Assembly: GCA_964605775.1 (NCBI GenBank)
Contig: CAZSDU010000001.1
Location: forward strand, 282,283-346,282
DNA: 64,000 nucleotides
DNA from: an uncultured Prolixibacteraceae bacterium
GTDB lineage: Bacteria; Bacteroidota; Bacteroidia; Bacteroidales; FEN-979
Reading direction: 5' to 3'
Part shown: positions 1 to 64,000 of the stretch, in pieces
Position numbering within the stretch: the first letter of the stretch is position 1
Layout: each line of letters starts with the position of its first letter
Notes under the pieces: generated by a model
Seen by the model: only the letters and a program-made list of their open reading frames with translations
Told to the model about the DNA's origin: nothing
Database searches by the model: none
Translations under genes and position numbers: made by a program

Positions 1-71
1 CAATTGAACTACGGGGCCAATACGCATGCAAAGATAAGATTTTTAACTTTTACTTTTTATTGCGAATTGTT

Positions 72-79
72 TACCTTTG
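72..79 (+). promoter_or_regulatory. Candidate Bacteroidota -7 promoter box (TACCTTTG, fits TAnnTTTG) for fba
   Basis: Exact TAnnTTTG match 31 nt upstream of the ATG at 111. The same motif recurs upstream of many genes in this window. Confidence 0.4.
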
Positions 80-110
80 AATTTATAATTCATTCTAAAT
101 ATTATGCATC

Positions 111-1190
111 ATGTCAGAACATATTTTGGATAAAGTTGGCGCTGGTGTCGCCACAGGAAAAGCCTTACAGGAAATCTTCCGCATCGCCAGGGAAAACCGG
201 TTTGCCCTTCCCGCCGTAAATGTCGTCGGGACAAACTCCATCAATGCCGTCATGGAAGCAGCCCGAACGGTGAATTCCCCGGTGATCATTCAATTTTCAA
301 ACGGGGGAGGCATTTTTGTGGCAGGGAAATCCCTGAAAAATGAAAATGAACGCGTGGCCATCAAAGGTTCGATCTCTGGGGCCCAACATATTCATGAGGT
401 TGCGGAACTTTACGGCATTCCCGTGATCATCCACACCGATCATGCCGCCAAGAAATTGCTGCCCTGGATAGACGGATTGCTGGATGCCGGGGAAAAACAT
501 TTTAAACAACACGGGAAACCCTTGTTTTCTTCTCATATGCTTGACCTTTCGGAAGAACCCCTTGAGGAAAACATTGAGATATGCAAACGCTACCTGGAAC
601 GCATGAGCAAAATAGGTATGACCCTGGAGATCGAACTCGGCGTTACAGGCGGAGAAGAAGATGGAGTGGACAATACCGGGATTGACAGTTCACGGCTGTA
701 CACCCAGCCCGAGCATGTTGCCCTGGCTTATGAAACCCTGAAGAGTGTCAGTCCGGACTTCACCATCGCAGCCTCTTTCGGGAACGTTCATGGGGTATAT
801 AAACCCGGAAATGTTAAACTGGAACCTATCATCCTTCATAATTCACAGGTCTATATCCAGAAGAAATTCCACACTGAACCCAATCCGGTTAATTTTGTTT
901 TCCATGGAGGATCGGGTTCAGAACCTGAAAAAATCAAAGAAGCCATTTCCTATGGCGTAGTAAAAATGAACATTGACACCGATACCCAATGGGCTTACTG
1001 GGAGGGAATTCTTCAATATTACAGGAAAAACGAAGCTTATCTCCAGGGACAAATAGGCAATCCCGAAGGGGATGACAAACCCAATAAAAAATTCTATGAT
1101 CCCCGGGCCTGGTTGAGAGAAGGAGAAAAAACAATGGTGGAACGCCTGAAAATCGCTTTCACTGACCTGAACTGCTTAAACAGAAACTGA
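111..1190 (+). CDS. fba: Class II fructose-1,6-bisphosphate aldolase
   Basis: 359-aa ORF with full-length class IIa FBA look (FALPAVNVVGTNS, IIHTDHAAK, GGEEDG, FVFHGGSGS blocks). Confidence 0.93.
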   Translation: MSEHILDKVGAGVATGKALQEIFRIARENRFALPAVNVVGTNSINAVMEAARTVNSPVIIQFSNGGGIFVAGKSLKNENERVAIKGSISGAQHIHEVAELYGIPVIIHTDHAAKKLLPWIDGLLDAGEKHFKQHGKPLFSSHMLDLSEEPLEENIEICKRYLERMSKIGMTLEIELGVTGGEEDGVDNTGIDSSRLYTQPEHVALAYETLKSVSPDFTIAASFGNVHGVYKPGNVKLEPIILHNSQVYIQKKFHTEPNPVNFVFHGGSGSEPEKIKEAISYGVVKMNIDTDTQWAYWEGILQYYRKNEAYLQGQIGNPEGDDKPNKKFYDPRAWLREGEKTMVERLKIAFTDLNCLNRN

Positions 1191-1231
1191 AAAAACTCAG
1201 CACCTCACCAGCTCACTAACTCACCAGCTTC

Positions 1232-2083
1232 CTAAAACCCCTGTCCTGCCGCTAACGTTTCCTTTGGATGTATGCTCAGCACCGGAATAGGGGAATGGTT
1301 CACCGTCTGATGGGCAAATGGCCCCATGAAAATATTGGCCGTGGTCGTCTCCTGCTCTGTCATAATGACAATCAGATTGACATTCATAGCTTTGGCATAC
1401 TGAATGGTGCTATCAGAAATGTTTTCCGGTTCGAGATAATCAACGACATGGGCAACTCCTTCTGTTTCCATATGTCTGGCCACCTGAGAGGCATAAAGAT
1501 CCACATTCTGTCGTACATCCTTGATTTTGGAAGTATATAGTTTCAGAATGATGATTTCTGCTCCGTGATGCTTGGCCAGATAACCGGCCAGGGAAGCCTT
1601 TTGCCTGGTTTCCATCGTAGAGTCAATGGGCAAAAGAATGCGGCTGAGTGGCCGTTTAATGTCAATGCCCCCACGGATGGTAAGTACCGGACAGGGGCTG
1701 TCAGCCACAATTTTATTGGCGTTGCTGCCTGCCCAGAACTCTTCAAAACCAGAAGCCCCGTGAGTTCCGACTACAATCATCAGGGCATTGCTTGCCTTGG
1801 CTTCAGCAGTGACCTCCCGATAAATTTTCCCCTGACGGATTTTAAATGAAATATTATTGTCAGGAAGTTCAGGTTTGTACTTCGCAATCAATTCATGAAA
1901 AGCTTTTTGTACCTCACCCTGGGAAACTTCCTTGGTGCCGGCAAATTTTTCTTTTTCTGCCGAAGTTTTATTGACCCATAACAGGATCAGATCCTGTTTG
2001 CAATGCTGTGCAATGGAAAGGGCATGCAGGAAAGCATTGATGGAACATTCCGAAAAATCAATGGCTACGACGATGTTGCTCAT
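1232..2083 (-). CDS. Universal stress protein, tandem UspA domains
   Basis: 283 aa with two USP-like halves (IVVAIDFSE... and ILLPIDST...). Has a GTHGASGFEEF ATP-binding-type block and is a paralog of 2532..3374. Confidence 0.85.
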   Translation of the reverse strand: MSNIVVAIDFSECSINAFLHALSIAQHCKQDLILLWVNKTSAEKEKFAGTKEVSQGEVQKAFHELIAKYKPELPDNNISFKIRQGKIYREVTAEAKASNALMIVVGTHGASGFEEFWAGSNANKIVADSPCPVLTIRGGIDIKRPLSRILLPIDSTMETRQKASLAGYLAKHHGAEIIILKLYTSKIKDVRQNVDLYASQVARHMETEGVAHVVDYLEPENISDSTIQYAKAMNVNLIVIMTEQETTTANIFMGPFAHQTVNHSPIPVLSIHPKETLAAGQGF

Positions 2084-2094
2084 GGCTAATGGAT

Positions 2095-2535
2095 TTAGTT
2101 AATATCCTTGGGTAACTGTATCTGATCTTCAGTAATAAAAGCATTGGGAAAATCCATGGAAATTTTGTTTAAAAAATACTGGGCATCCAGCCTGCTGCGA
2201 AAATCACCCACCCTGACCCGGTAATTCGGAGATTTATACGACAGATAGGCTTCTACTTCAGGGTATCTTGTCCTGAATTCCTCCTGCATGGCCTGAGCCT
2301 GAATCTTGGCATTATTGCCCGAATCAAAAAATAATTGTATCCTGAAACCCTCAATGCCTGTTTGTTTCTGATTGATCTCTATATGTTTCCTGACCAGGAT
2401 TTCCACCCTCGGATCCTGGATAACTTCAATTTTCCCGTTTGCCGTCTTGATTTGCTGGCTATAGGAAAGCAAAGTAAAAACAACCATCGCTGTCAGGGTT
2501 AAGGTCAGGCGGGCAATATTTCCCGTAGGGTTCAT
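2095..2535 (-). CDS. SPOR domain protein (membrane-anchored, septal peptidoglycan binding type)
   Basis: 146 aa with an N-terminal hydrophobic anchor. The C-terminal FRIQLFF...YRVRVGDF...A pattern is typical of SPOR. 4-bp overlap with the upstream USP gene. Confidence 0.7.
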   Translation of the reverse strand: MNPTGNIARLTLTLTAMVVFTLLSYSQQIKTANGKIEVIQDPRVEILVRKHIEINQKQTGIEGFRIQLFFDSGNNAKIQAQAMQEEFRTRYPEVEAYLSYKSPNYRVRVGDFRSRLDAQYFLNKISMDFPNAFITEDQIQLPKDIN

Positions 2536-3374
2536 ACCAATCTGAAATTTTCCTGTGGATGTACACTGAGCACCGGTACCGGCGACTGGTTAATCAGTTG
2601 CTGTGCCTGTGCCCCCAGTAAAATATTCACGGGCGTTTCCTGTTCCGTCATGATACTGATCAGATCGGCTTCTACGCTGACGGCATAAGCAGTCAGGGCC
2701 TTGGTCAGATCATTCGCAATGATTTCGTCCTGGATAAACCTGATATCATGGGAATGAAGATAAGAAGAGGCTACCTGAGCATATTTTTCCGTGATCCGCT
2801 GAATGGATTTCAACCGGCTGGAATGGGTGGAAACAACATGCACCTCTGACTTGAAAATTTTTGCCAGTTTCACAACAAATGGAAGTTTTTGTATGGTCTC
2901 AGAGGATCCGTCAATGGGAAGAATTATACATTTTAAGTTGTTCTTCACCTGAAAATCATGGCGAACCGTAATGGAAGGACAGGAGGCATAAGTTACGATC
3001 TTAAAAGCGTTGCTTCCGATCCAGAATTCTTCAAAACCAGAGATCCCATGAGCGCCGGCTACAATGAGCCCAGCATCGACAGACTTGGCCATGTTATCCA
3101 CTTCATGATAAACTTTCCCCTTTCTAAGCCGGTATTCCATCTTAATGCCTTTAACGAGCTGCTTATTATACCCCAGTATGATCTCCTCAAACCTTTTCTT
3201 TGCTTCCATACGGTTCTGATTGGAAGTGTCAGGATATAACGATTCAAGCGAGGTCAGTTTATCAACCCATACCATGAACAGGTCAGATTTCATTTTATTC
3301 GCCAGTGAAATCGCGTATTCGATGGCATGGATGGAGGTATTTGAAAAATCAACGGCTACGAGGATGGGTTGCAT
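2532..3374 (-). CDS. Universal stress protein, tandem UspA domains
   Basis: 280 aa, same architecture as 1232..2083 (ILVAVDFSN..., GAHGISGFEEF, ILPIDGS...). Confidence 0.85.
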   Translation of the reverse strand: MQPILVAVDFSNTSIHAIEYAISLANKMKSDLFMVWVDKLTSLESLYPDTSNQNRMEAKKRFEEIILGYNKQLVKGIKMEYRLRKGKVYHEVDNMAKSVDAGLIVAGAHGISGFEEFWIGSNAFKIVTYASCPSITVRHDFQVKNNLKCIILPIDGSSETIQKLPFVVKLAKIFKSEVHVVSTHSSRLKSIQRITEKYAQVASSYLHSHDIRFIQDEIIANDLTKALTAYAVSVEADLISIMTEQETPVNILLGAQAQQLINQSPVPVLSVHPQENFRLV

Positions 3375-3447
3375 GATAGTAAATTTTAATTAATAACGTA
3401 AAAATAAGAATTTTAATCTACAAACACAAACAGCCTTGTTTTTTCTT

Positions 3448-3455
3448 TACTTTTG
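3448..3455 (+). promoter_or_regulatory. Candidate -7 box TACTTTTG for ruvB (near-leaderless spacing)
   Basis: TAnnTTTG match ending 5 nt before the ruvB ATG at 3461. Confidence 0.35.
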
Positions 3456-3460
3456 TCTTT

Positions 3461-4486
3461 ATGAATGAGCATCTGGATGCGAGCGGCCAGCAGTTAAGTC
3501 CTACGGAAAAAGAAATTGAAAAAGTTCTCCGTCCTTCCGGATTTGTTGAATTTTCAGGTCAGGATGCCATTGTAACCAACCTGAAAATCTTCGTTCAGGC
3601 AGCCCGTCAAAGAGAAGAATCCCTGGATCATGTATTGTTGCATGGACCTCCTGGTTTGGGAAAAACCACATTGGCTTACATCATTGCCAATGAGCTGAAT
3701 GTCAACATCAGGGTGACTTCCGGTCCGGTGCTCGACAAACCCGGCGACTTAGCCGGTCTGCTTACCAATCTTGAATCCCATGATGTTTTATTCATTGACG
3801 AAATTCACCGTCTTTCTCCCATTGTGGAAGAATATCTTTATTCCGCCATGGAAGACTACAAAATCGACATCATGATAGAAACCGGGCCCAATGCCCGAAG
3901 TATTCAGATTAATCTCAATCCATTTACTTTAATCGGGGCGACTACCCGTTCAGGATTACTCACAGCCCCCCTGAGATCGCGATTCGGAATCAATTCCCGC
4001 CTGAATTATTATCAGACTGACACATTAGAGAAAATCATCAAACGCTCGGCAGATATTTTAAAAGTCCCTATCAATACGCAGGCCACTGCAGAAATTGCCC
4101 GGCGCAGCAGGGGTACACCCCGGATTGCCAACCTCCTCTTACGCCGGGTAAGAGATTTTGCCCAGATCAAAGGCAACGGGAATATCGACCTTGAAATCAG
4201 TCAGTATGCCCTGGGTGCGCTAAACGTGGATAAAAACGGACTGGATGAAATGGATAATAAGATATTATCCGCCATCATTGATAAATTCAAAGGGGGACCT
4301 GTAGGTATTTCGACCATCGCCACCGCCGTTTCTGAAGATGCAGGCACCATTGAAGAAGTGTATGAACCCTTCCTTATCCAGGAAGGCTATCTGATGCGGA
4401 CTCCGAGAGGCAGGGAAGCCACCGAACTGGCATATCGCCACCTGGGTAAAATTGCAAAAGGAATTCAGCCTGGACTCTTCAGCTAG
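3461..4486 (+). CDS. ruvB: Holliday junction branch migration helicase RuvB
   Basis: 341 aa. Walker [10 protein letters not shown], Walker [27 protein letters not shown]-type block. Confidence 0.97.
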
Positions 4487-4548
4487 GAATTAAAATTAGG
4501 CGTCTGAAAATGAGGATTTATACCTAATGGCTGATGGTATGATGTACG

Positions 4549-5499
4549 ATGAATATGAATGAAAAAATAAGAGCAGAAGCCTTAAAATTGGGGTTTTCCC
4601 ATTGTGGTTTTACCCAGGCACAGCCCCTGAATGAACTGAGGAATTTTTATACCTCTTATATCAAAGCAGGTAAGCAACAATGGTTTTCTTATCTCGCCGA
4701 ATATGCTGAAAAGCGAATGGATCCCTCCCTCCTCCTCCCCGGAGTAAAGTCGGTCATCGCCTTGCTGATGAATTATTACCCATCTGAAATCATCCCTGAT
4801 CAGGATCATTACATCATTGCAAAATATGCTTATGGCGAGGACTACCACCCCCTGATAAAGAAAAAGATGAACCTGCTGCTGGATTTCATTAAAACCCTCT
4901 CACCGGAAGCAGAAGGACGAATCTACGTGGATTCCGGCCCGGTCATGGAAAAAGCCTGGGCCATGCGCTGCGGACTGGGATGGCAAGGAAAAAACACTTT
5001 ACTGATCAATAGAAAAGGAGGATCTTTTTATTTTATCGGCATCATTCTGACCAACCTTGAACTCACACCCGATCAACCCGAAACCGATCATTGCGGGGAA
5101 TGTAATATCTGCCGGGAAGCCTGCCCCACCGGCGCCCTTGAAACCGCCTATGAGTTGGATATTGCCAGGTGTATCTCGTATTATACCATTGAAAGCAAAG
5201 CTGAGGTTCCGGATGAAATTGGTCAACATCTGAATGATCGCATCTATGGTTGCGACACCTGTCAGGATGCCTGTCCCTATAATCATTATGCCAAACCGGA
5301 TCAGCCTACTGTTTTTGCCGCTTCCCCGGAACTCATGAAAATGCGCAAGGCCGATTGGCATGCCCTGACCGAAGATCAATTCCATCAACTGTTTAAGCAT
5401 TCCGCCATAAAAAGAAGAGGATACGATTTATTGAAAAGAAATATCCGCGCTAACCTATCCCCAGGAAAAAGATCTAAACCCGAACCCGGCAAGGGCTAA
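4549..5499 (+). CDS. queG: Epoxyqueuosine reductase
   Basis: 316 aa. KYAYGEDYH block and two 4Fe-4S ferredoxin motifs (CGECNICREACP, CDTCQDACP). Confidence 0.85.
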   Translation: MNMNEKIRAEALKLGFSHCGFTQAQPLNELRNFYTSYIKAGKQQWFSYLAEYAEKRMDPSLLLPGVKSVIALLMNYYPSEIIPDQDHYIIAKYAYGEDYHPLIKKKMNLLLDFIKTLSPEAEGRIYVDSGPVMEKAWAMRCGLGWQGKNTLLINRKGGSFYFIGIILTNLELTPDQPETDHCGECNICREACPTGALETAYELDIARCISYYTIESKAEVPDEIGQHLNDRIYGCDTCQDACPYNHYAKPDQPTVFAASPELMKMRKADWHALTEDQFHQLFKHSAIKRRGYDLLKRNIRANLSPGKRSKPEPGKG

Positions 5500-6015
5500 A
5501 ACCCGGTCAATAACAGTCATGGCCAGCGCTTCAATACTTGCAGGTTTCGCATAGAAAGACGGGGAAGCCGGACAGATAATGGCGCCTGCTTCGGTCAGGA
5601 GTTTCATGTTGTTCAGGTGAATCAGATTATAGGGTGTTTCCCTGGGTACCAGAATCAGCTTTTTCTTTTCTTTCAGCATCACATCGGCAGCCCGGGTCAT
5701 CAGATCTTCAGAGACTCCGGAGGCGATACGTCCCAGGGTTCCCATGGAACATGGACAAATGATCATGCTGTCGTAACCGGATGAACCCGAAGCCATAGGT
5801 GCGAAAAAATCGGAGGGGTCATATGTTTTGAAGGGGAGTGAAGCAGCTTCGAAATTCCCGAGTTCATATTTCCAGACCTCCAGGGCATGAACAGAAAATA
5901 TAACGCTGCAATCTATAATCTGCTCCCTCAACCCGGCCAGTCTGTCCAGCAGCAGTTTGCCGTAAATGGAACCGCTGGCTCCGGTAATCCCGAGGATGAT
6001 TTTTTGTTTTTTCAT
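5455..6015 (-). CDS. ubiX: Flavin prenyltransferase UbiX family
   Basis: 186 aa. ITGASGSIYG and CPCSMGTLGRIASG blocks. The 3' end overlaps the queG 3' end by 45 nt. Confidence 0.85.
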   Translation of the reverse strand: MKKQKIILGITGASGSIYGKLLLDRLAGLREQIIDCSVIFSVHALEVWKYELGNFEAASLPFKTYDPSDFFAPMASGSSGYDSMIICPCSMGTLGRIASGVSEDLMTRAADVMLKEKKKLILVPRETPYNLIHLNNMKLLTEAGAIICPASPSFYAKPASIEALAMTVIDRVLALAGFGFRSFSWG

Positions 6016-6641
6016 CAGAAATCTTTTGCTTTAAAATCCCAGGAAAAAGATAAGGAAAGTACATTGTTGTACTGTCCCCATTCAAACAGTATTTTACGGT
6101 AACCTTCAGGATAAGGCGGTTTGGCATCCCTGATTGAAAGCAATGAATAATTAAGCCTGACCGTGGCCTTCAAATGCCTGGTGATGTAACCGGAAACGCC
6201 AAGAATACCGGATAGGGTAAGCGGTCGAAGGGGGATCATATTCGTGACCTCCCCATTCTCGGTTTCCTCATAGGATCCAATGGAAATATCCGCTGCCGGC
6301 CCTATTTCTGCTGAAAAACGCCGGGCAAAAGTGTACTGGTAAAGCAGCGGGATCTCAATATAGTGCAGGCGGAGAAGATACATCTTAAGGTCGCCCTTCT
6401 CAGGATTTGCATTTTTGCGGGCGCCTTTCTGTATGTATTCGAGTTCTAACTGAAAAGAAGAATGAGGGGAAACCTGAAGACTGACAAATCCCCCACCCAT
6501 GATCCCGATTTTATGATAGCCATCCCAGGTATCTCCATCCACCTGACTGATATCGCCACCGAAAAGAATACCCCCGTTAAAAATCTGGGAAAATCCGAAT
6601 AGGGGTAGAATCAAAATCAGAAAACACAAACGTCCTTTCAT
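6015..6641 (-). CDS. Outer-membrane beta-barrel (porin-family) protein
   Basis: 208 aa with a signal peptide, alternating beta-strand pattern and a C-terminal aromatic (..KAKDF). Confidence 0.6.
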   Translation of the reverse strand: MKGRLCFLILILPLFGFSQIFNGGILFGGDISQVDGDTWDGYHKIGIMGGGFVSLQVSPHSSFQLELEYIQKGARKNANPEKGDLKMYLLRLHYIEIPLLYQYTFARRFSAEIGPAADISIGSYEETENGEVTNMIPLRPLTLSGILGVSGYITRHLKATVRLNYSLLSIRDAKPPYPEGYRKILFEWGQYNNVLSLSFSWDFKAKDF

Positions 6642-6804
6642 TTCAGAGTTTTATTCAAAAATACAAATAATCAGGACAAACTCCTCCTCAGGAGTATATT
6701 CGGGGGAAGTTCATTAAATTATCGTTAATTTTAAACAGGTATCTCCCAAAAAAAATTTATTAATGCTTAATTTTTAATAATTTAGCAACAGAAATGCACA
6801 TTTC

Positions 6805-7491
6805 ATGAAAAAGAAAGATATGCTCATCCTATTAGTGGATGATGAGGAGGACATTCTTGAATTTCTCGGTTACAATCTGAGCCGGGAAGGATATCAGGTG
6901 ATGAAAGCCCGGTCAGGAAAAAAAGCGATTAAGCTGGCGATGAAAAACAAACCCCATCTCATCCTGCTGGATGTGATGATGCCTGAAATGGACGGGATCG
7001 AGACCTGTATGGAAATCAGGAAAATCCCTGAACTTTCGAATACCCTGATCGCTTTCCTTACAGCAAGGGGAGAAGATTTTTCCCAGATTGCCGGGTTTGA
7101 AGCAGGCGCCGATGATTATATCAGCAAACCCATCAAACCCAAACTTCTCATCAGCCGGATGCAGGCCATCCTCAGAAGATATAAGGAAGTACCTCCCGAT
7201 AATCCCCTGATCGAACTCAGGGACTTTACCATCGACCGGAATAAATATGTCATCCTCAAAAATGGAGAGGAAATCATCTTTCCCCGCAAGGAGTTTGAAT
7301 TGCTGCAATTCCTGGTCATGCACCCGGGCAAGGTGCTGAACAGGGAAGAAATTTTTTCCGGTGTATGGGGGGATGACGTGGTGGTGGGCGACCGCACCAT
7401 TGATGTTCATATCCGCAGGATCCGTGAAAAACTGGAAACCGATAGCATTAAGACCATCAAAGGGGTGGGCTATAAATTCGAAGAGTCATGA
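6805..7491 (+). CDS. OmpR/PhoB-family response regulator
   Basis: 228 aa. Receiver residues (DDEED, DVMMPEMDG, ISKP) plus a winged-helix C-terminus (TIDVHIRRIREKL, GVGYKF). Confidence 0.92.
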   Translation: MKKKDMLILLVDDEEDILEFLGYNLSREGYQVMKARSGKKAIKLAMKNKPHLILLDVMMPEMDGIETCMEIRKIPELSNTLIAFLTARGEDFSQIAGFEAGADDYISKPIKPKLLISRMQAILRRYKEVPPDNPLIELRDFTIDRNKYVILKNGEEIIFPRKEFELLQFLVMHPGKVLNREEIFSGVWGDDVVVGDRTIDVHIRRIREKLETDSIKTIKGVGYKFEES

Positions 7492-8546
7492 AATTCCATG
7501 ATCCGAAATACCTGGCTCTGCTGAACGCTGTCATTGCCACCGTGATGTACGGCTTTTTGTTCTTTGTTTCGGTCTTCTTCCTTTTCGACACCGGACTGTT
7601 TCACTGGAAGATTTTTCTGACTTTCACCCTTAGCGGGCTGATTATTTTTTCCGTGACCTTCCTTCTTTTTCGTTTTACCATCGACCGGTTTATTTACAGC
7701 AAGATCCGGCTGATCTATAAATCTATCCACAGCGTTAAAACAGCAAAAGAAAACAAACAGCGTTACAGGACCGATGACAACCTGCTGGAGCATGTGCAGG
7801 AGGAAGTGGAACAATGGAAAACGGAAAAGTCGGATGAAATAGAACGACTGACGCAACTGGAGCAGTACCGAAGAGACTTTATCGGGAATGTTTCCCATGA
7901 GCTCAAAACCCCCTTGTTCAATATCCAGGGATATGTTTCTACCCTCCTGGATGGCGGATTGAAAGACCGTACGATTAACAGGGATTACCTGAAGCGTACG
8001 GAAAAAAGCGTGGAACGCCTGATCCGTATCGTAAACGACCTGGATGAAATTGCCCAGTTGGAATCCGGGCAACTGAAGCTGAATGTCATCCGCTTTGACA
8101 TTGTCGCGCTATGCCATGAAGTGGTTGAAATGCTTGAATTGAAAGCCACCAAAAAGGACCTTCAGTTGATCATTCAGGAACCCGATAAAGCCATCTGGGT
8201 GGAAGGCGACAGGGAAAAAATCCGTCAGGTGCTCACCAATATCGTGGATAATTCCATCCGGTATAGCAATCATAAAAACAAAAAGACCAAGATCAGTTTC
8301 TTTGATATGGATGTGCACCTATTGATTGAAGTTACAGACAACGGGATCGGCATTGACCAGGAAGATCTCCCCAGGGTATTTGAACGCTTTTACCGCACAG
8401 AAAGGGGACGGGCTACTACCCGAAAAGGAAAGGGGCTGGGGCTAGCCATTGTCAAACACATTGTGGAAGCACATCAGCAAACGGTACATGTAAGAAGCGC
8501 CATAGGTGTTGGCACTACTTTTGGATTCACCTTGAAAAAAGCCTGA
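7488..8546 (+). CDS. Sensor histidine kinase (HisKA + HATPase_c)
   Basis: 352 aa. Two N-terminal TM helices, H-box SHELKTPL, N-box DNSIRYS, G-boxes DNGIGI and GKGLGLAIV. ATGA overlap with the regulator gene. Confidence 0.92.
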   Translation: MKFHDPKYLALLNAVIATVMYGFLFFVSVFFLFDTGLFHWKIFLTFTLSGLIIFSVTFLLFRFTIDRFIYSKIRLIYKSIHSVKTAKENKQRYRTDDNLLEHVQEEVEQWKTEKSDEIERLTQLEQYRRDFIGNVSHELKTPLFNIQGYVSTLLDGGLKDRTINRDYLKRTEKSVERLIRIVNDLDEIAQLESGQLKLNVIRFDIVALCHEVVEMLELKATKKDLQLIIQEPDKAIWVEGDREKIRQVLTNIVDNSIRYSNHKNKKTKISFFDMDVHLLIEVTDNGIGIDQEDLPRVFERFYRTERGRATTRKGKGLGLAIVKHIVEAHQQTVHVRSAIGVGTTFGFTLKKA

Positions 8547-8547
8547 T

Positions 8548-9522
8548 TCAGAGATTTCTTTCCGTGGTAAAGATCACGAGTTGTTCCAGGGAATTTCTAT
8601 ACTGGTTATCAGGAAATGTCTGTAAAAGCTCAAGGGCTTTTTGCTGATGATTCATCATCTTCTCCTGGGCATATTGAATTCCACCCGCCTGTTTCACTTT
8701 ATCTACCAGTTTTCCCACCCTGTCGGTGTCATGGGGATGATTTTTTACGGTATTGATGATCCATCGTTTTTCCATCACAGACGACTGATTCAACAGATAG
8801 ATAAGGGGAAGGGTCAATTTCTGATCGCGGATATCATTTCCATCCGGTTTACCGGTGAACTTATTTTTTCCATAATCAAAAAGATCGTCTTTAATCTGGA
8901 AGGCAATGCCAACATATTCTCCAAACTGCCATAACTTTCTGACGGTTTCCTGATCCGCACCCGTGGAGGCGACACCGCAGGCACAACAGGAGGCGATGAG
9001 CGTGGCGGTTTTTTTCCGTATGATCTCAAAATAAATTTCTTCCCGGATATCCAGGCGGCGGGCTTTTTCAATCTGAAGCAATTCCCCTTCGCTCATTTCC
9101 CTTACCGCATCGGAAACAATTCTGAGTAGTTGAAATTCATTGTTTTCAAGGGCAAGCAACAATCCCCTAGACAACAGGTAATCCCCAACAAGAACAGATA
9201 TCTTGTTTTTCCAGAGGGCATTCAAAGAAAAGAAGCCCCTGCGGAGGTTGGAATCATCCACCACATCATCATGAACCAGGGTAGCGGTATGCAATAACTC
9301 TATCAGGGAAGCGGCCCGGTATGTGCTCTCATTGACTTCACCGCATAAGCCGGCAGAAAAAAAAACAAACATGGGTCGAATTTGCTTTCCCTTGCGCTTG
9401 ATGATGTATCGTGTAATGACATCGAGTAAGGGAACCGAGCTTTTCATTGCCTTCCTGAACTTGTCCTCAAACAGGTTGATGTGTTGCTGAATGGGTGCTT
9501 TTATTTGCTCAAGCTGGCTCAC
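8548..9522 (-). CDS. Long-chain polyprenyl diphosphate synthase (IspB-like)
   Basis: 324 aa with both Asp-rich motifs (LVHDDVVDD and KDDLFD). Confidence 0.9.
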   Translation of the reverse strand: MSQLEQIKAPIQQHINLFEDKFRKAMKSSVPLLDVITRYIIKRKGKQIRPMFVFFSAGLCGEVNESTYRAASLIELLHTATLVHDDVVDDSNLRRGFFSLNALWKNKISVLVGDYLLSRGLLLALENNEFQLLRIVSDAVREMSEGELLQIEKARRLDIREEIYFEIIRKKTATLIASCCACGVASTGADQETVRKLWQFGEYVGIAFQIKDDLFDYGKNKFTGKPDGNDIRDQKLTLPLIYLLNQSSVMEKRWIINTVKNHPHDTDRVGKLVDKVKQAGGIQYAQEKMMNHQQKALELLQTFPDNQYRNSLEQLVIFTTERNL

Positions 9523-9584
9523 TAAGAAAAATTGAATTGGTAAAGTTACGCATTTTTATCAATTTTGCAGTTCAATACACGCGT

Positions 9585-10361
9585 ATGGGTTTCCTCTTTC
9601 ACGAAGTGATTTTTGGGCCGGTCAGGAGCAGGCGGTTAGGATTGTCCCTGGGTATCAACCTGCTTCCTTTACACTCAAAATTTTGTTCCTTTAATTGCAT
9701 TTACTGTGAGTGCGGATGGACTCCTCCCGGACAGGAAAAAACTCCGTCACTTCCGGCCAGAGCAGAAGTTTACCATTACTTAGAAGAACGGCTGATCCAA
9801 TTATCGAAAGAGGATTATCTCCCGGATGCCCTGACTTTTGCCGGCAACGGAGAACCTACGCTTCATCCGGATTTCCCGGCCATCGTAGAGGACTGCCGGT
9901 TGCTGCGTAACAAGTATGCTCCCAAAGCCACAGTAGCAGTTTTATCCAATGCGAGCCGCATTTCAGATCCCCGGGTTTTTACTACGCTGAAACAACTCGA
10001 CCAAAACATACTCAAACTGGATGCCGGGTCTGAGCCTCTCTTCCTCCTAATGAATAACCCGATGAGCCCGGTAAATTACCAGGAATTAATAGAAAATCTG
10101 ATCAGGTTTGAGGGGAAGGTGATCATCCAAAGCATGTTCCTGCGCGGTGTTTTCCGAGGAGAAATCATTGATAATACAACAGATCAGGCTGTTTCGGATT
10201 GGATAGAACAGCTAAAAATGATACGCCCTGAACAAGTCATGATCTATCCCATTGCCAGAGCCACTCCGGCACATCAGCTTGAAAAAATTCCCGTTTCCGA
10301 ACTTCATGAGATTGCCGAAAAAGTGAAATCATCAGGATTAAAGGTCAGTGTATATTCTTAA
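9585..10361 (+). CDS. Radical SAM protein (function unknown)
   Basis: CSFNCIYC CX3CX2C cluster motif and an N-terminal GPVRSRRLGLSLGINL block. I chose the start at the internal ATG (MGFLFHE) because the track start at 9495 overlaps the divergent ispB-like gene. Confidence 0.75.
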   Translation: MGFLFHEVIFGPVRSRRLGLSLGINLLPLHSKFCSFNCIYCECGWTPPGQEKTPSLPARAEVYHYLEERLIQLSKEDYLPDALTFAGNGEPTLHPDFPAIVEDCRLLRNKYAPKATVAVLSNASRISDPRVFTTLKQLDQNILKLDAGSEPLFLLMNNPMSPVNYQELIENLIRFEGKVIIQSMFLRGVFRGEIIDNTTDQAVSDWIEQLKMIRPEQVMIYPIARATPAHQLEKIPVSELHEIAEKVKSSGLKVSVYS

Positions 10362-10375
10362 TTCAACCGGATTCC

Positions 10376-10780
10376 ATGACAACACTGTATTTCCCGGCTA
10401 AAATCTGGCTTGCCCTGGGAGAAGCCATCACTGGCAATGAAGAGATTTCCACCTGGTTGCTGAAAAACGGTTATCCTGAAATTGCCGCATTGGCGCATGC
10501 CATCAGGGGAAGCGAAGAAGCAACGGCCTGGCTTTTCCAGAATAAGTTCTTTCATCTTGCAGCGCTGGATGCAGCCATTGATGAAAATGTCCAGGCTTAT
10601 CAGTGGTTACAAAGAAACAATCATCCGTTTTTCATTGTTTTTGCCGATGCCTGTCAGGCCAAACCCAAAGCCATACAGTGGTTTCATGAGAACAAACTGG
10701 AAACCATACTGATGATCGCCATAAAAATAAAAGCATTACGCGACAGTCACACTTTCGATTATCACAGGAAGCATTTCTGA
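10376..10780 (+). CDS. Hypothetical protein with four 25-residue helical repeats
   Basis: 134 aa. Trp at residues 27/52/77/102 and Asn at 31/56/81/106 give an exact 25-aa period. No family recognised. Confidence 0.5.
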   Translation: MTTLYFPAKIWLALGEAITGNEEISTWLLKNGYPEIAALAHAIRGSEEATAWLFQNKFFHLAALDAAIDENVQAYQWLQRNNHPFFIVFADACQAKPKAIQWFHENKLETILMIAIKIKALRDSHTFDYHRKHF

Positions 10781-10790
10781 ATTCCGGGAT

Positions 10791-13475
10791 TTATCCGCAC
10801 TTTGAATAACCGCAGCTTTTACAAACAAGGCAGCCTTCCTGGTAAACCAGGGCATTTTCTTCCTTGCATTTCGGGCAGGTTCGTTCGGCTGCTTTGGTGC
10901 CGTCGGGAATGAATTTTTTGAGGGCTCTTTCCACTCCGTTTTTCCAGGTGTTGATGGTATCCACCTCAAAGTGCAGTTTGGAAATGATGTTGACCACGAA
11001 TGGCAGGGGCATTCCATGCCGCAGTATCCCGGAGATCAGCTTGGCATAATTCCAGTATTCCTTGGTAAAGGATCTGGAAAGCCCCTCAATCGTGATTTTA
11101 TATCCCTGGCGGTCTTCAAACTGGAAGTCGTAACGGGAAGATACCCCGTCGGGGCGGGTTTTAACAATCCATCCCTTCTGTACCCATTGGGGAATCCAAA
11201 AGTCCTCGGCAAGACCGGTAAAAATCTCGTACGGACGTCCGTTAAGCAAGCCTACCACGGCAATCCATTTTTCGTATTCATTCTGAAACCGGACAATCTC
11301 GGCCTGGAGGCGATCCGGTCTGTGCGGGGCCTTGGTTTCGTGGAATTCGTTGGGGTCTTCCTTTTTATCTTTGGCTTCATTGTTTACCAGCACTCCGGCA
11401 CGGGAACCGTCACGGTAAACGGTCATGCCCTTGCAGCCGACTTTCCAGGCGGTTTCATAGATACTACTGATCAGTTCTTCCTTGGTTTCCTTGGGAACAT
11501 TCACGGTTACGCTGATGGAGTGGTCAACCCATTTCTGGACGGCGCCCTGCATTTTAACTTTTGCCACCCAGTCAACATCGTTGGCTGTAGCCTTGTAAAA
11601 AGGAGATTGTTTGATAATGGGTTTCAAATCCTTGTCATCCATATGCGACACTTCATCCACATTGTAACCGTTCACCTGCAGCCAGGTCACAAAATTATGG
11701 TGAAAGACATTGTATTCTTCCCAGGTATCGCCTACTTCATCGGTAAAGGTGATCACGACATTTTTATCGTTTGGATTGACCTTGCGACGGCGTTTGTAGG
11801 AAACGGCAAAAACCGGTTCCAGTCCTGAGGTGGTCTGGGTAAGGATGCTTACTGAGCCCGTGGGAGCGATCGTCAGCATGGCTACATTGCGGCGTCCATG
11901 CTTTTCCATTTCTTCATATACATCCGGGGCGTTTTCTTTCAGTCTCAGGATAAAAGGGTTGTTTTTTTCGCGTTCAGTACTGTATAGCGGAAATGCGCCG
12001 CGTTCCCTGGCCATGATCACAGAAGAACGATAAGCTTCAATGGTGAGTATTTTATGAACTTCCACAGAGAAATCGGTAGCGTCGTCGGATCCATAGCGGG
12101 TTCCCAGGGCGGCAAGCATATCGCCTTCCGCGGTAATGCCGAAACCGGTGCGTCTTCCCTGTATTGCTTTTTCCTTGATGTTCAGCCAGAGTTGACGTTC
12201 ACGTGATTTGATTTCTTCTTTTTCAGGATCTGAGTTGATCTTAGCCAGGATTTTATCGACCTTTTCCAGTTCCAGGTCAATGATATCGTCCATGATACGC
12301 TGGGCTTTATGGACATGTTTTATGAATAATTCGGAATCGAAACTGGCTTCAGGAGTGAACGGCTTGTCAACATAATGATAGAGGTTGATGGCCAGCAGCC
12401 GGCAACTGTCGTAAGTACATAGTGGAATTTCCCCGCAGGGATTCGTGGAAACGGTGCGAAAACCCAGGTCAGCATAGCAATCAGGCAGGGATTCGCGGAT
12501 GATGGTATCCCAGAAGAGGATGCCGGGTTCGGCGGATTTCCAGGCATTATGAACAATTTTGCCCCAGAGGTCGCGGGCGCGGATCTTACGGGTTACGACA
12601 GGATTTGGTGAATCAATAGGGAAGCGCTGGGTGAATTCTCCATCTTCGACCACAGCCTTCATGAATTCATCGGTAATTTTCACCGAGATATTGGCACCCG
12701 TCACTTTACCTGCTTCCAGTTTGGCATCTATAAATTGTTCTGCATCGGGGTGAAGCACTGAAATGCTGAGCATCAGGGCTCCGCGGCGACCTTCCTGGGC
12801 GACTTCCCGGGTAGAATTGGAGTACCTTTCCATGAAAGGCACGATACCAGTCGAAGTCAGGGCGCTATTTTTAACAACACTGTGTTTCGGACGGATATGG
12901 GAAAGGTCATGGCCAACTCCACCCCTGCGTTTCATCAACTGCACCTGTTCCTCATCGGTTTTCATGATGGCGCCATAGGAATCAGAAGCGCCGTCGTTGC
13001 CAATCACGAAACAGTTCGAGAGGGATCCGATCTGGAAATCGTTTCCGATCCCTGCCATGGGACTTCCCTGAGGAACAATATACTTGAAATGCTGCATGAG
13101 CCCGAAGATTTCTTCTTCGCTCATGGGGTTGGGATATTTTCTTTCAACGCGGGCCAATTCACGGGCGATCCGGAGATGCATATCATCAGGAGTAAGCTCA
13201 AACAATTGTCCTTCCGAATTCTTCAGCGCATATTTATTCACCCACACATTGGCGGCAAGACTATCACCATTAAAATATTTCGTTGACTCCTCCATCGCCT
13301 CAGCGAAAGTATAAGTCTTTCTTTCTTCCTTTTTTATACTGATTTTATCCTTCATTGTATCTTTCATCGCCAAATCGTCCAGCGAAACTTTGGGGCGTAT
13401 CCGTTTCGCCAATACCTCATCGTAATAATCAGATTTCGTTTCCTGATCTGTATTGACCATGGGGTTTTCTTCCAT
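10791..13475 (-). CDS. nrdJ: Class II adenosylcobalamin-dependent ribonucleotide reductase
   Basis: 894 aa. RNR catalytic-core blocks (NPCGEIPL, TIAPTGS) and a C-terminal Cys4 finger (CPKC...CKSC). Confidence 0.92.
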   Translation of the reverse strand: MEENPMVNTDQETKSDYYDEVLAKRIRPKVSLDDLAMKDTMKDKISIKKEERKTYTFAEAMEESTKYFNGDSLAANVWVNKYALKNSEGQLFELTPDDMHLRIARELARVERKYPNPMSEEEIFGLMQHFKYIVPQGSPMAGIGNDFQIGSLSNCFVIGNDGASDSYGAIMKTDEEQVQLMKRRGGVGHDLSHIRPKHSVVKNSALTSTGIVPFMERYSNSTREVAQEGRRGALMLSISVLHPDAEQFIDAKLEAGKVTGANISVKITDEFMKAVVEDGEFTQRFPIDSPNPVVTRKIRARDLWGKIVHNAWKSAEPGILFWDTIIRESLPDCYADLGFRTVSTNPCGEIPLCTYDSCRLLAINLYHYVDKPFTPEASFDSELFIKHVHKAQRIMDDIIDLELEKVDKILAKINSDPEKEEIKSRERQLWLNIKEKAIQGRRTGFGITAEGDMLAALGTRYGSDDATDFSVEVHKILTIEAYRSSVIMARERGAFPLYSTEREKNNPFILRLKENAPDVYEEMEKHGRRNVAMLTIAPTGSVSILTQTTSGLEPVFAVSYKRRRKVNPNDKNVVITFTDEVGDTWEEYNVFHHNFVTWLQVNGYNVDEVSHMDDKDLKPIIKQSPFYKATANDVDWVAKVKMQGAVQKWVDHSISVTVNVPKETKEELISSIYETAWKVGCKGMTVYRDGSRAGVLVNNEAKDKKEDPNEFHETKAPHRPDRLQAEIVRFQNEYEKWIAVVGLLNGRPYEIFTGLAEDFWIPQWVQKGWIVKTRPDGVSSRYDFQFEDRQGYKITIEGLSRSFTKEYWNYAKLISGILRHGMPLPFVVNIISKLHFEVDTINTWKNGVERALKKFIPDGTKAAERTCPKCKEENALVYQEGCLVCKSCGYSKCG

Positions 13476-13923
13476 GCTTATGTTATTAGTAGTAAATAAT
13501 ATTTTATTAATTTGCTGTTCCTATGAACACTACAATAAATTGTTCGGGGGCTTATTTGATGAGGCAATATACAACGAAGAAATATTTCAGGGCAATTTAG
13601 TTATTAACAGAAATGAAGCTTACATGTTAATTCGCTGACTTAAAAAAACATATCATTTGATAATTCAGGAGAAGTGGACTCCATCTTAGGTTTGCTTGAT
13701 TTTAATCATCAAATAGCTGATTTTAAACAAATTACACGAAATCAAACGGATTGGATTCTCTGGCCTACGGTTTTTCCATCGATGAAACTCCACATTTCTT
13801 CAGTTTACCCTATTTAACAACGTTTACACCCTGGCCTGTGTTCCTTTCATATACTTTGAATCTACTTCAGGGAACATTGATACATCCTAACCTGTAGGCA
13901 TAACAAAAAATAAAGAAATACAA

Positions 13924-13977
13924 TTATTCGTGCAATTAATTGTATCAACTCACACTTATTCGTGCGATAATTTGTAT
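13924..13977. repeat. Two 22-bp direct repeats (19/22 identical) with a 32-bp period in the promoter of the AAA+ ATPase gene
   Basis: TTATTCGTGCAATTAATTGTAT at 13924-13945 and TTATTCGTGCGATAATTTGTAT at 13956-13977. The second copy abuts the -7 box. Confidence 0.7.
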
Positions 13978-13982
13978 ATTTG
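13975..13982 (+). promoter_or_regulatory. Candidate -7 box TATATTTG for the AAA+ ATPase gene
   Basis: TAnnTTTG match 14 nt upstream of the ATG at 13997. Confidence 0.4.
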
Positions 13983-13996
13983 CTCAAAATTATCGT

Positions 13997-15292
13997 ATGG
14001 AACGCCTTGCATTAGCATCTCTGTCGAAATGGAAAAAGTCAAAGCGCAGGAAGCCATTGATCATCCAGGGAGCCAGGCAGGTAGGTAAAACCTGGCTCAT
14101 GAAGGAATTTGGCAGGAGGGAATATGAGCAGGTCGCTTATATCAACTTCGAGTCTTGTGATTCACTGAAATCGATCTTCAAGGATAATTTTGATATCAGC
14201 CGACTGATCACCGCTTTTCAGATCGAGACCGGAGTTCAGATACGACCCGAAACCACGCTGATCATTCTTGATGAAGTCCAGGAAGCAGAAAAGGGGATCA
14301 CCTCCCTGAAATATTTTTGCGAGACTGCTCCGGAGTATCATATCATGGCTGCTGGTTCATTGCTCGGGATCACCCTGCATGAAAAGACTTCGTTTCCGGT
14401 GGGTAAAGTGGATTTTTTGACCCTCTACCCTCTGACCTTCAATGAATTTTTATTGGCACTGGGGCAGGAACAGCTTTATGAGCTGCTTCAGCGCAATGAC
14501 TGGCCGATGATTACGAGCTTTAAAGCAAAGCTTATAGGCCATCTCCGCCATTACTATTTCATAGGAGGCATGCCCGAGGCTGTTAGCGCGTTCATCAGTG
14601 AAAATGATTTTGATCAGGTCAGATCCATCCAGAAAAGCATTTTAACATCCTATGAGCATGATTTTTCAAAACATGCGCCGGCGGAAATCGTTCCCCGGAT
14701 AAAACTATTGTGGCAATCCATTCCTAAACAATTATCAAAGGAGAATAAGAAGTTCATCTATGGGGTTGTAAAACAGGGAGGCAGAGCAAAGGAATTTGAA
14801 CTGGCGCTGGCCTGGTTGACGGATTGCGGCCTTGTGCACAAAATACAGCGCATCTCTAAAGCTGGCATTCCCTTGGTTGCTTACCAGGATCCTTCGGCAT
14901 TCAAACTTTATTTGCTCGATGTCGGACTGCTGTCTGCCATGGGTGGCCTGACTAAGCAAACCATTCTCCAGGGAAATTCAATCTTCAGCGAATTCAAAGG
15001 ATCCCTTGCTGAGCAGTTTGTCCTTCAACACCTGAAAACCCGGCCATTCTTCCAGGTTTTCTATTGGTCATCAGATACCTCCATTGGAGAACTGGATTTT
15101 GTCATCCAGAATAACGATCGGGTCATTCCGGTAGAAGTAAAAGCAGAGGAGAACCTGAAGGCAAAAAGCCTGAAATCATTTTTTGAAAAGTTCAACCCGA
15201 CTATGTCTGTCAGGACCTCAATGTCAGATTATCGGGAAGAAAGCTGGCTGGTTAATGTTCCATTGTATGCCATTGATTCTTTCCCTTTCTGA
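13997..15292 (+). CDS. AAA+ ATPase with C-terminal PD-(D/E)xK-like domain (AAA_14/DUF4143-type architecture)
   Basis: Walker A GARQVGKT, Walker B LIILDEVQ, C-terminal ELDFV...IPVEVKAEE nuclease-like motif. Start moved to MERLALAS because the track start at 13940 runs through the promoter repeats. Confidence 0.8.
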   Translation: MERLALASLSKWKKSKRRKPLIIQGARQVGKTWLMKEFGRREYEQVAYINFESCDSLKSIFKDNFDISRLITAFQIETGVQIRPETTLIILDEVQEAEKGITSLKYFCETAPEYHIMAAGSLLGITLHEKTSFPVGKVDFLTLYPLTFNEFLLALGQEQLYELLQRNDWPMITSFKAKLIGHLRHYYFIGGMPEAVSAFISENDFDQVRSIQKSILTSYEHDFSKHAPAEIVPRIKLLWQSIPKQLSKENKKFIYGVVKQGGRAKEFELALAWLTDCGLVHKIQRISKAGIPLVAYQDPSAFKLYLLDVGLLSAMGGLTKQTILQGNSIFSEFKGSLAEQFVLQHLKTRPFFQVFYWSSDTSIGELDFVIQNNDRVIPVEVKAEENLKAKSLKSFFEKFNPTMSVRTSMSDYREESWLVNVPLYAIDSFPF

Positions 15293-15400
15293 ATCTGGAA
15301 CGGATCATAACAATCCGCATTTTTCCTGATCCATGTAATCTTTCCTTCCAGTTCGTCTTTTCATAATCGCTTCTGTTTTTTTGGGGGAGCATAAAATTGC

Positions 15401-15438
15401 AAATAAAAAAGGGTCTCAGTTTTTAAGTTCTGAAACCC
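15401..15438 (-). terminator. Rho-independent terminator downstream of tRNA-Lys
   Basis: On the minus strand, GGGTTTCAG-(10 nt loop)-CTGAGACCC is followed by TTTTTTATTT. Confidence 0.65.
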
Positions 15439-15450
15439 TTGGCATTCCTG

Positions 15451-15523
15451 TCTCCCCGCCAGGACTCGAACCTGGGACCCATTGATTAAGAGTCAATTGC
15501 TCTACCAACTGAGCTACGGAGAG
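15451..15523 (-). tRNA. tRNA-Lys (anticodon CUU)
   Basis: Manually folded 73-nt cloverleaf: acceptor CTCTCCG/CGGGGAG, D arm GCTC-AGTTGGTA-GAGC, anticodon arm ATTGA-CTCTTAA-TCAAT, T arm CCAGG-TTCGAGT-CCTGG. No encoded CCA. Confidence 0.93.
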
Positions 15524-15534
15524 CTTTGGGGCTG

Positions 15535-15542
15535 CAAAGATA
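15535..15542 (-). promoter_or_regulatory. Candidate -7 box TATCTTTG for tRNA-Lys
   Basis: TAnnTTTG match on the minus strand, 11 nt upstream of the mature tRNA 5' end. Confidence 0.45.
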
Positions 15543-15643
15543 GAAATTATTCGGGAAGCATTTAGCAGAAAGCAGAAAAAATTGATACCTTTGAAAAAGC
15601 AAAAGGCAGACGGCAAGTAAGAAACAGCAAAGGCCACTAACCC

Positions 15644-16819
15644 ATGGGAGAAAATCGGAGAAAATCGGCGCTGAACGTGATGGATGGGGTTGAACAACCT
15701 TCACAGATCAATGCCGAGCTGGTGGGTAAACTGAAATCAAAAAGGGTAAAAAAATTATCGGTTGAGGAGTATGTCAACGGTATTTTTTCAGGGAACCGCA
15801 CCATCCTAAGCAAGGCCATTACCCTGGTGGAAAGTTCCCTCCACAAAGACCAGGAAAAGTCCCAGGAAATCATCGATGCCTGTTTGAAACATCAGTCGGC
15901 TGCCGCCCATCGGCAGTCCACTACATCCAACATCCAACATACGGCTCCCCCATTACCTGCTCAATCCTTCCTCAGCCCCCCTTCTTCCTCCATTCGTATC
16001 GGCATCACAGGTGTTCCGGGAGTGGGAAAAAGTACCTTTATCGAAGCCCTGGGAACCCATTTAACGGCTCAGGGCCATAAACTGGCCGTATTAGCCATAG
16101 ATCCCAGCAGTACACTTTCCAAAGGCAGCATACTGGGAGATAAAACCAGGATGGAAGAACTGGCTGTTGATCCGAATGCTTTTATCCGCCCTTCTCCCTC
16201 TGCAGGTTCACTGGGCGGCGTTGCCCGCAAAACCAGGGAAACCATTATTTTATGTGAAGCGGCAGGCTACGATGTGATTTTTGTCGAAACCGTCGGAGTG
16301 GGGCAATCTGAAACTTCTGTTCATGCCATGGTGGACTTCTTTTTATTGCTGATGCTGTCGGGAGCCGGAGATGAATTGCAGGGCATCAAGCGGGGAATTA
16401 TAGAAATGGCAGATGCCATTATCATCAACAAAGCCGATGGAGATAATCTGCTTAAAGCCCAAACGGCCAGGGCAGAGTATGCCCATGCCCTCCATCTTTT
16501 TCCTCCTTCAGCATCCGGCTGGATTCCCGTAGCCGACATCTGTTCGTCCAGAACCAAAATGGGGATAGACAATACCTGGAATATTATCCAGAAGCATCAT
16601 CGCCTGATGTGTGAGAGCGGGTTTTTTATCCATAAAAGAAGGGAACAGAACAAACAGATTCTGATGGAAACAATCCAAGAAGGATTGAAACATCATTTTT
16701 TTTCCCGAAAAGACATCCAGTCTGAACTCCTGATCTTGGAAGAAAAAATTTCCGCGGGAAAAGTCAATCCTTACCAGGCAGCCCAAAAATTACTTGAGAA
16801 ATACTATCATAACAGGTAA
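15644..16819 (+). CDS. meaB: MeaB/ArgK-type G3E GTPase (methylmalonyl-CoA mutase chaperone family)
   Basis: P-loop GITGVPGVGKST, ETVGVGQSE and INKADG blocks. The start could be the internal Met at 15680. A candidate -7 box TACCTTTG lies at 15586-15593. Confidence 0.85.
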   Translation: MGENRRKSALNVMDGVEQPSQINAELVGKLKSKRVKKLSVEEYVNGIFSGNRTILSKAITLVESSLHKDQEKSQEIIDACLKHQSAAAHRQSTTSNIQHTAPPLPAQSFLSPPSSSIRIGITGVPGVGKSTFIEALGTHLTAQGHKLAVLAIDPSSTLSKGSILGDKTRMEELAVDPNAFIRPSPSAGSLGGVARKTRETIILCEAAGYDVIFVETVGVGQSETSVHAMVDFFLLLMLSGAGDELQGIKRGIIEMADAIIINKADGDNLLKAQTARAEYAHALHLFPPSASGWIPVADICSSRTKMGIDNTWNIIQKHHRLMCESGFFIHKRREQNKQILMETIQEGLKHHFFSRKDIQSELLILEEKISAGKVNPYQAAQKLLEKYYHNR

Positions 16820-16839
16820 CGCATAGCGACAAAATCACA

Positions 16840-17415
16840 TTACGCTTGCATTGAGTTCAGAAAGTCAGCTATTTCTTCTATCGTCATGATTTTATCCACC
16901 TTATGCGCACGAATGGCGGCCCAAGGCATGGAGTCAACCTCTGCCGTTCCAGGGTCCTGAACAATGGTGGTGCCCCCCATTTCCTTAATCCTTTTTAAGC
17001 CTTTGCTTCCATCGTTATTGGCCCCTGTAAGGATGATGCCGATGAGTTGATCGCGGTACGCGTCTGCTGCGGTTTCAAAGAGGACATCAATGGAAGGTCT
17101 CGCATAATTAACCCTTTCATCGATGGTCAGGGAAAAAGTCCGATCTGGCTCTATCAGTAAATGATAGTTGGGAGGTGCCACATAGGCTTTCCCGGGCTCC
17201 GGTTTTATTTTTTCTTCGGCTTCCATGACTTCGATTTTATGCTGATCATTAAGGATATGTACAAGGTAGTTTTCTGCATCCGGACTGATATGTTGTACAA
17301 TGATCACCGGCAGGCAGAATGATGCGTTCAGCCTCATAAACAATCCCTTTAAGGCATTCAGGCCGCCCGCCGAAGATCCGATCACTACCGCCTGATATTG
17401 ATTTCCTGTATTCAT
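16840..17415 (-). CDS. cheB: CheB-type protein-glutamate methylesterase, catalytic domain only (no receiver domain)
   Basis: 191 aa with the Ser/His/Asp triad contexts GSSAGG, IVQH and ANNDG. Confidence 0.85.
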   Translation of the reverse strand: MNTGNQYQAVVIGSSAGGLNALKGLFMRLNASFCLPVIIVQHISPDAENYLVHILNDQHKIEVMEAEEKIKPEPGKAYVAPPNYHLLIEPDRTFSLTIDERVNYARPSIDVLFETAADAYRDQLIGIILTGANNDGSKGLKRIKEMGGTTIVQDPGTAEVDSMPWAAIRAHKVDKIMTIEEIADFLNSMQA

Positions 17416-18272
17416 GAGGGAAAGGGTGATAGATGATTTTTTTTGATATAGATCTTTTCTTTCCCGTTCAGCGGATCAAAATCAGGATAATGTGACGAAA
17501 ACTGAAGACTTTCTTTTGATCCCAGGCATAGAATGCCACCACCTGGAAGACTGTCCACAAAAAGTTGTATCACCCTGTCCTGCAAATGACGATCAAAATA
17601 GATCAGCACGTTACGGCAAATAACGAGGTTAACTTCTGCAAAGACACTATCGGTCACCAGATTATGGGTGGCAAAAACAATATTTTTTTTCAGTGTTTCC
17701 AGTAATTTTGCTTTTTCATTACTGGCGGTATAATAATCTGAAAAAGATCCTTTTCCTCCTGATTTTTGATAGTTCAGGGTAAAATCTTTCATCCTGCTGA
17801 CGGGGTAAAAACCTTCTTTTGCCTGGCCGATGATCATCGGGTTGAAGTCGGTGGCATATATCTGGGTTTTGTTGTACAGCCCTTCTTCTTTCAGCAAAAT
17901 GGCCATGGAATAGACCTCTTCTCCGCTTGAGCATCCAGCATGCCAAATTTTTATGAATGAGAATTTCCTGATCAAAGGGATGACCTCTTCCCGTAAGGAT
18001 TTATAAAACAGGGGATCCCGGAACATTTCGGTAACAGTGATGGAAAGATCCATGAGTAACAAATCAACAAATTTCGGGTTGTAGATGACCTCATGGATCA
18101 TTTCAGAGATCGTTTTCAATCCTGAATGCGCAAAGCGGTTCAGAATTCTTCTTTTGATATGAGCCTGGGAGTAATGGCGAAAATCATATCCGTATTTTTC
18201 AAAGATAGCCTCTTCTACAAGCCGGATTTCTATATCCTGGTTTTCGAGGAATTCTTCCTGTTTTTTTTTCAT
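17412..18272 (-). CDS. cheR: CheR-type SAM-dependent protein-glutamate O-methyltransferase
   Basis: 286 aa. TEMFRDP block and the SAM-binding WHAGCSSGEEVYS block. ATGA overlaps on both sides. Confidence 0.9.
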   Translation of the reverse strand: MKKKQEEFLENQDIEIRLVEEAIFEKYGYDFRHYSQAHIKRRILNRFAHSGLKTISEMIHEVIYNPKFVDLLLMDLSITVTEMFRDPLFYKSLREEVIPLIRKFSFIKIWHAGCSSGEEVYSMAILLKEEGLYNKTQIYATDFNPMIIGQAKEGFYPVSRMKDFTLNYQKSGGKGSFSDYYTASNEKAKLLETLKKNIVFATHNLVTDSVFAEVNLVICRNVLIYFDRHLQDRVIQLFVDSLPGGGILCLGSKESLQFSSHYPDFDPLNGKEKIYIKKNHLSPFPS

Positions 18273-19339
18273 CCGGGACTATGGGGCTTTTTGACGATCA
18301 GATTCCGAATGGCTGAAGCCAGAATACTGAGCGCAAGAATGGAAGCAATGATGATCAGGGAATGATTGGTAGATATTCTTGCTACATCATGGATCAGCAT
18401 TTTCACACCCACGAAAGTAAGCAATACCGCCAGCCCGATCTTAAGATAATGAAAGCGGTTCATGACATCCATGATCAGGAAGAAAAGAGAACGCAAACCC
18501 AGAATGGCAAAAATATTGGAGAAAAACACAATATACGGGTCCTGGGTAACAGAAAAAACAGCGGGGACGGAGTCGATAGCAAAGAGAACATCAGTGAATT
18601 CAATGATCATCAGAACGATGAACAAATGAGTGACATAGCGCTTATTGTTTTTTCGGATAAAAAAAGTGTCTGCGTGGCTGTCATGACTGACCCTGAAAAA
18701 GCGGGCCACCAGCTTGACAACAAAATGATTTTCGGTATCAATGTGTTCTTCCTTTTTGGAAATCAGAAATTCATACGCCATTTTTAACCCAATGACCACC
18801 AGTAAGCCCCCGAAAACATAAAGAAACCATGCAAAACGCTGGATCAATGCGCTGGCGGCAAAAATAAAGGCAAACCGCATCACCATGGCGCCAAGAATGC
18901 CCCAGAATAATATCCTTTTAAAGTTTTTGGGGGCAATTTTGAAAGAAAAGAAGATCATGATAATCACAAAAACATTGTCCACCGAAAGGGAATATTCGAT
19001 AAGGTAACCCGTCAGGTATTCCAGGGAAAGGTTTTTATTATAGACATCTATGGCCTGCTGGAGGGTCAATCCATCGATCCTGATGGGATGTTTATACGTT
19101 TGGATGCGCATCTGCAACTCTTCCAGGGTATCACTTCCATGAATCCAGTTTCCGTGGTAGCGGATTAAAAAATAAAACGCTAAGGAAATTCCCACCCACA
19201 GCATCGTCCAGGCCAGAGATTCCCTGAATGACAAGGCATGACTTTTTTTCTGGAAGATGCCAAGGTCCATCAAAAGCATCGACAGTATAAAGACGATGAA
19301 GGCAGAGAAAAAAACAATTTCATTCAGGTTTAAGGACAT
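18269..19339 (-). CDS. TerC/Alx-family integral membrane protein
   Basis: 356 aa, multi-TM, with the duplicated signature EYSLSVDNVFV and EFTDVLFAIDSVPAV. Confidence 0.88.
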   Translation of the reverse strand: MSLNLNEIVFFSAFIVFILSMLLMDLGIFQKKSHALSFRESLAWTMLWVGISLAFYFLIRYHGNWIHGSDTLEELQMRIQTYKHPIRIDGLTLQQAIDVYNKNLSLEYLTGYLIEYSLSVDNVFVIIMIFFSFKIAPKNFKRILFWGILGAMVMRFAFIFAASALIQRFAWFLYVFGGLLVVIGLKMAYEFLISKKEEHIDTENHFVVKLVARFFRVSHDSHADTFFIRKNNKRYVTHLFIVLMIIEFTDVLFAIDSVPAVFSVTQDPYIVFFSNIFAILGLRSLFFLIMDVMNRFHYLKIGLAVLLTFVGVKMLIHDVARISTNHSLIIIASILALSILASAIRNLIVKKPHSPG

Positions 19340-19386
19340 GTATCGTTAAGGGATTTGGATTATTGCTCAAAATTAAGAATATTTAG

Positions 19387-19394
19387 TATTTTTG
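19387..19394 (+). promoter_or_regulatory. Candidate -7 box TATTTTTG for the glutamine synthetase family gene
   Basis: TAnnTTTG match 33 nt upstream of the ATG at 19428. It overlaps the track's TTG start at 19392, which argues against that start. Confidence 0.4.
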
Positions 19395-19427
19395 TCCATT
19401 AATCAATGTTTCATCTCATTTACCATC

Positions 19428-20933
19428 ATGAACGAATCCTTGTCACTTAACCCCAACCCGCTGATAAAATTTCTTGACAAGCCCTCATCTGATTTCCGTA
19501 AAGCAGATCTGATCCGTTTTATTGAAGCCCATGGGATACAGATGATCAATTTCCGCTATTCCGCCGCGGATAGCCGGCTGAAGACCCTGAATTTCATCAT
19601 CAAAGACCGGCATCACCTCGACAGCATCCTGAGTGCCGGAGAAAGGGTGGATGGATCCAGTCTGTTTCCGAATTATATAGAGGCCGGTTCTTCTGATCTT
19701 TATGTCATCCCCAGATACCGTACAGCATTCGTCAATCCTTTCTCGGAAATACCGGCAATAGATATCTTATGCTCCTATTATGATAAAGACGGATCACCCT
19801 TTCATAATTCTCCGGAGTACATCATGCGTAAGTCGCATGAGGTACTGAAACAAAAGACCGGATATGATTTTGAAGTAATGGGAGAGCTGGAATATTATAT
19901 TATCAGTCCGGAAGATCAATTGTTTCATGCCGTTGATCAGAGGGGATATCATGAATCCTCTCCCTTTTGTAAATGGGAAAAACTCCGGATCGAAGCAATG
20001 CGTGCGATCGGACAATGCGGCGGATTCATCAAGTACGGTCATTCTGAAGTCGGGAATTTCTCAGAGTCAGGCTATTCTTATGAACAGAATGAAATTGAGT
20101 TTACCCCTGTTGCCCTCGAGGAGGCTGCCGATCAATTGATGATCACCAAGTGGATATTACGTTCTCTGGCTTATAAACATGGTGTTACCGTAACTTTTGC
20201 ACCGAAAATTACCACAGGCAAAGCCGGAAGCGGTTTACACGTACATACCCGGCTCATGAAAGACGGCCATAGCGTGATGCTGAATGACGGAACATTATCC
20301 GATACCGCCAAAAAAGCCATTGCCGGTTATCTTGATCTATCCCAATCGCTTACTGCTTTTGGAAATATGATCCCGACCAGCTACTTCCGCCTGGTTCCCC
20401 ACCAGGAAGCCCCCACAAACATTTGCTGGGGCGACCGTAACCGTTCCGTGCTGGTTCGCGTTCCCCTCGGATGGGGAAGCAAACACAGTATGATCACCGA
20501 TGCCAATCCGGAAGAACATGATACCCAGGAAGGTTTTGGCAGCCGTCAAACCGTTGAATTCAGATGCCCTGACGGTTCTGCAGACATTTACCTGCTGTTT
20601 GCCGGGTTGACCGTAGCTGCCCGTCATGGGCTTGAAATGGACAATGCCCTTGAATTAGCCAGACAAACCTATGTCGATGTCAATATTTTTGAAGAAAAAT
20701 ACAAATCCAGGGTAAACCAGTTGAAACAACTTCCCTGTTCCTGTGTCCAATCCGCTGAATTCCTTGAAAAACAACGGGCAATCTATGAAGCCCATGAGGT
20801 CTTCCCGCATAAAATCATCGACGGACTGATCTGTTACCTGAAAGGGTTCAATGACCAGCAACTCAGAGAATCCATCAAAAATAATGAAGAGGAGATTATG
20901 AAACTGGTCGGGAAGTATTTACACTGCGGATAA
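19428..20933 (+). CDS. Glutamine synthetase family protein (about 500-aa type)
   Basis: GSGLHVHTRL, DRNRSVLVRVP and VEFRCPDGSADIYLLFAG blocks match GS catalytic-domain signatures. Confidence 0.8.
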   Translation: MNESLSLNPNPLIKFLDKPSSDFRKADLIRFIEAHGIQMINFRYSAADSRLKTLNFIIKDRHHLDSILSAGERVDGSSLFPNYIEAGSSDLYVIPRYRTAFVNPFSEIPAIDILCSYYDKDGSPFHNSPEYIMRKSHEVLKQKTGYDFEVMGELEYYIISPEDQLFHAVDQRGYHESSPFCKWEKLRIEAMRAIGQCGGFIKYGHSEVGNFSESGYSYEQNEIEFTPVALEEAADQLMITKWILRSLAYKHGVTVTFAPKITTGKAGSGLHVHTRLMKDGHSVMLNDGTLSDTAKKAIAGYLDLSQSLTAFGNMIPTSYFRLVPHQEAPTNICWGDRNRSVLVRVPLGWGSKHSMITDANPEEHDTQEGFGSRQTVEFRCPDGSADIYLLFAGLTVAARHGLEMDNALELARQTYVDVNIFEEKYKSRVNQLKQLPCSCVQSAEFLEKQRAIYEAHEVFPHKIIDGLICYLKGFNDQQLRESIKNNEEEIMKLVGKYLHCG

Positions 20934-21137
20934 ATGGCTTGATTTACAGGCTGCATCTTGCTTCTCTACGGATTAACGATTAATCCATTTCCCCTCGACC
21001 GTGTCAAATTGACCGAAAAACGCAAGCGAATTATGCCAAATTTTCCGGCACCTATCAGTTTTTTTTGATGGTACAGAAATTGACCATTGCTGATCATCAA
21101 TAAAAAGTCAAACTTAAAATTAAAGGAGGACCAAACA

Positions 21138-21563
21138 ATGACACTCATTAAATGGCACAACAGAAATCCTTTGGCAGATATTGTGAATAATTTCTTTGAC
21201 AACGACATGGCGGATTTTTTTGGTAAACGGGCTTGTGATCCGGCCGCCAATATCATTGAAAACACGGATTCTTTCCAGCTTGAAATTGCTGCACCCGGTA
21301 TGAACAAAGAGGATTTTAAAATCAATCTTGAGAACAACATTCTGACCATCAGCGTAGAGGTCGAAGATCTTAAGAATGAAGAAGGAAAGAACTATACCCG
21401 CAAGGAATTTCATTATGGTTCTTTTGCCCGTTCTTTTACTTTGCCCAAAACCATTGATATGGAAAAAATCCAGGCTGACTACAGCAATGGCATACTGAAG
21501 ATTGATTTACCAAAGAAAGAAGAAGCCAGGGTTGAAGTAAAAAAAGAAATTAAAATTTCATAA
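21138..21563 (+). CDS. Small heat-shock protein (Hsp20/alpha-crystallin)
   Basis: 141 aa. Alpha-crystallin blocks (FQLEIAAPGMNKEDFKINLENNILTIS, GILKIDLPK). Strong SD AAAGGAGGA 8 nt upstream of this ATG. Confidence 0.9.
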   Translation: MTLIKWHNRNPLADIVNNFFDNDMADFFGKRACDPAANIIENTDSFQLEIAAPGMNKEDFKINLENNILTISVEVEDLKNEEGKNYTRKEFHYGSFARSFTLPKTIDMEKIQADYSNGILKIDLPKKEEARVEVKKEIKIS

Positions 21564-21589
21564 AACAAGACTGCTTAAGGATAAAACAT

Positions 21590-21620
21590 GGGGCGACCGA
21601 GAGGGTCGCCCTTTGTTTTT
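21590..21620 (+). terminator. Rho-independent terminator after hsp20
   Basis: GGGCGACC-(GAGAG)-GGTCGCCC followed by TTTGTTTTT. Confidence 0.8.
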
Positions 21621-21621
21621 A

Positions 21622-21629
21622 TACCTTTG
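21622..21629 (+). promoter_or_regulatory. Candidate -7 box TACCTTTG for the EamA transporter gene (near-leaderless spacing)
   Basis: TAnnTTTG match ending 5 nt before the ATG at 21635. Confidence 0.35.
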
Positions 21630-21634
21630 CCACC

Positions 21635-22546
21635 ATGAATCAAACCCGGCGTGCACATCTGGCGCTTCTTTGCACGACCATCATATTCGGGATGGCTTAC
21701 AACATTGTAAAGTCGCTCATGCCGGATGTGCTTTCTCCTATGCAGCTTATTTTTATCCGTTTGCTCGGCGGTCTGATAATTTTCTGGCTGTTTCAGCGTC
21801 TTTTTATCCCAGAAAAAGTTAACAAGAAAGACCTCCTGATGTTAGCCGTCTGCGGTATATTCGGATTTGCCCTGAACCAGAGCTTGTTTTACGAAGGACT
21901 GAACCTTTCCACACCGGTGGATGCTTCTTTGATTCATGTGCTCAATCCTGTCTTTGTGATCATATTTGCCAGCCTTATCCTTGGAGAAAAAGTGACCCGG
22001 GAAAAAGCAGCAGGAATTGTGCTGGGTGCTTCCGGAGTGCTGATCCTTGTATTGAATGGCCGTAGTTTTACCTTTAACGCGGATCATGTTCTAGGGAATA
22101 TCCTGATCTTGCTGAATATGGTTTTTTATGCCTTATACCTTGTTTTGATCAAACCCCTGATCGGAAAATATCATACCACCACCATCCTGAAGTGGGTTTC
22201 TTTTTTTGGTTTTCTTTTCATATTACCCTTCTCCATCAAACCCACCCTCGAAATCAATTTTCGTGAGATCAGTTTATTATCCTGGCTGGGGATCAGCTAC
22301 ATCATCATTCTGAACACCTTTGTAGCCTACCTGCTCATTAATTTTGCCCTGAAAACCGTCACGGCAACAGTAGTCAGCTATTACAGTTATTTACAACCGC
22401 TTATCGCCACCTTGTTTTCCTTGACTCTTGGACAAGGAGGAATAACCTGGGCAAAAGGACTGGCAGCCCTGCTGATCTTTTGTGGAGTTTACCTGGTCAA
22501 TTCAAACAAAAACAAGATAGCGGTTTCTCAGGATCAGAAAAGGTGA
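21635..22546 (+). CDS. EamA/DMT-family transporter
   Basis: 303 aa, about 10 TM helices in two EamA-like halves. Confidence 0.85.
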   Translation: MNQTRRAHLALLCTTIIFGMAYNIVKSLMPDVLSPMQLIFIRLLGGLIIFWLFQRLFIPEKVNKKDLLMLAVCGIFGFALNQSLFYEGLNLSTPVDASLIHVLNPVFVIIFASLILGEKVTREKAAGIVLGASGVLILVLNGRSFTFNADHVLGNILILLNMVFYALYLVLIKPLIGKYHTTTILKWVSFFGFLFILPFSIKPTLEINFREISLLSWLGISYIIILNTFVAYLLINFALKTVTATVVSYYSYLQPLIATLFSLTLGQGGITWAKGLAALLIFCGVYLVNSNKNKIAVSQDQKR

Positions 22547-23598
22547 CGGAAAGGAAGTAAAAACCACTCAAATATCTTTTCAATCAAGGCTCGTTTCTGC
22601 CATTGCTCATAATCGAAGGCTTCGGAGTTTCTGATCGTTTCCCGGATATGATCCTGAAGTTGATGAAGCACTTCAGGTTCTTTCCCGATCAGGGCAATTT
22701 CATACTGATAGCGGAAACTGCGATAGTCAAAATTGGCAGAAGAAATTGAAAAAATACTGTTATCGATCAGCAGCAGTTTAGCATGAAGATTATAGGGCAC
22801 AAAAAAGAGGAGGTTTACTCCGGATTTAGACAACATCCCAAGGTATTTATTCCTGAGAATATCGATCATTTTCACATCGGAATGCTTAGGCATAATGACT
22901 TTCACATCCACCCCCCTTTTCCCTGCCTCCATCAACGCTTTACGCAACATGAAGCCGGGCAGGAAATATGGGGTTTCGATCACGATGGAAGAATGTGCCC
23001 CGCGTATCATACGGGTGTATTTCTTCCTCAGCCTTTGCAGGGACATGGAAGGAACATCACGGATAATCTCAAAATCCCCGATTTTTATGGCCCTGGTATA
23101 GGTCACTTTTTTGGAGATGATATACGGATTGAACGCTTCGAAATTCTCCAGGAACACTTTTTTCAAGGCAAGGGTCAACTCTCCGCTGATTCTGATCGAC
23201 AGTTCACGCCAATTCAGATTATACCCGGTGATGTTGGCCGAACCGATGTAACTGATCTGGTCGTCGATGACCAGTATTTTTCTATGATCACGACGGTGAC
23301 CCCGGGTAAAGAGGTCAGTATTGATTTTAATTTTTTCGAAAAATTTTACGTCCCCGCCTAATTGGATCAATTCCGAAAAAAAAGTTTCGGAAATCGGACC
23401 TTTTCCCCAGGAGTCGATCAGCAGTTTTACAGCTATCCCTTCTTTTGCTTTCCGGGTAATGGCATCACGAAAACGGACCCCCATATGATCGTTTGAAAAC
23501 TTATACGTCTCCAGATAAATATAGTGTCTGGCCTGAGCAATGTCATGCAGCATCAGGTTATAGAACTTCAGGGTGTCGTCGATGACTAAATATTTCAT
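22534..23598 (-). CDS. Phospholipase D / cardiolipin synthase-like protein (two HKD motifs)
   Basis: HRKILVIDDQISYIGSANI and HAKLLLIDNSIFSISSANF. No N-terminal TM segment. Confidence 0.85.
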   Translation of the reverse strand: MKYLVIDDTLKFYNLMLHDIAQARHYIYLETYKFSNDHMGVRFRDAITRKAKEGIAVKLLIDSWGKGPISETFFSELIQLGGDVKFFEKIKINTDLFTRGHRRDHRKILVIDDQISYIGSANITGYNLNWRELSIRISGELTLALKKVFLENFEAFNPYIISKKVTYTRAIKIGDFEIIRDVPSMSLQRLRKKYTRMIRGAHSSIVIETPYFLPGFMLRKALMEAGKRGVDVKVIMPKHSDVKMIDILRNKYLGMLSKSGVNLLFFVPYNLHAKLLLIDNSIFSISSANFDYRSFRYQYEIALIGKEPEVLHQLQDHIRETIRNSEAFDYEQWQKRALIEKIFEWFLLPFRHLF

Positions 23599-23663
23599 TA
23601 CGTAAAGGTAATATAAGGTTTACTTCCTTTTTAGGGAATAACGATGAAATGTTTAAAATTGTT

Positions 23664-23671
23664 TAAGTTTG
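23664..23671 (+). promoter_or_regulatory. Candidate -7 box TAAGTTTG for yicC
   Basis: TAnnTTTG match 13 nt upstream of the ATG at 23685. Confidence 0.4.
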
Positions 23672-23684
23672 CTTAAAAAAAATT

Positions 23685-24569
23685 ATGATTAAGTCGATGA
23701 CCGGATATGGCAAGGCTGTGGTTGAAACACCTGGCAGAAAGCTGATCGTTGAAATTAAAGCCTTAAACAGCAAACAATCAGACCTTTCCCTGAAGTTGCC
23801 CGGCTTTTTCAGAAGTAAAGAACCTGAAGTCAGAACCCTGATCAGTCAACGCCTGGAACGTGGCAAGATCGATGTTTTCATTTTCACTGAGGATTCAGGA
23901 GAATCCTCTTTATATTCCATCAACCATACCCTGGCCAAAAAATACCATGCGGAGCTAAAAGCATTAAAGAAGGAATTAGGCGACCGCTATTCGGGGGGAT
24001 TGCTACCTCTGGTCATGAAATTTCCTGATGTTCTGCAAACCAGCCGAGAGGAGATGACAGAAAATGACTGGAAAGCCATCCTGGCAGGGATAAATCAGGC
24101 CGTGGAGCAGGTGGATCATTTCAGACAGGAGGAGGGGGATGTGCTGGAAGAAGACATTTTAGCAAGGGTTCGGACCATTCTGAATCTTCTGGATGATATT
24201 GATCCTCATGAAATGCAAAGGGTGAATGACCTCAGGGAACGTCTGAAAAGAGATTTTTTAAAATATTCCGGTGACCTTAATGGTTCAGCTCCTGATCAGA
24301 ATCGCTTTGAACAGGAATTGATTTATTATTTTGAAAAGCTTGACATCACAGAGGAAAAAGTTCGTTTGCTGAAACATTGCCAGTACTTCCTTGAAACGAT
24401 GAATGAAGACCAGGCACAGGGGAAGAAACTGGGATTTATTACCCAGGAAATGGGTCGAGAGATCAACACCCTCGGATCCAAGGCTGGTGATGCTGACATC
24501 CAGAGAATTGTGGTTCAGATGAAAGATGAGCTGGAGAAGATCAAGGAGCAACTTGGGAATATATTATAA
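23685..24569 (+). CDS. yicC: YicC-family protein
   Basis: 294 aa with the N-terminal MIKSMTGYGKA signature and the C-terminal KAGDADIQ..VQMKDELEKIKEQ block. Confidence 0.85.
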   Translation: MIKSMTGYGKAVVETPGRKLIVEIKALNSKQSDLSLKLPGFFRSKEPEVRTLISQRLERGKIDVFIFTEDSGESSLYSINHTLAKKYHAELKALKKELGDRYSGGLLPLVMKFPDVLQTSREEMTENDWKAILAGINQAVEQVDHFRQEEGDVLEEDILARVRTILNLLDDIDPHEMQRVNDLRERLKRDFLKYSGDLNGSAPDQNRFEQELIYYFEKLDITEEKVRLLKHCQYFLETMNEDQAQGKKLGFITQEMGREINTLGSKAGDADIQRIVVQMKDELEKIKEQLGNIL

Positions 24570-24576
24570 TGCAAGA

Positions 24577-25155
24577 ATGAAAGCGATGCAGGAATGTAAG
24601 AAGGCAATTATCGTTTCGGCACCATCCGGAGCGGGAAAGACTAGCATTGTAAGGCATTTGCTGGAGCATTTCTCCCATCTTGCCTTTTCCGTTTCTGCAT
24701 GCAGCCGGGCGCCCCGGGGGGATGAGCTGGACGGAAAAGATTACTATTTCATCACCTCCGATACTTTCCGTGAAAAGATTTCCCGTGATGAATTCGCAGA
24801 ATGGGAGGAAGTTTATCCGGGAAGTTTTTATGGCACCCTGAAATCGGAATTGGATCGTATTTGGGAATCGGGAAAGATTCCCATTTTCGATGTTGATGTT
24901 AAAGGAGGACTGAACCTGAAAAAATACTTTGGTGAAAAAGCCCTGGCCGTTTTTATTCAGCCTCCTTCCGTTGAAATTCTGGCTTCCCGTTTAAAGAACC
25001 GGGGCACTGAATCGGAGGATAGTTTCAGAAAAAGGATACAGAAAGCCGAGTTGGAGTTGAGTTACGCTCCGCGATTCGACAGAATCATCGTGAATGATGA
25101 TCTGGAACAGAGTTTTATGACTGCCATCGAAATGGTCAAGCTGTTTTTAAAATGA
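24577..25155 (+). CDS. gmk: Guanylate kinase
   Basis: P-loop SAPSGAGKTSI and the GDELDGKDYYF block. Start chosen at MKAMQE, just after the yicC stop. Confidence 0.9.
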   Translation: MKAMQECKKAIIVSAPSGAGKTSIVRHLLEHFSHLAFSVSACSRAPRGDELDGKDYYFITSDTFREKISRDEFAEWEEVYPGSFYGTLKSELDRIWESGKIPIFDVDVKGGLNLKKYFGEKALAVFIQPPSVEILASRLKNRGTESEDSFRKRIQKAELELSYAPRFDRIIVNDDLEQSFMTAIEMVKLFLK

Positions 25156-25736
25156 AAAAACCTTCGAGGATCGGTTTGTTTTTTGGGTCTTTCAACCCCA
25201 TCCATAACGGTCATATGATGATTGCCTCCTATATGGTCGAATTCACTGACCTGGATCAGGTCTGGTTTGTTGTTTCTCCCCATAACCCTCTCAAGGAAGA
25301 ATCAAGCCTGCTGGACGGTCATCATCGGTTGGCCATGGTGGAACTTGCCATCGGCGAAGATCTTCGTTTCCGTGCATCCGGTGTAGAATTCAAATTGCCA
25401 AAACCCTCTTATACCATCGACACCCTTCAATGTTTAGCAGAAAAATATCCCTCTCTTGATTTTACTCCCATTATTGGTTCAGATCAGATTTCCACCTTTA
25501 AAAAATGGAAGGACTGGGAGGTTTTGCTCAATCAATATCGTTTTTATGTTTATCCAAGGCTTGATGAAGATGCCGGAAAACAAGACGGGCACCCTTCATT
25601 TATTGGTATCCCCGCTCCGCTGATTACCATTTCATCTTCGTTTATCAGAGCAAGCATCAAAAACGGAAAAAATATGCAATATTTCCTCCCGGATAAGGTT
25701 TTCCGTTACATTATGGACATGCATTTTTATACATAG
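25152..25736 (+). CDS. nadD: Nicotinate-nucleotide adenylyltransferase
   Basis: 194 aa. GLFFGSFNPIHNGH and ISSSFIR blocks. ATGA overlap with gmk. Confidence 0.9.
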   Translation: MKKPSRIGLFFGSFNPIHNGHMMIASYMVEFTDLDQVWFVVSPHNPLKEESSLLDGHHRLAMVELAIGEDLRFRASGVEFKLPKPSYTIDTLQCLAEKYPSLDFTPIIGSDQISTFKKWKDWEVLLNQYRFYVYPRLDEDAGKQDGHPSFIGIPAPLITISSSFIRASIKNGKNMQYFLPDKVFRYIMDMHFYT

Positions 25737-25750
25737 TTCCTTCCGGAGTC

Positions 25751-27316
25751 TCAGAAGGGAATCAAGGCAGGAAACAGCTTCTTTATGGTTTTATCCCTGG
25801 CCAGATAATCTGGGTATCGCGAGTCAACAAAAACAGCCATCGGAATTCCTTTTTCTTTTAATTTCTGGTATTGTTTTAAGTCAGGATAATTCCCATAAGC
25901 TGTCTTCCCGCTGTAAAACATGAACATGATGGCATTATACCCACCGCAATTGAAAACAACATAATCATCTTTTGCAATCCGGGCCGCGACATATTTATCC
26001 ACCCTTGCATCCAGCCTTCTGATGCCCCAATGTGATTGTTTCACAGAGTGATCTCCATCAATCCGGTTTATTTCAAGGTTGAAATAAGCCAGGTAAAACA
26101 GCAAAGGGACAAGCAAGCAGGGAAAGAGTTTTTTCTTTGTCCTTTCCTTTATCCATTTCACACCCTTTTCGAGGGCTGCTCCTATACCCAGAAAAATCAA
26201 GGAAGAAACGATGGTACAAAACATGGGCATTTTAGTTGCAGCCAGAGTAAAGAAGAGGTAGACGAAAACCATCATCAATAATATGCCATAGCGAAGGGAG
26301 TGGTCTTTGATTCCAGAAAAAAAATAATACAACCCCGGCAGTAAAATGAACAATACAAAAAATCCACCGTATTGATACGACAGCAGCCAGAAATGATAAT
26401 AAAAATTACCATCATGGTTTTCAACGGCCTGAAAAAAATGTTGGGTATTCAGTGAAAATTCGTATTGGCTTTCCTCAGGAAAAACGTTCAGAATATAGAT
26501 TTGCCATGGCAAAACAACGAGTGCTGTAACAATAACGGCTGTTGCAAAGGGGATTAATTCTTTCTTATCAGACCAAAAAGATTTCTGAAACATCAGGGTT
26601 GTAAACCAGGCAAGGTAAACCGTCATTCCGATGAGCCATTTATTCAAAATGGCAATGCCGGCGAATAGTCCGGTCAGGATTACCCATTTCCATTTCCCGG
26701 ATGTCCGGAATTCCAACCACGACCAAAAGCTAAGCGTGACATAGAAAATGAAAGCAGCATCATTATGGTCGGTAAAATAATTCCCGCTGACGAAGGAAGT
26801 GAAATAAAAAGAAAAAGTATACAAAAAGGCGGCATACCAGGCCGTGTTTTTATTAACAAGAAGTTGACCGATGCGGAAAATTAGAAGAATCATAAAGGAA
26901 AACATTACCACAGTCGGTAATCTCAGGCTGAACTCACTGATCCCAAAAAGCTTCATGGACAAGGCTATCTGCCATAGAAACCAGGGTTGTTTATGCAACC
27001 AGACATGATTGCTTGTCCAATCACGGTAATCATAGTCAAGAACGGGATGTGTATGGAGCTGGGGTTTAAAGGGATGATCCATCATATTCCGGGCCACCAG
27101 GGCATGGAACTGCTCATCCCAGGTATTCAGGAAGGGATCCAGACCGGCAGCAATAAATCTCAGGATGAGTCCTGAAACAAACAACAGTACAAGGCTTGGT
27201 AAGATTTTTTTTTGGACAAACAAAATGACACTGATGAGTCCAACCAAAAAAGCAAGCAGAATCCAAATCAGTTGGTTATTGGAAAAATTGGTCTGTATCA
27301 AATCCGTCAGATTCAT
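25751..27316 (-). CDS. GT-C fold glycosyltransferase, family 39/ArnT-like (polyprenyl-phosphate-sugar dependent)
   Basis: 521 aa, about 12 TM helices, first-loop WDEQFHA motif. Confidence 0.72.
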   Translation of the reverse strand: MNLTDLIQTNFSNNQLIWILLAFLVGLISVILFVQKKILPSLVLLFVSGLILRFIAAGLDPFLNTWDEQFHALVARNMMDHPFKPQLHTHPVLDYDYRDWTSNHVWLHKQPWFLWQIALSMKLFGISEFSLRLPTVVMFSFMILLIFRIGQLLVNKNTAWYAAFLYTFSFYFTSFVSGNYFTDHNDAAFIFYVTLSFWSWLEFRTSGKWKWVILTGLFAGIAILNKWLIGMTVYLAWFTTLMFQKSFWSDKKELIPFATAVIVTALVVLPWQIYILNVFPEESQYEFSLNTQHFFQAVENHDGNFYYHFWLLSYQYGGFFVLFILLPGLYYFFSGIKDHSLRYGILLMMVFVYLFFTLAATKMPMFCTIVSSLIFLGIGAALEKGVKWIKERTKKKLFPCLLVPLLFYLAYFNLEINRIDGDHSVKQSHWGIRRLDARVDKYVAARIAKDDYVVFNCGGYNAIMFMFYSGKTAYGNYPDLKQYQKLKEKGIPMAVFVDSRYPDYLARDKTIKKLFPALIPF

Positions 27317-27340
27317 GGCATGGAAATATGGGGAAAAAAA

Positions 27341-28132
27341 CTACCGTATGCTTTTTGCAAATGCCTGAATGGCTGCAAGCGTTTCCCGGGGCGCTTCAAG
27401 GTATCCCATGTGCCCGCAGTTACGTAACACAAGGGCATGACTGATTTCCGGCAAAGTGATCATGTCCCAGAGTTTTGGTAAAGGAGCCCTTGAATCCCTC
27501 AGGCCAAGGATAAAAAGCAGGGGGATATGGATCGTTTTCAATAATTCTGACTGATCCGAACGGATTTTCATTCCTTCCAGAGATGCAATCACTCCTTCCT
27601 TCGACATTTTGCCTGCCGTCTTCACCAGTTTTTTAATCTCTCTGGCATATTTTTCCCTGGATTCGGGTGGAAACAACCCGGGAATGAACTGGGCTATAAA
27701 GCTGAATTTATCCTGATTGACAATTCCTATGGCCCGGTCACGGTTCGATTGTTCTTCAGGGGAATCGGCATAACAGTGGGAATGAAAAAGCGTCAGCCCG
27801 CTAAGCATATCCGGATATTTACCGGCAAAGGCGAGGGCAACATATCCTCCCATTGAATGGCCAATCATCAGGCAATTCTTGATTTTGTTCTTTTTTAAAA
27901 CAGTCCGGACAACATCAGCCTGAAGTTCCATGGGATGGGACCCTGCCAGGCATTCGCTTTTCCCATGACCCGGAAGGTCAATACAGATCACGCGGTACTT
28001 CTCTGATAAAGCCTTGGAAAATCGTTTCCAAATGTTAAGGGATTCTGTAAACCCATGAAGGAGTACGATAACTTTTCCTTTACCTTCATCTGTAAAGAAA
28101 ATGTTCTTTTTACGAAATTTAATGACTGACAT
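27341..28132 (-). CDS. Alpha/beta hydrolase
   Basis: 263 aa. HGF oxyanion region, nucleophile elbow GHSMGG, C-terminal CGHM His. Confidence 0.82.
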   Translation of the reverse strand: MSVIKFRKKNIFFTDEGKGKVIVLLHGFTESLNIWKRFSKALSEKYRVICIDLPGHGKSECLAGSHPMELQADVVRTVLKKNKIKNCLMIGHSMGGYVALAFAGKYPDMLSGLTLFHSHCYADSPEEQSNRDRAIGIVNQDKFSFIAQFIPGLFPPESREKYAREIKKLVKTAGKMSKEGVIASLEGMKIRSDQSELLKTIHIPLLFILGLRDSRAPLPKLWDMITLPEISHALVLRNCGHMGYLEAPRETLAAIQAFAKSIR

Positions 28133-28148
28133 AAAACCATTTTATCAT

Positions 28149-29537
28149 TTACAGATTCATTAATTGTTCAATTTCTTTCACGGTTTTCGGGATGGGTTTA
28201 CCAAGAACGCGGTAACCGTCAGCGGTTACCAGGATATCGTCTTCGATTCGGATACCACCAAAGTCCTTGTAGGTTTCGACTAGGTCGTAATGAATGAACT
28301 CCGGCAGTTTATTTTCAGATTTCCAGATATCGATTAACTCCGGGATAAAATAAATTCCAGGTTCAATGGTCATCACAAAACCTTCCTGCAATTTCCGTCC
28401 GAACCTCAGGAAAGCCAGTCCGAATTCTTTACTACGTGTCACCTCTTCATCATATCCCACGAGGTTTTCACCCATTCCTTCAAGGTCGTGAACATCCAGT
28501 CCAAGCGGATGCCCAAGTCCATGAGGAAAGAAAAGGGAATGGGCGCCTCTGGCCACTGCTTCATCAGGGTCGCCTTTCATGATGCCTAAAGCAATCAGTC
28601 CTTTGGCCACTTCGGTGGCTGCAAGCATATGGATATCCCTGAAGGGAACTCCTGGTTTTACTGCTTTTATGGCTGCAAGGTTAGCTTCGAGAACCACTTC
28701 ATAAATTCCTTTTTGTCTTGTATTGAACTTACCTCCTACCGGGACGGTCCGGGTGATATCGCTGGCATAATGCAATTTGTTTTCGCAGCCCGCGTCAATG
28801 ACAAGCATACGGCCTTCAACCAGGGTATTTCCGTGATAATGGTTATGTAACGTTTGTCCGTTAATCGATAAAATAACCGGGAAAGATACCTGTCCGCCCT
28901 GGGCAAGGGCAATGCCTTCGATGTTGCCTGCAATTTCCTGTTCCACCATCCCGGGTCTGGCCATTTTCATGGCGGTGGTATGCATTACATAAGCCAGATC
29001 CACCATTTTTTCAATCTCAGCGATTTCCAAAGCATCCTTTTTCATACGAAGTTTTACGATGGCTCGTATCAATTCCTCAGAAACATTGTTCTTTAATTCC
29101 AGGTGGGGAAGGGACAAAAGATCGGAAAGCCATTGAATGGTTTCGCCGCGATAAGGAGGAGCAAAGTGGATTTTCCTTCCCTGAGCCCGGGCCTTCCGGA
29201 TCACCTCATTCAGTTCAGGAAGGATGGCTGTATGTATCACCCCTGCTTTGACGGCCTGATCTTGAATGCTGGGTTGTTTACCCATCCAGATGATGTCGTC
29301 AATCCCGACATCATTGCCGTAGATCCAGTCAGTGCCGTTATCCAGATCGATGATCCCGGCCAGATCGGGATGGTCGAGTCCGAAAAAATAAGAAAAATTG
29401 CTGTCCTGACGGAAGGCATAGGTATTGGCCGGGTAATTAAAAGGGACTTCCTGATTTCCAAGAAAAAGAACAAGGCCTGAGGATAGCTCATCCTTTAATT
29501 TTTTTCTGCGATCGCTATAGACATTTGAAGGGAACAT
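28149..29537 (-). CDS. pepP: Xaa-Pro aminopeptidase (M24B)
   Basis: 462 aa. AMP_N-like N-terminus plus pita-bread metal ligand contexts (DAGCE, DITRT, HGLGH, EPG, IRIED). Confidence 0.85.
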   Translation of the reverse strand: MFPSNVYSDRRKKLKDELSSGLVLFLGNQEVPFNYPANTYAFRQDSNFSYFFGLDHPDLAGIIDLDNGTDWIYGNDVGIDDIIWMGKQPSIQDQAVKAGVIHTAILPELNEVIRKARAQGRKIHFAPPYRGETIQWLSDLLSLPHLELKNNVSEELIRAIVKLRMKKDALEIAEIEKMVDLAYVMHTTAMKMARPGMVEQEIAGNIEGIALAQGGQVSFPVILSINGQTLHNHYHGNTLVEGRMLVIDAGCENKLHYASDITRTVPVGGKFNTRQKGIYEVVLEANLAAIKAVKPGVPFRDIHMLAATEVAKGLIALGIMKGDPDEAVARGAHSLFFPHGLGHPLGLDVHDLEGMGENLVGYDEEVTRSKEFGLAFLRFGRKLQEGFVMTIEPGIYFIPELIDIWKSENKLPEFIHYDLVETYKDFGGIRIEDDILVTADGYRVLGKPIPKTVKEIEQLMNL

Positions 29538-29602
29538 AATTTAGATTGGTTTTGAATTGTGAAAATTTTGCATGGAATTGAGTGAATTAAAAATATAGTT
29601 TC

Positions 29603-29610
29603 TAATTTTG
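29603..29610 (+). promoter_or_regulatory. Candidate -7 box TAATTTTG for frdCAB
   Basis: TAnnTTTG match 31 nt upstream of the ATG at 29642. Confidence 0.4.
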
Positions 29611-29641
29611 ATACAAGGAACAAATATATTAAAAGCTTGCT

Positions 29642-30313
29642 ATGAATTCTTCTTTTATAAAATTTTCTTCCATCACAAAAAAGATCTGGATGGCATTGCT
29701 GGGTCTTTTTCTGATGGTTTTTCTGGTGGTTCACCTCGGGATTAATTTATGTTTACTGCGCGAAGACGGAGGGCGCTGGTTCAACGATGCTGCCCATTTC
29801 ATGGGGACCAACTATGTGGTCAAAGTATTTGAGATCGTCCTTTTTGCAGGATTTATATTACATATACTCCTGGGCATCATCCTGCAGGTCAGGAACTGGA
29901 GATCCCGTCCGGTAAGGTATAAGGTCAACAATAAAACCTATACCCCTTTCCTTTCAAAATATATGATTTATACGGGAGGAGTGGTTTTACTTTTTCTGAT
30001 CCTTCATTTTATGAATTTTTATTTCATTAAACTGGGATGGGTATCCAACCCGAATATCAGCCCTGATGGAGAACCTGATTTTTATCTCATTGCTCAGGCT
30101 TTATTCACCCGCCCCTTGTATTCCATCCTATATATCTTCCTGATCCTCATCCTTGCGTTTCATCTCAACCATGCGTTTCAGGCTGCATTTCAAACGCTGG
30201 GGCTGGAACATAAGCAATACAGTCCCTTTATCCGGACTTTTGGCGTGATTTATTCCATTATCGTTCCCTTAGGTTTCATCATCATCCCGATTTACTTTTT
30301 ATTTATCCGTTAG
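29642..30313 (+). CDS. frdC: Succinate dehydrogenase/fumarate reductase cytochrome b subunit (Bacteroides type)
   Basis: 223 aa, 5 TM helices with conserved His residues. First gene of a three-gene operon with the flavoprotein and Fe-S subunits. Confidence 0.8.
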
Positions 30314-30318
30314 ATGTT

Positions 30319-32256
30319 ATGATTGAATTAAATTCAAAAATTCCCCAGGGCCCTTTATCACAAAAATGGACCTATTATAAAAATCATCAGAATCTCGTCA
30401 ACCCGTCCAATAAGAGGAAACTGGATATTATTGTTGTCGGGACGGGTTTAGCCGGCGCTTCAGCTGCTGCTTCCCTTGGGGAGATGGGGTTCAATGTTAA
30501 AATATTCTGTTATCAGGACAGTCCCCGCCGTGCTCACAGCATTGCAGCCCAGGGAGGGATCAATGCGGCCAAGAATTATCCCAATGATGGCGACAGTATT
30601 TACCGCTTATTTTATGATACCATCAAAGGCGGCGATTACCGTGCCCGAGAGGCCAATGTTTATCGTCTTGCAGAAGTAAGCAATGCCATCATTGACCAAT
30701 GTGTGGCCCAGGGAGTTCCTTTTGCGCGTGAATATGGAGGATCTCTTGAAAACCGTTCTTTTGGAGGTGCTCAGGTTTCACGTACTTTTTTCGCCCGTGG
30801 TCAGACCGGACAACAATTGCTGCTCGGTGCTTACGGGGCACTGAGTCGACAGATCAAACTCGGTACGGTCAGCTTGTTCAACCGTCATGAAATGATGGAT
30901 ATCGTGATCATTGATGGAAAAGCAAGAGGCATCATAGCCCGCGACCTGATCACCGGCAAACTGGAGCGTCATTCTGGCCATGCCGTAGTGATTGCCACCG
31001 GAGGTTACGGCAATGTGTTTTATCTCTCCACCAATGCAATGGGCTCTAATGCCAGTGCCATCTGGCAAATTTTCAGGAAAGGAGCTTTCATTGCCAATCC
31101 TTGTTTTACACAGATCCATCCTACCTGCATCCCCGTTCATGGAGATTATCAGTCGAAACTGACACTGATGAGCGAAAGTTTACGTAACGATGGACGAATC
31201 TGGGTCCCGAAGAAAAAAGAAGATGCCGAAGCCCATCGTCTCGGTAAACTTAAAGCCAATGATATTCCTGAAGCAGACCGTGATTTTTTCCTTGAACGCA
31301 GGTATCCCGCATACGGGAATCTTGTTCCCAGGGATGTTGCCTCACGTGCGGCTAAGGAGCGTTGTGATGCAGGTTATGGCGTAGGGGAAACTGGGCTGGC
31401 GGTATTTCTTGATTTTAAAGAGGCCATCGGACGTCTGGGAAGGAATGTCATCGAAGAACGTTACGGAAATCTTTTCCAGATGTATGAAAAAATCGTGGAT
31501 GAAAACCCTTATGAGAATCCCATGATGATCTATCCCGCCGTACATTATACCATGGGTGGAACCTGGGTGGATTATGAACTGATGACCACGGTAACGGGAT
31601 TATTTGCCGCGGGGGAAGCCAATTTTTCGGATCATGGAGCCAACCGTCTGGGAGCTTCTGCCTTAATGCAGGGACTTGCCGACGGGTATTTTGTCCTGCC
31701 TTATACCATTCAGAACTATCTTTCCGGTGAAATAAAGATTCCCCGTATTTCAACTGATAAACCTGAATTTGAAGAAGCAGAGAATAAAATCCTGGAAAGA
31801 CTTGAAAAACTGATTTCAATCTCCGGTTCAAAAACCGTTGACCATTTCCATAAAGAACTGGGGAAAATCATGTGGGAAAATGTCGGTATGGGAAGGAATG
31901 AATCCGGACTCAGAAAAGCCATTGACCTCATTCGTAAACTCCGGGCTGAGTTTTGGAAAGAAGTGAAAATTCCGGGTGGAATCAATGAGCTGAACGTTGA
32001 ACTTGAAAAAGCAAACCGGGTTGCAGATTTTCTTGAATTGGGAGAACTCATCACTCAGGATGCCCTTAACCGTATGGAAAGCTGCGGAGGTCATTTCAGG
32101 GAAGAATACCAGACAGAAGAAGGAGAATGTTTGAGAAACGACGAAGATTTTAAATATGTGGCAGCATGGGAATACCTCAGCGAAGGAGAATTCAGGCTTC
32201 ACAAGGAGCCACTCAAGTATGAGGAAATAGAGGTTAAGCAGAGGGTGTATAAATAA
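30319..32256 (+). CDS. frdA: Succinate dehydrogenase/fumarate reductase flavoprotein subunit
   Basis: 645 aa. FAD fold [20 protein letters not shown] (covalent-FAD His context), HYTMGG. Confidence 0.95.
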
Positions 32257-32283
32257 TTAGGAATTAGGAATTAAGAATTTAAC

Positions 32284-33024
32284 ATGGATCTTACATTAAC
32301 AATCTGGCGGCAGAAAGATGCCAAGGCAAAAGGGAAATTTGAGATTTATCCCCTTTCGGGGATATCTCCTCATTGTTCTTTTCTTGAAATGCTTGATATC
32401 CTGAATGAGCAATTGATCCTGAAAGGTGAAGACCCTGTGGTTTTTGACCATGACTGCCGGGAAGGGATTTGCGGAATGTGCAGCCTGTATATCAATGGTC
32501 GTCCTCATGGACCGGATGACGCGGTTACTGCCTGTCAGCTTCATATGCGTAAATTCAGGGACGGGGATACCATCGTGGTAGAACCCTGGCGTGCCAAACC
32601 TTTTCCGGTTATCAAAGACCTGATGGTCGATCGTTCGGCTTTTGACAAGATCATTCAGGAAGGGGGTTATATTTCCGTCAATACGGGCGGGGCAACGGAA
32701 GCCAATAATATTCTTGTCAGGAAAGAAGCTGCTGAGCTGTCGATGGATGCAGCAGCATGTATCGGATGTGGAGCTTGTGTGGCCGCTTGTAAAAACGCAT
32801 CTGCCATGCTTTTCGTTTCCGCTAAAGTCGCTCATCTGGCTCTCCTTCCTCAGGGGAAAGTCGAAGCCACGCAAAGGGTTAAGAAAATGGTCAAGATGAT
32901 GGACGAACTTGGTTTTGGAAATTGCACCAATACCTATGCTTGCGAAGCAGAGTGCCCTAAGTTGATATCCCGTTCCAATATCGCAAGGCTGAACAGGGAA
33001 TTTATGTGTGCCAAAGTCATTTGA
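32284..33024 (+). CDS. frdB: Succinate dehydrogenase/fumarate reductase iron-sulfur subunit
   Basis: 246 aa. 2Fe-2S (CREGICGMC), 4Fe-4S ([11 protein letters not shown]) and 3Fe-4S ([12 protein letters not shown]) cysteine clusters. Confidence 0.93.
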
Positions 33025-33082
33025 TCCTCTTTTCTTAAATTTCTATCTTTCTTGTATTACCTTTCAGGGATAAAACCGATTA

Positions 33083-33103
33083 AGCCATAAAAACCTTATG
33101 GCT
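33083..33103 (+). promoter_or_regulatory. Perfect 8-bp hairpin covering the start codon of the IS200-like gene; also placed like a frdCAB terminator
   Basis: AGCCATAA-(AAACC)-TTATGGCT. The ATG at 33098 lies inside the right arm, and the stem is followed by AAATTTTTTATT. Confidence 0.55.
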
Positions 33104-33526
33104 AAATTTTTTATTACTCTTTGTACCCGAAAAGGAAGACCCTATTTCGGATCCATCATCAACGGGCAAACAGATCTTTCCCTGATCGGTAGAATTGTGG
33201 AGTTTGAAGCCCGTAAACTGTCTAAGAAAAAACAGGAAATCCGGCTTGAAGAATGGGTCATCATGCCAAACCATGTGCATCTATTGTTATCCGGTTGCAA
33301 TGGAGGAATGAGAAAAGAAATAAAGCGGTTTAAATATGCAGTGAAAAACTGGACCAATCTCTGCGGATTTGAGTTCCATTGGCGTGTAAGAATTTTCCAT
33401 TATCCCATTCAGGATGAAGCGGAACTGAAACAGCGTAAATGCTATCTCAGAAAAAATCCTCTAGCATGGGAATCGGATCCCCTGAATCAGGAAAATCAGC
33501 TAAATTTGTCAAAAGAATTGAGATAA
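33098..33526 (+). CDS. IS200/RAYT-like HUH (Y1) transposase homolog, single copy
   Basis: 142 aa. HUH motif MPNHVHLLL and the C-terminal Tyr block CYLRKNPLAW. Confidence 0.7.
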   Translation: MAKFFITLCTRKGRPYFGSIINGQTDLSLIGRIVEFEARKLSKKKQEIRLEEWVIMPNHVHLLLSGCNGGMRKEIKRFKYAVKNWTNLCGFEFHWRVRIFHYPIQDEAELKQRKCYLRKNPLAWESDPLNQENQLNLSKELR

Positions 33527-33549
33527 ACGATGGGCAATCATGAGATCAT

Positions 33550-34626
33550 ATGAAATTCAGTGAGATCCGGGGGCAGGAAGAAATAAAACGAAAGTTGATT
33601 CAGACGGTTTTGGATCAAAGGGTGAGTCATGCCCAGCTTTTCTATGGTCCGGAAGGATGCGGAAAACTGGCACTTGCGATTGCTTATGCACAGTTCATCA
33701 ATTGTACCCATCCACGTCCCCTCCCCAATTCAGGTGAACCCCAAGGATTAGAAGCCGATTCCTGCGGTGTCTGTCCATCCTGTGTCAAATACCAAAAACT
33801 CATCCATCCTGATCTGCATTTTATTGTCCCCGTGGCCGCTACGAAAAAGAATCCTAAAAAACCACAAAGCAAGCATTTCTTGGAAGACTGGCGAAAGTTC
33901 CTGATCGAACATTCTTATGGAGTCACGATTCAGCAATGGTTTGAAGCCATTGAGATCGAGAACAAGCAAGGCATCATCAATGCAGAGGATTGCAACGAGA
34001 TCATTACTACCCTTGGATATAAAAGCTATGAGTCAGAATACAAGGTGATGATCATCTGGTTACCAGAGAAAATCTTTCATTCCGCAGTACCAAAAATCCT
34101 CAAAATACTGGAGGAACCTCCTGAAAAAACATTATTTCTGCTGGTTTGCGATGATCCTTCCCAGGTTATCCCGACCATTTTATCAAGAACGTTAATGGTT
34201 CGGATTCCCCGGCTAAGCGGTTTCCTGCCATTTGAAGAAGTGGATGCAGGATTTTATCCTTCTTTCCGGCAATGGATGTTACAATGTCACGGTGGAAAAA
34301 TTCCTGAACTGATCGCCTTTTCAACAGAAATAACTAAAACGGGAAGAGAGAAGCAAAAAAGTTTCCTGCAATATGGCCTTCAGACTATTGCCTATTGCAA
34401 CTCCATCAATTATGGGCAAAAAATACCGACCCGGATTATAGGAGATGAACTTGAATTCATTCAGAAATTTTCGAAATTCATTACTTCAAAAAATCTTCCC
34501 GAATTTTCGGATCTCCTGAATACCGCCATTTTTCATATCGAGCGAAATGCCCATATCCCTACTCTTTTCCTCGACCTGTCGTTGAAATTTGTTAAGCAAT
34601 TTAAACCTAATTTGCTATCTTTGTAG
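33550..34626 (+). CDS. holB: DNA polymerase III delta-prime subunit
   Basis: 358 aa. GPEGCGKLALA P-loop-like block, zinc module CGVCPSCVKY, ILKILEEPP and SRT sensor. Confidence 0.85.
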   Translation: MKFSEIRGQEEIKRKLIQTVLDQRVSHAQLFYGPEGCGKLALAIAYAQFINCTHPRPLPNSGEPQGLEADSCGVCPSCVKYQKLIHPDLHFIVPVAATKKNPKKPQSKHFLEDWRKFLIEHSYGVTIQQWFEAIEIENKQGIINAEDCNEIITTLGYKSYESEYKVMIIWLPEKIFHSAVPKILKILEEPPEKTLFLLVCDDPSQVIPTILSRTLMVRIPRLSGFLPFEEVDAGFYPSFRQWMLQCHGGKIPELIAFSTEITKTGREKQKSFLQYGLQTIAYCNSINYGQKIPTRIIGDELEFIQKFSKFITSKNLPEFSDLLNTAIFHIERNAHIPTLFLDLSLKFVKQFKPNLLSL

Positions 34627-34641
34627 GGTTTTACTATAACT

Positions 34642-35763
34642 ATGGAAGAAGCTGAGGGCATTTCCCGGGAAACAAAAAACAATCCATTTCTGAGCCGTGG
34701 GTGCTGTCATGCTCCCCGGCTATATCATAAAAATGATGGACTTTTCCAGCACGGTTGCAGTAAATTTGATTCCTTCGACTGGCTGAAATCAATTCCCCTG
34801 CCGTTGAATCTGAAACCATTCGAAATCATTGAGGTCAGGTTTAAGAACAGCCGAAAGGATTATTACCGCCTGCCCCCTGAAATGGAAGTGGCAGTGGGTG
34901 ATATCGTTGCAGTGGAAGCCTCTCCGGGTCATGATATCGGGATCGTAAGCATGGTGGGTGAAATGGTGAGATTTTTATGTTTTAAGCATAAGTCTTTTAA
35001 CCATGCTGACGACATCAAAAAAGTGTATCGCCGCGCCCGCCTTACTGATATTGAAAAATGGATTGCCGCCGTTGAAACAGAAACAGAAACCATGTTCCGG
35101 TCGAGGGAAATAGCCTCCGGTCTGAATCTGCAAATGAAGATCAATGATGTTGAATATCAGGGAGACAATACCAAGGCGGTTTTTTATTATACTGCCGAAG
35201 ACCGGGTGGACTTCAGGGAGCTGATCAAACTCCTTGCTGAAGAATTCAAGGTACGTATCGAAATGCGCCAGATCGGGGCAAGACAGGAAGCTAGCCGCCT
35301 GGGTGGAATCGGTTCATGCGGGCGTGAATTATGCTGTTCCACCTGGATGAGCGACTTTAAATCGGTCACCACCAATGCAGCCAGGGTTCAGCAACTTTCC
35401 CTGAATCCCCAGAAACTTGCCGGTCAGTGCGGAAAATTAAAATGCTGCCTGAATTACGAATATGAAACTTATGTTGATGCCCAGAAAGATTTTCCCAGTT
35501 CCGACACCCTGCTGAAGACCAGAAAGGGAGATGCCGCTCATCAGAAAACAGATATCTTTGAGAAGTTGATGTGGTACAGTTATCTGAATGATCCTTCAAA
35601 TCTTATGGCTATCCCGCTTGAAAACGTAAAACAGATCCTGAACGAAAACCTCAATGGTAACTTACCTGAGAAACTTGAAGATTTCGCCAGAACAACAGAG
35701 AAAAAGACAGAAATTGATAATGGCCTTGGTCAGGATGAGCTAACCCGTTTTGATCATTTATGA
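34642..35763 (+). CDS. PSP1 domain protein (YaaT/RicT-like)
   Basis: 373 aa. The PSP1 C-terminal region has the GSCGRELCCSTW and GQCGKLKCCL cysteine blocks. Confidence 0.8.
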   Translation: MEEAEGISRETKNNPFLSRGCCHAPRLYHKNDGLFQHGCSKFDSFDWLKSIPLPLNLKPFEIIEVRFKNSRKDYYRLPPEMEVAVGDIVAVEASPGHDIGIVSMVGEMVRFLCFKHKSFNHADDIKKVYRRARLTDIEKWIAAVETETETMFRSREIASGLNLQMKINDVEYQGDNTKAVFYYTAEDRVDFRELIKLLAEEFKVRIEMRQIGARQEASRLGGIGSCGRELCCSTWMSDFKSVTTNAARVQQLSLNPQKLAGQCGKLKCCLNYEYETYVDAQKDFPSSDTLLKTRKGDAAHQKTDIFEKLMWYSYLNDPSNLMAIPLENVKQILNENLNGNLPEKLEDFARTTEKKTEIDNGLGQDELTRFDHL

Positions 35764-36236
35764 ATATGTTCCGATCGCTGAAACAAGACATATTTCTCCT
35801 GATCTTTCTTTTCACCACAATCACCGCTTGTGATTCTAATCGTCTTTTTGAAGAAAACAGGGTAATTCCAAACAAAACTTGGAGTGCTGGCAATAAGGTG
35901 TCTTTTCAAGCCACCATTACAGATACGGCTTTAACTTACAATGTTTACCTGAATATCAGAAATACCTTGGACTACCCTTACAGCAATCTTTTTCTCTTTT
36001 TGCAAACGACTTTCCCGGATGGCCATAAAGCAAAAGACACCCTGGAATGTCTTTTGGCAGATTATGATGGACGGTGGCTGGGTTCAGGTGTAGGAAGCGT
36101 AAAATTCAACCGTTTTCTCCTTAAAAAAGGCGTTTCTTTCCGTGAAAAGGGAGTCTACCGGTTTGATCTGGAACAAGCTATGCGTGTGCCTGAACTTAAA
36201 GGTATTGAGGATGTCGGTTTACGAATAGAAAAATGA
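35760..36236 (+). CDS. gldH: Gliding motility lipoprotein GldH
   Basis: 158 aa. Lipobox ...ITAC and blocks resembling Flavobacterium GldH (NLFLFL, DTLECLLAD, LEQAMR, GIEDVGLRIE). ATGA overlap with the PSP1 gene. Confidence 0.82.
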   Translation: MNMFRSLKQDIFLLIFLFTTITACDSNRLFEENRVIPNKTWSAGNKVSFQATITDTALTYNVYLNIRNTLDYPYSNLFLFLQTTFPDGHKAKDTLECLLADYDGRWLGSGVGSVKFNRFLLKKGVSFREKGVYRFDLEQAMRVPELKGIEDVGLRIEK

Positions 36237-38539
36237 GCATAACACATATTCCAATATTACAGGAAATGCAACACCGGGCCCCGAAAAACAATAATCGGAA
36301 ATATTTACTGGGTTTCTGGATCTCTTACTGTGTTCTTGTGATTTTAACGGTTCTTTTTTTTATCGGGGTAACCTATGGTTTTTTTGGCAAGATGCCCAGC
36401 TTTGAAGAACTGGAAAATCCGAAAAGTAATCTGGCTTCTGAAGTGTTTTCAGCCGATGGAAAGTTGCTTGGCAAATATTATATTGAAAACCGTTCGAATA
36501 CGCAATTCCAGGATTTGTCCCCCAATGTGATCAATGCCCTTATTGCCACTGAAGACAGCAGGTTTTATGAGCATTCAGGGATTGACATCAAGGCTATTTT
36601 CAGGGTAGCCTGGGGGATGTTAACCAACTCCTCAAAAGGAGGAGGGAGTACCATCACCCAGCAACTCGCCAAAAATCTTTTTCCACGAAAGAAAGACCGT
36701 ACTTTTTGGGAAACTGTGATGATCAAATTCAAGGAATGGATTACCGCCATCAAGCTTGAAAGGAATTATTCCAAGGACGAAATCCTATCCATGTACCTTA
36801 ACACGGTTGATTTTGGGAGTCAGTCTTATGGCATAAAATCGGCCGCCAGAACCTATTTCAATAAAAGCCCTGATGAACTTGGCCCTGAAGAAGCAGCCAT
36901 TCTTATTGGCACCCTGAAGGCACCCACCTGGTTCAGTCCTGTAAGAAATCCGGGCAGGGCGTTTGATCGCCGGAATACGGTGCTGAGCCAGATGCAGAAA
37001 TACAGTTATATCAGCCAGGCAGAACTGGACTCCCTGAAAATGGTTCCTGTGGATATGACCAATTACCGCATTCAGGATCATACGGCAGGAATTGCAACCT
37101 ATTTCAGGGAATACCTGCGCATGGTACTGGTTGACTGGTGCAATGCCAATCCAAGGGAAGACGGTACACCCTATAATCTTTATAAGGATGGATTGAAGAT
37201 TTATACCACCATTGACTATAAATTACAGGGATATGCCGAACAAGCGGTCAGGCAATATCTCGGGAATGAACTTCAGCCTTCCTTCTTTGCACATTGGAAG
37301 GGACAACCCAATGCGCCTTTTGTCTTCGAAAAAAACGTTGAAAAGAAAGAGATCCAGAACCTTTTATTGCAGGCTATGCGCAGGACAGACCGGTATTACC
37401 ATTTAAAATCAGCAGGCGCCAGTGAGGAAGACATTTATGCAGAATTTAAAATTCCCGTCAAGATGAAGGTCTTTTCCTGGAAAGGTGAAATTGATACCCT
37501 GATGAGTCCGATGGATTCGATTAGGTATTATAAATTTTTCTTACAGGCCGGACTGATGTCGATGGATCCTCATAGTGGATATGTGAAAGCATATGTCGGA
37601 GGCATTGATTACCGATTCTTTCAATACGATCATGTCAAACTCAGCAAACGGCAGGTGGGTTCTACTTTCAAACCCTTCCTTTATACCCTGGCCATGCAGG
37701 AAGGCGAATCCCCCTGTGCCCGATATCCCAATGTTCAACCTGTGATCGATCTTGGGAACGGACAAGTATGGGCTCCGGAAAGCGCCAGTGACGAAAGGCG
37801 TGGTCAAATGGTGACCCTGAAATGGGCATTGGCCAATTCCAACAACTGGGTCTCCGGTCAGCTCATCAAAAAATACTCTCCCAAAGCCGTGGTTTCCATG
37901 GCCCATAAGATGGGCGTGACGAGCGATATCCCCGCGGTTTACTCCATTGCCCTGGGATCATGCGATCTCAGCCTGTATGAAATGGTAGGCGCCATGAGCG
38001 TATTTGCCAATAAAGGAATTTTCAATGAACCTATCTTTATCACCCGCATCGAAGATAAAAACGGGAATCTTTTACAGGCATTCAATCCCAAATCCAGGGA
38101 AGCCATCAGCGAGGAAACTGCATTTCTTATGGTCACTTTAATGAAAGGCGTGGTGGAAGTCGGAACCGGGGTCAGACTTCGGTATAAATACGGTCTTACC
38201 AATCCCATTGCCGGAAAAACCGGCACTACTCAAAACCAATCTGACGGGTGGTTCATGGGCATCACCCCGGATCTTGTCACCGGTATTTGGGTCGGATGTG
38301 AAGACAGGGCTGCTCATTTCCGCAGCATCACCCTTGGACAGGGAGCAAATATGGCGTTACCAATCTGGGCGATATTTATGCAGAGAATTTATTCCGATCC
38401 CGGATTGCATCTTTCACAAAGGGATTTTGATCCCCCTAAAAAACCCCTTGAAATCGATCTTGATTGTTCCGAATCGGATAACCCCGGTCCTATCAAAACA
38501 AAGAAAAAGAAAGCCATTTTTGATGAAGATGAATTTTAG
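36233..38539 (+). CDS. mrcA: Class A penicillin-binding protein (PBP1A; transglycosylase + transpeptidase)
   Basis: 768 aa. GT51 blocks EDSRFYEHSGID and GGSTITQQL; transpeptidase STFKP, SNN and KTGTT. Confidence 0.93.
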   Translation: MSITHIPILQEMQHRAPKNNNRKYLLGFWISYCVLVILTVLFFIGVTYGFFGKMPSFEELENPKSNLASEVFSADGKLLGKYYIENRSNTQFQDLSPNVINALIATEDSRFYEHSGIDIKAIFRVAWGMLTNSSKGGGSTITQQLAKNLFPRKKDRTFWETVMIKFKEWITAIKLERNYSKDEILSMYLNTVDFGSQSYGIKSAARTYFNKSPDELGPEEAAILIGTLKAPTWFSPVRNPGRAFDRRNTVLSQMQKYSYISQAELDSLKMVPVDMTNYRIQDHTAGIATYFREYLRMVLVDWCNANPREDGTPYNLYKDGLKIYTTIDYKLQGYAEQAVRQYLGNELQPSFFAHWKGQPNAPFVFEKNVEKKEIQNLLLQAMRRTDRYYHLKSAGASEEDIYAEFKIPVKMKVFSWKGEIDTLMSPMDSIRYYKFFLQAGLMSMDPHSGYVKAYVGGIDYRFFQYDHVKLSKRQVGSTFKPFLYTLAMQEGESPCARYPNVQPVIDLGNGQVWAPESASDERRGQMVTLKWALANSNNWVSGQLIKKYSPKAVVSMAHKMGVTSDIPAVYSIALGSCDLSLYEMVGAMSVFANKGIFNEPIFITRIEDKNGNLLQAFNPKSREAISEETAFLMVTLMKGVVEVGTGVRLRYKYGLTNPIAGKTGTTQNQSDGWFMGITPDLVTGIWVGCEDRAAHFRSITLGQGANMALPIWAIFMQRIYSDPGLHLSQRDFDPPKKPLEIDLDCSESDNPGPIKTKKKKAIFDEDEF

Positions 38540-38547
38540 ACACTCCC

Positions 38548-40965
38548 TTATTTTGTATAAAACCCTGTAATTTTCACTTTGGGTTGGTCTAATTTTAAAT
38601 TCAGTTTGGACCTGTTCCAAATGTACATATGCATCACATAGTCCTCGCTGTTGTTCAGGCTGGTCAAATCTACAGTTTCCATTATTTTTACCGGATACCA
38701 TCTTTCTGGTTTTTCTGTTTCCGGAATTTTAAATGATTGCCAGCGCAAATGTCGCCCTGATTTCTGATATAAGTCGAGGACAACTAAGGGATCTTTATTG
38801 GGTTCCGCTTTAAATTTGCCAGCCAGAAACTCAATTTCCAGTTTCAGGGTGTGAAATTCGGGACCAAAGGAAAGGTCACGGATCATGGAACGAAATTCCC
38901 CCGTGGAGTCTGATGGATTAAACACGATGGAGTCCGTTAACCGGATTTCCTCACTATAACTGATTTCCTTAAAAAATAATTCCGGAGGTATCAGTCTATT
39001 CTGTTTCGTGACATAGGTGTTGAGTGTCTTAAAATCATTCAGCTCACGGTTCATTCTTTGCAACAATGAAGAATTCCTGATTTTCCGTAATTTCAAATCG
39101 GGCTGTATCAATAGAACAACATCAGAAGAAAAATAATATTGCTTATTGACATATTCCACTATTTCCTTATTATTCAGAATAAAGGGAAGAATATGAATGT
39201 TGCGAGGTCTTTGGGCCGTATCTATCCCTCTTCCCATCCACGGGGCAACAGATTGGATTTTAACGTTAAAACGTTTATTCAACAGGGCAAGAAAAGAAGG
39301 CGTAATATCCAGGTGAGAAGAAACCGAGCGGAAATGTACTGGCGCTTTCAGCATCGGAGAATAGATTATCAGTGGGACATGATAATGCTCCAGACCAGAG
39401 AACCTGAACAAGTTAAGCTCGGGAAGCGCATGATCGCCTGTTATGATGAAAATCGTATTTCCGAATTCCGGTCGTGTTTTGTAACGTTCAAAAAAACTTC
39501 TTAAGGCATCATCGGTATAAAGAATGGTCGAGAAAATGTTTTTATACTTTTTCAAATCCTGTTTCAATTCCATTGACGGGTTCATCTTTTTTATTCGATC
39601 CTCCAATAATGCAAGGTAATAATCCTGTCGTGGAGGGATAAACGGGCTATGCAGAGAAAGGGTAAGATAAATATCAAGCCGTGGGGATTTTTTTACCGAA
39701 TCCATGACTTCAAAAGAACGATGGTACAGATCCAGGTCCGGGAAGCCCCACCCGTAGCCCTCGTTGACTACGTACTTTTTATATTTTGCCCCGAAAGTCC
39801 GTAAAATATAATCTGTGCTCTGACGCTCCAGGAAATCTTCCATATAATTAAAAGATGGATCGCCGCTGTAAAAAAAGCTGGCATAATATCCGCTTTCTCT
39901 TAAATAACGGATCATCGACAAATGATAGGGCATCTTCCCGGCTTCGTTGATAAAGGTCGGGTCACCCGGTGGAAGGGAGGCGAACATGGCCGGTAACACG
40001 TTAAAAGTCCGGTCAGCAGTAGCGAGAAAATTATTCCAGTAAAGACTATGGGCTGACAGGGAATCAAGAAAAGGGGCAAAACTTCCGAAAATATCGTTAT
40101 TCCCCATGAAACAGGAAGAAAGAGACTCAACGATGATAAACACAAGGTTGGGTTTATCTTTTTGAAAATCAAAAAAAGCGCCGAGAACATCAGGAGTGTT
40201 TTCGTCGTGAAGGAAGGGGTATTGGTTGCCTAAAAATTTAAATTCCGGATGATCCCTATGATACCGTTTGATGATGGCATCAAGATCGGATTGAATTCCG
40301 GTATTTTGTGAACGTGAGAAATAAATACGGCATTTTTCTAAAAAATATGCCGTTTTATTATAAACCACATAATACTCGAAGGGATTTCTGGATTGATTTT
40401 CTTTTGGAGTAACTGGCCCGATCAGGAATAAAGTCATGATGCTTACGATCGTTATTGACAGAAGCACGTTTTTCTTCAGTTTGATCTTCAGGAAAAAATA
40501 GATTCCAAAGAATAAAAAAATCAATATTAAGATAAAGGGTAGAAAAGTGATCAGGTTAAATTTCACACAACTCCCTGTAATCATCATCATCTCCTTCAGG
40601 GTATAGGAAAAAACCACCTGATCCAGTGGGCGTAAGGTCAATGAAAAATACTGAAACAATCCCCACTCAACACAAAGAAGGATAAAAGAGAAGAGACCAA
40701 AAAACAGTCTACCGATCCATTTTCCTGTCAATGAAAAAAGGATAAAAGGAATAAGCAGTATCCATGAAAGGTACTGCCAGAGGATCACATCCATCAAAAA
40801 ACCGCGAAATTCAAGAAAGACCGCATGAAACGGAAGCGAATGCATCATAAAAAGGGAGAAATACTGCGCCACGCGGATCAACAATATGACTGCTGACACC
40901 GAAAGATTGATCCGGATAAAATCCCTGAAGATTTCGGGAAGTTTATGTTTCAGCCCTTGTATCAT
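38548..40965 (-). CDS. LtaS/MdoB-family alkaline-phosphatase-fold transferase (phosphoglycerol-transferase-like) with extra C-terminal domain
   Basis: 805 aa. Multi-TM N-terminus, sulfatase-fold core (FIIVESLSS, LATADRTFNVLP Thr nucleophile context, ITGDH), plus about 200 extra C-terminal residues that look like a beta-sandwich. Confidence 0.78.
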   Translation of the reverse strand: MIQGLKHKLPEIFRDFIRINLSVSAVILLIRVAQYFSLFMMHSLPFHAVFLEFRGFLMDVILWQYLSWILLIPFILFSLTGKWIGRLFFGLFSFILLCVEWGLFQYFSLTLRPLDQVVFSYTLKEMMMITGSCVKFNLITFLPFILILIFLFFGIYFFLKIKLKKNVLLSITIVSIMTLFLIGPVTPKENQSRNPFEYYVVYNKTAYFLEKCRIYFSRSQNTGIQSDLDAIIKRYHRDHPEFKFLGNQYPFLHDENTPDVLGAFFDFQKDKPNLVFIIVESLSSCFMGNNDIFGSFAPFLDSLSAHSLYWNNFLATADRTFNVLPAMFASLPPGDPTFINEAGKMPYHLSMIRYLRESGYYASFFYSGDPSFNYMEDFLERQSTDYILRTFGAKYKKYVVNEGYGWGFPDLDLYHRSFEVMDSVKKSPRLDIYLTLSLHSPFIPPRQDYYLALLEDRIKKMNPSMELKQDLKKYKNIFSTILYTDDALRSFFERYKTRPEFGNTIFIITGDHALPELNLFRFSGLEHYHVPLIIYSPMLKAPVHFRSVSSHLDITPSFLALLNKRFNVKIQSVAPWMGRGIDTAQRPRNIHILPFILNNKEIVEYVNKQYYFSSDVVLLIQPDLKLRKIRNSSLLQRMNRELNDFKTLNTYVTKQNRLIPPELFFKEISYSEEIRLTDSIVFNPSDSTGEFRSMIRDLSFGPEFHTLKLEIEFLAGKFKAEPNKDPLVVLDLYQKSGRHLRWQSFKIPETEKPERWYPVKIMETVDLTSLNNSEDYVMHMYIWNRSKLNLKLDQPKVKITGFYTK

Positions 40966-40995
40966 GGCTCTGCATATTCGTTGGATGCGGTTTTT

Positions 40996-42930
40996 TTATT
41001 CAATGGTCAGTTCAAAAATTTCTCCCAAGATATCATTTTTCGGAAAAGGAATATTATCCTGGGCATAAGGAGATCCTATCCACCACTTGGTATTATGGAA
41101 TTCCTGGGTAATAATCAGCAACATCTGATTGTTGGGCACGGAAGTCACTTTATCGTCCTCATATCCCACGACCCGGAGTTTTTCTTTCGAAGGGCCGATC
41201 CTCCATATAATTCGATCGGGCTGCCAGTCGATCTGAAAATAATAAAAGTCGGATCCGAAAAGTTCATCATCACTTTCCAGTGATTTTTCGGTCAAAGCCC
41301 GGTAATTTTTATCCCAGCGGTGAGCCCAGAAAGTATTGCCTTCAAAATTCACCGGCCAGCATCCATCATGGAAATCAGACGGTTGCCAGCAGGCCATGTC
41401 CCAGTTAGTACAAGCTACGATGATTTTATCGTCATTGGCCGTAATTTCTTCGGGGAATGGCACGTTCCAGCCTGACAGCCGAAACTGATCGTCGTTCCCA
41501 TGGTTATACGCCGGTGGAAGTACCCAGGAGGGACAGTATGGAACGGTTTTCAGGATTTCAAAATCGATTTCAGAATATCCGACATTTTTAATTCTTTGAT
41601 CCTGATGTCCACCGTAATAATTGGCCATATATCCGCCGTTGTTGCAATCCCGTCTCAGGTTCCAGTCACCCTGGTCCATGGTGAGCAGCCAGATCGCATT
41701 GGTGATACCATTCCACATATGATTTTCATTCAGCAATTCGGTGAGTTTTGCCTTGACTGTCCATTTCCCGTAGGTCATCCCATGACGCGTGATAATACCT
41801 ACATTTTGTTTCTGCCATTTCCCAAATTCAGCTTTAGGGTTACGGATGGAAATTTTATGGTTGACCGGATCAGAAATGACCGTTTCACAGGGACGGGCAG
41901 CTGTTGTAGCCGTCACGGAAATCAGCTCTTCCTTGCGGTAAAACCTTTTATTCCAATTGTAATCCAGCCTTGAGTAATGATCTTTCAGCACATCTGCAAT
42001 CACCGGGATATGATCCATTTTTGTCGAGGGATCAACATAGTGGATGAACTGCTCAAAGGCTGCATTTTTATACAGGGCAGAATCCTGGCCACAGAGATCA
42101 TTTCCGTATTGATCGGCAATCTCCTTGCTGAAATTATTCGGATTGATATAAATCCCTCCGCCCAGGTCGGGTTTAGCCATCACCTGAAGCTGACCGGGAT
42201 ACTCCTGGACTACGGTATTGTGAAGCCTGCATCCATCCCCGTACTTAAAATAAAAATAGGGGTTTATAAAACCCTCAGGGGATTGTAAGCCGATGTTTTG
42301 AATATAATCAGGGATGCGTTTTTCGCCCATGGTTTCAGCCACGGTCACCACCAGTAAAAAACTATATTTGCCAACCCTGGGGTTTCTTTTCCAGCGGTCA
42401 TTTTTCCCGTTCAGGTAATAACGTTGTTCATCCCTTGGATTGCCAACGATCCTGAACTTGTTTGTAATCTTATGAAATTGATCATCGGCAGGAATAACAT
42501 CCGTTTTTAACATGGTAGTCGCTACATTTTCCCAGCTTCCGTAAAAATTTTCCCAGGCATAAGGATGCTGTTTTGCTGTGTCCTGATCAGACCTTTCATG
42601 AAATTTATAGGATTCATTCTGGTAATAAATTTTATAATAAAATTCTGCTGCCTCTTTTCCGGTATTTTTTATACTGAACTCCAGGTCAAAAAAACCATCT
42701 GCCGTTTGACGGGATGAGGGAATGACAAACCCATTTCCCTTGGCGCCTGAATAATCGAGGAACAATGGCTTTCCGGTATTCCAGTTGGTCAGAGGGTTAA
42801 AATCTCTGATGATAAACTGATCCGTAACCACCTGGGCAGCGTTGGGATTCTGATTACAGCCGGAATGTATTCCTGTCATCAGCAATATCCCCATGAGTAT
42901 CAATGTCAAGTTCATTTTCATTCGGTTCAT
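40996..42930 (-). CDS. Lipoprotein with C-terminal GH16-like (concanavalin-fold glucanase) domain
   Basis: 644 aa. Lipobox GIHSGC. NAIWLL, GYSEIDFEILK (ExDxE at nt 41557-41571) and YYFQIDWQPDRIIWRIG match GH16 hallmarks. The N-terminal ~370 aa are unassigned. Confidence 0.6.
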   Translation of the reverse strand: MNRMKMNLTLILMGILLMTGIHSGCNQNPNAAQVVTDQFIIRDFNPLTNWNTGKPLFLDYSGAKGNGFVIPSSRQTADGFFDLEFSIKNTGKEAAEFYYKIYYQNESYKFHERSDQDTAKQHPYAWENFYGSWENVATTMLKTDVIPADDQFHKITNKFRIVGNPRDEQRYYLNGKNDRWKRNPRVGKYSFLLVVTVAETMGEKRIPDYIQNIGLQSPEGFINPYFYFKYGDGCRLHNTVVQEYPGQLQVMAKPDLGGGIYINPNNFSKEIADQYGNDLCGQDSALYKNAAFEQFIHYVDPSTKMDHIPVIADVLKDHYSRLDYNWNKRFYRKEELISVTATTAARPCETVISDPVNHKISIRNPKAEFGKWQKQNVGIITRHGMTYGKWTVKAKLTELLNENHMWNGITNAIWLLTMDQGDWNLRRDCNNGGYMANYYGGHQDQRIKNVGYSEIDFEILKTVPYCPSWVLPPAYNHGNDDQFRLSGWNVPFPEEITANDDKIIVACTNWDMACWQPSDFHDGCWPVNFEGNTFWAHRWDKNYRALTEKSLESDDELFGSDFYYFQIDWQPDRIIWRIGPSKEKLRVVGYEDDKVTSVPNNQMLLIITQEFHNTKWWIGSPYAQDNIPFPKNDILGEIFELTIE

Positions 42931-44714
42931 TTTTGAGGAAATGAATATAATTCCATAACATCCGGAAGTTCTGTTGTTTCTTCTTTATTCGAACCCAGGA
43001 TAAAGTAAGTGGTATTCCCCTTAACGGTATATTTTCCGGGAATTATCCGGAGTGATTCATAGTACTTTGGGTTATGATCCTGATTAAAACCATGAAAATC
43101 GACATTGGCCTGAATCTGAAAAGCAGTATCATTAAATTTCAGTTGTTTCAGGTCGAACCGCCAGTCGCGGTTATAGCGTAATATCATCCGGCCCTGTCCG
43201 GGGTCTGAGGCTGAAGTAAAAAAACGATCCGTTGGTTTCAGGGTGTCAAGTCCAATGGTTTTCCCAAAATATTCATATTTTTTAGGATATTTCGATTCAA
43301 ATTTTCCGCTGCTTGCATGATACCAACGAAGGGAATAATCGGATTTTCCGGTCTTTTTATTTTTCACGACCGACAGGATGACATCCAGGTCTGGATCGGA
43401 GAGAAAATGATCCACGGATAAGCCGATTTCGAAAACTGAACTGTCCCATTCCCTGACCGGATTCCGGTCGCCTTCGGCCAGGATTTTCCAGGAGTCCTTT
43501 TTAGCCTGGTCAAATTGCAGCATTTTCCAATATCCATGATCCATCAGCAAGAGCAATTCGCTGATTCCATCCTGATTAAAATCTCCGGGAAAAACCCATT
43601 GATTATCCTTCATATAAATCCCCGACAGCTTTTTATCGAAAGACTGCCAGACCATATTAAAAATGATTTCTGTTTCTGAAGCACAGGGGTCTTTGCTGTT
43701 GGTAAGCTTACCCAGCATCAACCCATTTTCAGAAGCCATGAGCAGTTGTTCTCCCTGGCCGGCCAAAAATTTTCCCTTCCAGATATTGCCGGATGTAAAA
43801 AAAGGCAAGGCTGCTGACGGGATATGGAAAGGAATTTTCCGAATCTCGATTGAATTCGCACAGAATGATAAAAGGAATGGCTTTGATCCTTGTGGGATAA
43901 GCAGCAACTCCTCCAAACGCTTTTGATCAATAAGAAAATCACCGGAAATGATTTTGTCAAGGGGGGAAATTTCCTTCATTTTTTTCCAGCTTTGAACCCT
44001 TTCAAGCGCTACCGTGGGAAATGGCGGATAGTTAAAGCGGGGAGTAAAGGAGGTTTCTTTCGTCATGTCCACGAAAACGGTATCTCCACGCCGGTCAGGC
44101 TGACTTCCGAAGACCATATTATAATCATCCACGAGAATATCCGTCGGACTGTTATTCCAGAAATAAATTTTCAGTTTATATTCAGGTTTGAATTGTACTT
44201 CACTGAGGTCGAGTTTCCCGCTGATTTTAAACCATTTCCCGCGTGGAATTCCCTTACCGGACAATCCGACCCCTTTCCAGCAGATATTCACGCCCAATTC
44301 GTTTGAAGCTGCCAGAACAAAAGTAGCATTGACTTCCTTGGTTGTTGGGAAAACATAAACCCAGGTACTGAGGGAAACTTCTTTCAGGTTTTCCATTCCT
44401 AGCTCTCTGGCAGTACGCTCAATCGCCGCGCCAAAACTGTTTTGCCCGAAAGCTTTGGCCGAAAAGAGACCAGAATGAGCTATTCCTTTATAAAAACCAT
44501 CGGGTGTTGCTTTCCCGGGATCCACTTCAAAATCAAAATACAGGCTATGAGGCGCCTGAGCATGGATTTTTTGAGAATTGAGAAATTCTTTTTCGGAAGA
44601 GGAAGGAATACTGACCACTTTGTTCAAGGGAAAATATTTCAGACCAAGTGCGACAGCAATAATGCTAATGGTCATGGTGGCAGCGATGGCAATTAACCAT
44701 TTCTTTTTTTTCAT
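42927..44714 (-). CDS. Membrane-anchored hypothetical protein with CBM-like beta-sandwich and FG-GAP/VCBS-like motif
   Basis: 595 aa. N-terminal TM anchor, a sandwich-like region ending ...DILVDDYNMVFG, and an FPGDFNQDGISELLLL motif. ATGA overlap with the GH16-like gene. Confidence 0.5.
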   Translation of the reverse strand: MKKKKWLIAIAATMTISIIAVALGLKYFPLNKVVSIPSSSEKEFLNSQKIHAQAPHSLYFDFEVDPGKATPDGFYKGIAHSGLFSAKAFGQNSFGAAIERTARELGMENLKEVSLSTWVYVFPTTKEVNATFVLAASNELGVNICWKGVGLSGKGIPRGKWFKISGKLDLSEVQFKPEYKLKIYFWNNSPTDILVDDYNMVFGSQPDRRGDTVFVDMTKETSFTPRFNYPPFPTVALERVQSWKKMKEISPLDKIISGDFLIDQKRLEELLLIPQGSKPFLLSFCANSIEIRKIPFHIPSAALPFFTSGNIWKGKFLAGQGEQLLMASENGLMLGKLTNSKDPCASETEIIFNMVWQSFDKKLSGIYMKDNQWVFPGDFNQDGISELLLLMDHGYWKMLQFDQAKKDSWKILAEGDRNPVREWDSSVFEIGLSVDHFLSDPDLDVILSVVKNKKTGKSDYSLRWYHASSGKFESKYPKKYEYFGKTIGLDTLKPTDRFFTSASDPGQGRMILRYNRDWRFDLKQLKFNDTAFQIQANVDFHGFNQDHNPKYYESLRIIPGKYTVKGNTTYFILGSNKEETTELPDVMELYSFPQK

Positions 44715-44723
44715 GATATCAGG

Positions 44724-47700
44724 TTAGTGTATGCAAATCATACTTTTTGTTTCTGAATGATCTGCAGTTATCATCCGGCAGGAATAAATTCCGGCAGGGA
44801 TGTTATTCCCCGATTCATCCGTCCCATCCCAAAAGAGAAGATGATCTCCTGCATTTTCTTTGTTCTGATGAAATGTGCGGATTCTGACACCCTGGGCATT
44901 AAATATTTCAAAGGTAATCTCTTCCTGCTTTGCTAATTTATATTGAATATGGGTTGAAGATATAAACGGATTGGGATAATTACCCTTTAAAAAAGTCAAT
45001 CCATTTGTATTGGGGGAACCCGAGGAGATCGGAAAGGGAATATGCATTAATACCGGTAAGACTGCCTGGTTGTTAAAATTATCATGTACAATAATATTAC
45101 AGTAATAATCGCCGGGAGGCAGGTTGTCGGGTTGAAAAGTAAGATTTACTTCTGCCGTTTCATTCCTATACAAACTACCTGAAATATCAGATAAGGATAG
45201 CCAGTTATTCCATAATCCGGAATTTTTAATTCGGATAAACCCGAACTTATCATGTGGGGTATTACCTGTTTGATCACCATGAATATTATAGACTAGGAAA
45301 ACGTCGTATTGGTATGACAGATTAATCGTTCCGCTTAGGGTGGAAACGGCTGACTCTCCTGGTTTCACAACCCCGGAACCACTGCTTGTTTCTCCATGCC
45401 AGTTTTGAGGAAGCCCTGTACCTGGCGTTCCTTGGTATACCAGGTTTCCCAGGGATCCTCCTGTAAAATCTGTTGCTGTATTAAGTTCCACCCCGGGAGG
45501 AAAATCAACTTTGACATGGCTTACATTTTCGTTGTCACTACTCTGGTTGTGTAAAATCAAATCCCAGCTGTACAAGTTTCCAGGTACAAAATATTCGCTT
45601 GAGCATATAAGATTTGAGTTTGACTGATTGGAAGGATACCAGGCTTTGTTATTGGCCAGGGTATCAAAAACCATGGTTGAAAAATTCAGTATTCCACCAC
45701 CATCATTCGTGATAGAAAAATGATCTGTTGAAGTTTGTCCTATTTCCAGTGTTTTTTCAAACATCTTCGGAAAAACAGCTATAACTGGTTGTGCACCTGC
45801 AATGAGGGGAAACTGAATAAAATCCAGAAAAGCACAATCGTATCCATTGCTAACAGAATAATCTTTATGATAAGTCCAGTTGAAGGTGTGATATCCTTTC
45901 TCAATAGGAAAAGAAACCTGGCTCCAGTCTCCTTCGCCATCCCATCTTTGCATTTCAAAATTATCAATAGAGAAGGCCAGATAGTCGTAATTGAATGTTC
46001 CGGCAGGATCGTGTTCACAGGAAACTTTTTTCCAAAAACTTAATATTCCATCTTCCAGGACGCAAACACTTAAAAATAAAGTCGATTCCTGATCATCAAA
46101 GATCCATCCGGAGCGTCCTGAATAATTTCCCTCATACCTGATTACTGGATCAAATCCCCATGGGGCAGCACCCGAAAAATTCCAGTCGAATTTATTGTAA
46201 GTGGCTGTTTCAAAATCTTCGATGATATCGCCGGAATACAGAAAAAGGCTATCCGAGGTATTGAGGTTCTGACTTGTTTGAAGGAAAGTATTCATTTTGT
46301 AAAGGTGTTCGAATGGAACTGTGGAAGAAGCGGTAACATGAAAGAGAATATTATTGGAAGAATCCGGTTTAAGCATAGAAAGAAATCCGGTATCCACGTC
46401 AATGGTCAGGTTGGTATCGGCTGCTATAAGTGTGACATGAATGCCGGAAGCTGAAACACTTCCATTATTTTTCAAGGTTACAAGCAGATCAGCAGATTCT
46501 CCCGGATCAAGCCGGTGGTTGTCGCCATCATCCAGTTCGACTTTTGAAAAATGAAATTCCGGGGCGAAAGCGACCAGATGAATATCAATGTTGCTGTTCT
46601 GTTGCGCTGTTATCATATTCATTGGGATGATAAACAGATGATTGTTTGGGATATCAGGAGAAATCAGCATCCCGAATGCATGGGGAATGGTCAGGGTCTG
46701 ACTTCCGTTAACCACAGGAACGATTATACTAGCATTGAGTAAGGTAACATAGGGGTCAGAATTTGTGATGGAAACCTGAATATTACTTACTGGCTGTGAG
46801 CTAAGATTGGTAAGGGAAAGATTAAGATAAGCCGTTTCTCCATATTCAATAATGCTATCATTTCCTGACTCAACCTGATAGCCTATAAGCAGGCCATTAG
46901 TATTAAACAATAAGGTCTTCGTGGAAGAAATATTGTCATTATCAGTGACTACGAAATTCACTGCTGTATTCTGGTATGGCAGGGTAGGTGTACCTGTAAA
47001 CAGACCATCTTCCGTAACCATCATCTCAGCAGGATAACCGCAGGAAGCAAACTGGTCCAGGGTATTGGGTGCGATGGCAGATGAATTGTTCAGGGCAGTA
47101 AACTGATAGTTTTTATTATCTCCTGAAGAAATACCCCCTGTCCAGGCAGTATTTGCCGGATAGACCATATCTCCGTAATAGAATTCTATTTTCCCGTTTG
47201 AATAAAATTTTACAGCAAAATTCAGGTTTGTGGATGACGTTCCGGTGATGAAAGTTTTCCAGCGTATCGTTGCTGATGTCGAATTTCCTTCATACCAGAT
47301 TCCTTGTCCCTGTGAAGGATTAATATACATATCGGTCATAAACGGGGCAACGATTGCGGATTGCCGGAAGAGTAGCGATTTGTCAATTAGATAAGGCCAG
47401 GTATAGGGCTGATCATCGAATAAAATATACCCATCAGCATAAATGTACAGTTTATTTATGTTTTTCTTAAAAAAGGGGAAATTAAAGTCCAGCAATTTTA
47501 TTGCAAAACCTGTATTGTTATTGGTCAGGATCAGTTGTTGTGCATTGACAGCAGGGAAAGATGCAGTGGTAATGGTTTCCGGATAATTCAGCCGGGCATC
47601 CCAACGATAGGGGGGGGTGCCATTATTTGCTGTAAGTTGAAAATTATATGGCTGGTAAAGCATTGCAGGCGGAAGGCTGCCCGACACGATGGCTGGTTTA

Positions 47701-49145
47701 TTGAAATTCACGGTATGATTAAGTCCCAGCCGTGTCATCGTATTATTCCCGATCAGAATATTTGTGCCAGAGTAAACATTGTATAAGGGGGACCCGGAAG
47801 TATAATCTATCAATGACCAGCCAACAATTGTTCCTGATGCCACATTGCCCGGATCGTTCTCCTGAACCTGAAGGAAGAATCTGGCAGGTTGTCCGCTGCT
47901 CAACTGTGAAAGCAAGGGTGTCAGGTCAAGTCCGAATTCAATGGTTTTATCGGCTTCTGAAGTTCCTCCCTGCATATAATAATCTCCCCCCTGATAATTA
48001 AAAACCGGAAAATCAAGAACCGTTGAAGGCAGGGTGGCACTAAGATCCGTATTCATTCCCACATTCACTTTCAGTTTATTTCGCGAGGTATGATTGAGGG
48101 TTATTTTCATTGTCAGTTTCGGATCGCATGATTGCTTGACATCAATCACATAGATGGTATGATTCCATATTCCCCCATACCCAATATTATCAGCAATGTT
48201 TTTATACATGGTATAGCAGAATCCCTGATTACACCATCCGGGACCCGCATAACCATTGGCGAATTTTAATCCTCCTATTTCCCAATCATGCATGTCAACG
48301 GCTCCATCCCCGTTGATATCAATGTTGTTGGTATATTTCCCGTCCCCGTTAAAATCATACCGGACAGAGTCATTGTATCCGCAGATGGTCCAGGCGTGTG
48401 AAGGACTGCCGCCCCAGTAGGTCTGAACATATTTCCCGGCTTCAGGAGTACCGGCAGGTAATACCGCTGAGGGGGTACTGAAATAGTTGCCATAAATATT
48501 TCCCACTCCGCCCACTACTGAACCATTCAGATGTTCGGCTAACCAGTATTTCAAGGTAAGCAATCCTTCCGGACTGTCGGCCCTGATGGCACTCACCGTA
48601 TTCAATCGGTTTTTCATGCCATTGTAATACTTATCATAACCTGAAATCCAGCGTAAATAACCACCGGTGTTCAATGCTCCGCCATAATCCGTAACATTCA
48701 TGGTGCCACAGGTTTTAATAATTTCCCAGGAGTCAAAAAAACTGACACCCTGATAATTGTTGGCATTGTTTAAGAAATCCCAGGCAAAATGCGTTGGATA
48801 TTGATTATTGGTGACATTGGCAGGTACATTGCGTAACCTGTCCACCTCATACGTGAAATTAAAAGCAATACTTGCCGATTGCCCGCATTCATAGCCAGAT
48901 TGATAGGTAATCGGACGAAAAAAAGGCTGGGAAGAGTTATCCACACTTTGAGGCAGTAAGGGAGCATAAGGACCTTTATAATGTTCAGGAAGATTGAGAA
49001 TGGGAATGTTGGAAAGGACAAAAAGCTCATCAGGAGTCAGGGAAAAAGGTTCAAGACCTTGCTGTGCCGGAAGGTCCTGTGCCTGAAGACCCATAAAAAG
49101 AAAAGACAACAAGGAGGTTATTCCGATGACAATGAGCTTCTTCAT
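44724..49145 (-). CDS. Giant T9SS-secreted multidomain protein with N-terminal papain-like cysteine peptidase domain
   Basis: 1473 aa. Signal peptide; Cys context YQSGYECGQSASIAF, His context SHAWTICGYND, FANGYAGPGW block. Dockerin/EF-hand-like DxNxDG repeats, Ig-like and CARDB-like regions, and a MAM-like sandwich. The C-terminal ~85 aa (NYPNPF...GIYSCRM...) match the T9SS sorting-domain pattern. Confidence 0.8.
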   Translation of the reverse strand: MKKLIVIGITSLLSFLFMGLQAQDLPAQQGLEPFSLTPDELFVLSNIPILNLPEHYKGPYAPLLPQSVDNSSQPFFRPITYQSGYECGQSASIAFNFTYEVDRLRNVPANVTNNQYPTHFAWDFLNNANNYQGVSFFDSWEIIKTCGTMNVTDYGGALNTGGYLRWISGYDKYYNGMKNRLNTVSAIRADSPEGLLTLKYWLAEHLNGSVVGGVGNIYGNYFSTPSAVLPAGTPEAGKYVQTYWGGSPSHAWTICGYNDSVRYDFNGDGKYTNNIDINGDGAVDMHDWEIGGLKFANGYAGPGWCNQGFCYTMYKNIADNIGYGGIWNHTIYVIDVKQSCDPKLTMKITLNHTSRNKLKVNVGMNTDLSATLPSTVLDFPVFNYQGGDYYMQGGTSEADKTIEFGLDLTPLLSQLSSGQPARFFLQVQENDPGNVASGTIVGWSLIDYTSGSPLYNVYSGTNILIGNNTMTRLGLNHTVNFNKPAIVSGSLPPAMLYQPYNFQLTANNGTPPYRWDARLNYPETITTASFPAVNAQQLILTNNNTGFAIKLLDFNFPFFKKNINKLYIYADGYILFDDQPYTWPYLIDKSLLFRQSAIVAPFMTDMYINPSQGQGIWYEGNSTSATIRWKTFITGTSSTNLNFAVKFYSNGKIEFYYGDMVYPANTAWTGGISSGDNKNYQFTALNNSSAIAPNTLDQFASCGYPAEMMVTEDGLFTGTPTLPYQNTAVNFVVTDNDNISSTKTLLFNTNGLLIGYQVESGNDSIIEYGETAYLNLSLTNLSSQPVSNIQVSITNSDPYVTLLNASIIVPVVNGSQTLTIPHAFGMLISPDIPNNHLFIIPMNMITAQQNSNIDIHLVAFAPEFHFSKVELDDGDNHRLDPGESADLLVTLKNNGSVSASGIHVTLIAADTNLTIDVDTGFLSMLKPDSSNNILFHVTASSTVPFEHLYKMNTFLQTSQNLNTSDSLFLYSGDIIEDFETATYNKFDWNFSGAAPWGFDPVIRYEGNYSGRSGWIFDDQESTLFLSVCVLEDGILSFWKKVSCEHDPAGTFNYDYLAFSIDNFEMQRWDGEGDWSQVSFPIEKGYHTFNWTYHKDYSVSNGYDCAFLDFIQFPLIAGAQPVIAVFPKMFEKTLEIGQTSTDHFSITNDGGGILNFSTMVFDTLANNKAWYPSNQSNSNLICSSEYFVPGNLYSWDLILHNQSSDNENVSHVKVDFPPGVELNTATDFTGGSLGNLVYQGTPGTGLPQNWHGETSSGSGVVKPGESAVSTLSGTINLSYQYDVFLVYNIHGDQTGNTPHDKFGFIRIKNSGLWNNWLSLSDISGSLYRNETAEVNLTFQPDNLPPGDYYCNIIVHDNFNNQAVLPVLMHIPFPISSGSPNTNGLTFLKGNYPNPFISSTHIQYKLAKQEEITFEIFNAQGVRIRTFHQNKENAGDHLLFWDGTDESGNNIPAGIYSCRMITADHSETKSMICIH

Positions 49146-49175
49146 AATAAGATTTTAAAAATCACCTTGACAATA

Positions 49176-50648
49176 TTAAGGATTTTGTTTTGATTGGTCA
49201 TACAGATAATTCGCATCACGGTAAAGCATGGTATCCAGGGATACATTCCGCTCCTTTGCTTTCTTTTCAACAGCTGCAAGCCATTCCGGATTCTGATATA
49301 TGGACAGGACCAGATACATAATGCTGTCCTGGCGTGTTTTCCCTTTTATCTCATGATAATTATTGTAGAAGGTATATTCTGCATCATTTCGGATAATTTC
49401 TTCGAGGGGGCGACGTTGCTTCTTGGCCTTTTTCACCAAAAACCTGAACCAGTTTCTATCATTACGGATTTCATTCTCCGTATTATAAACCTTATCATCC
49501 CTGGTTTCCGGATGAAAAGCCAGGTAAGCTTCATCGGCAAAATTCCAGAATCCATTATGCATGTTGATTTCAGAGATCATTAAAAGGATGACATCGAACT
49601 TCTTATAGGTTGAAAGCAATTCTGATTTATCCACGTAAACAGGAGGATTATTATGATGATAGGGGTATAATTTGTTGTTGTAATACCAGTATTCCTGGTT
49701 TTTAAACAACTGATCGGAGATTTTTCCCTTGCAGAAATTCACATAATAGCTATCGGCGATAACCAATACCGATAAATTTCTTTTTTCCGGATCGTTTTCA
49801 ATTTTTAAAACCGGATAGGCTCCAAGGGTTTTGGGCAGGGGCAAACAAAGATTGAGTACCTCGCCGATATCGTTATCGGTCAGCCGGGCTGTATCGGAAA
49901 GCACTATCCGCTCGATGGCAATTTCCGGAAGCCTGGAGGATGTTCTTTGTTCGATATATCTTTTCAGGGTGTCTGCAGCAAGGGCTACCCCATAGATACT
50001 CCAGTGCATCCCATATTTCGGGAAAACCGGGTAACGGCATGTATCCCTGACCAGTTTGAAATAGTCATTCAAATCAAGGAAGGGTAACCCCAGTGAAACT
50101 GCTTTCGTTTTAATCCATTCATAGTTGGACAAAGTTCGTTTTCGCGGATGATAGCGACCCGGAATAAACTCGGGCATTACGCTGGCTTTACCGGGTTCAA
50201 AAACAAAGATCAGTTCAATATGATGCGACTTCAGACTGTCGTACACATTTTTTAATCGGGACATCTTTTTTTCCAGTGGTTTTTCCCCGATAAAAAATTC
50301 ACCTGTATATTCGAAAATATAATCCTCTTCATACAGGTAATCATTTTTCCCGGCGATAAAACCCTCGGCATGACAGATCCTGAATAAGCTGTAATCCAAT
50401 TGATTGCGTAATCTCAACAAGGATTTTCTAAACCCTATATGATGTTCCATCCGATCCATAAACTCCTGCTGAAATTCCCCCCTGAACCATCTGTCCCAGG
50501 TAAAACGCTTTAGTTCCGGTGGCTCCACCTTGTCGATAAAAAATCCATGAAGGGGTTTTTCATCCACCCCTTTGAAGACATGCTGTAAACCAAAGGCCAG
50601 TATGAAGATAAGCACAATCCAACAAACCAGCTTTTTTACCCTGCGCAT
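49176..50648 (-). CDS. AlgJ/AlgX-like (permuted SGNH-like) putative O-acyltransferase partner, paralog 1
   Basis: 490 aa with an N-terminal signal anchor. Shares with 52152..53300 the blocks GKN.YL.EE, P.K.S, PK.G.HWS.YG and the block LVIADSYY (FIGDSFY in the paralog). Adjacent to the MBOAT gene. Confidence 0.5.
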   Translation of the reverse strand: MRRVKKLVCWIVLIFILAFGLQHVFKGVDEKPLHGFFIDKVEPPELKRFTWDRWFRGEFQQEFMDRMEHHIGFRKSLLRLRNQLDYSLFRICHAEGFIAGKNDYLYEEDYIFEYTGEFFIGEKPLEKKMSRLKNVYDSLKSHHIELIFVFEPGKASVMPEFIPGRYHPRKRTLSNYEWIKTKAVSLGLPFLDLNDYFKLVRDTCRYPVFPKYGMHWSIYGVALAADTLKRYIEQRTSSRLPEIAIERIVLSDTARLTDNDIGEVLNLCLPLPKTLGAYPVLKIENDPEKRNLSVLVIADSYYVNFCKGKISDQLFKNQEYWYYNNKLYPYHHNNPPVYVDKSELLSTYKKFDVILLMISEINMHNGFWNFADEAYLAFHPETRDDKVYNTENEIRNDRNWFRFLVKKAKKQRRPLEEIIRNDAEYTFYNNYHEIKGKTRQDSIMYLVLSIYQNPEWLAAVEKKAKERNVSLDTMLYRDANYLYDQSKQNP

Positions 50649-50666
50649 TGACCCGTCTCCCCGTGA

Positions 50667-52124
50667 TTAAAATCTGAAATAAATGAAAGGATTGAACCCT
50701 GAAGAAGTTATGGCTGCTTCGCTGAGGATAAACAGTAAGATCGCCAGTACCGACATGGTTAGCATAGTTAAATTTTCAGGGATAGTATAAAGGCGGTTGA
50801 TCCAGCCCTCCATTTTTTTTCTTACTCCCCAGAAAGAGAAAATCATGGCCAGGCTCAGTATGGTCCAGAATTTCGGGTTCAGCCAGACTTCATTTTCCGC
50901 AGATCGGAAGGCAAACATCCTGGCTATGAAAGCCTGGGCATCCGGCAGGGTTTCCGAACGAAAAATGACCCATCCAAGGGTAAGAATAAAAAAAGTAAGG
51001 AGTATACTGGGGACTTTCCCGATCTTTTTCAGATATTTTAACAGAAAAAGCCTGTCGATGATCAGGAAAAGACCCTGGAAAACTCCCCAGGCAATAAAGG
51101 TCCAAGCCGCACCATGCCATAAACCACAAAGGAGAAAAGTGACAGAAGTGGCAATAAGGTAAATAATTTTATCAGCACGCAGCCCGAGATAACGTTCTTT
51201 GGGCAATTTCCTGGAAGTCGCATAGGCCAGGGGTAAAAACACATAATCGCGGAACCAGAAAGAAAGGGTGATATGCCAGCGTCTCCAGAACTCAGTGATA
51301 CTTTGGGAAATATAGGGACTATTAAAATTCTCCGGAAGTTTGAATCCCATCATCCTGGCCAGGCCTATGGCCATGTCGGAATATCCTGAAAAGTCGAAAT
51401 AAATCTGAAAAGTATAGGCAATGGCCCCTAACCAGGCCAGTCCGCTGGAGAGATCTTGCAGATCAAGACTGAATATTTCGTTGACGGTCAGGCCGAGGAC
51501 ATCGGCAATCAGGACCTTTTTTGAGAGTCCGATGACAAAGCGGTAAAACCCGATTAAGCGGTCGTCGATTGAATTCCGGTTTTGCCTATCCTCAATCTGG
51601 CTTGCAATATGTCCGGGTCTTACGATCGGGCCAGCCAGTAACTGGGGGAACATGAAAACATATAAAGCATAATCCCAGAAACTTTTAAACCCCGTGAATT
51701 GTTTTTTATAGATGTCGAGCGTGCAAGCCAGTTTCTGGAATGTAATGAATGAAATGCCTACCGGTAAAGCGATTTTTGTCCAGGGGCCGGGATTGATTCC
51801 GAACCATACCTCCATCAGCTGAAACTGATCAACAAAAAAATTCATGTACTTGAAGTACATCAGCAGTCCAAGATTCAACAGAACAGAAATCCAGAATAAC
51901 ACCCTGCGTTTTTTTCCACCGGTGGTAATCATCCCCCGGATCAGCAGATAATCCAGGATTACGGATCCGGCAATATAAAACACGAATTTCGGCGCTCCCC
52001 AGGCATAGAAAAAAACACTAACCAACAGGATAAAACCGTTTTTGAACTGTCCGGCTAATAAAAAATAAATGATCAGGAAAACCGGTAAGAAATAAAGTAA
52101 AAACAGACTACTGCTGAAAACCAT
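50667..52124 (-). CDS. MBOAT-family membrane O-acyltransferase (AlgI/DltB/PatA-like)
   Basis: 485 aa, multi-TM. FWRRWHITLSFWFRDYVF and GLWHGAAWTF (conserved His) blocks. Confidence 0.9.
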   Translation of the reverse strand: MVFSSSLFLLYFLPVFLIIYFLLAGQFKNGFILLVSVFFYAWGAPKFVFYIAGSVILDYLLIRGMITTGGKKRRVLFWISVLLNLGLLMYFKYMNFFVDQFQLMEVWFGINPGPWTKIALPVGISFITFQKLACTLDIYKKQFTGFKSFWDYALYVFMFPQLLAGPIVRPGHIASQIEDRQNRNSIDDRLIGFYRFVIGLSKKVLIADVLGLTVNEIFSLDLQDLSSGLAWLGAIAYTFQIYFDFSGYSDMAIGLARMMGFKLPENFNSPYISQSITEFWRRWHITLSFWFRDYVFLPLAYATSRKLPKERYLGLRADKIIYLIATSVTFLLCGLWHGAAWTFIAWGVFQGLFLIIDRLFLLKYLKKIGKVPSILLTFFILTLGWVIFRSETLPDAQAFIARMFAFRSAENEVWLNPKFWTILSLAMIFSFWGVRKKMEGWINRLYTIPENLTMLTMSVLAILLFILSEAAITSSGFNPFIYFRF

Positions 52125-52151
52125 AACTTGGTGTTTATTTATTGATCTTTG

Positions 52152-53300
52152 TCACTTGACCTCTTGTGTTGTGTCCCTCATTAATGCCAGCACCCGGTCA
52201 ACAAACCAGTAGCCTGCATTACCATACCCAGCATTGGTTTGAATGAAAACAATTACCTTCTGTCTGTCGATAGACGCTTGAAGGTTTAAGTCGCTGACCA
52301 TCTCTTTTTGCTTGATCCCATTGAGATAAACATCATGATCATAGTACCAGAATTCTTCGTTGCTAAAAATGTTTTTAATATAACCTGGTTCAGACCAGCA
52401 AAAGTAGAAACTATCGCCGATAAATAAGGCAGATGGCTTCTTTTCAGTATTGGTTTCCCGGTAATGAAAATGAGGATAGGCAAGCGGCGGATGAGGGATG
52501 TTCCAGATCAGGTTAAGGGCCATATAGATATCTTTATCGTAACTTCGCGCGGACCTGCTGTTTTCAATACTATCAAGCACAAGTTCAGTCATTGGAGTTT
52601 CCAGCTTCCTGCTTAAATAATGTATCAAAGAATCCATCGCAAGATATGCTCCATAGGAGCTCCAGTGAATCCCTGTTTTCGGGTACAACATAAATCGGGA
52701 AGTATCTTTGATTTTCAGGAACCATGCATTGAAATCAATAAAATTGACGCCTGCTTTTTCCAACCCCTGCTTATACCATTGATAGTTGGTGGTATCCCTC
52801 CTGGCTTTCAAATACCGGTCAGGTATTTTTTCAGAATAAAAGCTGCCTTTATCTGGAGCAAAAATAACAAGCATCAGGATTTTTTTTTCATTCCAAAGGA
52901 GTTCCTGAAGTTCCTTAAACTGCGAAACCCTGGCCTCAATTTTTTGTCTCCCGAAGAAATCATGACCCAGATAGGCTTTGATATATGGTTCTTCGAATAA
53001 ATAATTGTTTTTGCCAACAATGATTTTATGGGCATGAGGAACTCCAAATAAGCTGAAATCAATTTGGTTGAACAGTCGAACAAGATCAGATTTAAATGGA
53101 ATTCTGCTTTCAATATAGGGCGTCAGGCTATCCTGGAAAGAACAATCGAAAAATCCCCTGGTCGTAAAAACGGGCATGATTTCTGACGGCTGATATCCGT
53201 CCAGGGAATTGGAAGAGAACAGGGAGAAATTATCCTGAACTGCAGGCAAACACAACAAAAAAACAAGAATTGAAAAACAGATTTTTTTTACGGTAATCAT
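52152..53300 (-). CDS. AlgJ/AlgX-like (permuted SGNH-like) putative O-acyltransferase partner, paralog 2
   Basis: 382 aa with a signal peptide. Clear paralog of 49176..50648 (KTGIHWSSYG, FIGDSFY). Confidence 0.5.
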   Translation of the reverse strand: MITVKKICFSILVFLLCLPAVQDNFSLFSSNSLDGYQPSEIMPVFTTRGFFDCSFQDSLTPYIESRIPFKSDLVRLFNQIDFSLFGVPHAHKIIVGKNNYLFEEPYIKAYLGHDFFGRQKIEARVSQFKELQELLWNEKKILMLVIFAPDKGSFYSEKIPDRYLKARRDTTNYQWYKQGLEKAGVNFIDFNAWFLKIKDTSRFMLYPKTGIHWSSYGAYLAMDSLIHYLSRKLETPMTELVLDSIENSRSARSYDKDIYMALNLIWNIPHPPLAYPHFHYRETNTEKKPSALFIGDSFYFCWSEPGYIKNIFSNEEFWYYDHDVYLNGIKQKEMVSDLNLQASIDRQKVIVFIQTNAGYGNAGYWFVDRVLALMRDTTQEVK

Positions 53301-53323
53301 TATATAACCAAAGCTGAGAAAAA

Positions 53324-54058
53324 TTATTTCAGGTATTTCCGGTCAAAAACATTGTATTTCAGAAGGCACCACAGGGCGCGGAAAGCATCTTTCATGCCGA
53401 TTTTTTTCCCTTCCTCATAGGTTCGTCCATAATAGGAAATTCCGACTTCATAAATCCTGATCTTCGGGAAACGGGCTATTTTACTGGTCACTTCAGGTTC
53501 AAACCCGAATCGCTTTTCGTTCAGGTAAAGTTTTTTGATCATATCTGCCCTGAACAGTTTATAACAGGTTTCCATATCCGTCAGGTTCAGGTTGGTGAAC
53601 ATATTGGAAACGAAGGTCAGGATTTTGTTCCCGATGGAATGCCAAAAGAAGAGGATGCGATGCGGTCTTCCTCCCATAAAACGGGATCCGAACACGACAT
53701 CGGCGAAGCCATCCAGCATGGGTTTGAGCAGGATATTATATTCATTGGGATCGTATTCCAGATCGGCATCCTGGATGATGATAAAATCCCCTCCGGCTTC
53801 CCGGATGCCTCGATGGATGGCAGCTCCTTTCCCCTGATTGGTGTCCTGGGTAAAAGAAAGGATTTTTTCTCCCGGATGTTCGCGGATGTATGCTGAAATC
53901 ACCTTTTCCGTTTCATCGCTGCTGTGGTCGTTAACAATGATGATTTCTTTCTGCACTCCGGCGATAAGCTCAACTGCCCTTACTTTATCCAAAATAAGAT
54001 GGATGGTATTCGCTTCGTTGTAGGCAGGGATGATGATACTCAGTATGGTCAAGCTCAT
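53324..54058 (-). CDS. Family 2 glycosyltransferase, DPM1/GtrB-like (polyprenyl-phosphate sugar synthase type)
   Basis: 244 aa. [21 protein letters not shown] (DxD) and GSRF blocks. No TM segments. Confidence 0.85.
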
Positions 54059-54067
54059 AGAACGCGT

Positions 54068-56584
54068 TTATTCGTAATAATATATTCTTTTTACCCGCCG
54101 TGAAATCCCTGTCAGGATCTCATAGGGAATGGTATCCAGTTGTCTGGACAGTTCGGTCACAGGATGCTTCTCCCCGAAAATGATGACTTCATCTCCTTCC
54201 CTTACAGAGACAGGTTGCGGGGTTACAGATGAGGTCAGATCCGTGATATCGATCATGGTCAGGTCCATGCAGATATTGCCGATGATGGGAGCCGGCTCTC
54301 CATGAATATACAACGAGCCTCTGCCATTTCCCAGCCGTCGGTTCAGTCCATCGGCATATCCTATCGGAACGATGGCAATAACCTTGTCTTTCACGGCTTT
54401 TCCCATTCGGTTATACCCGATGGTATCGCCCGCGGCAATATGTTTGATCTGAGTGATCACCGATTTCAGGGTACTCACATTCCTCAGTTGTGATTGTTCT
54501 TCTTCATCCATGCCAATTCCATAAAGACCAATACCCAGCCTGACCATGTCCATCTGGGCATCAGGGAAACGGCTTATTCCTGCTGAATTAAGGATATGTC
54601 TGATGATTGGATAGCCAAACTGACTGGTTATCTTTCTGCTCATTTCATGAAAGACCCAGATTTGCTTACGGGTGAAAACTTCTTCTGAAGGATCTTCGCT
54701 GGCAGCCAGATGAGAGAAAACCGATTGGATATGGATCCCGGGTTTGTCATGAAGACCATGGATCAATTCATCGAGGTCGTCTTCCGTGAAACCCAGTCGA
54801 TGCATGCCGGTATCCAGTTTAATGTGAATGCGAATGGCCTCCTGGCCGGAAGTCTGATTTCTGGCAATGGCTTCTTCGAGAAGGCGAAGAATGCGGAAGT
54901 TATAGATTTCAGGTTCAAGGTTGTATTTCAGCAGAATGTCGAGGCTGTGTTCTTCCGGGCTCATGACCATGATGGGCAGTCTGATTCCTGCCTTTCTCAG
55001 TTCCACCCCTTCGTCGGCATAGGCTACGGCCAAATAGTCGGCATGATAAAACTGCAGTACGTTGGCAATCTCATAACTCCCGCTGCCATATGAAAATGCT
55101 TTGACCATGGCCATGACTTTTGTCACCGGATTCAGTTTGGCACGGAAATAATTCAGGTTATGAATCAGGGCATCAATATTTATTTCCAAAACCGTCTCAT
55201 GGGCTTTTTGCTGCAATACCCTGCTGATCTTTTCAAACTCAAAGATACGGGCACCTTTAAGTAAAATGCTTTCATTTTGGAAGGAGAATAGTGGAAAGTG
55301 GTTTAGAAAATCTTCGGTTTTTTCGAAAAAGAGCTTTGACATGCTGAATTTATCCGCATATTTGGAAATATCCCTGCCAATGCCAATGATCCGGTCAATT
55401 TTTTTCAATAAAAGCAATTCGGCAATTTCCTGATATAGTTCTTCCTTATTCCTTCCGCTTTGCAGAATATCGCTGAGGATGATGGTTTTTTTTCGCTGCT
55501 GGGTTTGTTGTTCCAGAAAATCAATGGCAATGCTTAGGGAATTGAAATCGGAATTATAACTATCGTTGATCAGTGAGCAATGATTGATGGCTTCTTTCAG
55601 TTCCAGGCGCATGGCAATGGGAGAAAGGGTAGCAGCGGCATGCAGTCTGTCAGACAGGCAGGGATGGCCCAGCACGATCATGGTGGCCCAGCAATGCATA
55701 ATGTTTTCAATGGAAGCATCATCGGTAAAAGGAAAGGAAAATGAATATTCCGCTGATAGATAACGCGCGGTAATGGTAGTTGACCGCATGGATTTATCAA
55801 TGGATGTTAAATGAAGATCAGCCTCATGGTTCCGGCTCCAGGTAAAGGTTTTCAGCCCTGAAAAGGCAGGATTCGATCGTAATGCTTCTGTGATCAGATG
55901 ATGATCGGCACAATATACGAGGGTTGCTGAATGAATGAAAAGCTTTAGTTTTTCTTCCACTTTCTCCCGATGTCCAGAAAAATGTTCATCATGGGCAGTT
56001 CCGATATTGGTAAAGATACCAATGGTGGGTTGGATGATGTGTTCCAGTCTGGTCATTTCCCCAGGTTTGGAAATTCCCGCTTCAAAGATGGCTAAGGTAT
56101 TCCAGGCTTCCATTTTCCACACGGATAGGGGGACTCCGATCTGGGAATTATAGCTTTTCGGGCTGCGGATGATTTTATAATCGCGGCAAAGCATCTGAAA
56201 CAGCCATTCTTTGACTATGGTTTTCCCATTGCTCCCGGTGATTCCGATCACCGGGAAAGAAAATTGGTTGCGTTGAAATGCTGCTAACTGTTGCAATGCC
56301 ATCAAGGTATCCGGGACTGCAATGAAACAGGCATCAGGCATCCGGTTTCTGTCATCCGCCATCTGGCTGATAAGAAAATTCCTGACTCCTTTCTCATACA
56401 GTTCTCCGATATAATGATGTCCATCATTACGGGAGGTGACCAGCGCGATAAAAAGGCATTGTTCAGGTTGTATCAGGCGGCGGCTGTCAATGAGTAATTC
56501 ACTGATGCCTGGATCATCCTGGCGAGTAGCATGCAATACCCCGCCGGTAATTCTGACAACCTCCGATACGGTCAGATGATTCAT
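54068..56584 (-). CDS. Bifunctional MurF-like ligase / alanine racemase fusion
   Basis: 838 aa. N-terminal Mur ligase (GITGSNGKT). The C-terminal half is Alr-like (MAMVKAFSYGSG PLP-Lys context, HLAASED, GYADG). Confidence 0.9.
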   Translation of the reverse strand: MNHLTVSEVVRITGGVLHATRQDDPGISELLIDSRRLIQPEQCLFIALVTSRNDGHHYIGELYEKGVRNFLISQMADDRNRMPDACFIAVPDTLMALQQLAAFQRNQFSFPVIGITGSNGKTIVKEWLFQMLCRDYKIIRSPKSYNSQIGVPLSVWKMEAWNTLAIFEAGISKPGEMTRLEHIIQPTIGIFTNIGTAHDEHFSGHREKVEEKLKLFIHSATLVYCADHHLITEALRSNPAFSGLKTFTWSRNHEADLHLTSIDKSMRSTTITARYLSAEYSFSFPFTDDASIENIMHCWATMIVLGHPCLSDRLHAAATLSPIAMRLELKEAINHCSLINDSYNSDFNSLSIAIDFLEQQTQQRKKTIILSDILQSGRNKEELYQEIAELLLLKKIDRIIGIGRDISKYADKFSMSKLFFEKTEDFLNHFPLFSFQNESILLKGARIFEFEKISRVLQQKAHETVLEINIDALIHNLNYFRAKLNPVTKVMAMVKAFSYGSGSYEIANVLQFYHADYLAVAYADEGVELRKAGIRLPIMVMSPEEHSLDILLKYNLEPEIYNFRILRLLEEAIARNQTSGQEAIRIHIKLDTGMHRLGFTEDDLDELIHGLHDKPGIHIQSVFSHLAASEDPSEEVFTRKQIWVFHEMSRKITSQFGYPIIRHILNSAGISRFPDAQMDMVRLGIGLYGIGMDEEEQSQLRNVSTLKSVITQIKHIAAGDTIGYNRMGKAVKDKVIAIVPIGYADGLNRRLGNGRGSLYIHGEPAPIIGNICMDLTMIDITDLTSSVTPQPVSVREGDEVIIFGEKHPVTELSRQLDTIPYEILTGISRRVKRIYYYE

Positions 56585-57678
56585 TTTTCTCCGTTTGCCA
56601 CTTCAGGCGATTCAGGGAACAATGGATTGGCATGGATTTCATCATATTCCTGCCGATGGGTAAAAATATCGCAAGCCATATACAGGGCATTTCGAAATGC
56701 TTCCGGAGAAGCTTCGTTTTTCCCGGCAAGGTCATAGGCAGTTCCATGGGCGGGAGAGGTCCTGACAATGGGCAGTCCGGCAGTAAAATTGACCCCTTCT
56801 TCAAACGATATGAGTTTAAAAGGCAGCATACCCTGGTCGTGATACATCGCCAGTATGCCATCAAAATGCAAAAAGTTCGCTGATCCGAAAAATCCGTCAG
56901 CAGGATAGGGGCCGAAAGCCAGGATGTTCTGGCGGTAAGCTTTCTCTATGGCCGGAAGGATGATCTTTTGATCTTCATCACCAATCAATCCTTCATCCCC
57001 TGCATGGGGGTTTAGCGCCAGAACGGCTATTTTCGGTTTGACAATACCAAAATCCCGGAGCAAGGAGCGGTGAAGGATTTGAATTTTCTGGAGCACAAGG
57101 GCTTCGGTTAAAGTTTCCTTAATCTTATGGATGGGAATATGTCCGGTGACCACTCCGATACGGAATTTATTATTGATCATCAGCATTAAATAATCATCGG
57201 TATGGAACTTTTTTGCCAGGTATTCGGTATGTCCCGGAAAAGTAAATGATTGGGATTGAATATTTTTCTTATTAATGGGGGCTGTAACCAGCACATCAAC
57301 CTGGTTTTTCTGAAGATCATCCGTGACGGCCTCCAGTGATAAAAACGCAAGGTCGCCGGCAATGGAAGTGGATTTCCCCAGATCTATCTTAACTTCTTCA
57401 TCATGAATATTGATAATATTGGGGCGGCGGGGATGAGCCAGGTCGGCTTTTTTTACCAGGTTAAAATTAAAATCATTGATGTTCAGCGTCTTTCTGTAAT
57501 AGGAAGCGACTTTAGAGCTGCCATAAACAATGATGGTGTAATTTTCCATCAAACGCTGGTCCTGCAAGGTTTTAATGATGATCTCATAGCTCACCCCATT
57601 CATATCACCGTGAGAGATTCCTACGCGTATTCTCTTTTCCTTTTCTATTGCTTGATCCATGTTGAATATTTTTTGCAA
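56581..57678 (-). CDS. pdxA: 4-hydroxythreonine-4-phosphate dehydrogenase
   Basis: 365 aa. LNPHAGDEG and SPAHGTAYDLAGKN blocks. ATGA overlap with MurF-Alr. The start may be the Met at 57660. Confidence 0.9.
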   Translation of the reverse strand: MQKIFNMDQAIEKEKRIRVGISHGDMNGVSYEIIIKTLQDQRLMENYTIIVYGSSKVASYYRKTLNINDFNFNLVKKADLAHPRRPNIINIHDEEVKIDLGKSTSIAGDLAFLSLEAVTDDLQKNQVDVLVTAPINKKNIQSQSFTFPGHTEYLAKKFHTDDYLMLMINNKFRIGVVTGHIPIHKIKETLTEALVLQKIQILHRSLLRDFGIVKPKIAVLALNPHAGDEGLIGDEDQKIILPAIEKAYRQNILAFGPYPADGFFGSANFLHFDGILAMYHDQGMLPFKLISFEEGVNFTAGLPIVRTSPAHGTAYDLAGKNEASPEAFRNALYMACDIFTHRQEYDEIHANPLFPESPEVANGEK

Positions 57679-59117
57679 AGGTAATCAAATAGCAGCCTAA
57701 CACCGTATCCTGTTCCGCCTTGTCCGCGGTAGGTATCTGTTTTTTCGAGAAAGGCAGGCCCCGCAATATCGAGGTGAATAAAAGGATAATCCGTAAATTT
57801 TTCCAGGAATTTTGCGGCAATGATTGATCCCGCTTCGGGTTTGCCCAGGTTTTTCACATCTGCAACCTCGGATTTCAGGCTTTCGGCATAGTCCTCCCAC
57901 ATTGGGAATTCAACAATTCGTTCATTTACCCTGAACCCGGAATTTTTAAGTTCCTCCATGTCTGCTTTGGCTTTGCACTGCATGCCAACGGCTGCTGAAT
58001 TTCCTATGGCACGAACCGCGGATCCCGTGAGTGTCGCCAGGTCTATTACCAGTTCAGGATGAAATTTTCGCGCATAACTCAGGGCATCGGCCAAGAGCAA
58101 GCGTCCTTCTGCATCGGTATCCACCACTTCCACATACATGCCATTGTGCATGCTGATCACATCACCTGAACATAGGGCCTGAGGACCGGGTTTGTTGTCG
58201 GTTGCAGGCATCAATCCGATCACATGGACGGGTAACTGGGCCATGGCCACAGCATAAATGCTTGCAGCGACGGCAGCGGCTCCCGACATATCATCCTTCA
58301 TGTTCAACATGGAGTTCCCGGTCTTTAAATTCATGCCTCCGGTGTCATAAACAACGCCTTTTCCGATCAGAACAATAGGTTTGTTATTCTTTGCTTCCGG
58401 CGGATTCCACTCCATGACTGTCAATGTGGGTGGTTCATGGCTCCCTTTATTCACCCCAAGAATGCCGCCCATCTGCAATGCTTCCAGCTTTTTCTTATTC
58501 AGCACTTCCACATTAGCTCCGCAGATCCCGGCCATAGCAGTGACTTCTTTGGCAAAAACAGTAGCCGTCAGGTAAGAATTCGGCTCATTGATGAGTGTTC
58601 TGCAACGGTACACGGCATCTGTCAGGATGTTTAGCTGTTGTATCTTGGATCTTGTATCGTTTATATCGAATTTTTCAGCCGTTCCAGAATATATTTCAAT
58701 CTCTCTGAGGGTATTTTTACTTTCCGGATCCTTTTTATATTTCAGAAACTGATAATTCCCCAATGACATTCCCTCTGCAAAAGCCATGACTTCCCTGGTT
58801 TTTTTTGCTGCATCGAAAATAACCACCTTTTGAATTTTTCTTTCATTCAGGCTTTTCCCGGTTTTTTCACCAGCCATGCGGCAACATTCCAGGCGGTCAT
58901 TGAATTCTTTTTCCAGTGGAAGGAAAAACAGGTATATCCAAGTATTCAGGTGGTTGATGATAACGGTTTCCTTTTTCTGCTCTTCTTTCTGGTGACGGAT
59001 AAATACTTTTTCAGCTTTATTAAAAATTCCGGCAGGCAGGCGGGAAAGCCCGGATACAATGATCACCAGGTTTTCGGTTTCCTGGGTTTTACTTGTTAAA
59101 GTTAAAATTGGCTGCAT
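57645..59117 (-). CDS. pepA: Leucyl aminopeptidase (M17)
   Basis: VVDTDAEGRLLLADAL and MKDDMSGAA blocks. Start taken at MQPILTL (59117), giving about 490 aa. The longer track start at 59243 would run deep into the divergent gene. Confidence 0.88.
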   Translation of the reverse strand: MQPILTLTSKTQETENLVIIVSGLSRLPAGIFNKAEKVFIRHQKEEQKKETVIINHLNTWIYLFFLPLEKEFNDRLECCRMAGEKTGKSLNERKIQKVVIFDAAKKTREVMAFAEGMSLGNYQFLKYKKDPESKNTLREIEIYSGTAEKFDINDTRSKIQQLNILTDAVYRCRTLINEPNSYLTATVFAKEVTAMAGICGANVEVLNKKKLEALQMGGILGVNKGSHEPPTLTVMEWNPPEAKNNKPIVLIGKGVVYDTGGMNLKTGNSMLNMKDDMSGAAAVAASIYAVAMAQLPVHVIGLMPATDNKPGPQALCSGDVISMHNGMYVEVVDTDAEGRLLLADALSYARKFHPELVIDLATLTGSAVRAIGNSAAVGMQCKAKADMEELKNSGFRVNERIVEFPMWEDYAESLKSEVADVKNLGKPEAGSIIAAKFLEKFTDYPFIHLDIAGPAFLEKTDTYRGQGGTGYGVRLLFDYLCKKYSTWIKQ

Positions 59118-60252
59118 GGATTTTCTTACTTTTGAAACTTCTTTGGAACACAAATTTAGGAAAATTACGGAGAAGCTCATTAAAAAGGCAATGAACGGCG
59201 ACTTCCTGTCAATGGAAGAAGGGAAATCCATGTTGGAAAACATGTCTTTGCCGTCCCTGATGTTTCTGGGCCATGAGATCCGTAAAAGAATTCATCCCGA
59301 TAAGCTTGTGACCTGGATCATTGACCGGAATATCAACATCACCAATGCCTGTATTTCCGGCTGTAAATTTTGCAACTTCTTTCAGGCTGCCGGCAGTCCC
59401 AGGTGTTATATCACTACGCTGGAAGAATATATCCATAAAATTGACGAGATGTACCTTCTCGGGGGGCGGCAATTGCTGCTTCAGGGGGGGATGCATCCTC
59501 ATCTGGGGTTAAGCTTTTATCAGGAATTGTTTTCTGAGCTGAAGAAACATTATCCTGACCTGCGGCTGCATGCACTAGGACCTCCCGAGATCGTGCATCT
59601 TGCAACATTAGAAAAAAAAACCTATAGGGAAATCCTTCAATACTTGGTGGATGCAGGAATGGATAGTTTGCCGGGAGCTGGCGCCGAAATCTTGTCCGAC
59701 AGGGTCAGGAAAATACTATCACCGGCTAAATGTAACGCGAGTCAGTGGCTGGAGGTGATGAAGACCGCTCATCAAATGAATCTGACGACTTCTGCAACCA
59801 TGATGTTCGGGCATATTGAAACCCTGGATGAAAGGTTGCAGCACCTGGTTTCCCTGAGGGAACTTCAAGACAGCAAACCCATAGGTCACAAAGGATTTCT
59901 TTCGTTTATCCCCTGGCCTTTCCAAGACAAGGGGACGATACTAAAAGAAAAATTCAAGGTGGAAAACAAAGTAACCGCTCATGAATATATCCGTATGATC
60001 GCTATTTCACGCATCATGCTTCCAAATATCTCCAACATTCAGGCTTCCTGGCTGACCGTTGGAAAAGAAACTGCTCAGCTTTGCCTTTATGCTGGTGCCA
60101 ATGATTTTGGAAGTATCATGATGGAAGAGAATGTGGTTTCCGTAGCGGGAGCAAACAATTCTTTTAACGTCGCGGGCATTCAGCAGGCCATCAACGAAGC
60201 AGGTTTTGATCCCCGTTTAAGGAACCAGGATTTTGAGTTACTGCCTATTTGA
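59116..60252 (+). CDS. MqnC/MqnE (CofH-like) family radical SAM enzyme, futalosine-pathway type
   Basis: CISGCKFC cluster motif preceded by DRNINITNAC. Helix KITEKLIKKAMNGDFLSMEEG as in Mqn N-termini. I cannot separate MqnC from MqnE by eye. An alternative start is at 59191. Confidence 0.78.
   Translation: MDFLTFETSLEHKFRKITEKLIKKAMNGDFLSMEEGKSMLENMSLPSLMFLGHEIRKRIHPDKLVTWIIDRNINITNACISGCKFCNFFQAAGSPRCYITTLEEYIHKIDEMYLLGGRQLLLQGGMHPHLGLSFYQELFSELKKHYPDLRLHALGPPEIVHLATLEKKTYREILQYLVDAGMDSLPGAGAEILSDRVRKILSPAKCNASQWLEVMKTAHQMNLTTSATMMFGHIETLDERLQHLVSLRELQDSKPIGHKGFLSFIPWPFQDKGTILKEKFKVENKVTAHEYIRMIAISRIMLPNISNIQASWLTVGKETAQLCLYAGANDFGSIMMEENVVSVAGANNSFNVAGIQQAINEAGFDPRLRNQDFELLPI
59151..59158 (-). 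promoter_or_regulatory. Candidate -7 box TAAATTTG for pepA, located inside the divergent mqn coding region
   Basis: TAnnTTTG match on the minus strand, 33 nt upstream of the pepA ATG at 59117. Confidence 0.35.
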
Positions 60253-60877
60253 GTAATCCGTTCTTCTGCCAGTCGGCATAGATCTGTGAAGCAATCCTGT
60301 AACTGACCTCGTCAAGATAGTTTGGGTCATCAACAGAGATATCGGCTGTCCAGAGCAAAGCATTGTTTGAATTATCGTAAAGATTGGCCCTGAGGTTCAC
60401 CGTGGAGGTGGTAACCCAGTAACCGCCTGTGGTTACAACATTTCCGCCATATCCATAAATGGGATATCCCCAATTATAGTAATTATAATAATTGTAATAA
60501 TAATCGGGGTAAACCGTCGTGGAGGGAGGGATATAACTCTGGGATTTTTCCGTACCCTTATAGGTCACGATAAGAATACCGTCCACCCCAAGGCTATCAA
60601 ATTTTTTCTCAATGTCAATCAACTCATATTTCACCGTGGGAGACAGGAATTCAAGGGACTCCATGGCTTTAAAGCCTTTGCTGGCAAAATAATTTGCGGT
60701 ATGCTGTTCAAAAGGTTTCTGGTACTCCAGTTTGTCAAACATGGCCCAGACGACCACATTACCGATTTTTTTATGCTCTTTGGGGTTGGTCCAGGAAGTC
60801 AGGGTAACCGGATTACAGGATGTAAAAAGTAAGGCAGTCAAGAGTCCAAGTAAAAATAAAAAATTGATTTTTTTCAT
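60245..60877 (-). CDS. Lipoprotein (DUF4136-like look) with Tyr/Asn-rich tract
   Basis: 210 aa. Lipobox LFTSC. Internal YPDYYYNYYNYYNWGYPIYGYGGN tract. The 3' end overlaps the mqn 3' end by 8 nt. Confidence 0.6.
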   Translation of the reverse strand: MKKINFLFLLGLLTALLFTSCNPVTLTSWTNPKEHKKIGNVVVWAMFDKLEYQKPFEQHTANYFASKGFKAMESLEFLSPTVKYELIDIEKKFDSLGVDGILIVTYKGTEKSQSYIPPSTTVYPDYYYNYYNYYNWGYPIYGYGGNVVTTGGYWVTTSTVNLRANLYDNSNNALLWTADISVDDPNYLDEVSYRIASQIYADWQKNGLLK

Positions 60878-60951
60878 AAAGCGGGTTTTAGGATTTGGTT
60901 TCGTTGATCAAAGATACGAAAACAGCATAAAAAAAGACTAATTTTCCTTTC

Positions 60952-61650
60952 TTAATCGATATTTTTTTGCCAGACCAATCTGCGGGATCCAAGTTCCAGT
61001 GCAATCAGGTTGCCCAGAAGAGGGATGTTTTTATATACACAACCTGCATCCAGGTTGATGATTCTGACCGATGGGTTTTCCACGTTTTTACTGATGGCAT
61101 TCAGGGAAGCGGGAGTATGGCCATGAACCAGAATATTTCCTTTGAGAAAATGTTCCGGATACTTTTCAATGCGTCCCCAGATCATGGAGTTAGTATCATC
61201 AATAGGATTTGCCGCATTGCCTTCAAAACAACCATGACATAGAAAAAACCCGGGGATTTCCTCATATATCTTCAATCCTGTGATAAAATCCATATAGGCC
61301 TGAGGTATTTTCGAAATGGTCGATTGATCAGGGAGGCCATCATAAATCAGATGAAAATCACGAAGGGTGGTTATTCCGCTGTTGAGCATCCAGAGTTGAA
61401 AAAACGCTGTGTCCTCCCGGGCATGCATCAGCATGTATTCATGATTCCCCATCAGGGGAATCACCTGAAAGCTTGCTTTTTCCTTCAGGGTGAAAATATA
61501 ATCAAGCACAGCCCTGCTGTCCATCCCGCGATCGATGTAATCGCCCAGCAGGTAAAGGCAGTCGTTTTCCTGAAGCTCAAGTTTTTCAACTAGTGCGCGA
61601 AAGGTATGGATACACCCGTGGATATCGCCAATAACCCATCGATTAAGCAT
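60952..61650 (-). CDS. Metallophosphoesterase (PPP-family Ser/Thr phosphatase / ApaH-like)
   Basis: 232 aa with GDIHGC, GDYIDRG, GNHE and VHGH motifs. Confidence 0.87.
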   Translation of the reverse strand: MLNRWVIGDIHGCIHTFRALVEKLELQENDCLYLLGDYIDRGMDSRAVLDYIFTLKEKASFQVIPLMGNHEYMLMHAREDTAFFQLWMLNSGITTLRDFHLIYDGLPDQSTISKIPQAYMDFITGLKIYEEIPGFFLCHGCFEGNAANPIDDTNSMIWGRIEKYPEHFLKGNILVHGHTPASLNAISKNVENPSVRIINLDAGCVYKNIPLLGNLIALELGSRRLVWQKNID

Positions 61651-62893
61651 GTTGCTGTATAAAAGTCATGATTTTATCCGTCGCTCCCCTGTTCTCTTCC
61701 ACATATTGAAGACAGATGGACGAAACCTGATGGTAGCGGTTGGGATCTGCAAGAAGTTCCCTGATGGTTTGAATGAGGATCTGGGGTTCCTGAATACAAT
61801 ATGCCCCGCCCAGCCCGACCAGTTCCACTGCTTCCCTGAATTTATGATAATTAGGTCCGAAAAATACCGGCACCCCAAAGGTAACCGGCTCCTGGATGTT
61901 ATGGATACCGATTCCGAAGCCGCCACCGATAAAAGCAAAAGAAGCATACTGATAAAGCTGGTTCAGCATGCCGACATTGTCAATGATCAGAATATCGGCA
62001 GAGGCAGCATTTTCCTCATTGAGGTCAGAATACTTGAACACTTTTTTCCCGAGAAAAGAAAGTGAAACGGCATTCACCCTTCCAGTACCGGTATCATGAG
62101 GGGCAATGATGAATTTCATCCCTTGAATACCTGCCTCGACCAGGGGCAGGATAACCGCTTCATCCTCTTTCCAGGTACTGCCACCCAAAAACACCTTTCC
62201 TTCCCCGCAAAATTTCCGGATAAGCGGAAATTCCTTTTTCACCCTGGCAATGGCATAAACCCTGTCGAAGCGGGTATCGCCGGCAACACTTGCATGGTTA
62301 ATACCGATAGAAAACAACAATTGAAGGGAGGATTCATTCTGGACAAAAAACCAGGTCACCCATGACAACTGCCTGCGAAACCATTCAGCATACCATTTAA
62401 AAAAATACTGATCACGGCGGAATACTGCAGAGATAAAGAAAACCGGTATTTTTTCCTGATGGAGTTTAAAAAGATAGTTGAACCAAAAATCATATTTGAT
62501 AAAAAAAACCATGGATGGTCTGACCGCCTCTATCAGAAATTTTGCATTTGTAGCAGTATCAAGGGGAAGATAGAAAACAAGATCGGCATAGTCATAATTT
62601 TTTCTGATCTCATATCCAGAAGGGGAAAAAAAGGTCAGGAAAATTTTTCTTTCCGGATGAATTTCCTTCAAGGCTTCTATCAGCGGTCTTCCCTGTTCAA
62701 ATTCTCCCAATGAAGAAACATGGAACCAGATAATCGGTTTACGCTGAAGATTGTTTTCTTCCAATGCACGGATAAGCTTTTCTTTCCATTGCTTACGGCC
62801 CCTCACCCATAAACTTGCTTTTGCATTAAACAATGCAGCTATCCGCAGTAAAATTCCGTAAAAACAAATAACTGCTGAATAAACTATTCGCAT
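61643..62893 (-). CDS. waaA: 3-deoxy-D-manno-octulosonic acid (Kdo) transferase
   Basis: WFHVSSLGEFEQGRPLIEAL block and GT-B C-terminal GGSF/GGHN-like region (GGGFGIGIHNIQEP). Start chosen at MRIVYS (62893), 17 nt after the upstream stop. Confidence 0.88.
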   Translation of the reverse strand: MRIVYSAVICFYGILLRIAALFNAKASLWVRGRKQWKEKLIRALEENNLQRKPIIWFHVSSLGEFEQGRPLIEALKEIHPERKIFLTFFSPSGYEIRKNYDYADLVFYLPLDTATNAKFLIEAVRPSMVFFIKYDFWFNYLFKLHQEKIPVFFISAVFRRDQYFFKWYAEWFRRQLSWVTWFFVQNESSLQLLFSIGINHASVAGDTRFDRVYAIARVKKEFPLIRKFCGEGKVFLGGSTWKEDEAVILPLVEAGIQGMKFIIAPHDTGTGRVNAVSLSFLGKKVFKYSDLNEENAASADILIIDNVGMLNQLYQYASFAFIGGGFGIGIHNIQEPVTFGVPVFFGPNYHKFREAVELVGLGGAYCIQEPQILIQTIRELLADPNRYHQVSSICLQYVEENRGATDKIMTFIQQHA

Positions 62894-62910
62894 GGGTTTC
62901 AGCGCTGGGG

Positions 62911-63672
62911 TTAATATACATAATATTCCTTGGGTGTTCTTTGAAATAGCGGAATCATCCAGCACACTTTGAGGCCATAAAACTGACTGCTGTACTTTGT
63001 ATTATCCGCTTTTTCGGTGTCAAAATTATATACCCTCATGCTTTTTGTCCAGGCCTGAATAAATTCAAAACCCACATAAAAATTAAGCAGGCGGGTATTC
63101 CCAAGGTAAAGGTAGCCGAGAGAAGCCGTGAGGGAAATGCCTCCGTTGAGGCGGTCGTATCCTTTTTTATAATCCCCCAGTAACTGGGGAGCAGTGTTAC
63201 CCGGATTATGGATACGGATTTTGTTTTGGAGGTAACCGCCGCCAAGCATGATCAGAAATCCCGAATTCGGGTTGGGGGAAAGCAGGGGAATAAGTTTCCC
63301 GAATTTGGCGTAAAAACTGAAACCCCGCTCATAAAACACAATATCCGCTATCATTCCGTTGGCGTCAATGACAAACCCATCCTTATTGGTGATACTCATC
63401 AGCAGGGAATCTGAGTTCTTTATCGATTGCCCAAAAAGAAAATTCCCTTCTGCTCCGATCAGCCAGTTTGATTTTGTTTTATATAAAAAGCCGCCGCCAA
63501 TACTTGAATTTGAGCCGAAACGTTTGGCCAAATCCCCTCCCGGAAACTGATAGGAATAAGTGGCGTAAACCAGGGAGGTTCCGATGGCAGAATCACGGAT
63601 GCTCACCTGAGCTGACAGTTCATCAAAAAAAATAAAGATGAAAAATAAGAAAATTGCAAACTTTCGGTACAT
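62911..63672 (-). CDS. Putative outer-membrane beta-barrel protein
   Basis: 253 aa with a signal peptide (..ELSAQ), Gly/aromatic-rich alternating strands and a C-terminal Tyr. Confidence 0.5.
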   Translation of the reverse strand: MYRKFAIFLFFIFIFFDELSAQVSIRDSAIGTSLVYATYSYQFPGGDLAKRFGSNSSIGGGFLYKTKSNWLIGAEGNFLFGQSIKNSDSLLMSITNKDGFVIDANGMIADIVFYERGFSFYAKFGKLIPLLSPNPNSGFLIMLGGGYLQNKIRIHNPGNTAPQLLGDYKKGYDRLNGGISLTASLGYLYLGNTRLLNFYVGFEFIQAWTKSMRVYNFDTEKADNTKYSSQFYGLKVCWMIPLFQRTPKEYYVY

Positions 63673-63681
63673 AATGCAGAT

Positions 63682-64000
63682 TTAAAACCTGAAAATAACA
63701 CCCAGGGATGGATTCAAGGTCATGACCACTTTTTTGATGGAATATTCAATCGGAGCAGAATAGATGGGTATTTCATATTTTATCCCTGTCACCGGATCAA
63801 TATATTCTTCATAACCGATAAGCCTGGATCCGAATTGCTTTTTTAAACCCGGCCATCCTCCCAGAATTCCCAGATTTAGTTTTAACGTAAAATGATTTGA
63901 AATCGTGTATCCGAGTCCTACAGAAAATTGATAGGCGAAACCTGTTCCTATTCCATGCACATTCTGGTAATTTATGGAATCTATGATCTCCGTGAGGTTA
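63682..64000 (-). CDS. Outer-membrane beta-barrel protein, 5'-truncated by the window edge
   Basis: The frame stays open from 63960 to position 64000. C-terminal strand pattern ends ...GVIFRF. Confidence 0.5.
   Translation of the reverse strand, partial: NLTEIIDSINYQNVHGIGTGFAYQFSVGLGYTISNHFTLKLNLGILGGWPGLKKQFGSRLIGYEEYIDPVTGIKYEIPIYSAPIEYSIKKVVMTLNPSLGVIFRF

Follow-up and report, generated by a model that had tools for sequence, protein, structure and literature searches.

In Bacillus cereus, the CheR-like methyltransferase RsbM methylates the S-helix of RsbK, a hybrid kinase with the layout CHASE3-HAMP-GAF-S-helix-HK-REC (PMC4574943). RsbM is described as an orphan enzyme that lacks a cognate esterase (PMC4574943), and RsbK and CheR are also reported to be associated at the genome level (PMC12848376). 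As far as literature searches showed, this esterase-less pair is the only version of a CheR-linked hybrid kinase to have been studied experimentally; searches for CheR/CheB together with Bacteroidetes or Flavobacterium hybrid kinases returned nothing specific. Judged by domain architecture and published description, RsbK/RsbM appears to be the closest precedent for the terC-cheR-cheB locus considered here. CheB-CheR fusion kinases ("two-component system CheB/CheR fusion protein," the JGI name for P0197) are likewise wired to a histidine kinase rather than to an MCP; they differ in that the enzymes of the present locus are small and separate, and in that relatives encode the partner, a GAF-type hybrid kinase, as a protein of its own. 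The remaining gene of the locus resembles the TerC/Alx Mn2+ exporters, among which E. coli Alx is predicted to have nine TM helices in an N-out/C-in topology (PMC10197570).

Within the 64-kb window (the whole stretch of DNA that was analyzed), terC, cheR, and cheB form a genuine operon (Table 1). The open reading frames and the ATGA overlaps joining them, as proposed in the first-pass annotation, can be read directly from the sequence, and its naming of the flanking genes as meaB and a GS-family gene is borne out by Pfam and NCBIfam matches. Both flanks recur in related genomes: meaB occupies the same position wherever a contig of the clade reaches beyond cheB, and the GS-family gene does so in 18 of 22 clade loci as well as in the other clade contigs that were fetched. 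The true start of the GS-family gene may be the ATG at 19428. The intergenic space upstream of terC measures just 52-88 nt and contains, 29 nt 5' of the terC ATG, a sequence that fits the Bacteroidota -7 consensus. This element is a possible, if weak, candidate for the operon promoter; because TAnnTTTG has a density of about 0.44 per kb and strand across the window, the match could be due to chance. A yybP-ykoY (Mn2+) riboswitch, implied by the model name R_switched_Alx, was not found 5' of terC: an Rfam scan of the window at gathering thresholds returned only a tRNA, and a permissive search covering 19200-19700 turned up no yybP-ykoY hit, even at E values up to 10.

Table 1. Features of the terC-cheR-cheB operon and its flanks, in window coordinates.
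Feature	Position	Strand	Description
terC/alx	18269..19339	-	356 aa; TerC/Alx-family metal-homeostasis membrane protein; first gene of the operon
Insertion in TerC	19010..19153	-	Residues ~63-110; TM2-TM3 loop
cheR	17412..18272	-	286 aa; CheR-family SAM-dependent protein-glutamate O-methyltransferase, kinase-linked subfamily
cheB	16840..17415	-	191 aa; stand-alone CheB methylesterase/deamidase catalytic domain, without receiver
ATGA overlap, terC stop/cheR start	18269..18272	-	Read directly from the sequence
ATGA overlap, cheR stop/cheB start	17412..17415	-	Read directly from the sequence
TAATTTTG	19368..19375	-	Fits the Bacteroidota -7 consensus TAnnTTTG (pattern scan); putative operon promoter
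meaB	15644..16819	+	Convergent flank; conserved downstream edge of the syntenic block; MeaB 323 bits, NF006958 460 bits
GS-family gene	19392..20933	+	Divergent flank; conserved upstream edge; Gln-synt_C 186.7 bits

Both catalytic folds of the canonical E. coli/Salmonella enzymes are represented in the operon. CheR is complete, as initially annotated, with matches to CheR_N (PF03705, 34.6 bits) and to the CheR SAM-binding domain (PF01739, 143 bits). In CheB, CheB_methylest (199.7 bits) is the only domain matched and covers residues 10-186 of 191; thus, the N-terminal receiver of canonical CheB is absent, in agreement with the earlier reading, and the protein aligns to residues 158-334 of E. coli CheB only. 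CheR and CheB are 24% and 32% identical, respectively, to their E. coli counterparts. The window CheR retains R42, D142, and Y225 as the aligned counterparts of E. coli R53, D154, and Y235, together with the FR motif (invariant R85), and the Ser-His-Asp triad of CheB is kept as S15/H42/D135, aligned with E. coli S164/H190/D286. At positions conserved in at least 97% of sequences, CheR keeps 73 of the 75 found in kinase-linked homologues, with no shift there, and CheB keeps 32 of the 33 found in its family. Since synonymous sites were saturated, dN/dS was mostly not computable, and dN was instead judged relative to neighboring housekeeping genes. Compared with L085, a genome whose locus lacks the kinases, cheR has a dN of 0.080 with saturated dS, against 0.082 for the GS-family gene, and the same pattern of low, GS-like cheR dN with saturated synonymous sites holds for the window against L085, L006, and L009, the minimal genomes tested. 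Both cheR and cheB are under strong purifying selection. From the intact catalytic residues, the conserved positions, and this selection, both enzymes are predicted to be still functional.

The search for partners of a chemotaxis pathway gave a negative result across the window. When E. coli Tar, Tap, CheA, CheW, CheY, CheZ, MotA, and MotB were used as tblastn queries against all 64 kb, no MCP, CheA, CheW, or stand-alone CheY was detected, as the first-pass annotation had stated; the only matches were to cheR, cheB, and a classical OmpR-type regulator with a small kinase at 6805-8546. No signalling-helix kinase was found in the window either, and the sensor-HAMP-GAF-helix-HisKA-HATPase-REC kinase that adjoins cheR in relatives is absent from this locus. 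The 1,473-aa ORF at 44724-49145, considered as a possible kinase, was rejected, as it encodes a T9SS cargo protein.

The genomic neighborhoods of related genes are considerably more informative. Close CheR homologues amount to at least 592 tblastn-confirmed matches in species-representative genomes, and the window CheR and CheB are orthologous to the kinase-linked enzymes, with identities of 57-80% for CheR. A hybrid histidine kinase of 1,100-1,480 aa adjoins cheR-cheB in 50 of 58 distant loci; only two of these loci (L054 and L072) have no kinase although 3 kb or more of flanking sequence is available on both sides. In its full form, the cassette consists of the hybrid kinase, CheR, a receiver-less CheB, and a second protein with the order REC-HisKA-HATPase-REC, an arrangement confirmed by independent gene calls and Pfam in Bacteroidota (L091, L095, and L098), in L097, and in Paenibacillus mucilaginosus (L100). 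Most carriers are non-flagellated Bacteroidota; the others include Firmicutes as well as MAGs whose labels read Calditrichota, Desulfobacterales, or Thiomargarita. In L030 and L034, the kinase is present as two tandem paralogues. Genes for terC, MCPs, CheW, and true CheA are all absent within 10 kb of cheR-cheB in the 58 distant loci. The same range around each of the 80 subfamily loci is free of MCP signalling domains, CheW, and true CheA, the Tar and CheA queries having hit only HAMP and HATPase segments of hybrid kinases.

These kinases share the layout sensor, HAMP, GAF, signalling helix (~100 aa), HisKA, HATPase, and three REC domains. The order was checked in two of them, namely the L012 kinase (dCache_1, HAMP, GAF at 498-632, HisKA at 739-806, HATPase, three REC) and that of Flavobacterium limicola (CHASE3, GAF, HisKA, HATPase, three REC). 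The helix includes a strongly conserved double EE/QE stretch of ~50 residues, for which the consensus common to 58 kinases is AEELQVQQEELRQaNEELEEQTkALKeSEenLQaQQEELRVTNEELEERT (in the short form of the profile, AEELQVQQEELRQaNEELEEQT...QQEELRVTNEELEERT then KYKSEFLANMSHELRTP). Its EE/QE columns are at least 80% E/Q, the helix ends ~35 residues before the H-box, and it departs from the strict consensus for MCP methylation. The kinase C-terminus, RVWLY[KR], was considered as a pentapeptide for tethering CheR and was dropped, as it misfits xWxxF and, on inspection only, looks like the closing segment of the final REC domain.

Adjacency to terC is limited to one Bacteroidales/Prolixibacteraceae clade and was seen in 0 of the 58 distant loci, so that the lack of conservation in relatives, named in the first-pass annotation as a ground for refuting its proposal, largely applies. 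Throughout this clade, terC orthologues (55-82% identity) hold the same position at the head of the operon, tightly packed with the cassette and sometimes overlapping the start of the kinase gene. The fuller operon of the clade reads terC-HK-cheR-cheB-(REC-HK-REC) and abuts the convergent meaB. Among the 22 loci closest to the window, terC and cheR are adjacent in 14, terC-HK-cheR is found in six, and two are cut by a contig end with a kinase 5' of cheR; a kinase therefore adjoins cheR in 8 of the 22. In a neighbor-joining tree of CheR plus CheB, with HK-cheR-cheB loci lacking terC as outgroups, the window falls inside the clade, and loci with a kinase branch from among those without one. One syntenic block occurs both with and without kinases, and the kinase-less state is present in at least 14 species-level genomes with no pseudogenisation. 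In the minimal loci L085, L006, L009, and L093, no signalling-helix kinase was found within 8-10 kb on either side of the module. Because several genomes of the clade carry a kinase between terC and cheR, the terC-cheR junction of the window looks like the product of kinase-gene loss, and the window itself looks like a reduced form in which both kinase genes have gone from the locus. Loss of the kinase from this position seems to have happened several times, with cheR-cheB kept.

With a probability of roughly 0.6, the cheR and cheB genes of the window constitute the methylation/demethylation half of an RsbK-like hybrid-kinase two-component system, rather than of a chemotaxis pathway, at a reduced locus whose products act in trans. 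By analogy with RsbM and RsbK, we infer that CheR would methylate the Glu/Gln pairs of the signalling helix, between the GAF domain and the phospho-accepting His, and CheB would demethylate or deamidate the same pairs, such that modification of the helix would tune kinase output. In this clade, the cassette lies directly downstream of terC, and loss of both kinase genes in the window lineage would have left terC-cheR-cheB with translationally coupled junctions. The substrate is assumed to be supplied in trans, most likely a signalling-helix kinase whose gene we infer to lie elsewhere in this genome. A sensor kinase encoded elsewhere had been offered in the first-pass annotation as one possible target, and it now stands as the best candidate, given that the CheR/CheB proteins of relatives almost always adjoin a GAF/signalling-helix hybrid kinase. 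The parallels to RsbK/RsbM are that a CheR-family methyltransferase is tied to a hybrid kinase instead of an MCP, that the kinases of relatives share the same architecture (CHASE3 or another sensor, HAMP, GAF, helix, HisKA, HATPase, REC), and that their helix bears conserved Glu/Gln pairs. Unlike the B. cereus system, however, the window locus contains no kinase and includes a dedicated receiver-less CheB esterase; the kinases of relatives possess three REC domains and a second REC-HK-REC partner, and the sigma-B partner-switching output is missing here.

An earlier proposal held that TerC itself might be the substrate; reversible Glu methylation, for instance in an inserted loop, would then tune metal export. 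The family assignment behind it is sound, as the protein matches Pfam TerC (E 3.8e-49) and exceeds the TIGR03718 (TerC/Alx subfamily) cut-off (338.2 versus 246.4 bits); like E. coli Alx, it has a hydropathy consistent with a multi-helix layout, and the acidic motifs VDNVF and AIDSVP in its translation correspond to Alx D92 and D222. It differs from described TerC/Alx proteins in heading an operon with signalling genes, and from E. coli Alx in its TM2-TM3 loop. When the protein was aligned to E. coli Alx and to 20 orthologues from the clade, and its hydropathy was crudely segmented, this loop proved to be ~37 aa longer than in Alx, and the extension was present in every clade orthologue examined. 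The insertion that was noticed initially is therefore real; its role as a target is not supported, since under the N-out/C-in topology of Alx it is predicted to be periplasmic, whereas the N-termini of CheR (MKKKQEEFLE...) and CheB (MNTGNQYQAV...) contain no hydrophobic, signal-peptide-like stretch. The EE/QQ pairs of the insertion are not conserved either, with TLEELQ and TLQQAI in the window protein replaced by TLAAIQ, SAEAVA, and GLEDAI in orthologues, and the same applies to KKEEH in a cytoplasmic loop; furthermore, the signalling-helix profile of the kinases scores nothing in TerC. The tight coupling of the three genes by ATGA overlaps, the position of terC at the head of the operon in every clade member, and the purifying selection on cheR-cheB where both kinases have been lost would all suit methylation of TerC. 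Against this stand the kinase located between terC and cheR in sister genomes, the lack of terC near cheR-cheB in distant loci, and a window CheR unshifted at family-conserved positions, and TerC as substrate is very improbable. As the kinase genes have gone from the locus in this lineage, TerC is probably a bystander, and in the trans-acting scheme it would be a co-transcribed neighbor rather than a substrate; its leading place in the operon across the whole clade nonetheless means that TerC may be functionally tied to the signalling system.

The initial interpretation survives in part: MCPs are most probably not what the module modifies, as CheR/CheB relatives are linked to kinases and never to MCP, CheA, or CheW, and only TerC as the specific substrate falls away. 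That the pair could instead serve a canonical MCP/CheA/CheW pathway elsewhere in the genome, for example in the control of gliding or pili, is suggested by its domain content, and receiver-less CheB is known in some true chemosensory classes (PMC9239204). This reading is quite improbable in view of the hybrid kinases linked to the pair in relatives, the missing MCP, CheW, and CheA genes around the 80 loci, the low identity to the E. coli enzymes, and scores far below the NCBIfam cut-offs, both for the CheR chemotaxis equivalog (NF007902; 72.6 versus 435 bits) and for the CheB chemotaxis subfamily (NF009206; 158 versus 342 bits). Both cassette kinases are missing here and gene content at the locus varies across the clade, as might be expected of a non-functional relic that has yet to decay after kinase deletion; this, however, is scarcely probable at all beside the intact ORFs and catalytic residues, the retained conserved positions, a cheR dN matching that of glutamine synthetase with synonymous sites saturated, and the many kinase-less species without pseudogenes. 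Repeated kinase loss with strong retention of cheR-cheB, in a window where 64 kb hold no candidate substrate, also fits another substrate for these enzymes. A further target that is neither kinase nor TerC, whether acquired or ancestral, is unlikely: CheR and CheB are undiverged from their kinase-linked homologues at conserved positions. Moreover, it is unnecessary, because the tandem paralogues in L030 and L034 make extra kinase copies elsewhere plausible. More radically, the kinase-losing lineages might have no signalling-helix kinase in the genome, with CheR/CheB reversibly methylating a non-kinase target such as TerC on its cytoplasmic side or a different membrane protein. This is a long shot, and would, if true, represent the first CheR/CheB-type glutamate methylation regulating a transporter.

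If the hybrid-kinase reading holds, the direct importance of the locus is modest, as it amounts to a pared-down version of an already known kind of system. The hybrid kinase-CheR-CheB cassette as a whole, in contrast, is large and barely studied, and its kinase-less operons offer a natural experiment on whether the enzymes function in trans or serve other substrates. When genomes of this kind are annotated, cheR and cheB should not be taken as a sign of chemotaxis. Among the kinases encountered, P0144 belongs to another organism, which has its own cassette, and two CheB-CheR fusions from Flavobacterium loci (L070 and L082) match the signalling-helix profile weakly (E ~1e-4).

The first-pass annotation had described a three-gene minus-strand operon joined by two ATGA overlaps, encoding a TerC/Alx protein, a full CheR and a CheB without a receiver, flanked by meaB and a GS-family gene and without MCP, CheA, CheW or CheY genes in the window. 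The ORF coordinates, the sequence, and the Pfam and TIGR03718 assignments bear this description out. When E. coli Tar, Tap, CheA, CheW, CheY, CheZ, MotA and MotB were searched against the 64-kb window by tblastn, only cheR and cheB were recovered, apart from generic hits at 6805-8546, where a small kinase and a regulator of the classical OmpR type are encoded. The TIGR03718 model bears the name 'R_switched_Alx'; Rfam finds nothing in 19340-19427, i.e., no yybP-ykoY Mn2+ riboswitch before terC. The divergent space between terC and the GS-family gene is merely 52-88 nt. The listed TTG start of the latter gene is probably wrong, as an ATG at 19428 gives MNESLSL...

Features of the terC-cheR-cheB operon and its flanks
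Feature	Position	Strand	Description
terC	18269-19339	-	TerC/Alx-family membrane protein; Pfam TerC E 3.8e-49; TIGR03718 338 bits vs cut-off 246
cheR	17412-18272	-	full CheR: CheR_N + SAM domain
cheB	16840-17415	-	CheB methylesterase domain alone, no receiver
terC/cheR ATGA start/stop overlap	18269-18272	-	read from sequence
cheR/cheB ATGA start/stop overlap	17412-17415	-	read from sequence
meaB	15644-16819	+	flank, convergent to operon
GS-family gene	19392-20933	+	flank, other side of operon

The window CheR is strongly conserved among uncultured Bacteroidales (61-99% identity among the best 120 matches listed). Species-representative genomes were scanned with an alignment of its database matches (A1), yielding at least 592 confirmed matches, and gene order was analysed in the best 80 of these at least 592 loci (CheR identity 57-80%), which fall into two groups by gene order. 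The 22 closest, Bacteroidales/Prolixibacteraceae MAGs with CheR at least 70% identical, share with the window the GS gene, terC, cheR-cheB and a convergent meaB. Here, terC lies immediately 5' of cheR in 14 loci and is separated from it by a 1,421-1,481-aa protein in six; the other two end at a contig edge with that protein upstream of cheR. Most of the 22 also carry a ~530-aa gene 3' of cheB. The 58 more distant loci belong to Lentimicrobiaceae, Chitinophagaceae, Flavobacterium and MAGs labelled Calditrichota, Desulfobacterales, Thiomargarita and Ignavibacteria. In none of these 58 does terC occur within 10 kb of cheR-cheB, and the adjacency noted initially is confined, on this survey, to the closest clade. 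The large protein adjoins cheR-cheB in 50 of the 58; in six of the remaining eight the contig ends before the flank would be visible, and only L054 and L072 lack it with 3 kb or more of sequence to either side.

The large protein next to cheR belongs to the hybrid sensor kinases. At the related locus L012 it comprises dCache_1 (weak), HAMP (342-391), GAF (498-632), HisKA (739-806), HATPase_c and three REC domains, and in Flavobacterium limicola CHASE3, GAF, HisKA, HATPase_c and three REC domains; the ~530-aa protein is REC-HisKA-HATPase-REC. Independently made gene calls, for which Pfam hits had been precomputed, gave further examples. Abundant relatives of the window's clade (L091/L092 and L095/L096) carry terC-HK(1434)-cheR-cheB-(REC-HK-REC) with convergent meaB next, L097 encodes CHASE3-HAMP-GAF-HK-REC, REC, CheR, CheB and REC, the same cassette was found at L098, and Paenibacillus mucilaginosus (CP035456.1) has NIT-HAMP-GAF-HK-REC, CheR, a 191-aa CheB and REC-HK. 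In a Marinilabiliales MAG (L046:2394-6635), the kinase beside cheR-cheB is split into ORFs of 585 and 764 aa; a frameshift, a pseudogene or faulty assembly could explain this, and the kinase may be on its way to being lost.

RsbM, a CheR-like protein of Bacillus cereus, methylates the signalling helix of the hybrid kinase RsbK (CHASE3, HAMP, GAF, S-helix, HK, CA, REC) and thereby represses kinase output; the same paper cites 127 RsbK-like kinases from 10 phyla (PMC4574943). Another article credits the RsbK-CheR genomic association to de Been and colleagues (PMC12848376). The kinase-CheR-CheB cassette follows the same logic but adds a dedicated receiver-less esterase. The window locus appears to be a reduced member of this kind of system, in which a CheR-type enzyme, here accompanied by CheB, would methylate RsbK-like hybrid kinases.

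The likely CheR/CheB target is a conserved helix between GAF and HisKA. Across 58 kinases, this interval has the strongly conserved consensus AEELQVQQEELRQaNEELEEQTkALKeSEenLQaQQEELRVTNEELEERT (~50 residues; L012:7700-7850, protein residues 655-705, with equivalents in loci L010-L084), ending ~35 residues ahead of the H-box KYKSEFLANMSHELRTP. In its repeated QQEE and EE.EE(Q) columns, Glu or Gln accounts for at least 80% of residues. The carriers are hybrid kinases of Bacteroidota and of MAGs labelled Calditrichota and Desulfobacterales; in kinases of the Flavobacterium type, two deletions of 7 residues each leave the heptad register intact. A helix profile recovered 59 large kinase ORFs from the fetched loci and weakly matched (E ~1e-4) two CheB-CheR fusion proteins in Flavobacterium. 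These large fusions (L070:18002-20824, L082:17877-20816) lie ~7 kb downstream of the separate cheR-cheB cassette, so that each neighbourhood holds two methylation modules.

The minimal terC-cheR-cheB form against meaB, without kinase genes, occurs in five loci: the window, L085 (CheR 87% identical; from 1.78- and 3.55-Mb contigs), L006, L009 and L093. In a CheR+CheB neighbour-joining tree, kinase-containing loci are nested among kinase-less ones, and the outgroups are HK-cheR-cheB without terC; the simplest reading would thus be an ancestral terC-HK-cheR-cheB-(REC-HK-REC) operon followed by several losses, whose number is uncertain due to short internal branches. In comparisons of the window with L085, L006 and L009, synonymous sites have reached saturation, and non-synonymous divergence is low (dN to L085: cheR 0.080, the same as GS at 0.082; cheB 0.17). 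The CheB triad (S15, H42, D135), CheR R42, D142 and Y225, and the FR motif with invariant R85 are present, and of the positions at least 97% conserved among kinase-linked homologues the window keeps 73/75 in CheR and 32/33 in CheB. Given this conservation, both enzymes are functional and show no sign of a switched substrate type. The locus thus looks like a reduced derivative of the kinase cassette that is not decaying, and a dead cheR-cheB relic is the least probable reading of the kinase-less arrangement.

TerC had been proposed as a possible substrate, with a soluble insertion between its first TM helices as a potential target. The insertion is real (~37 residues relative to E. coli Alx, between TM2 and TM3) and is found in every clade orthologue examined, with or without kinase. 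Since several prediction tools, and AlphaFold too, give Alx nine helices in an N-out/C-in topology (PMC10197570), the TM2-TM3 loop is predicted to be periplasmic; crude hydropathy segmentation of the window TerC places hydrophobic segments on both sides of it. The polar N-termini of CheR and CheB suggest that both are cytoplasmic. The TLEELQ and TLQQAI pairs are not conserved (orthologues carry TLAAIQ, SAEAVA and GLEDAI), nor is KKEEH in a cytoplasmic loop, and TerC is absent from helix-profile matches up to E 100. Nothing observed supports TerC as methyl acceptor, a role that is highly improbable. Its steady place at the operon head in one clade may merely mark the cassette insertion site.

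A canonical MCP pathway encoded elsewhere in the genome is very unlikely; an MCP signalling domain, CheW or true CheA was found in none of the 80 loci. The helix profile gave no match across all reading frames of the window (best E 5.6), and the reading we favour is that a helix-bearing kinase encoded elsewhere is acted on in trans (probability about 0.6). A protein-database search with the clade kinase listed no match from the relevant contigs, but carries no weight because it also missed orthologues known to exist. Some other substrate, neither such a kinase nor TerC, is unlikely in view of the kept family positions. Of the earlier interpretation, the non-MCP substrate and the candidacy of a sensor kinase stand, whereas its emphasis on TerC does not. 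Of greater interest is the widespread cassette of kinase, CheR and CheB, whose double EE/QE helix is conserved and which has been little studied experimentally. The window also raises the question of what role CheR/CheB play in genomes whose neighbouring kinases are gone.

Several other features of the window were observed. The GS-family neighbour scores 215 bits, far under the GlnA equivalog cut-off of 429, and therefore may not be a standard glutamine synthetase. MeaB has an N-terminal extension of ~110 residues, part of which is rich in Ser and Pro and of low complexity (HRQSTTSNIQHTAPPLPAQSFLSPPSSS); alignment to the curated MeaB model is broken into two segments, and the better of them starts at residue 110. 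Within 40996-49145 (minus strand), a 1,473-aa protein carries a FlgD Ig-like domain and weakly matches the T9SS C-terminal sorting domain (24.9 bits, below the cut-off of 27); two ORFs downstream on the same strand, 595 and 644 aa long, match nothing in Pfam. An 838-aa ORF at 54068-56584 (minus strand) joins the middle and C-terminal domains of a MurF-like Mur ligase to an entire alanine racemase (Ala_racemase_N and _C) in one fusion.

Follow-up and report, generated by a model that had tools for sequence, protein, structure and literature searches.

MBOAT gene flanked by two AlgJ-like paralogs with glycine in place of the triad aspartate in an uncultured Prolixibacteraceae bacterium

Pairs of MBOAT and SGNH proteins are the general bacterial route for the acylation of polymers outside the cytoplasm, and such acylation influences biofilm properties, immune evasion and resistance to lysozyme. 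The Asp of a DxH motif is used by all characterised AlgX-fold partners known to us (AlgJ, AlgX, WssI, and PatB1). AlgJ no longer supports acetylation in vivo when this Asp is changed to Ala (D190A; PMC4148444). A survey of 30 structures includes five acid-less SGNH active sites that use a main-chain oxygen (PMC10792757), and the CE2 dyads are a further precedent (PMC9487903). The invariant MBOAT His has a catalytic role, the FxYxxF motif and an acetyl-Tyr intermediate have been demonstrated for PatA, and the PatA/PatB shuttle mechanism has been proposed as general (PMC12148441). The MBOAT plus AlgJ-like type of machine is already known; the two outer partners in the locus described here belong to a large, unstudied subfamily having Gly instead of this Asp.

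The window, a stretch of 64,000 nt, contains three co-directional minus-strand genes in the order paralog B (382 aa; 52152..53300), MBOAT (485 aa; 50667..52124), and paralog A (490 aa; 49176..50648); all features located below lie on the same strand. Intergenic gaps are 27 nt between B and MBOAT and 18 nt between MBOAT and A. B consists of an N-terminal membrane anchor followed by an AlgJ-like, permuted SGNH-like domain; A likewise has an N-terminal anchor and an AlgJ-like domain, to which two helical repeats are added at the C-terminus. A GT2 gene (244 aa; 53324..54058; PF00535, 106.5 bits) is found 23 nt upstream of B. It encodes an enzyme of the polyprenyl-phosphate sugar synthase type (DPMS/ArnC/GtrB-like), with PDB matches to DPMS (5mlz, E 5e-15) and ArnC. 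The gene 30 nt downstream of A (44724..49145) encodes a 1473-aa protein whose C-terminal sorting domain is of the T9SS type (TIGR04183, 39.4 bits), and its synteny with A-type paralogs is conserved. No GT-C gene was found within the 64,000 nt. The same gene string also holds a gene resembling LtaS/OpgB and a housekeeping gene, the fusion of MurF and alanine racemase.

BLASTP of paralog A against paralog B gives an alignment of 330 residues with 35% identity and 53% positives (E 3e-63), far beyond chance. This agrees with the alignment of about 330 residues reported in the initial annotation, and every common block listed there is present, including YGMHW/TGIHW, NL...AYP, and LVIADSYY/FIGDSFY. 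The N-terminal signal or anchor that it assigned to both proteins corresponds to a hydrophobic helix at model residues 2-25, and A alone is indeed extended by helices at its C-terminus (about residues 380-490). Both proteins exceed the cutoff of 26.5 bits of Pfam ALGX (PF16822; B 52.4 bits, A 44.9 bits), with only profile positions 1-150 of 268 matched. The AlphaFold models are confident (pLDDT 92.5 for B and 95.9 for A) and both have an SGNH-like fold. Foldseek placed the B model closest to AlgJ (4o8v, E 2e-10), then AlgX, PatB1, and DHHW, and the A model closest to AlgJ (E 1e-8), then AlgX and PatB1. Matches with probability 1.0 were 4o8v, 4knc, 7ula, and 5v8d/e for A and B, and 4nzk for B only; all matches beyond AlgJ/AlgX/PatB1/DHHW had E > 0.06. 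In hhalign, B was aligned to AlgJ with 98.6% probability over 338 columns, with the PxK, HW, and Ser all mapped, and the His block precedes the Ser block (H212 before S297 in B). The profile searches, the fold searches and the order of the motifs agree on the circularly permuted SGNH arrangement that had been proposed from this order, with no unrelated family in competition, and membership of A and B in the AlgJ/AlgX-like group is supported by sequence and predicted structure. Some related families were considered and rejected. Pfam DHHW (PF14286; PatB1) gave no match at E <= 1 and the motif is GxHW instead of the block V TDHHW of that family, the likeness being structural only; neither Pfam nor NCBIfam gave a DltD match at E <= 1; AlgX proper, a soluble periplasmic protein with a C-terminal CBM, is ruled out by the N-terminal anchors on both proteins and by the A tail, which consists of helical repeats and has no CBM.

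The middle gene, annotated from the start as an MBOAT, matches PF03062 with 85.5 bits and resembles DltB, AlgI and PatA. It scores 178 bits with TIGR04091 (DltB), which is below the cutoff of that model, and its PDB match is DltB (6bug, E 8e-34). The predicted catalytic His, H337 in LWHG (51114..51116), is invariant in the 78 MBOATs of related loci. The acyl-shuttle motif FxYxxF, here F480-I-Y482-F-R-F485 (50670..50687), forms the exact C-terminus and is C-terminal in 78/78 related MBOATs.

The signature motifs of AlgJ (as defined by Franklin; Baker 2014) are partly retained. Motif 1, three hydrophobic residues followed by P-x-K, is seen as VIFAPDK in B and FVFEPGK in A, which align with AIVPAK of AlgJ, and the lysine is K in 145/148 sequences. 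Motif 2, (R/K)TDTHW, is read as KTGIHW in B and KYGMHW in A, with H and W present and Asp absent. In B, G210-I-H212-W213 (52662..52673) matches AlgJ D190-T-H192-W193, and the corresponding residues of A are G213-M-H215-W216 (50001..50012). The replacement of the triad Asp by Gly, noted in the initial annotation, was recovered in three independent alignments (phmmer, profile hmmsearch, and hhalign). Position 210 is Gly in 143, Ser in 4, and Ala in 1, and never Asp, among 146-148 representatives at 50% identity, and Asp is also found there in 0/240 close homologs. As judged from these sequences, a large subfamily has fixed Gly at this position before the His. Approximately 1,800 clusters at 50% identity match the profile at E <= 1e-30, and from the bit scores we infer that they belong to the Asp-less variant.

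Other active-site positions are strongly conserved. The predicted nucleophile Ser lies in block I, as D296-S297 of B (GDSFY; 52410..52415), which hhalign aligns with AlgJ T287-S288 (GTSYS), and as D299-S300 of A (ADSYY; 49749..49754). His and this Ser are each invariant in 148/148 representatives (50% identity or less). D223, D255-x-D257, and N263 are near-invariant and family-specific; D255-K-D257 and N263 of B (52512..52538) belong to a cap helix, and D257 aligns with AlgJ D235. Y319 and Y320 are invariant and are candidates for the block III oxyanion Tyr (AlgJ Y348, AlgX Y328), in a region where the hhalign alignment is of low confidence. Across the A-type and the B-type orthologous groups alike, little or no variation is seen at Ser, His, K151, D255/D257, and N263. 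Given the effect of D190A in AlgJ, the loss of Asp here could mean altered chemistry. A Ser-His dyad is the likely basis of acyl transfer, with a main-chain carbonyl or a relocated Asp in the role of the acid.

In related loci, the family and MBOAT are paired in 81/85 cases. Each MBOAT has from one to four partners, usually together with GT2 and one to five GT-C-like genes; the GT2 companion is found in 46 of the 85 loci and an LtaS-like gene in five. A single partner is present in 26/48 full-length loci, so that one partner suffices. The number of partners increases with the number of GT-C-like genes, the correlation being modest and uncorrected for phylogeny (Spearman 0.41, p 0.004). The MBOAT sandwich highlighted in the initial annotation is real in this locus but is not a general rule: it is lineage-specific, and the conserved unit is MBOAT with one to four partners. 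A and B are members of old, separate orthologous groups. All catalytic residues are kept in both, which argues against the earlier suggestion of one catalytic and one scaffolding copy. In several related loci other genes separate the A-type gene from MBOAT, and the gene for the 1473-aa T9SS protein always adjoins the A-type gene; A could therefore serve another module. The extra tail of about 110 aa noted previously in A is present and can be further resolved into two copies of a modular helical repeat of ~45 aa, at residues 388-433 (49350..49487) and 441-486 (49191..49328), as delimited by a repeat HMM and internal alignment. Members of the family have from 0 to 4 copies, B having none, and no Pfam or PDB match was found for the repeats.

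The trio is probably an MBOAT/SGNH-like system for transmembrane O-acyl, most likely O-acetyl, transfer of the PatA-PatB/AlgI-AlgJ kind, in which A and B are parallel enzymes; our confidence in this reading is reasonable rather than high, the absence of a GT-C gene from the window being one point against it. Its target is probably an envelope sugar polymer, which would become acetylated. The acyl group of cytoplasmic acyl-CoA, the presumed donor, would be taken up by the MBOAT and loaded in an H337-dependent step onto Tyr482 of its own C-terminal FIYFRF at the periplasmic side. Acyl-Tyr482 would then serve as donor to the Ser nucleophile, S297 in B or S300 in A. These periplasmic AlgJ-like enzymes, each anchored by one N-terminal helix, would transfer the acyl to hydroxyls of an envelope glycan. 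In the active site without the canonical Asp, the main-chain carbonyl of Gly210/213 may orient His of a Ser-His dyad; alternatively, an Asp may be recruited from elsewhere, D257/D260 being the best candidate. A and B would work side by side, each on its own acceptor position or its own glycan, and not as catalytic subunit and scaffold, and the tail repeats of A may be a modular reach or binding element.

Two other divisions of labour between the paralogs can be envisaged. In an alginate-style relay, one paralog (AlgJ-like) would take the acyl from the MBOAT and pass it to the other (AlgX-like), the sole modifier of the polymer. No other system in which a single MBOAT has two partners of the AlgX fold is as well studied as alginate, where AlgJ neither binds nor acetylates the polymer whereas AlgX does both (PMC4148444, PMC9487903), and the extra C-terminal module of A recalls the CBM of AlgX. 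However, A and B are both membrane-anchored as AlgJ is, neither has a CBM, partner number varies from 1 to 4, and many related loci have one partner with 0 or 1 repeat, which makes the relay unlikely. An O-acyltransferase paired with an esterase, like PatB/Ape1 in peptidoglycan O-acetylation clusters, is quite improbable. Such clusters, including those of Bacteroides, do bring together an MBOAT and several SGNH paralogs whose activities are opposed (PMC1199599), and AlgJ and AlgX have esterase activity in vitro (PMC4148444). But A and B agree in all conserved residues of the active site and the cap, are both tethered beside the MBOAT on the periplasm side, and differ in no feature that distinguishes hydrolases from transferases.

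The loss of Asp might also have inactivated A and B, leaving non-catalytic binding or scaffolding subunits while another enzyme performs the transfer. AlgJ needs its Asp in vivo (PMC4148444) and all members lack it; yet the invariance of His and Ser extends over all four orthologous groups, which is unexpected for a dead enzyme, simple MBOAT pairs occur without any other SGNH-type gene, and acid-less SGNH enzymes are active (PMC9487903, PMC10792757), so that inactivity is highly improbable. Finally, a different acyl or aminoacyl group could be transferred to a phosphoglycerol-type polymer, for example D-alanyl as by DltB-DltD. The best named relatives of the MBOAT are DltB proteins, and the gene string includes the LtaS/OpgB-like gene and the MurF-alanine racemase fusion. 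Against this, DltA, DltC, or DltX-like genes were not seen, the LtaS-like gene is confined to the few loci mentioned above and the fusion is housekeeping, and the shuttle peptide is part of the MBOAT itself, an arrangement of acetyl-CoA users and not of Dlt (PMC12148441); there is little likelihood of a non-acetyl donor.

Parallel O-acetyl transfer by A and B would suggest that environmental Bacteroidota modify an envelope glycan in a way not characterised so far. A wider proposal, which we offer as speculation with a low probability, is that GxHW proteins are a distinct class of MBOAT partners found throughout Bacteroidota, with an active site rebuilt around the new invariant D223, DxD, and N263 in the absence of the triad Asp. 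Arranged in arrays of 1-4 specialised enzymes, they would help to build and tailor an undescribed, periplasmically assembled envelope glycopolymer, as a Gram-negative counterpart of teichoic-acid tailoring. If true, GxHW arrays with the polyprenyl-phosphate sugar synthase, up to five GT-Cs and, in some genomes, the LtaS-like protein would be glycopolymer builders, and the glycopolymer might anchor or coat the T9SS cargo encoded beside the A-type paralog. The natural Asp-less variants make the tuning of transfer versus hydrolysis directly testable, and the tail repeats and multi-paralog arrays provide a handle on how one MBOAT may feed several transferases.

Among the described systems, AlgI-AlgJ(-AlgX) of Pseudomonas alginate O-acetylation (PDB 4o8v, 4knc, 7ula) likewise pairs its MBOAT with multiple AlgX-fold proteins. 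The features that A and B have in common with AlgJ are the N-terminal membrane anchor, the juxtamembrane xDFxLF helix, the PxK and HW motifs, the permuted His-before-Ser order, and a G-x-S-aromatic block that contains the Ser. They differ from AlgJ by Gly for the triad Asp of (R/K)TDTHW, by (G/A/S)DS instead of GTS in block I, by the additional invariant D223, DxD, and N263, and by the helical tail repeats. CBM, AlgF, and alginate synthesis genes are absent here, and identity is about 12-17%. PatA-PatB, for peptidoglycan O-acetylation in Neisseria and Campylobacter, has the same MBOAT logic, in which a catalytic His and the shuttle Tyr of a C-terminal FxYxxF supply a Ser enzyme in the periplasm, but PatB has the canonical SGNH order, a Ser-His-Asp triad and no AlgX fold, whereas A and B are permuted. 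PatA1-PatB1, for O-acetylation of the Bacillus secondary cell wall polysaccharide (DHHW family, 5v8e), has the permuted fold and MBOAT pairing as here. Block I has Asp before Ser in both (KDS in PatB1, GDS/ADS here), while in PatB1 the motif is TDHHW, in contrast to GxHW, Asp200 is catalytic and the oxyanion residue is an Arg (DxRY). Acid-less SGNH hydrolases, such as the Streptomyces scabies esterase (1ESC), NanS (3PT5), and many CE2 esterases, use Ser-His with a main-chain oxygen replacing the Asp side chain; these are canonical-order soluble hydrolases, whereas A and B are permuted AlgX-fold partners of an MBOAT.

A long co-directional string of minus-strand genes occupies this part of the window, with intergenic gaps of -34 to 30 nt. 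It encodes, in order, leucyl aminopeptidase, PdxA, a MurF-alanine racemase (MurF-Alr) fusion, a GT2 glycosyltransferase, paralog B, an MBOAT protein, paralog A, a 1473-aa T9SS cargo protein, and proteins of 595, 644 and 805 aa. A promoter and terminator scan, which does not model Bacteroidota promoters, remained at chance level. Paralog B (382 aa; 52152–53300, minus strand), MBOAT (485 aa; 50667–52124, minus strand) and paralog A (490 aa; 49176–50648, minus strand) are laid out as initially described. The kinship of the two AlgJ/AlgX-like paralogs is borne out by 35% identity across 330 residues (E 3e-63), and every shared sequence block listed in the initial annotation is found in their alignment.

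Both paralogs score above the gathering threshold of Pfam ALGX, 26.5 bits (A 44.9, B 52.4), the match being confined to the first half of that profile. At E <= 1, HMM searches gave neither of them a hit to DHHW or DltD, nor to an unrelated family. AlphaFold models built on homolog alignments (119 and 111 sequences) are of high confidence (B, pLDDT 92.5, pTM 0.85; A, pLDDT 95.9, pTM 0.89). In Foldseek searches of the PDB both models retrieved AlgJ (4o8v; E 2e-10 for B and 1e-8 for A), AlgX (4knc, 7ula) and Bacillus cereus PatB1 (5v8d/e) with probability 1.0, and B additionally retrieved the DHHW protein 4nzk, also with probability 1.0. Matches of both models beyond this set have E > 0.06, leaving a clear gap. 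Since the ALGX matches and the top Foldseek set agree and no unrelated family appears, neither an unrelated family nor the lack of an SGNH-like fold was found; the original observation is real and its AlgJ/AlgX-like interpretation correct.

The MBOAT is DltB/AlgI-like by its matches to PF03062 (85.5 bits), TIGR04091 (178 bits, below the cutoff of that model) and DltB in the PDB (E 8e-34). It terminates in ...NPFIYFRF. In PatA, the Tyr of a C-terminal FxYxxF is auto-acetylated with the assistance of the invariant MBOAT His, and the acetyl-Tyr peptide serves as donor to PatB; the same route has been proposed for all DltX-less MBOAT-SGNH pairs (Anderson et al., PMC12148441). The FxYxxF terminus is present in 78/78 full-length MBOATs of related loci, in which Y482, H337 and H284 are invariant.

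Three methods (phmmer, family profile and hhalign) align R-T-D190-T-H192-W193 of AlgJ to K-T-G210-I-H212-W213 of B and K-Y-G213-M-H215-W216 of A; the Gly reported two residues before the His is thus real in both proteins. The hhalign comparison, in which AlgJ was represented by two joined fragments whose numbering was verified on GTSYS/S288, gave a probability of 98.6% and E 5.5e-16 over 338 columns, the C-terminal third of the alignment being of low confidence. It places P149/K151 of B on the AlgJ signature residues P132/K134, D296-S297 (GDSFY) on T287-S288 (GTSYS), and the juxtamembrane xDFSLF helix on LDFKLF. The AlgJ triad consists of D190, H192 and S288, and D193A/H195A in Pseudomonas aeruginosa AlgJ abolished acetylation in vivo (Baker et al., PMC4148444). 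The DxH (DHHW) motif is also used by AlgX and PatB1 (PMC9487903), so that the Gly sets A and B apart from all characterised members of the fold group.

This Gly is invariant in 240 close homologs as well as in A and B. An exhaustive profile search over 1.84 billion representatives yielded 10,332 clusters at E <= 1e-3, of which 1,819 reach E <= 1e-30. Among the best 146 representatives together with A and B (n=148; B numbering), position 210 is Gly in 143, Ser in 4, Ala in 1 and Asp in none. H212, N263, D296 and S297 are each present in 148/148, K151 in 145/148 and D223 in 146/148, position 255 is Asp in 143 and Glu in 5, and position 257 is Asp in 145 and Glu in 3. Three canonical DNHW AlgX-like proteins met in the compared loci scored only 31–57 bits against the family profile and have no K151, D223 or DxD. 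We therefore infer that the 1,819 strong matches belong, essentially without exception, to the Gly type, and that the Asp-to-Gly change is accompanied by its own set of conserved residues. Two of the DNHW proteins, in Fluviicola, adjoin a second MBOAT (467 aa), the pair lying at 3258–5867 in L050 and 3166–5722 in L058, a few kb from the GxHW pair. Both active-site variants are thus present in one Fluviicola genome.

How the His is supported in place of the Asp may be read in two ways. The most economical would be a Ser-His dyad with the Gly carbonyl in the role of the acid: a Ser-His dyad is what many CE2 esterases have (PMC9487903), and in 5/30 surveyed SGNH-like structures the His is hydrogen-bonded by a main-chain oxygen of the acid-position residue (PMC10792757). 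Alternatively, the acid may have been relocated, and D257 would be the best candidate because Glu is its only tolerated substitute. It aligns by hhalign, with low confidence, to AlgJ D235, which belongs to a cap-domain cluster with signature residues (Baker et al., PMC4148444). On secondary structure D223 is unlikely to be a relocated acid, since the helix starting after the His has already run for eight residues at this position; it is nonetheless family-specific. D296 was rejected in that role, being the canonical Asx-motif residue preceding the nucleophile (PMC10792757).

The 85 loci compared are all from Bacteroidota, save one Chlorobiota-labelled MAG and two labelled only 'bacterium', and among the carriers in culture are Crocinitomix catalasitica ATCC 23190, Brumimicrobium glaciale, Fluviicola taffensis and Draconibacterium. 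MBOAT adjoins an ALGX-family partner in 81/85. The nearest locus, from an uncultured Prolixibacteraceae MAG (81% identity), has the gene order of the window. Distant relatives (34–38% identity, mostly Flavobacteriales) have a bare MBOAT-then-partner pair with no further conserved neighbour, and loci of the Bacteroidales/Prolixibacteraceae clade comprise MurF-Alr, GT2, between one and five GT-C-like genes, one to three partners, MBOAT and often another partner. GT-C-like membrane proteins number 141 genes across 54 loci; the example in L001 scored above the PMT_2 cutoff, and a PDB sequence search with a GT-C-like protein gave no match. Five loci (L012, L013, L017, L019 and L038) have three to five of them (~480–650 aa) in tandem upstream of the ALGX genes, beside the MBOAT module, and such arrays are an unusual expansion for a Gram-negative locus. 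In L001 (4188–8512) and L008 (8114–12438), related to the window at 67–75% identity, a 626-aa GT-C-like gene and a third, one-repeat ALGX paralog of 430 aa lie between GT2 and MBOAT. Both genes are missing from the window, where GT2 and B are only 23 nt apart, and from L007. The MBOAT 'sandwich', present in the window, is therefore a reduced local arrangement and not the feature conserved across the 85 loci.

In a neighbour-joining tree, the 130 partners encoded at these loci fall into stable groups: B-type proteins (about 382–404 aa, including window B), encoded after GT-C/GT2; C-type proteins (about 430 aa), immediately upstream of MBOAT; a further group (about 430–457 aa) immediately downstream of it; A-type proteins (about 487–496 aa, including window A); and, as a group of their own, the single partners of simple pairs. 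The A-type gene is nearly always directly upstream of the T9SS gene, even where genes intervene between it and MBOAT. The helical tail of A noted earlier, ~110 residues, is resolved as two copies of a ~45-residue helical repeat (consensus YYIENSIRNNREWFRFVVKKAKEQNIPLDEMIRLDAEYTYEQS) with no relative in Pfam or PDB searches. Repeat number explains the length classes in 516 family members, the median being 386 aa with no repeat and 433, 488, 544 and 592 aa with one to four. The tail may let the protein reach out from the membrane, bind the acceptor or serve in docking.

It had been suggested that one copy might be catalytic and the other scaffolding. A degenerate scaffold copy is argued against by the retention of catalytic and family-specific residues in all tree groups, at 16/16 for every key site in B-type proteins except D255 (15 Asp, 1 Glu) and at 22–24/24 in A-type proteins. 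A single partner is found in 26/48 full-length loci, so that one such protein suffices, and loci with more GT-C-like genes tend to have more partners (Spearman 0.41, p 0.004, without correction for phylogeny). On these grounds A and B are more readily viewed as parallel, specialised terminal transferases than as an AlgJ-to-AlgX style relay.

The GT2 protein (244 aa; 53324–54058, minus strand) is of the polyprenyl-phosphate sugar synthase type (DPMS, ArnC, GtrB). It covers the catalytic domain of these enzymes yet is shorter, the C-terminal membrane helices being apparently absent. Together with the GT-C proteins, its type implies that the fuller clusters glycosylate in the periplasm with lipid-linked sugars as donors. 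The likely target is therefore a glycan of the envelope, whether LPS-linked, capsular or on a glycoprotein. Peptidoglycan was weighed as acceptor because of the MurF-Alr gene (838 aa; 54068–56584, minus strand) directly upstream of GT2. This neighbourhood, retained in 29 related loci, is probably housekeeping synteny, and Bacteroides O-acetylpeptidoglycan clusters pair PatA with Ape1-like canonical SGNH proteins (PMC1199599), so that peptidoglycan finds no positive support.

The 1473-aa protein (44724–49145, minus strand) carries a C-terminal sorting domain of the T9SS type, and neither Pfam scans nor PDB sequence/profile searches gave a relative for its first 750 residues. In 15 orthologs Q82 and C87 (QSGYECGQSA), H250 (SHxWTICGYND) and N258/D259 are invariant, an order reminiscent of papain-like peptidases, and residues 264–287 form a calcium-binding-like stretch, DxNxDG...DINGDG. 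About 20 loci have this gene after the A-type paralog; L007, the closest relative, lacks it. After it come a conserved pair of 595 and 644 aa (40996–44714, minus strand) without family match, the former with an N-terminal hydrophobic segment and the latter of a family found in 13 loci. The 805-aa membrane protein (38548–40965, minus strand), restricted to the 5 closest loci, has a sulfatase-fold domain whose nearest matches, weak and far below cutoffs, are lipoteichoic acid synthase LtaS and phosphoglycerol transferase OpgB.

Literature searches returned no paper describing the GxHW variant or its product. A and B with their MBOAT belong to the known acyltransfer class that combines an MBOAT with AlgX-fold partners. 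Within it they represent a large, uncharacterised Bacteroidota subfamily, which differs by Gly in place of the triad Asp, by a set of conserved residues of its own, and by a modular tail repeat together with variable paralog arrays. The nucleophile Ser is preceded by Thr in AlgJ and AlgX, whereas in B it is preceded by Asp (D296).
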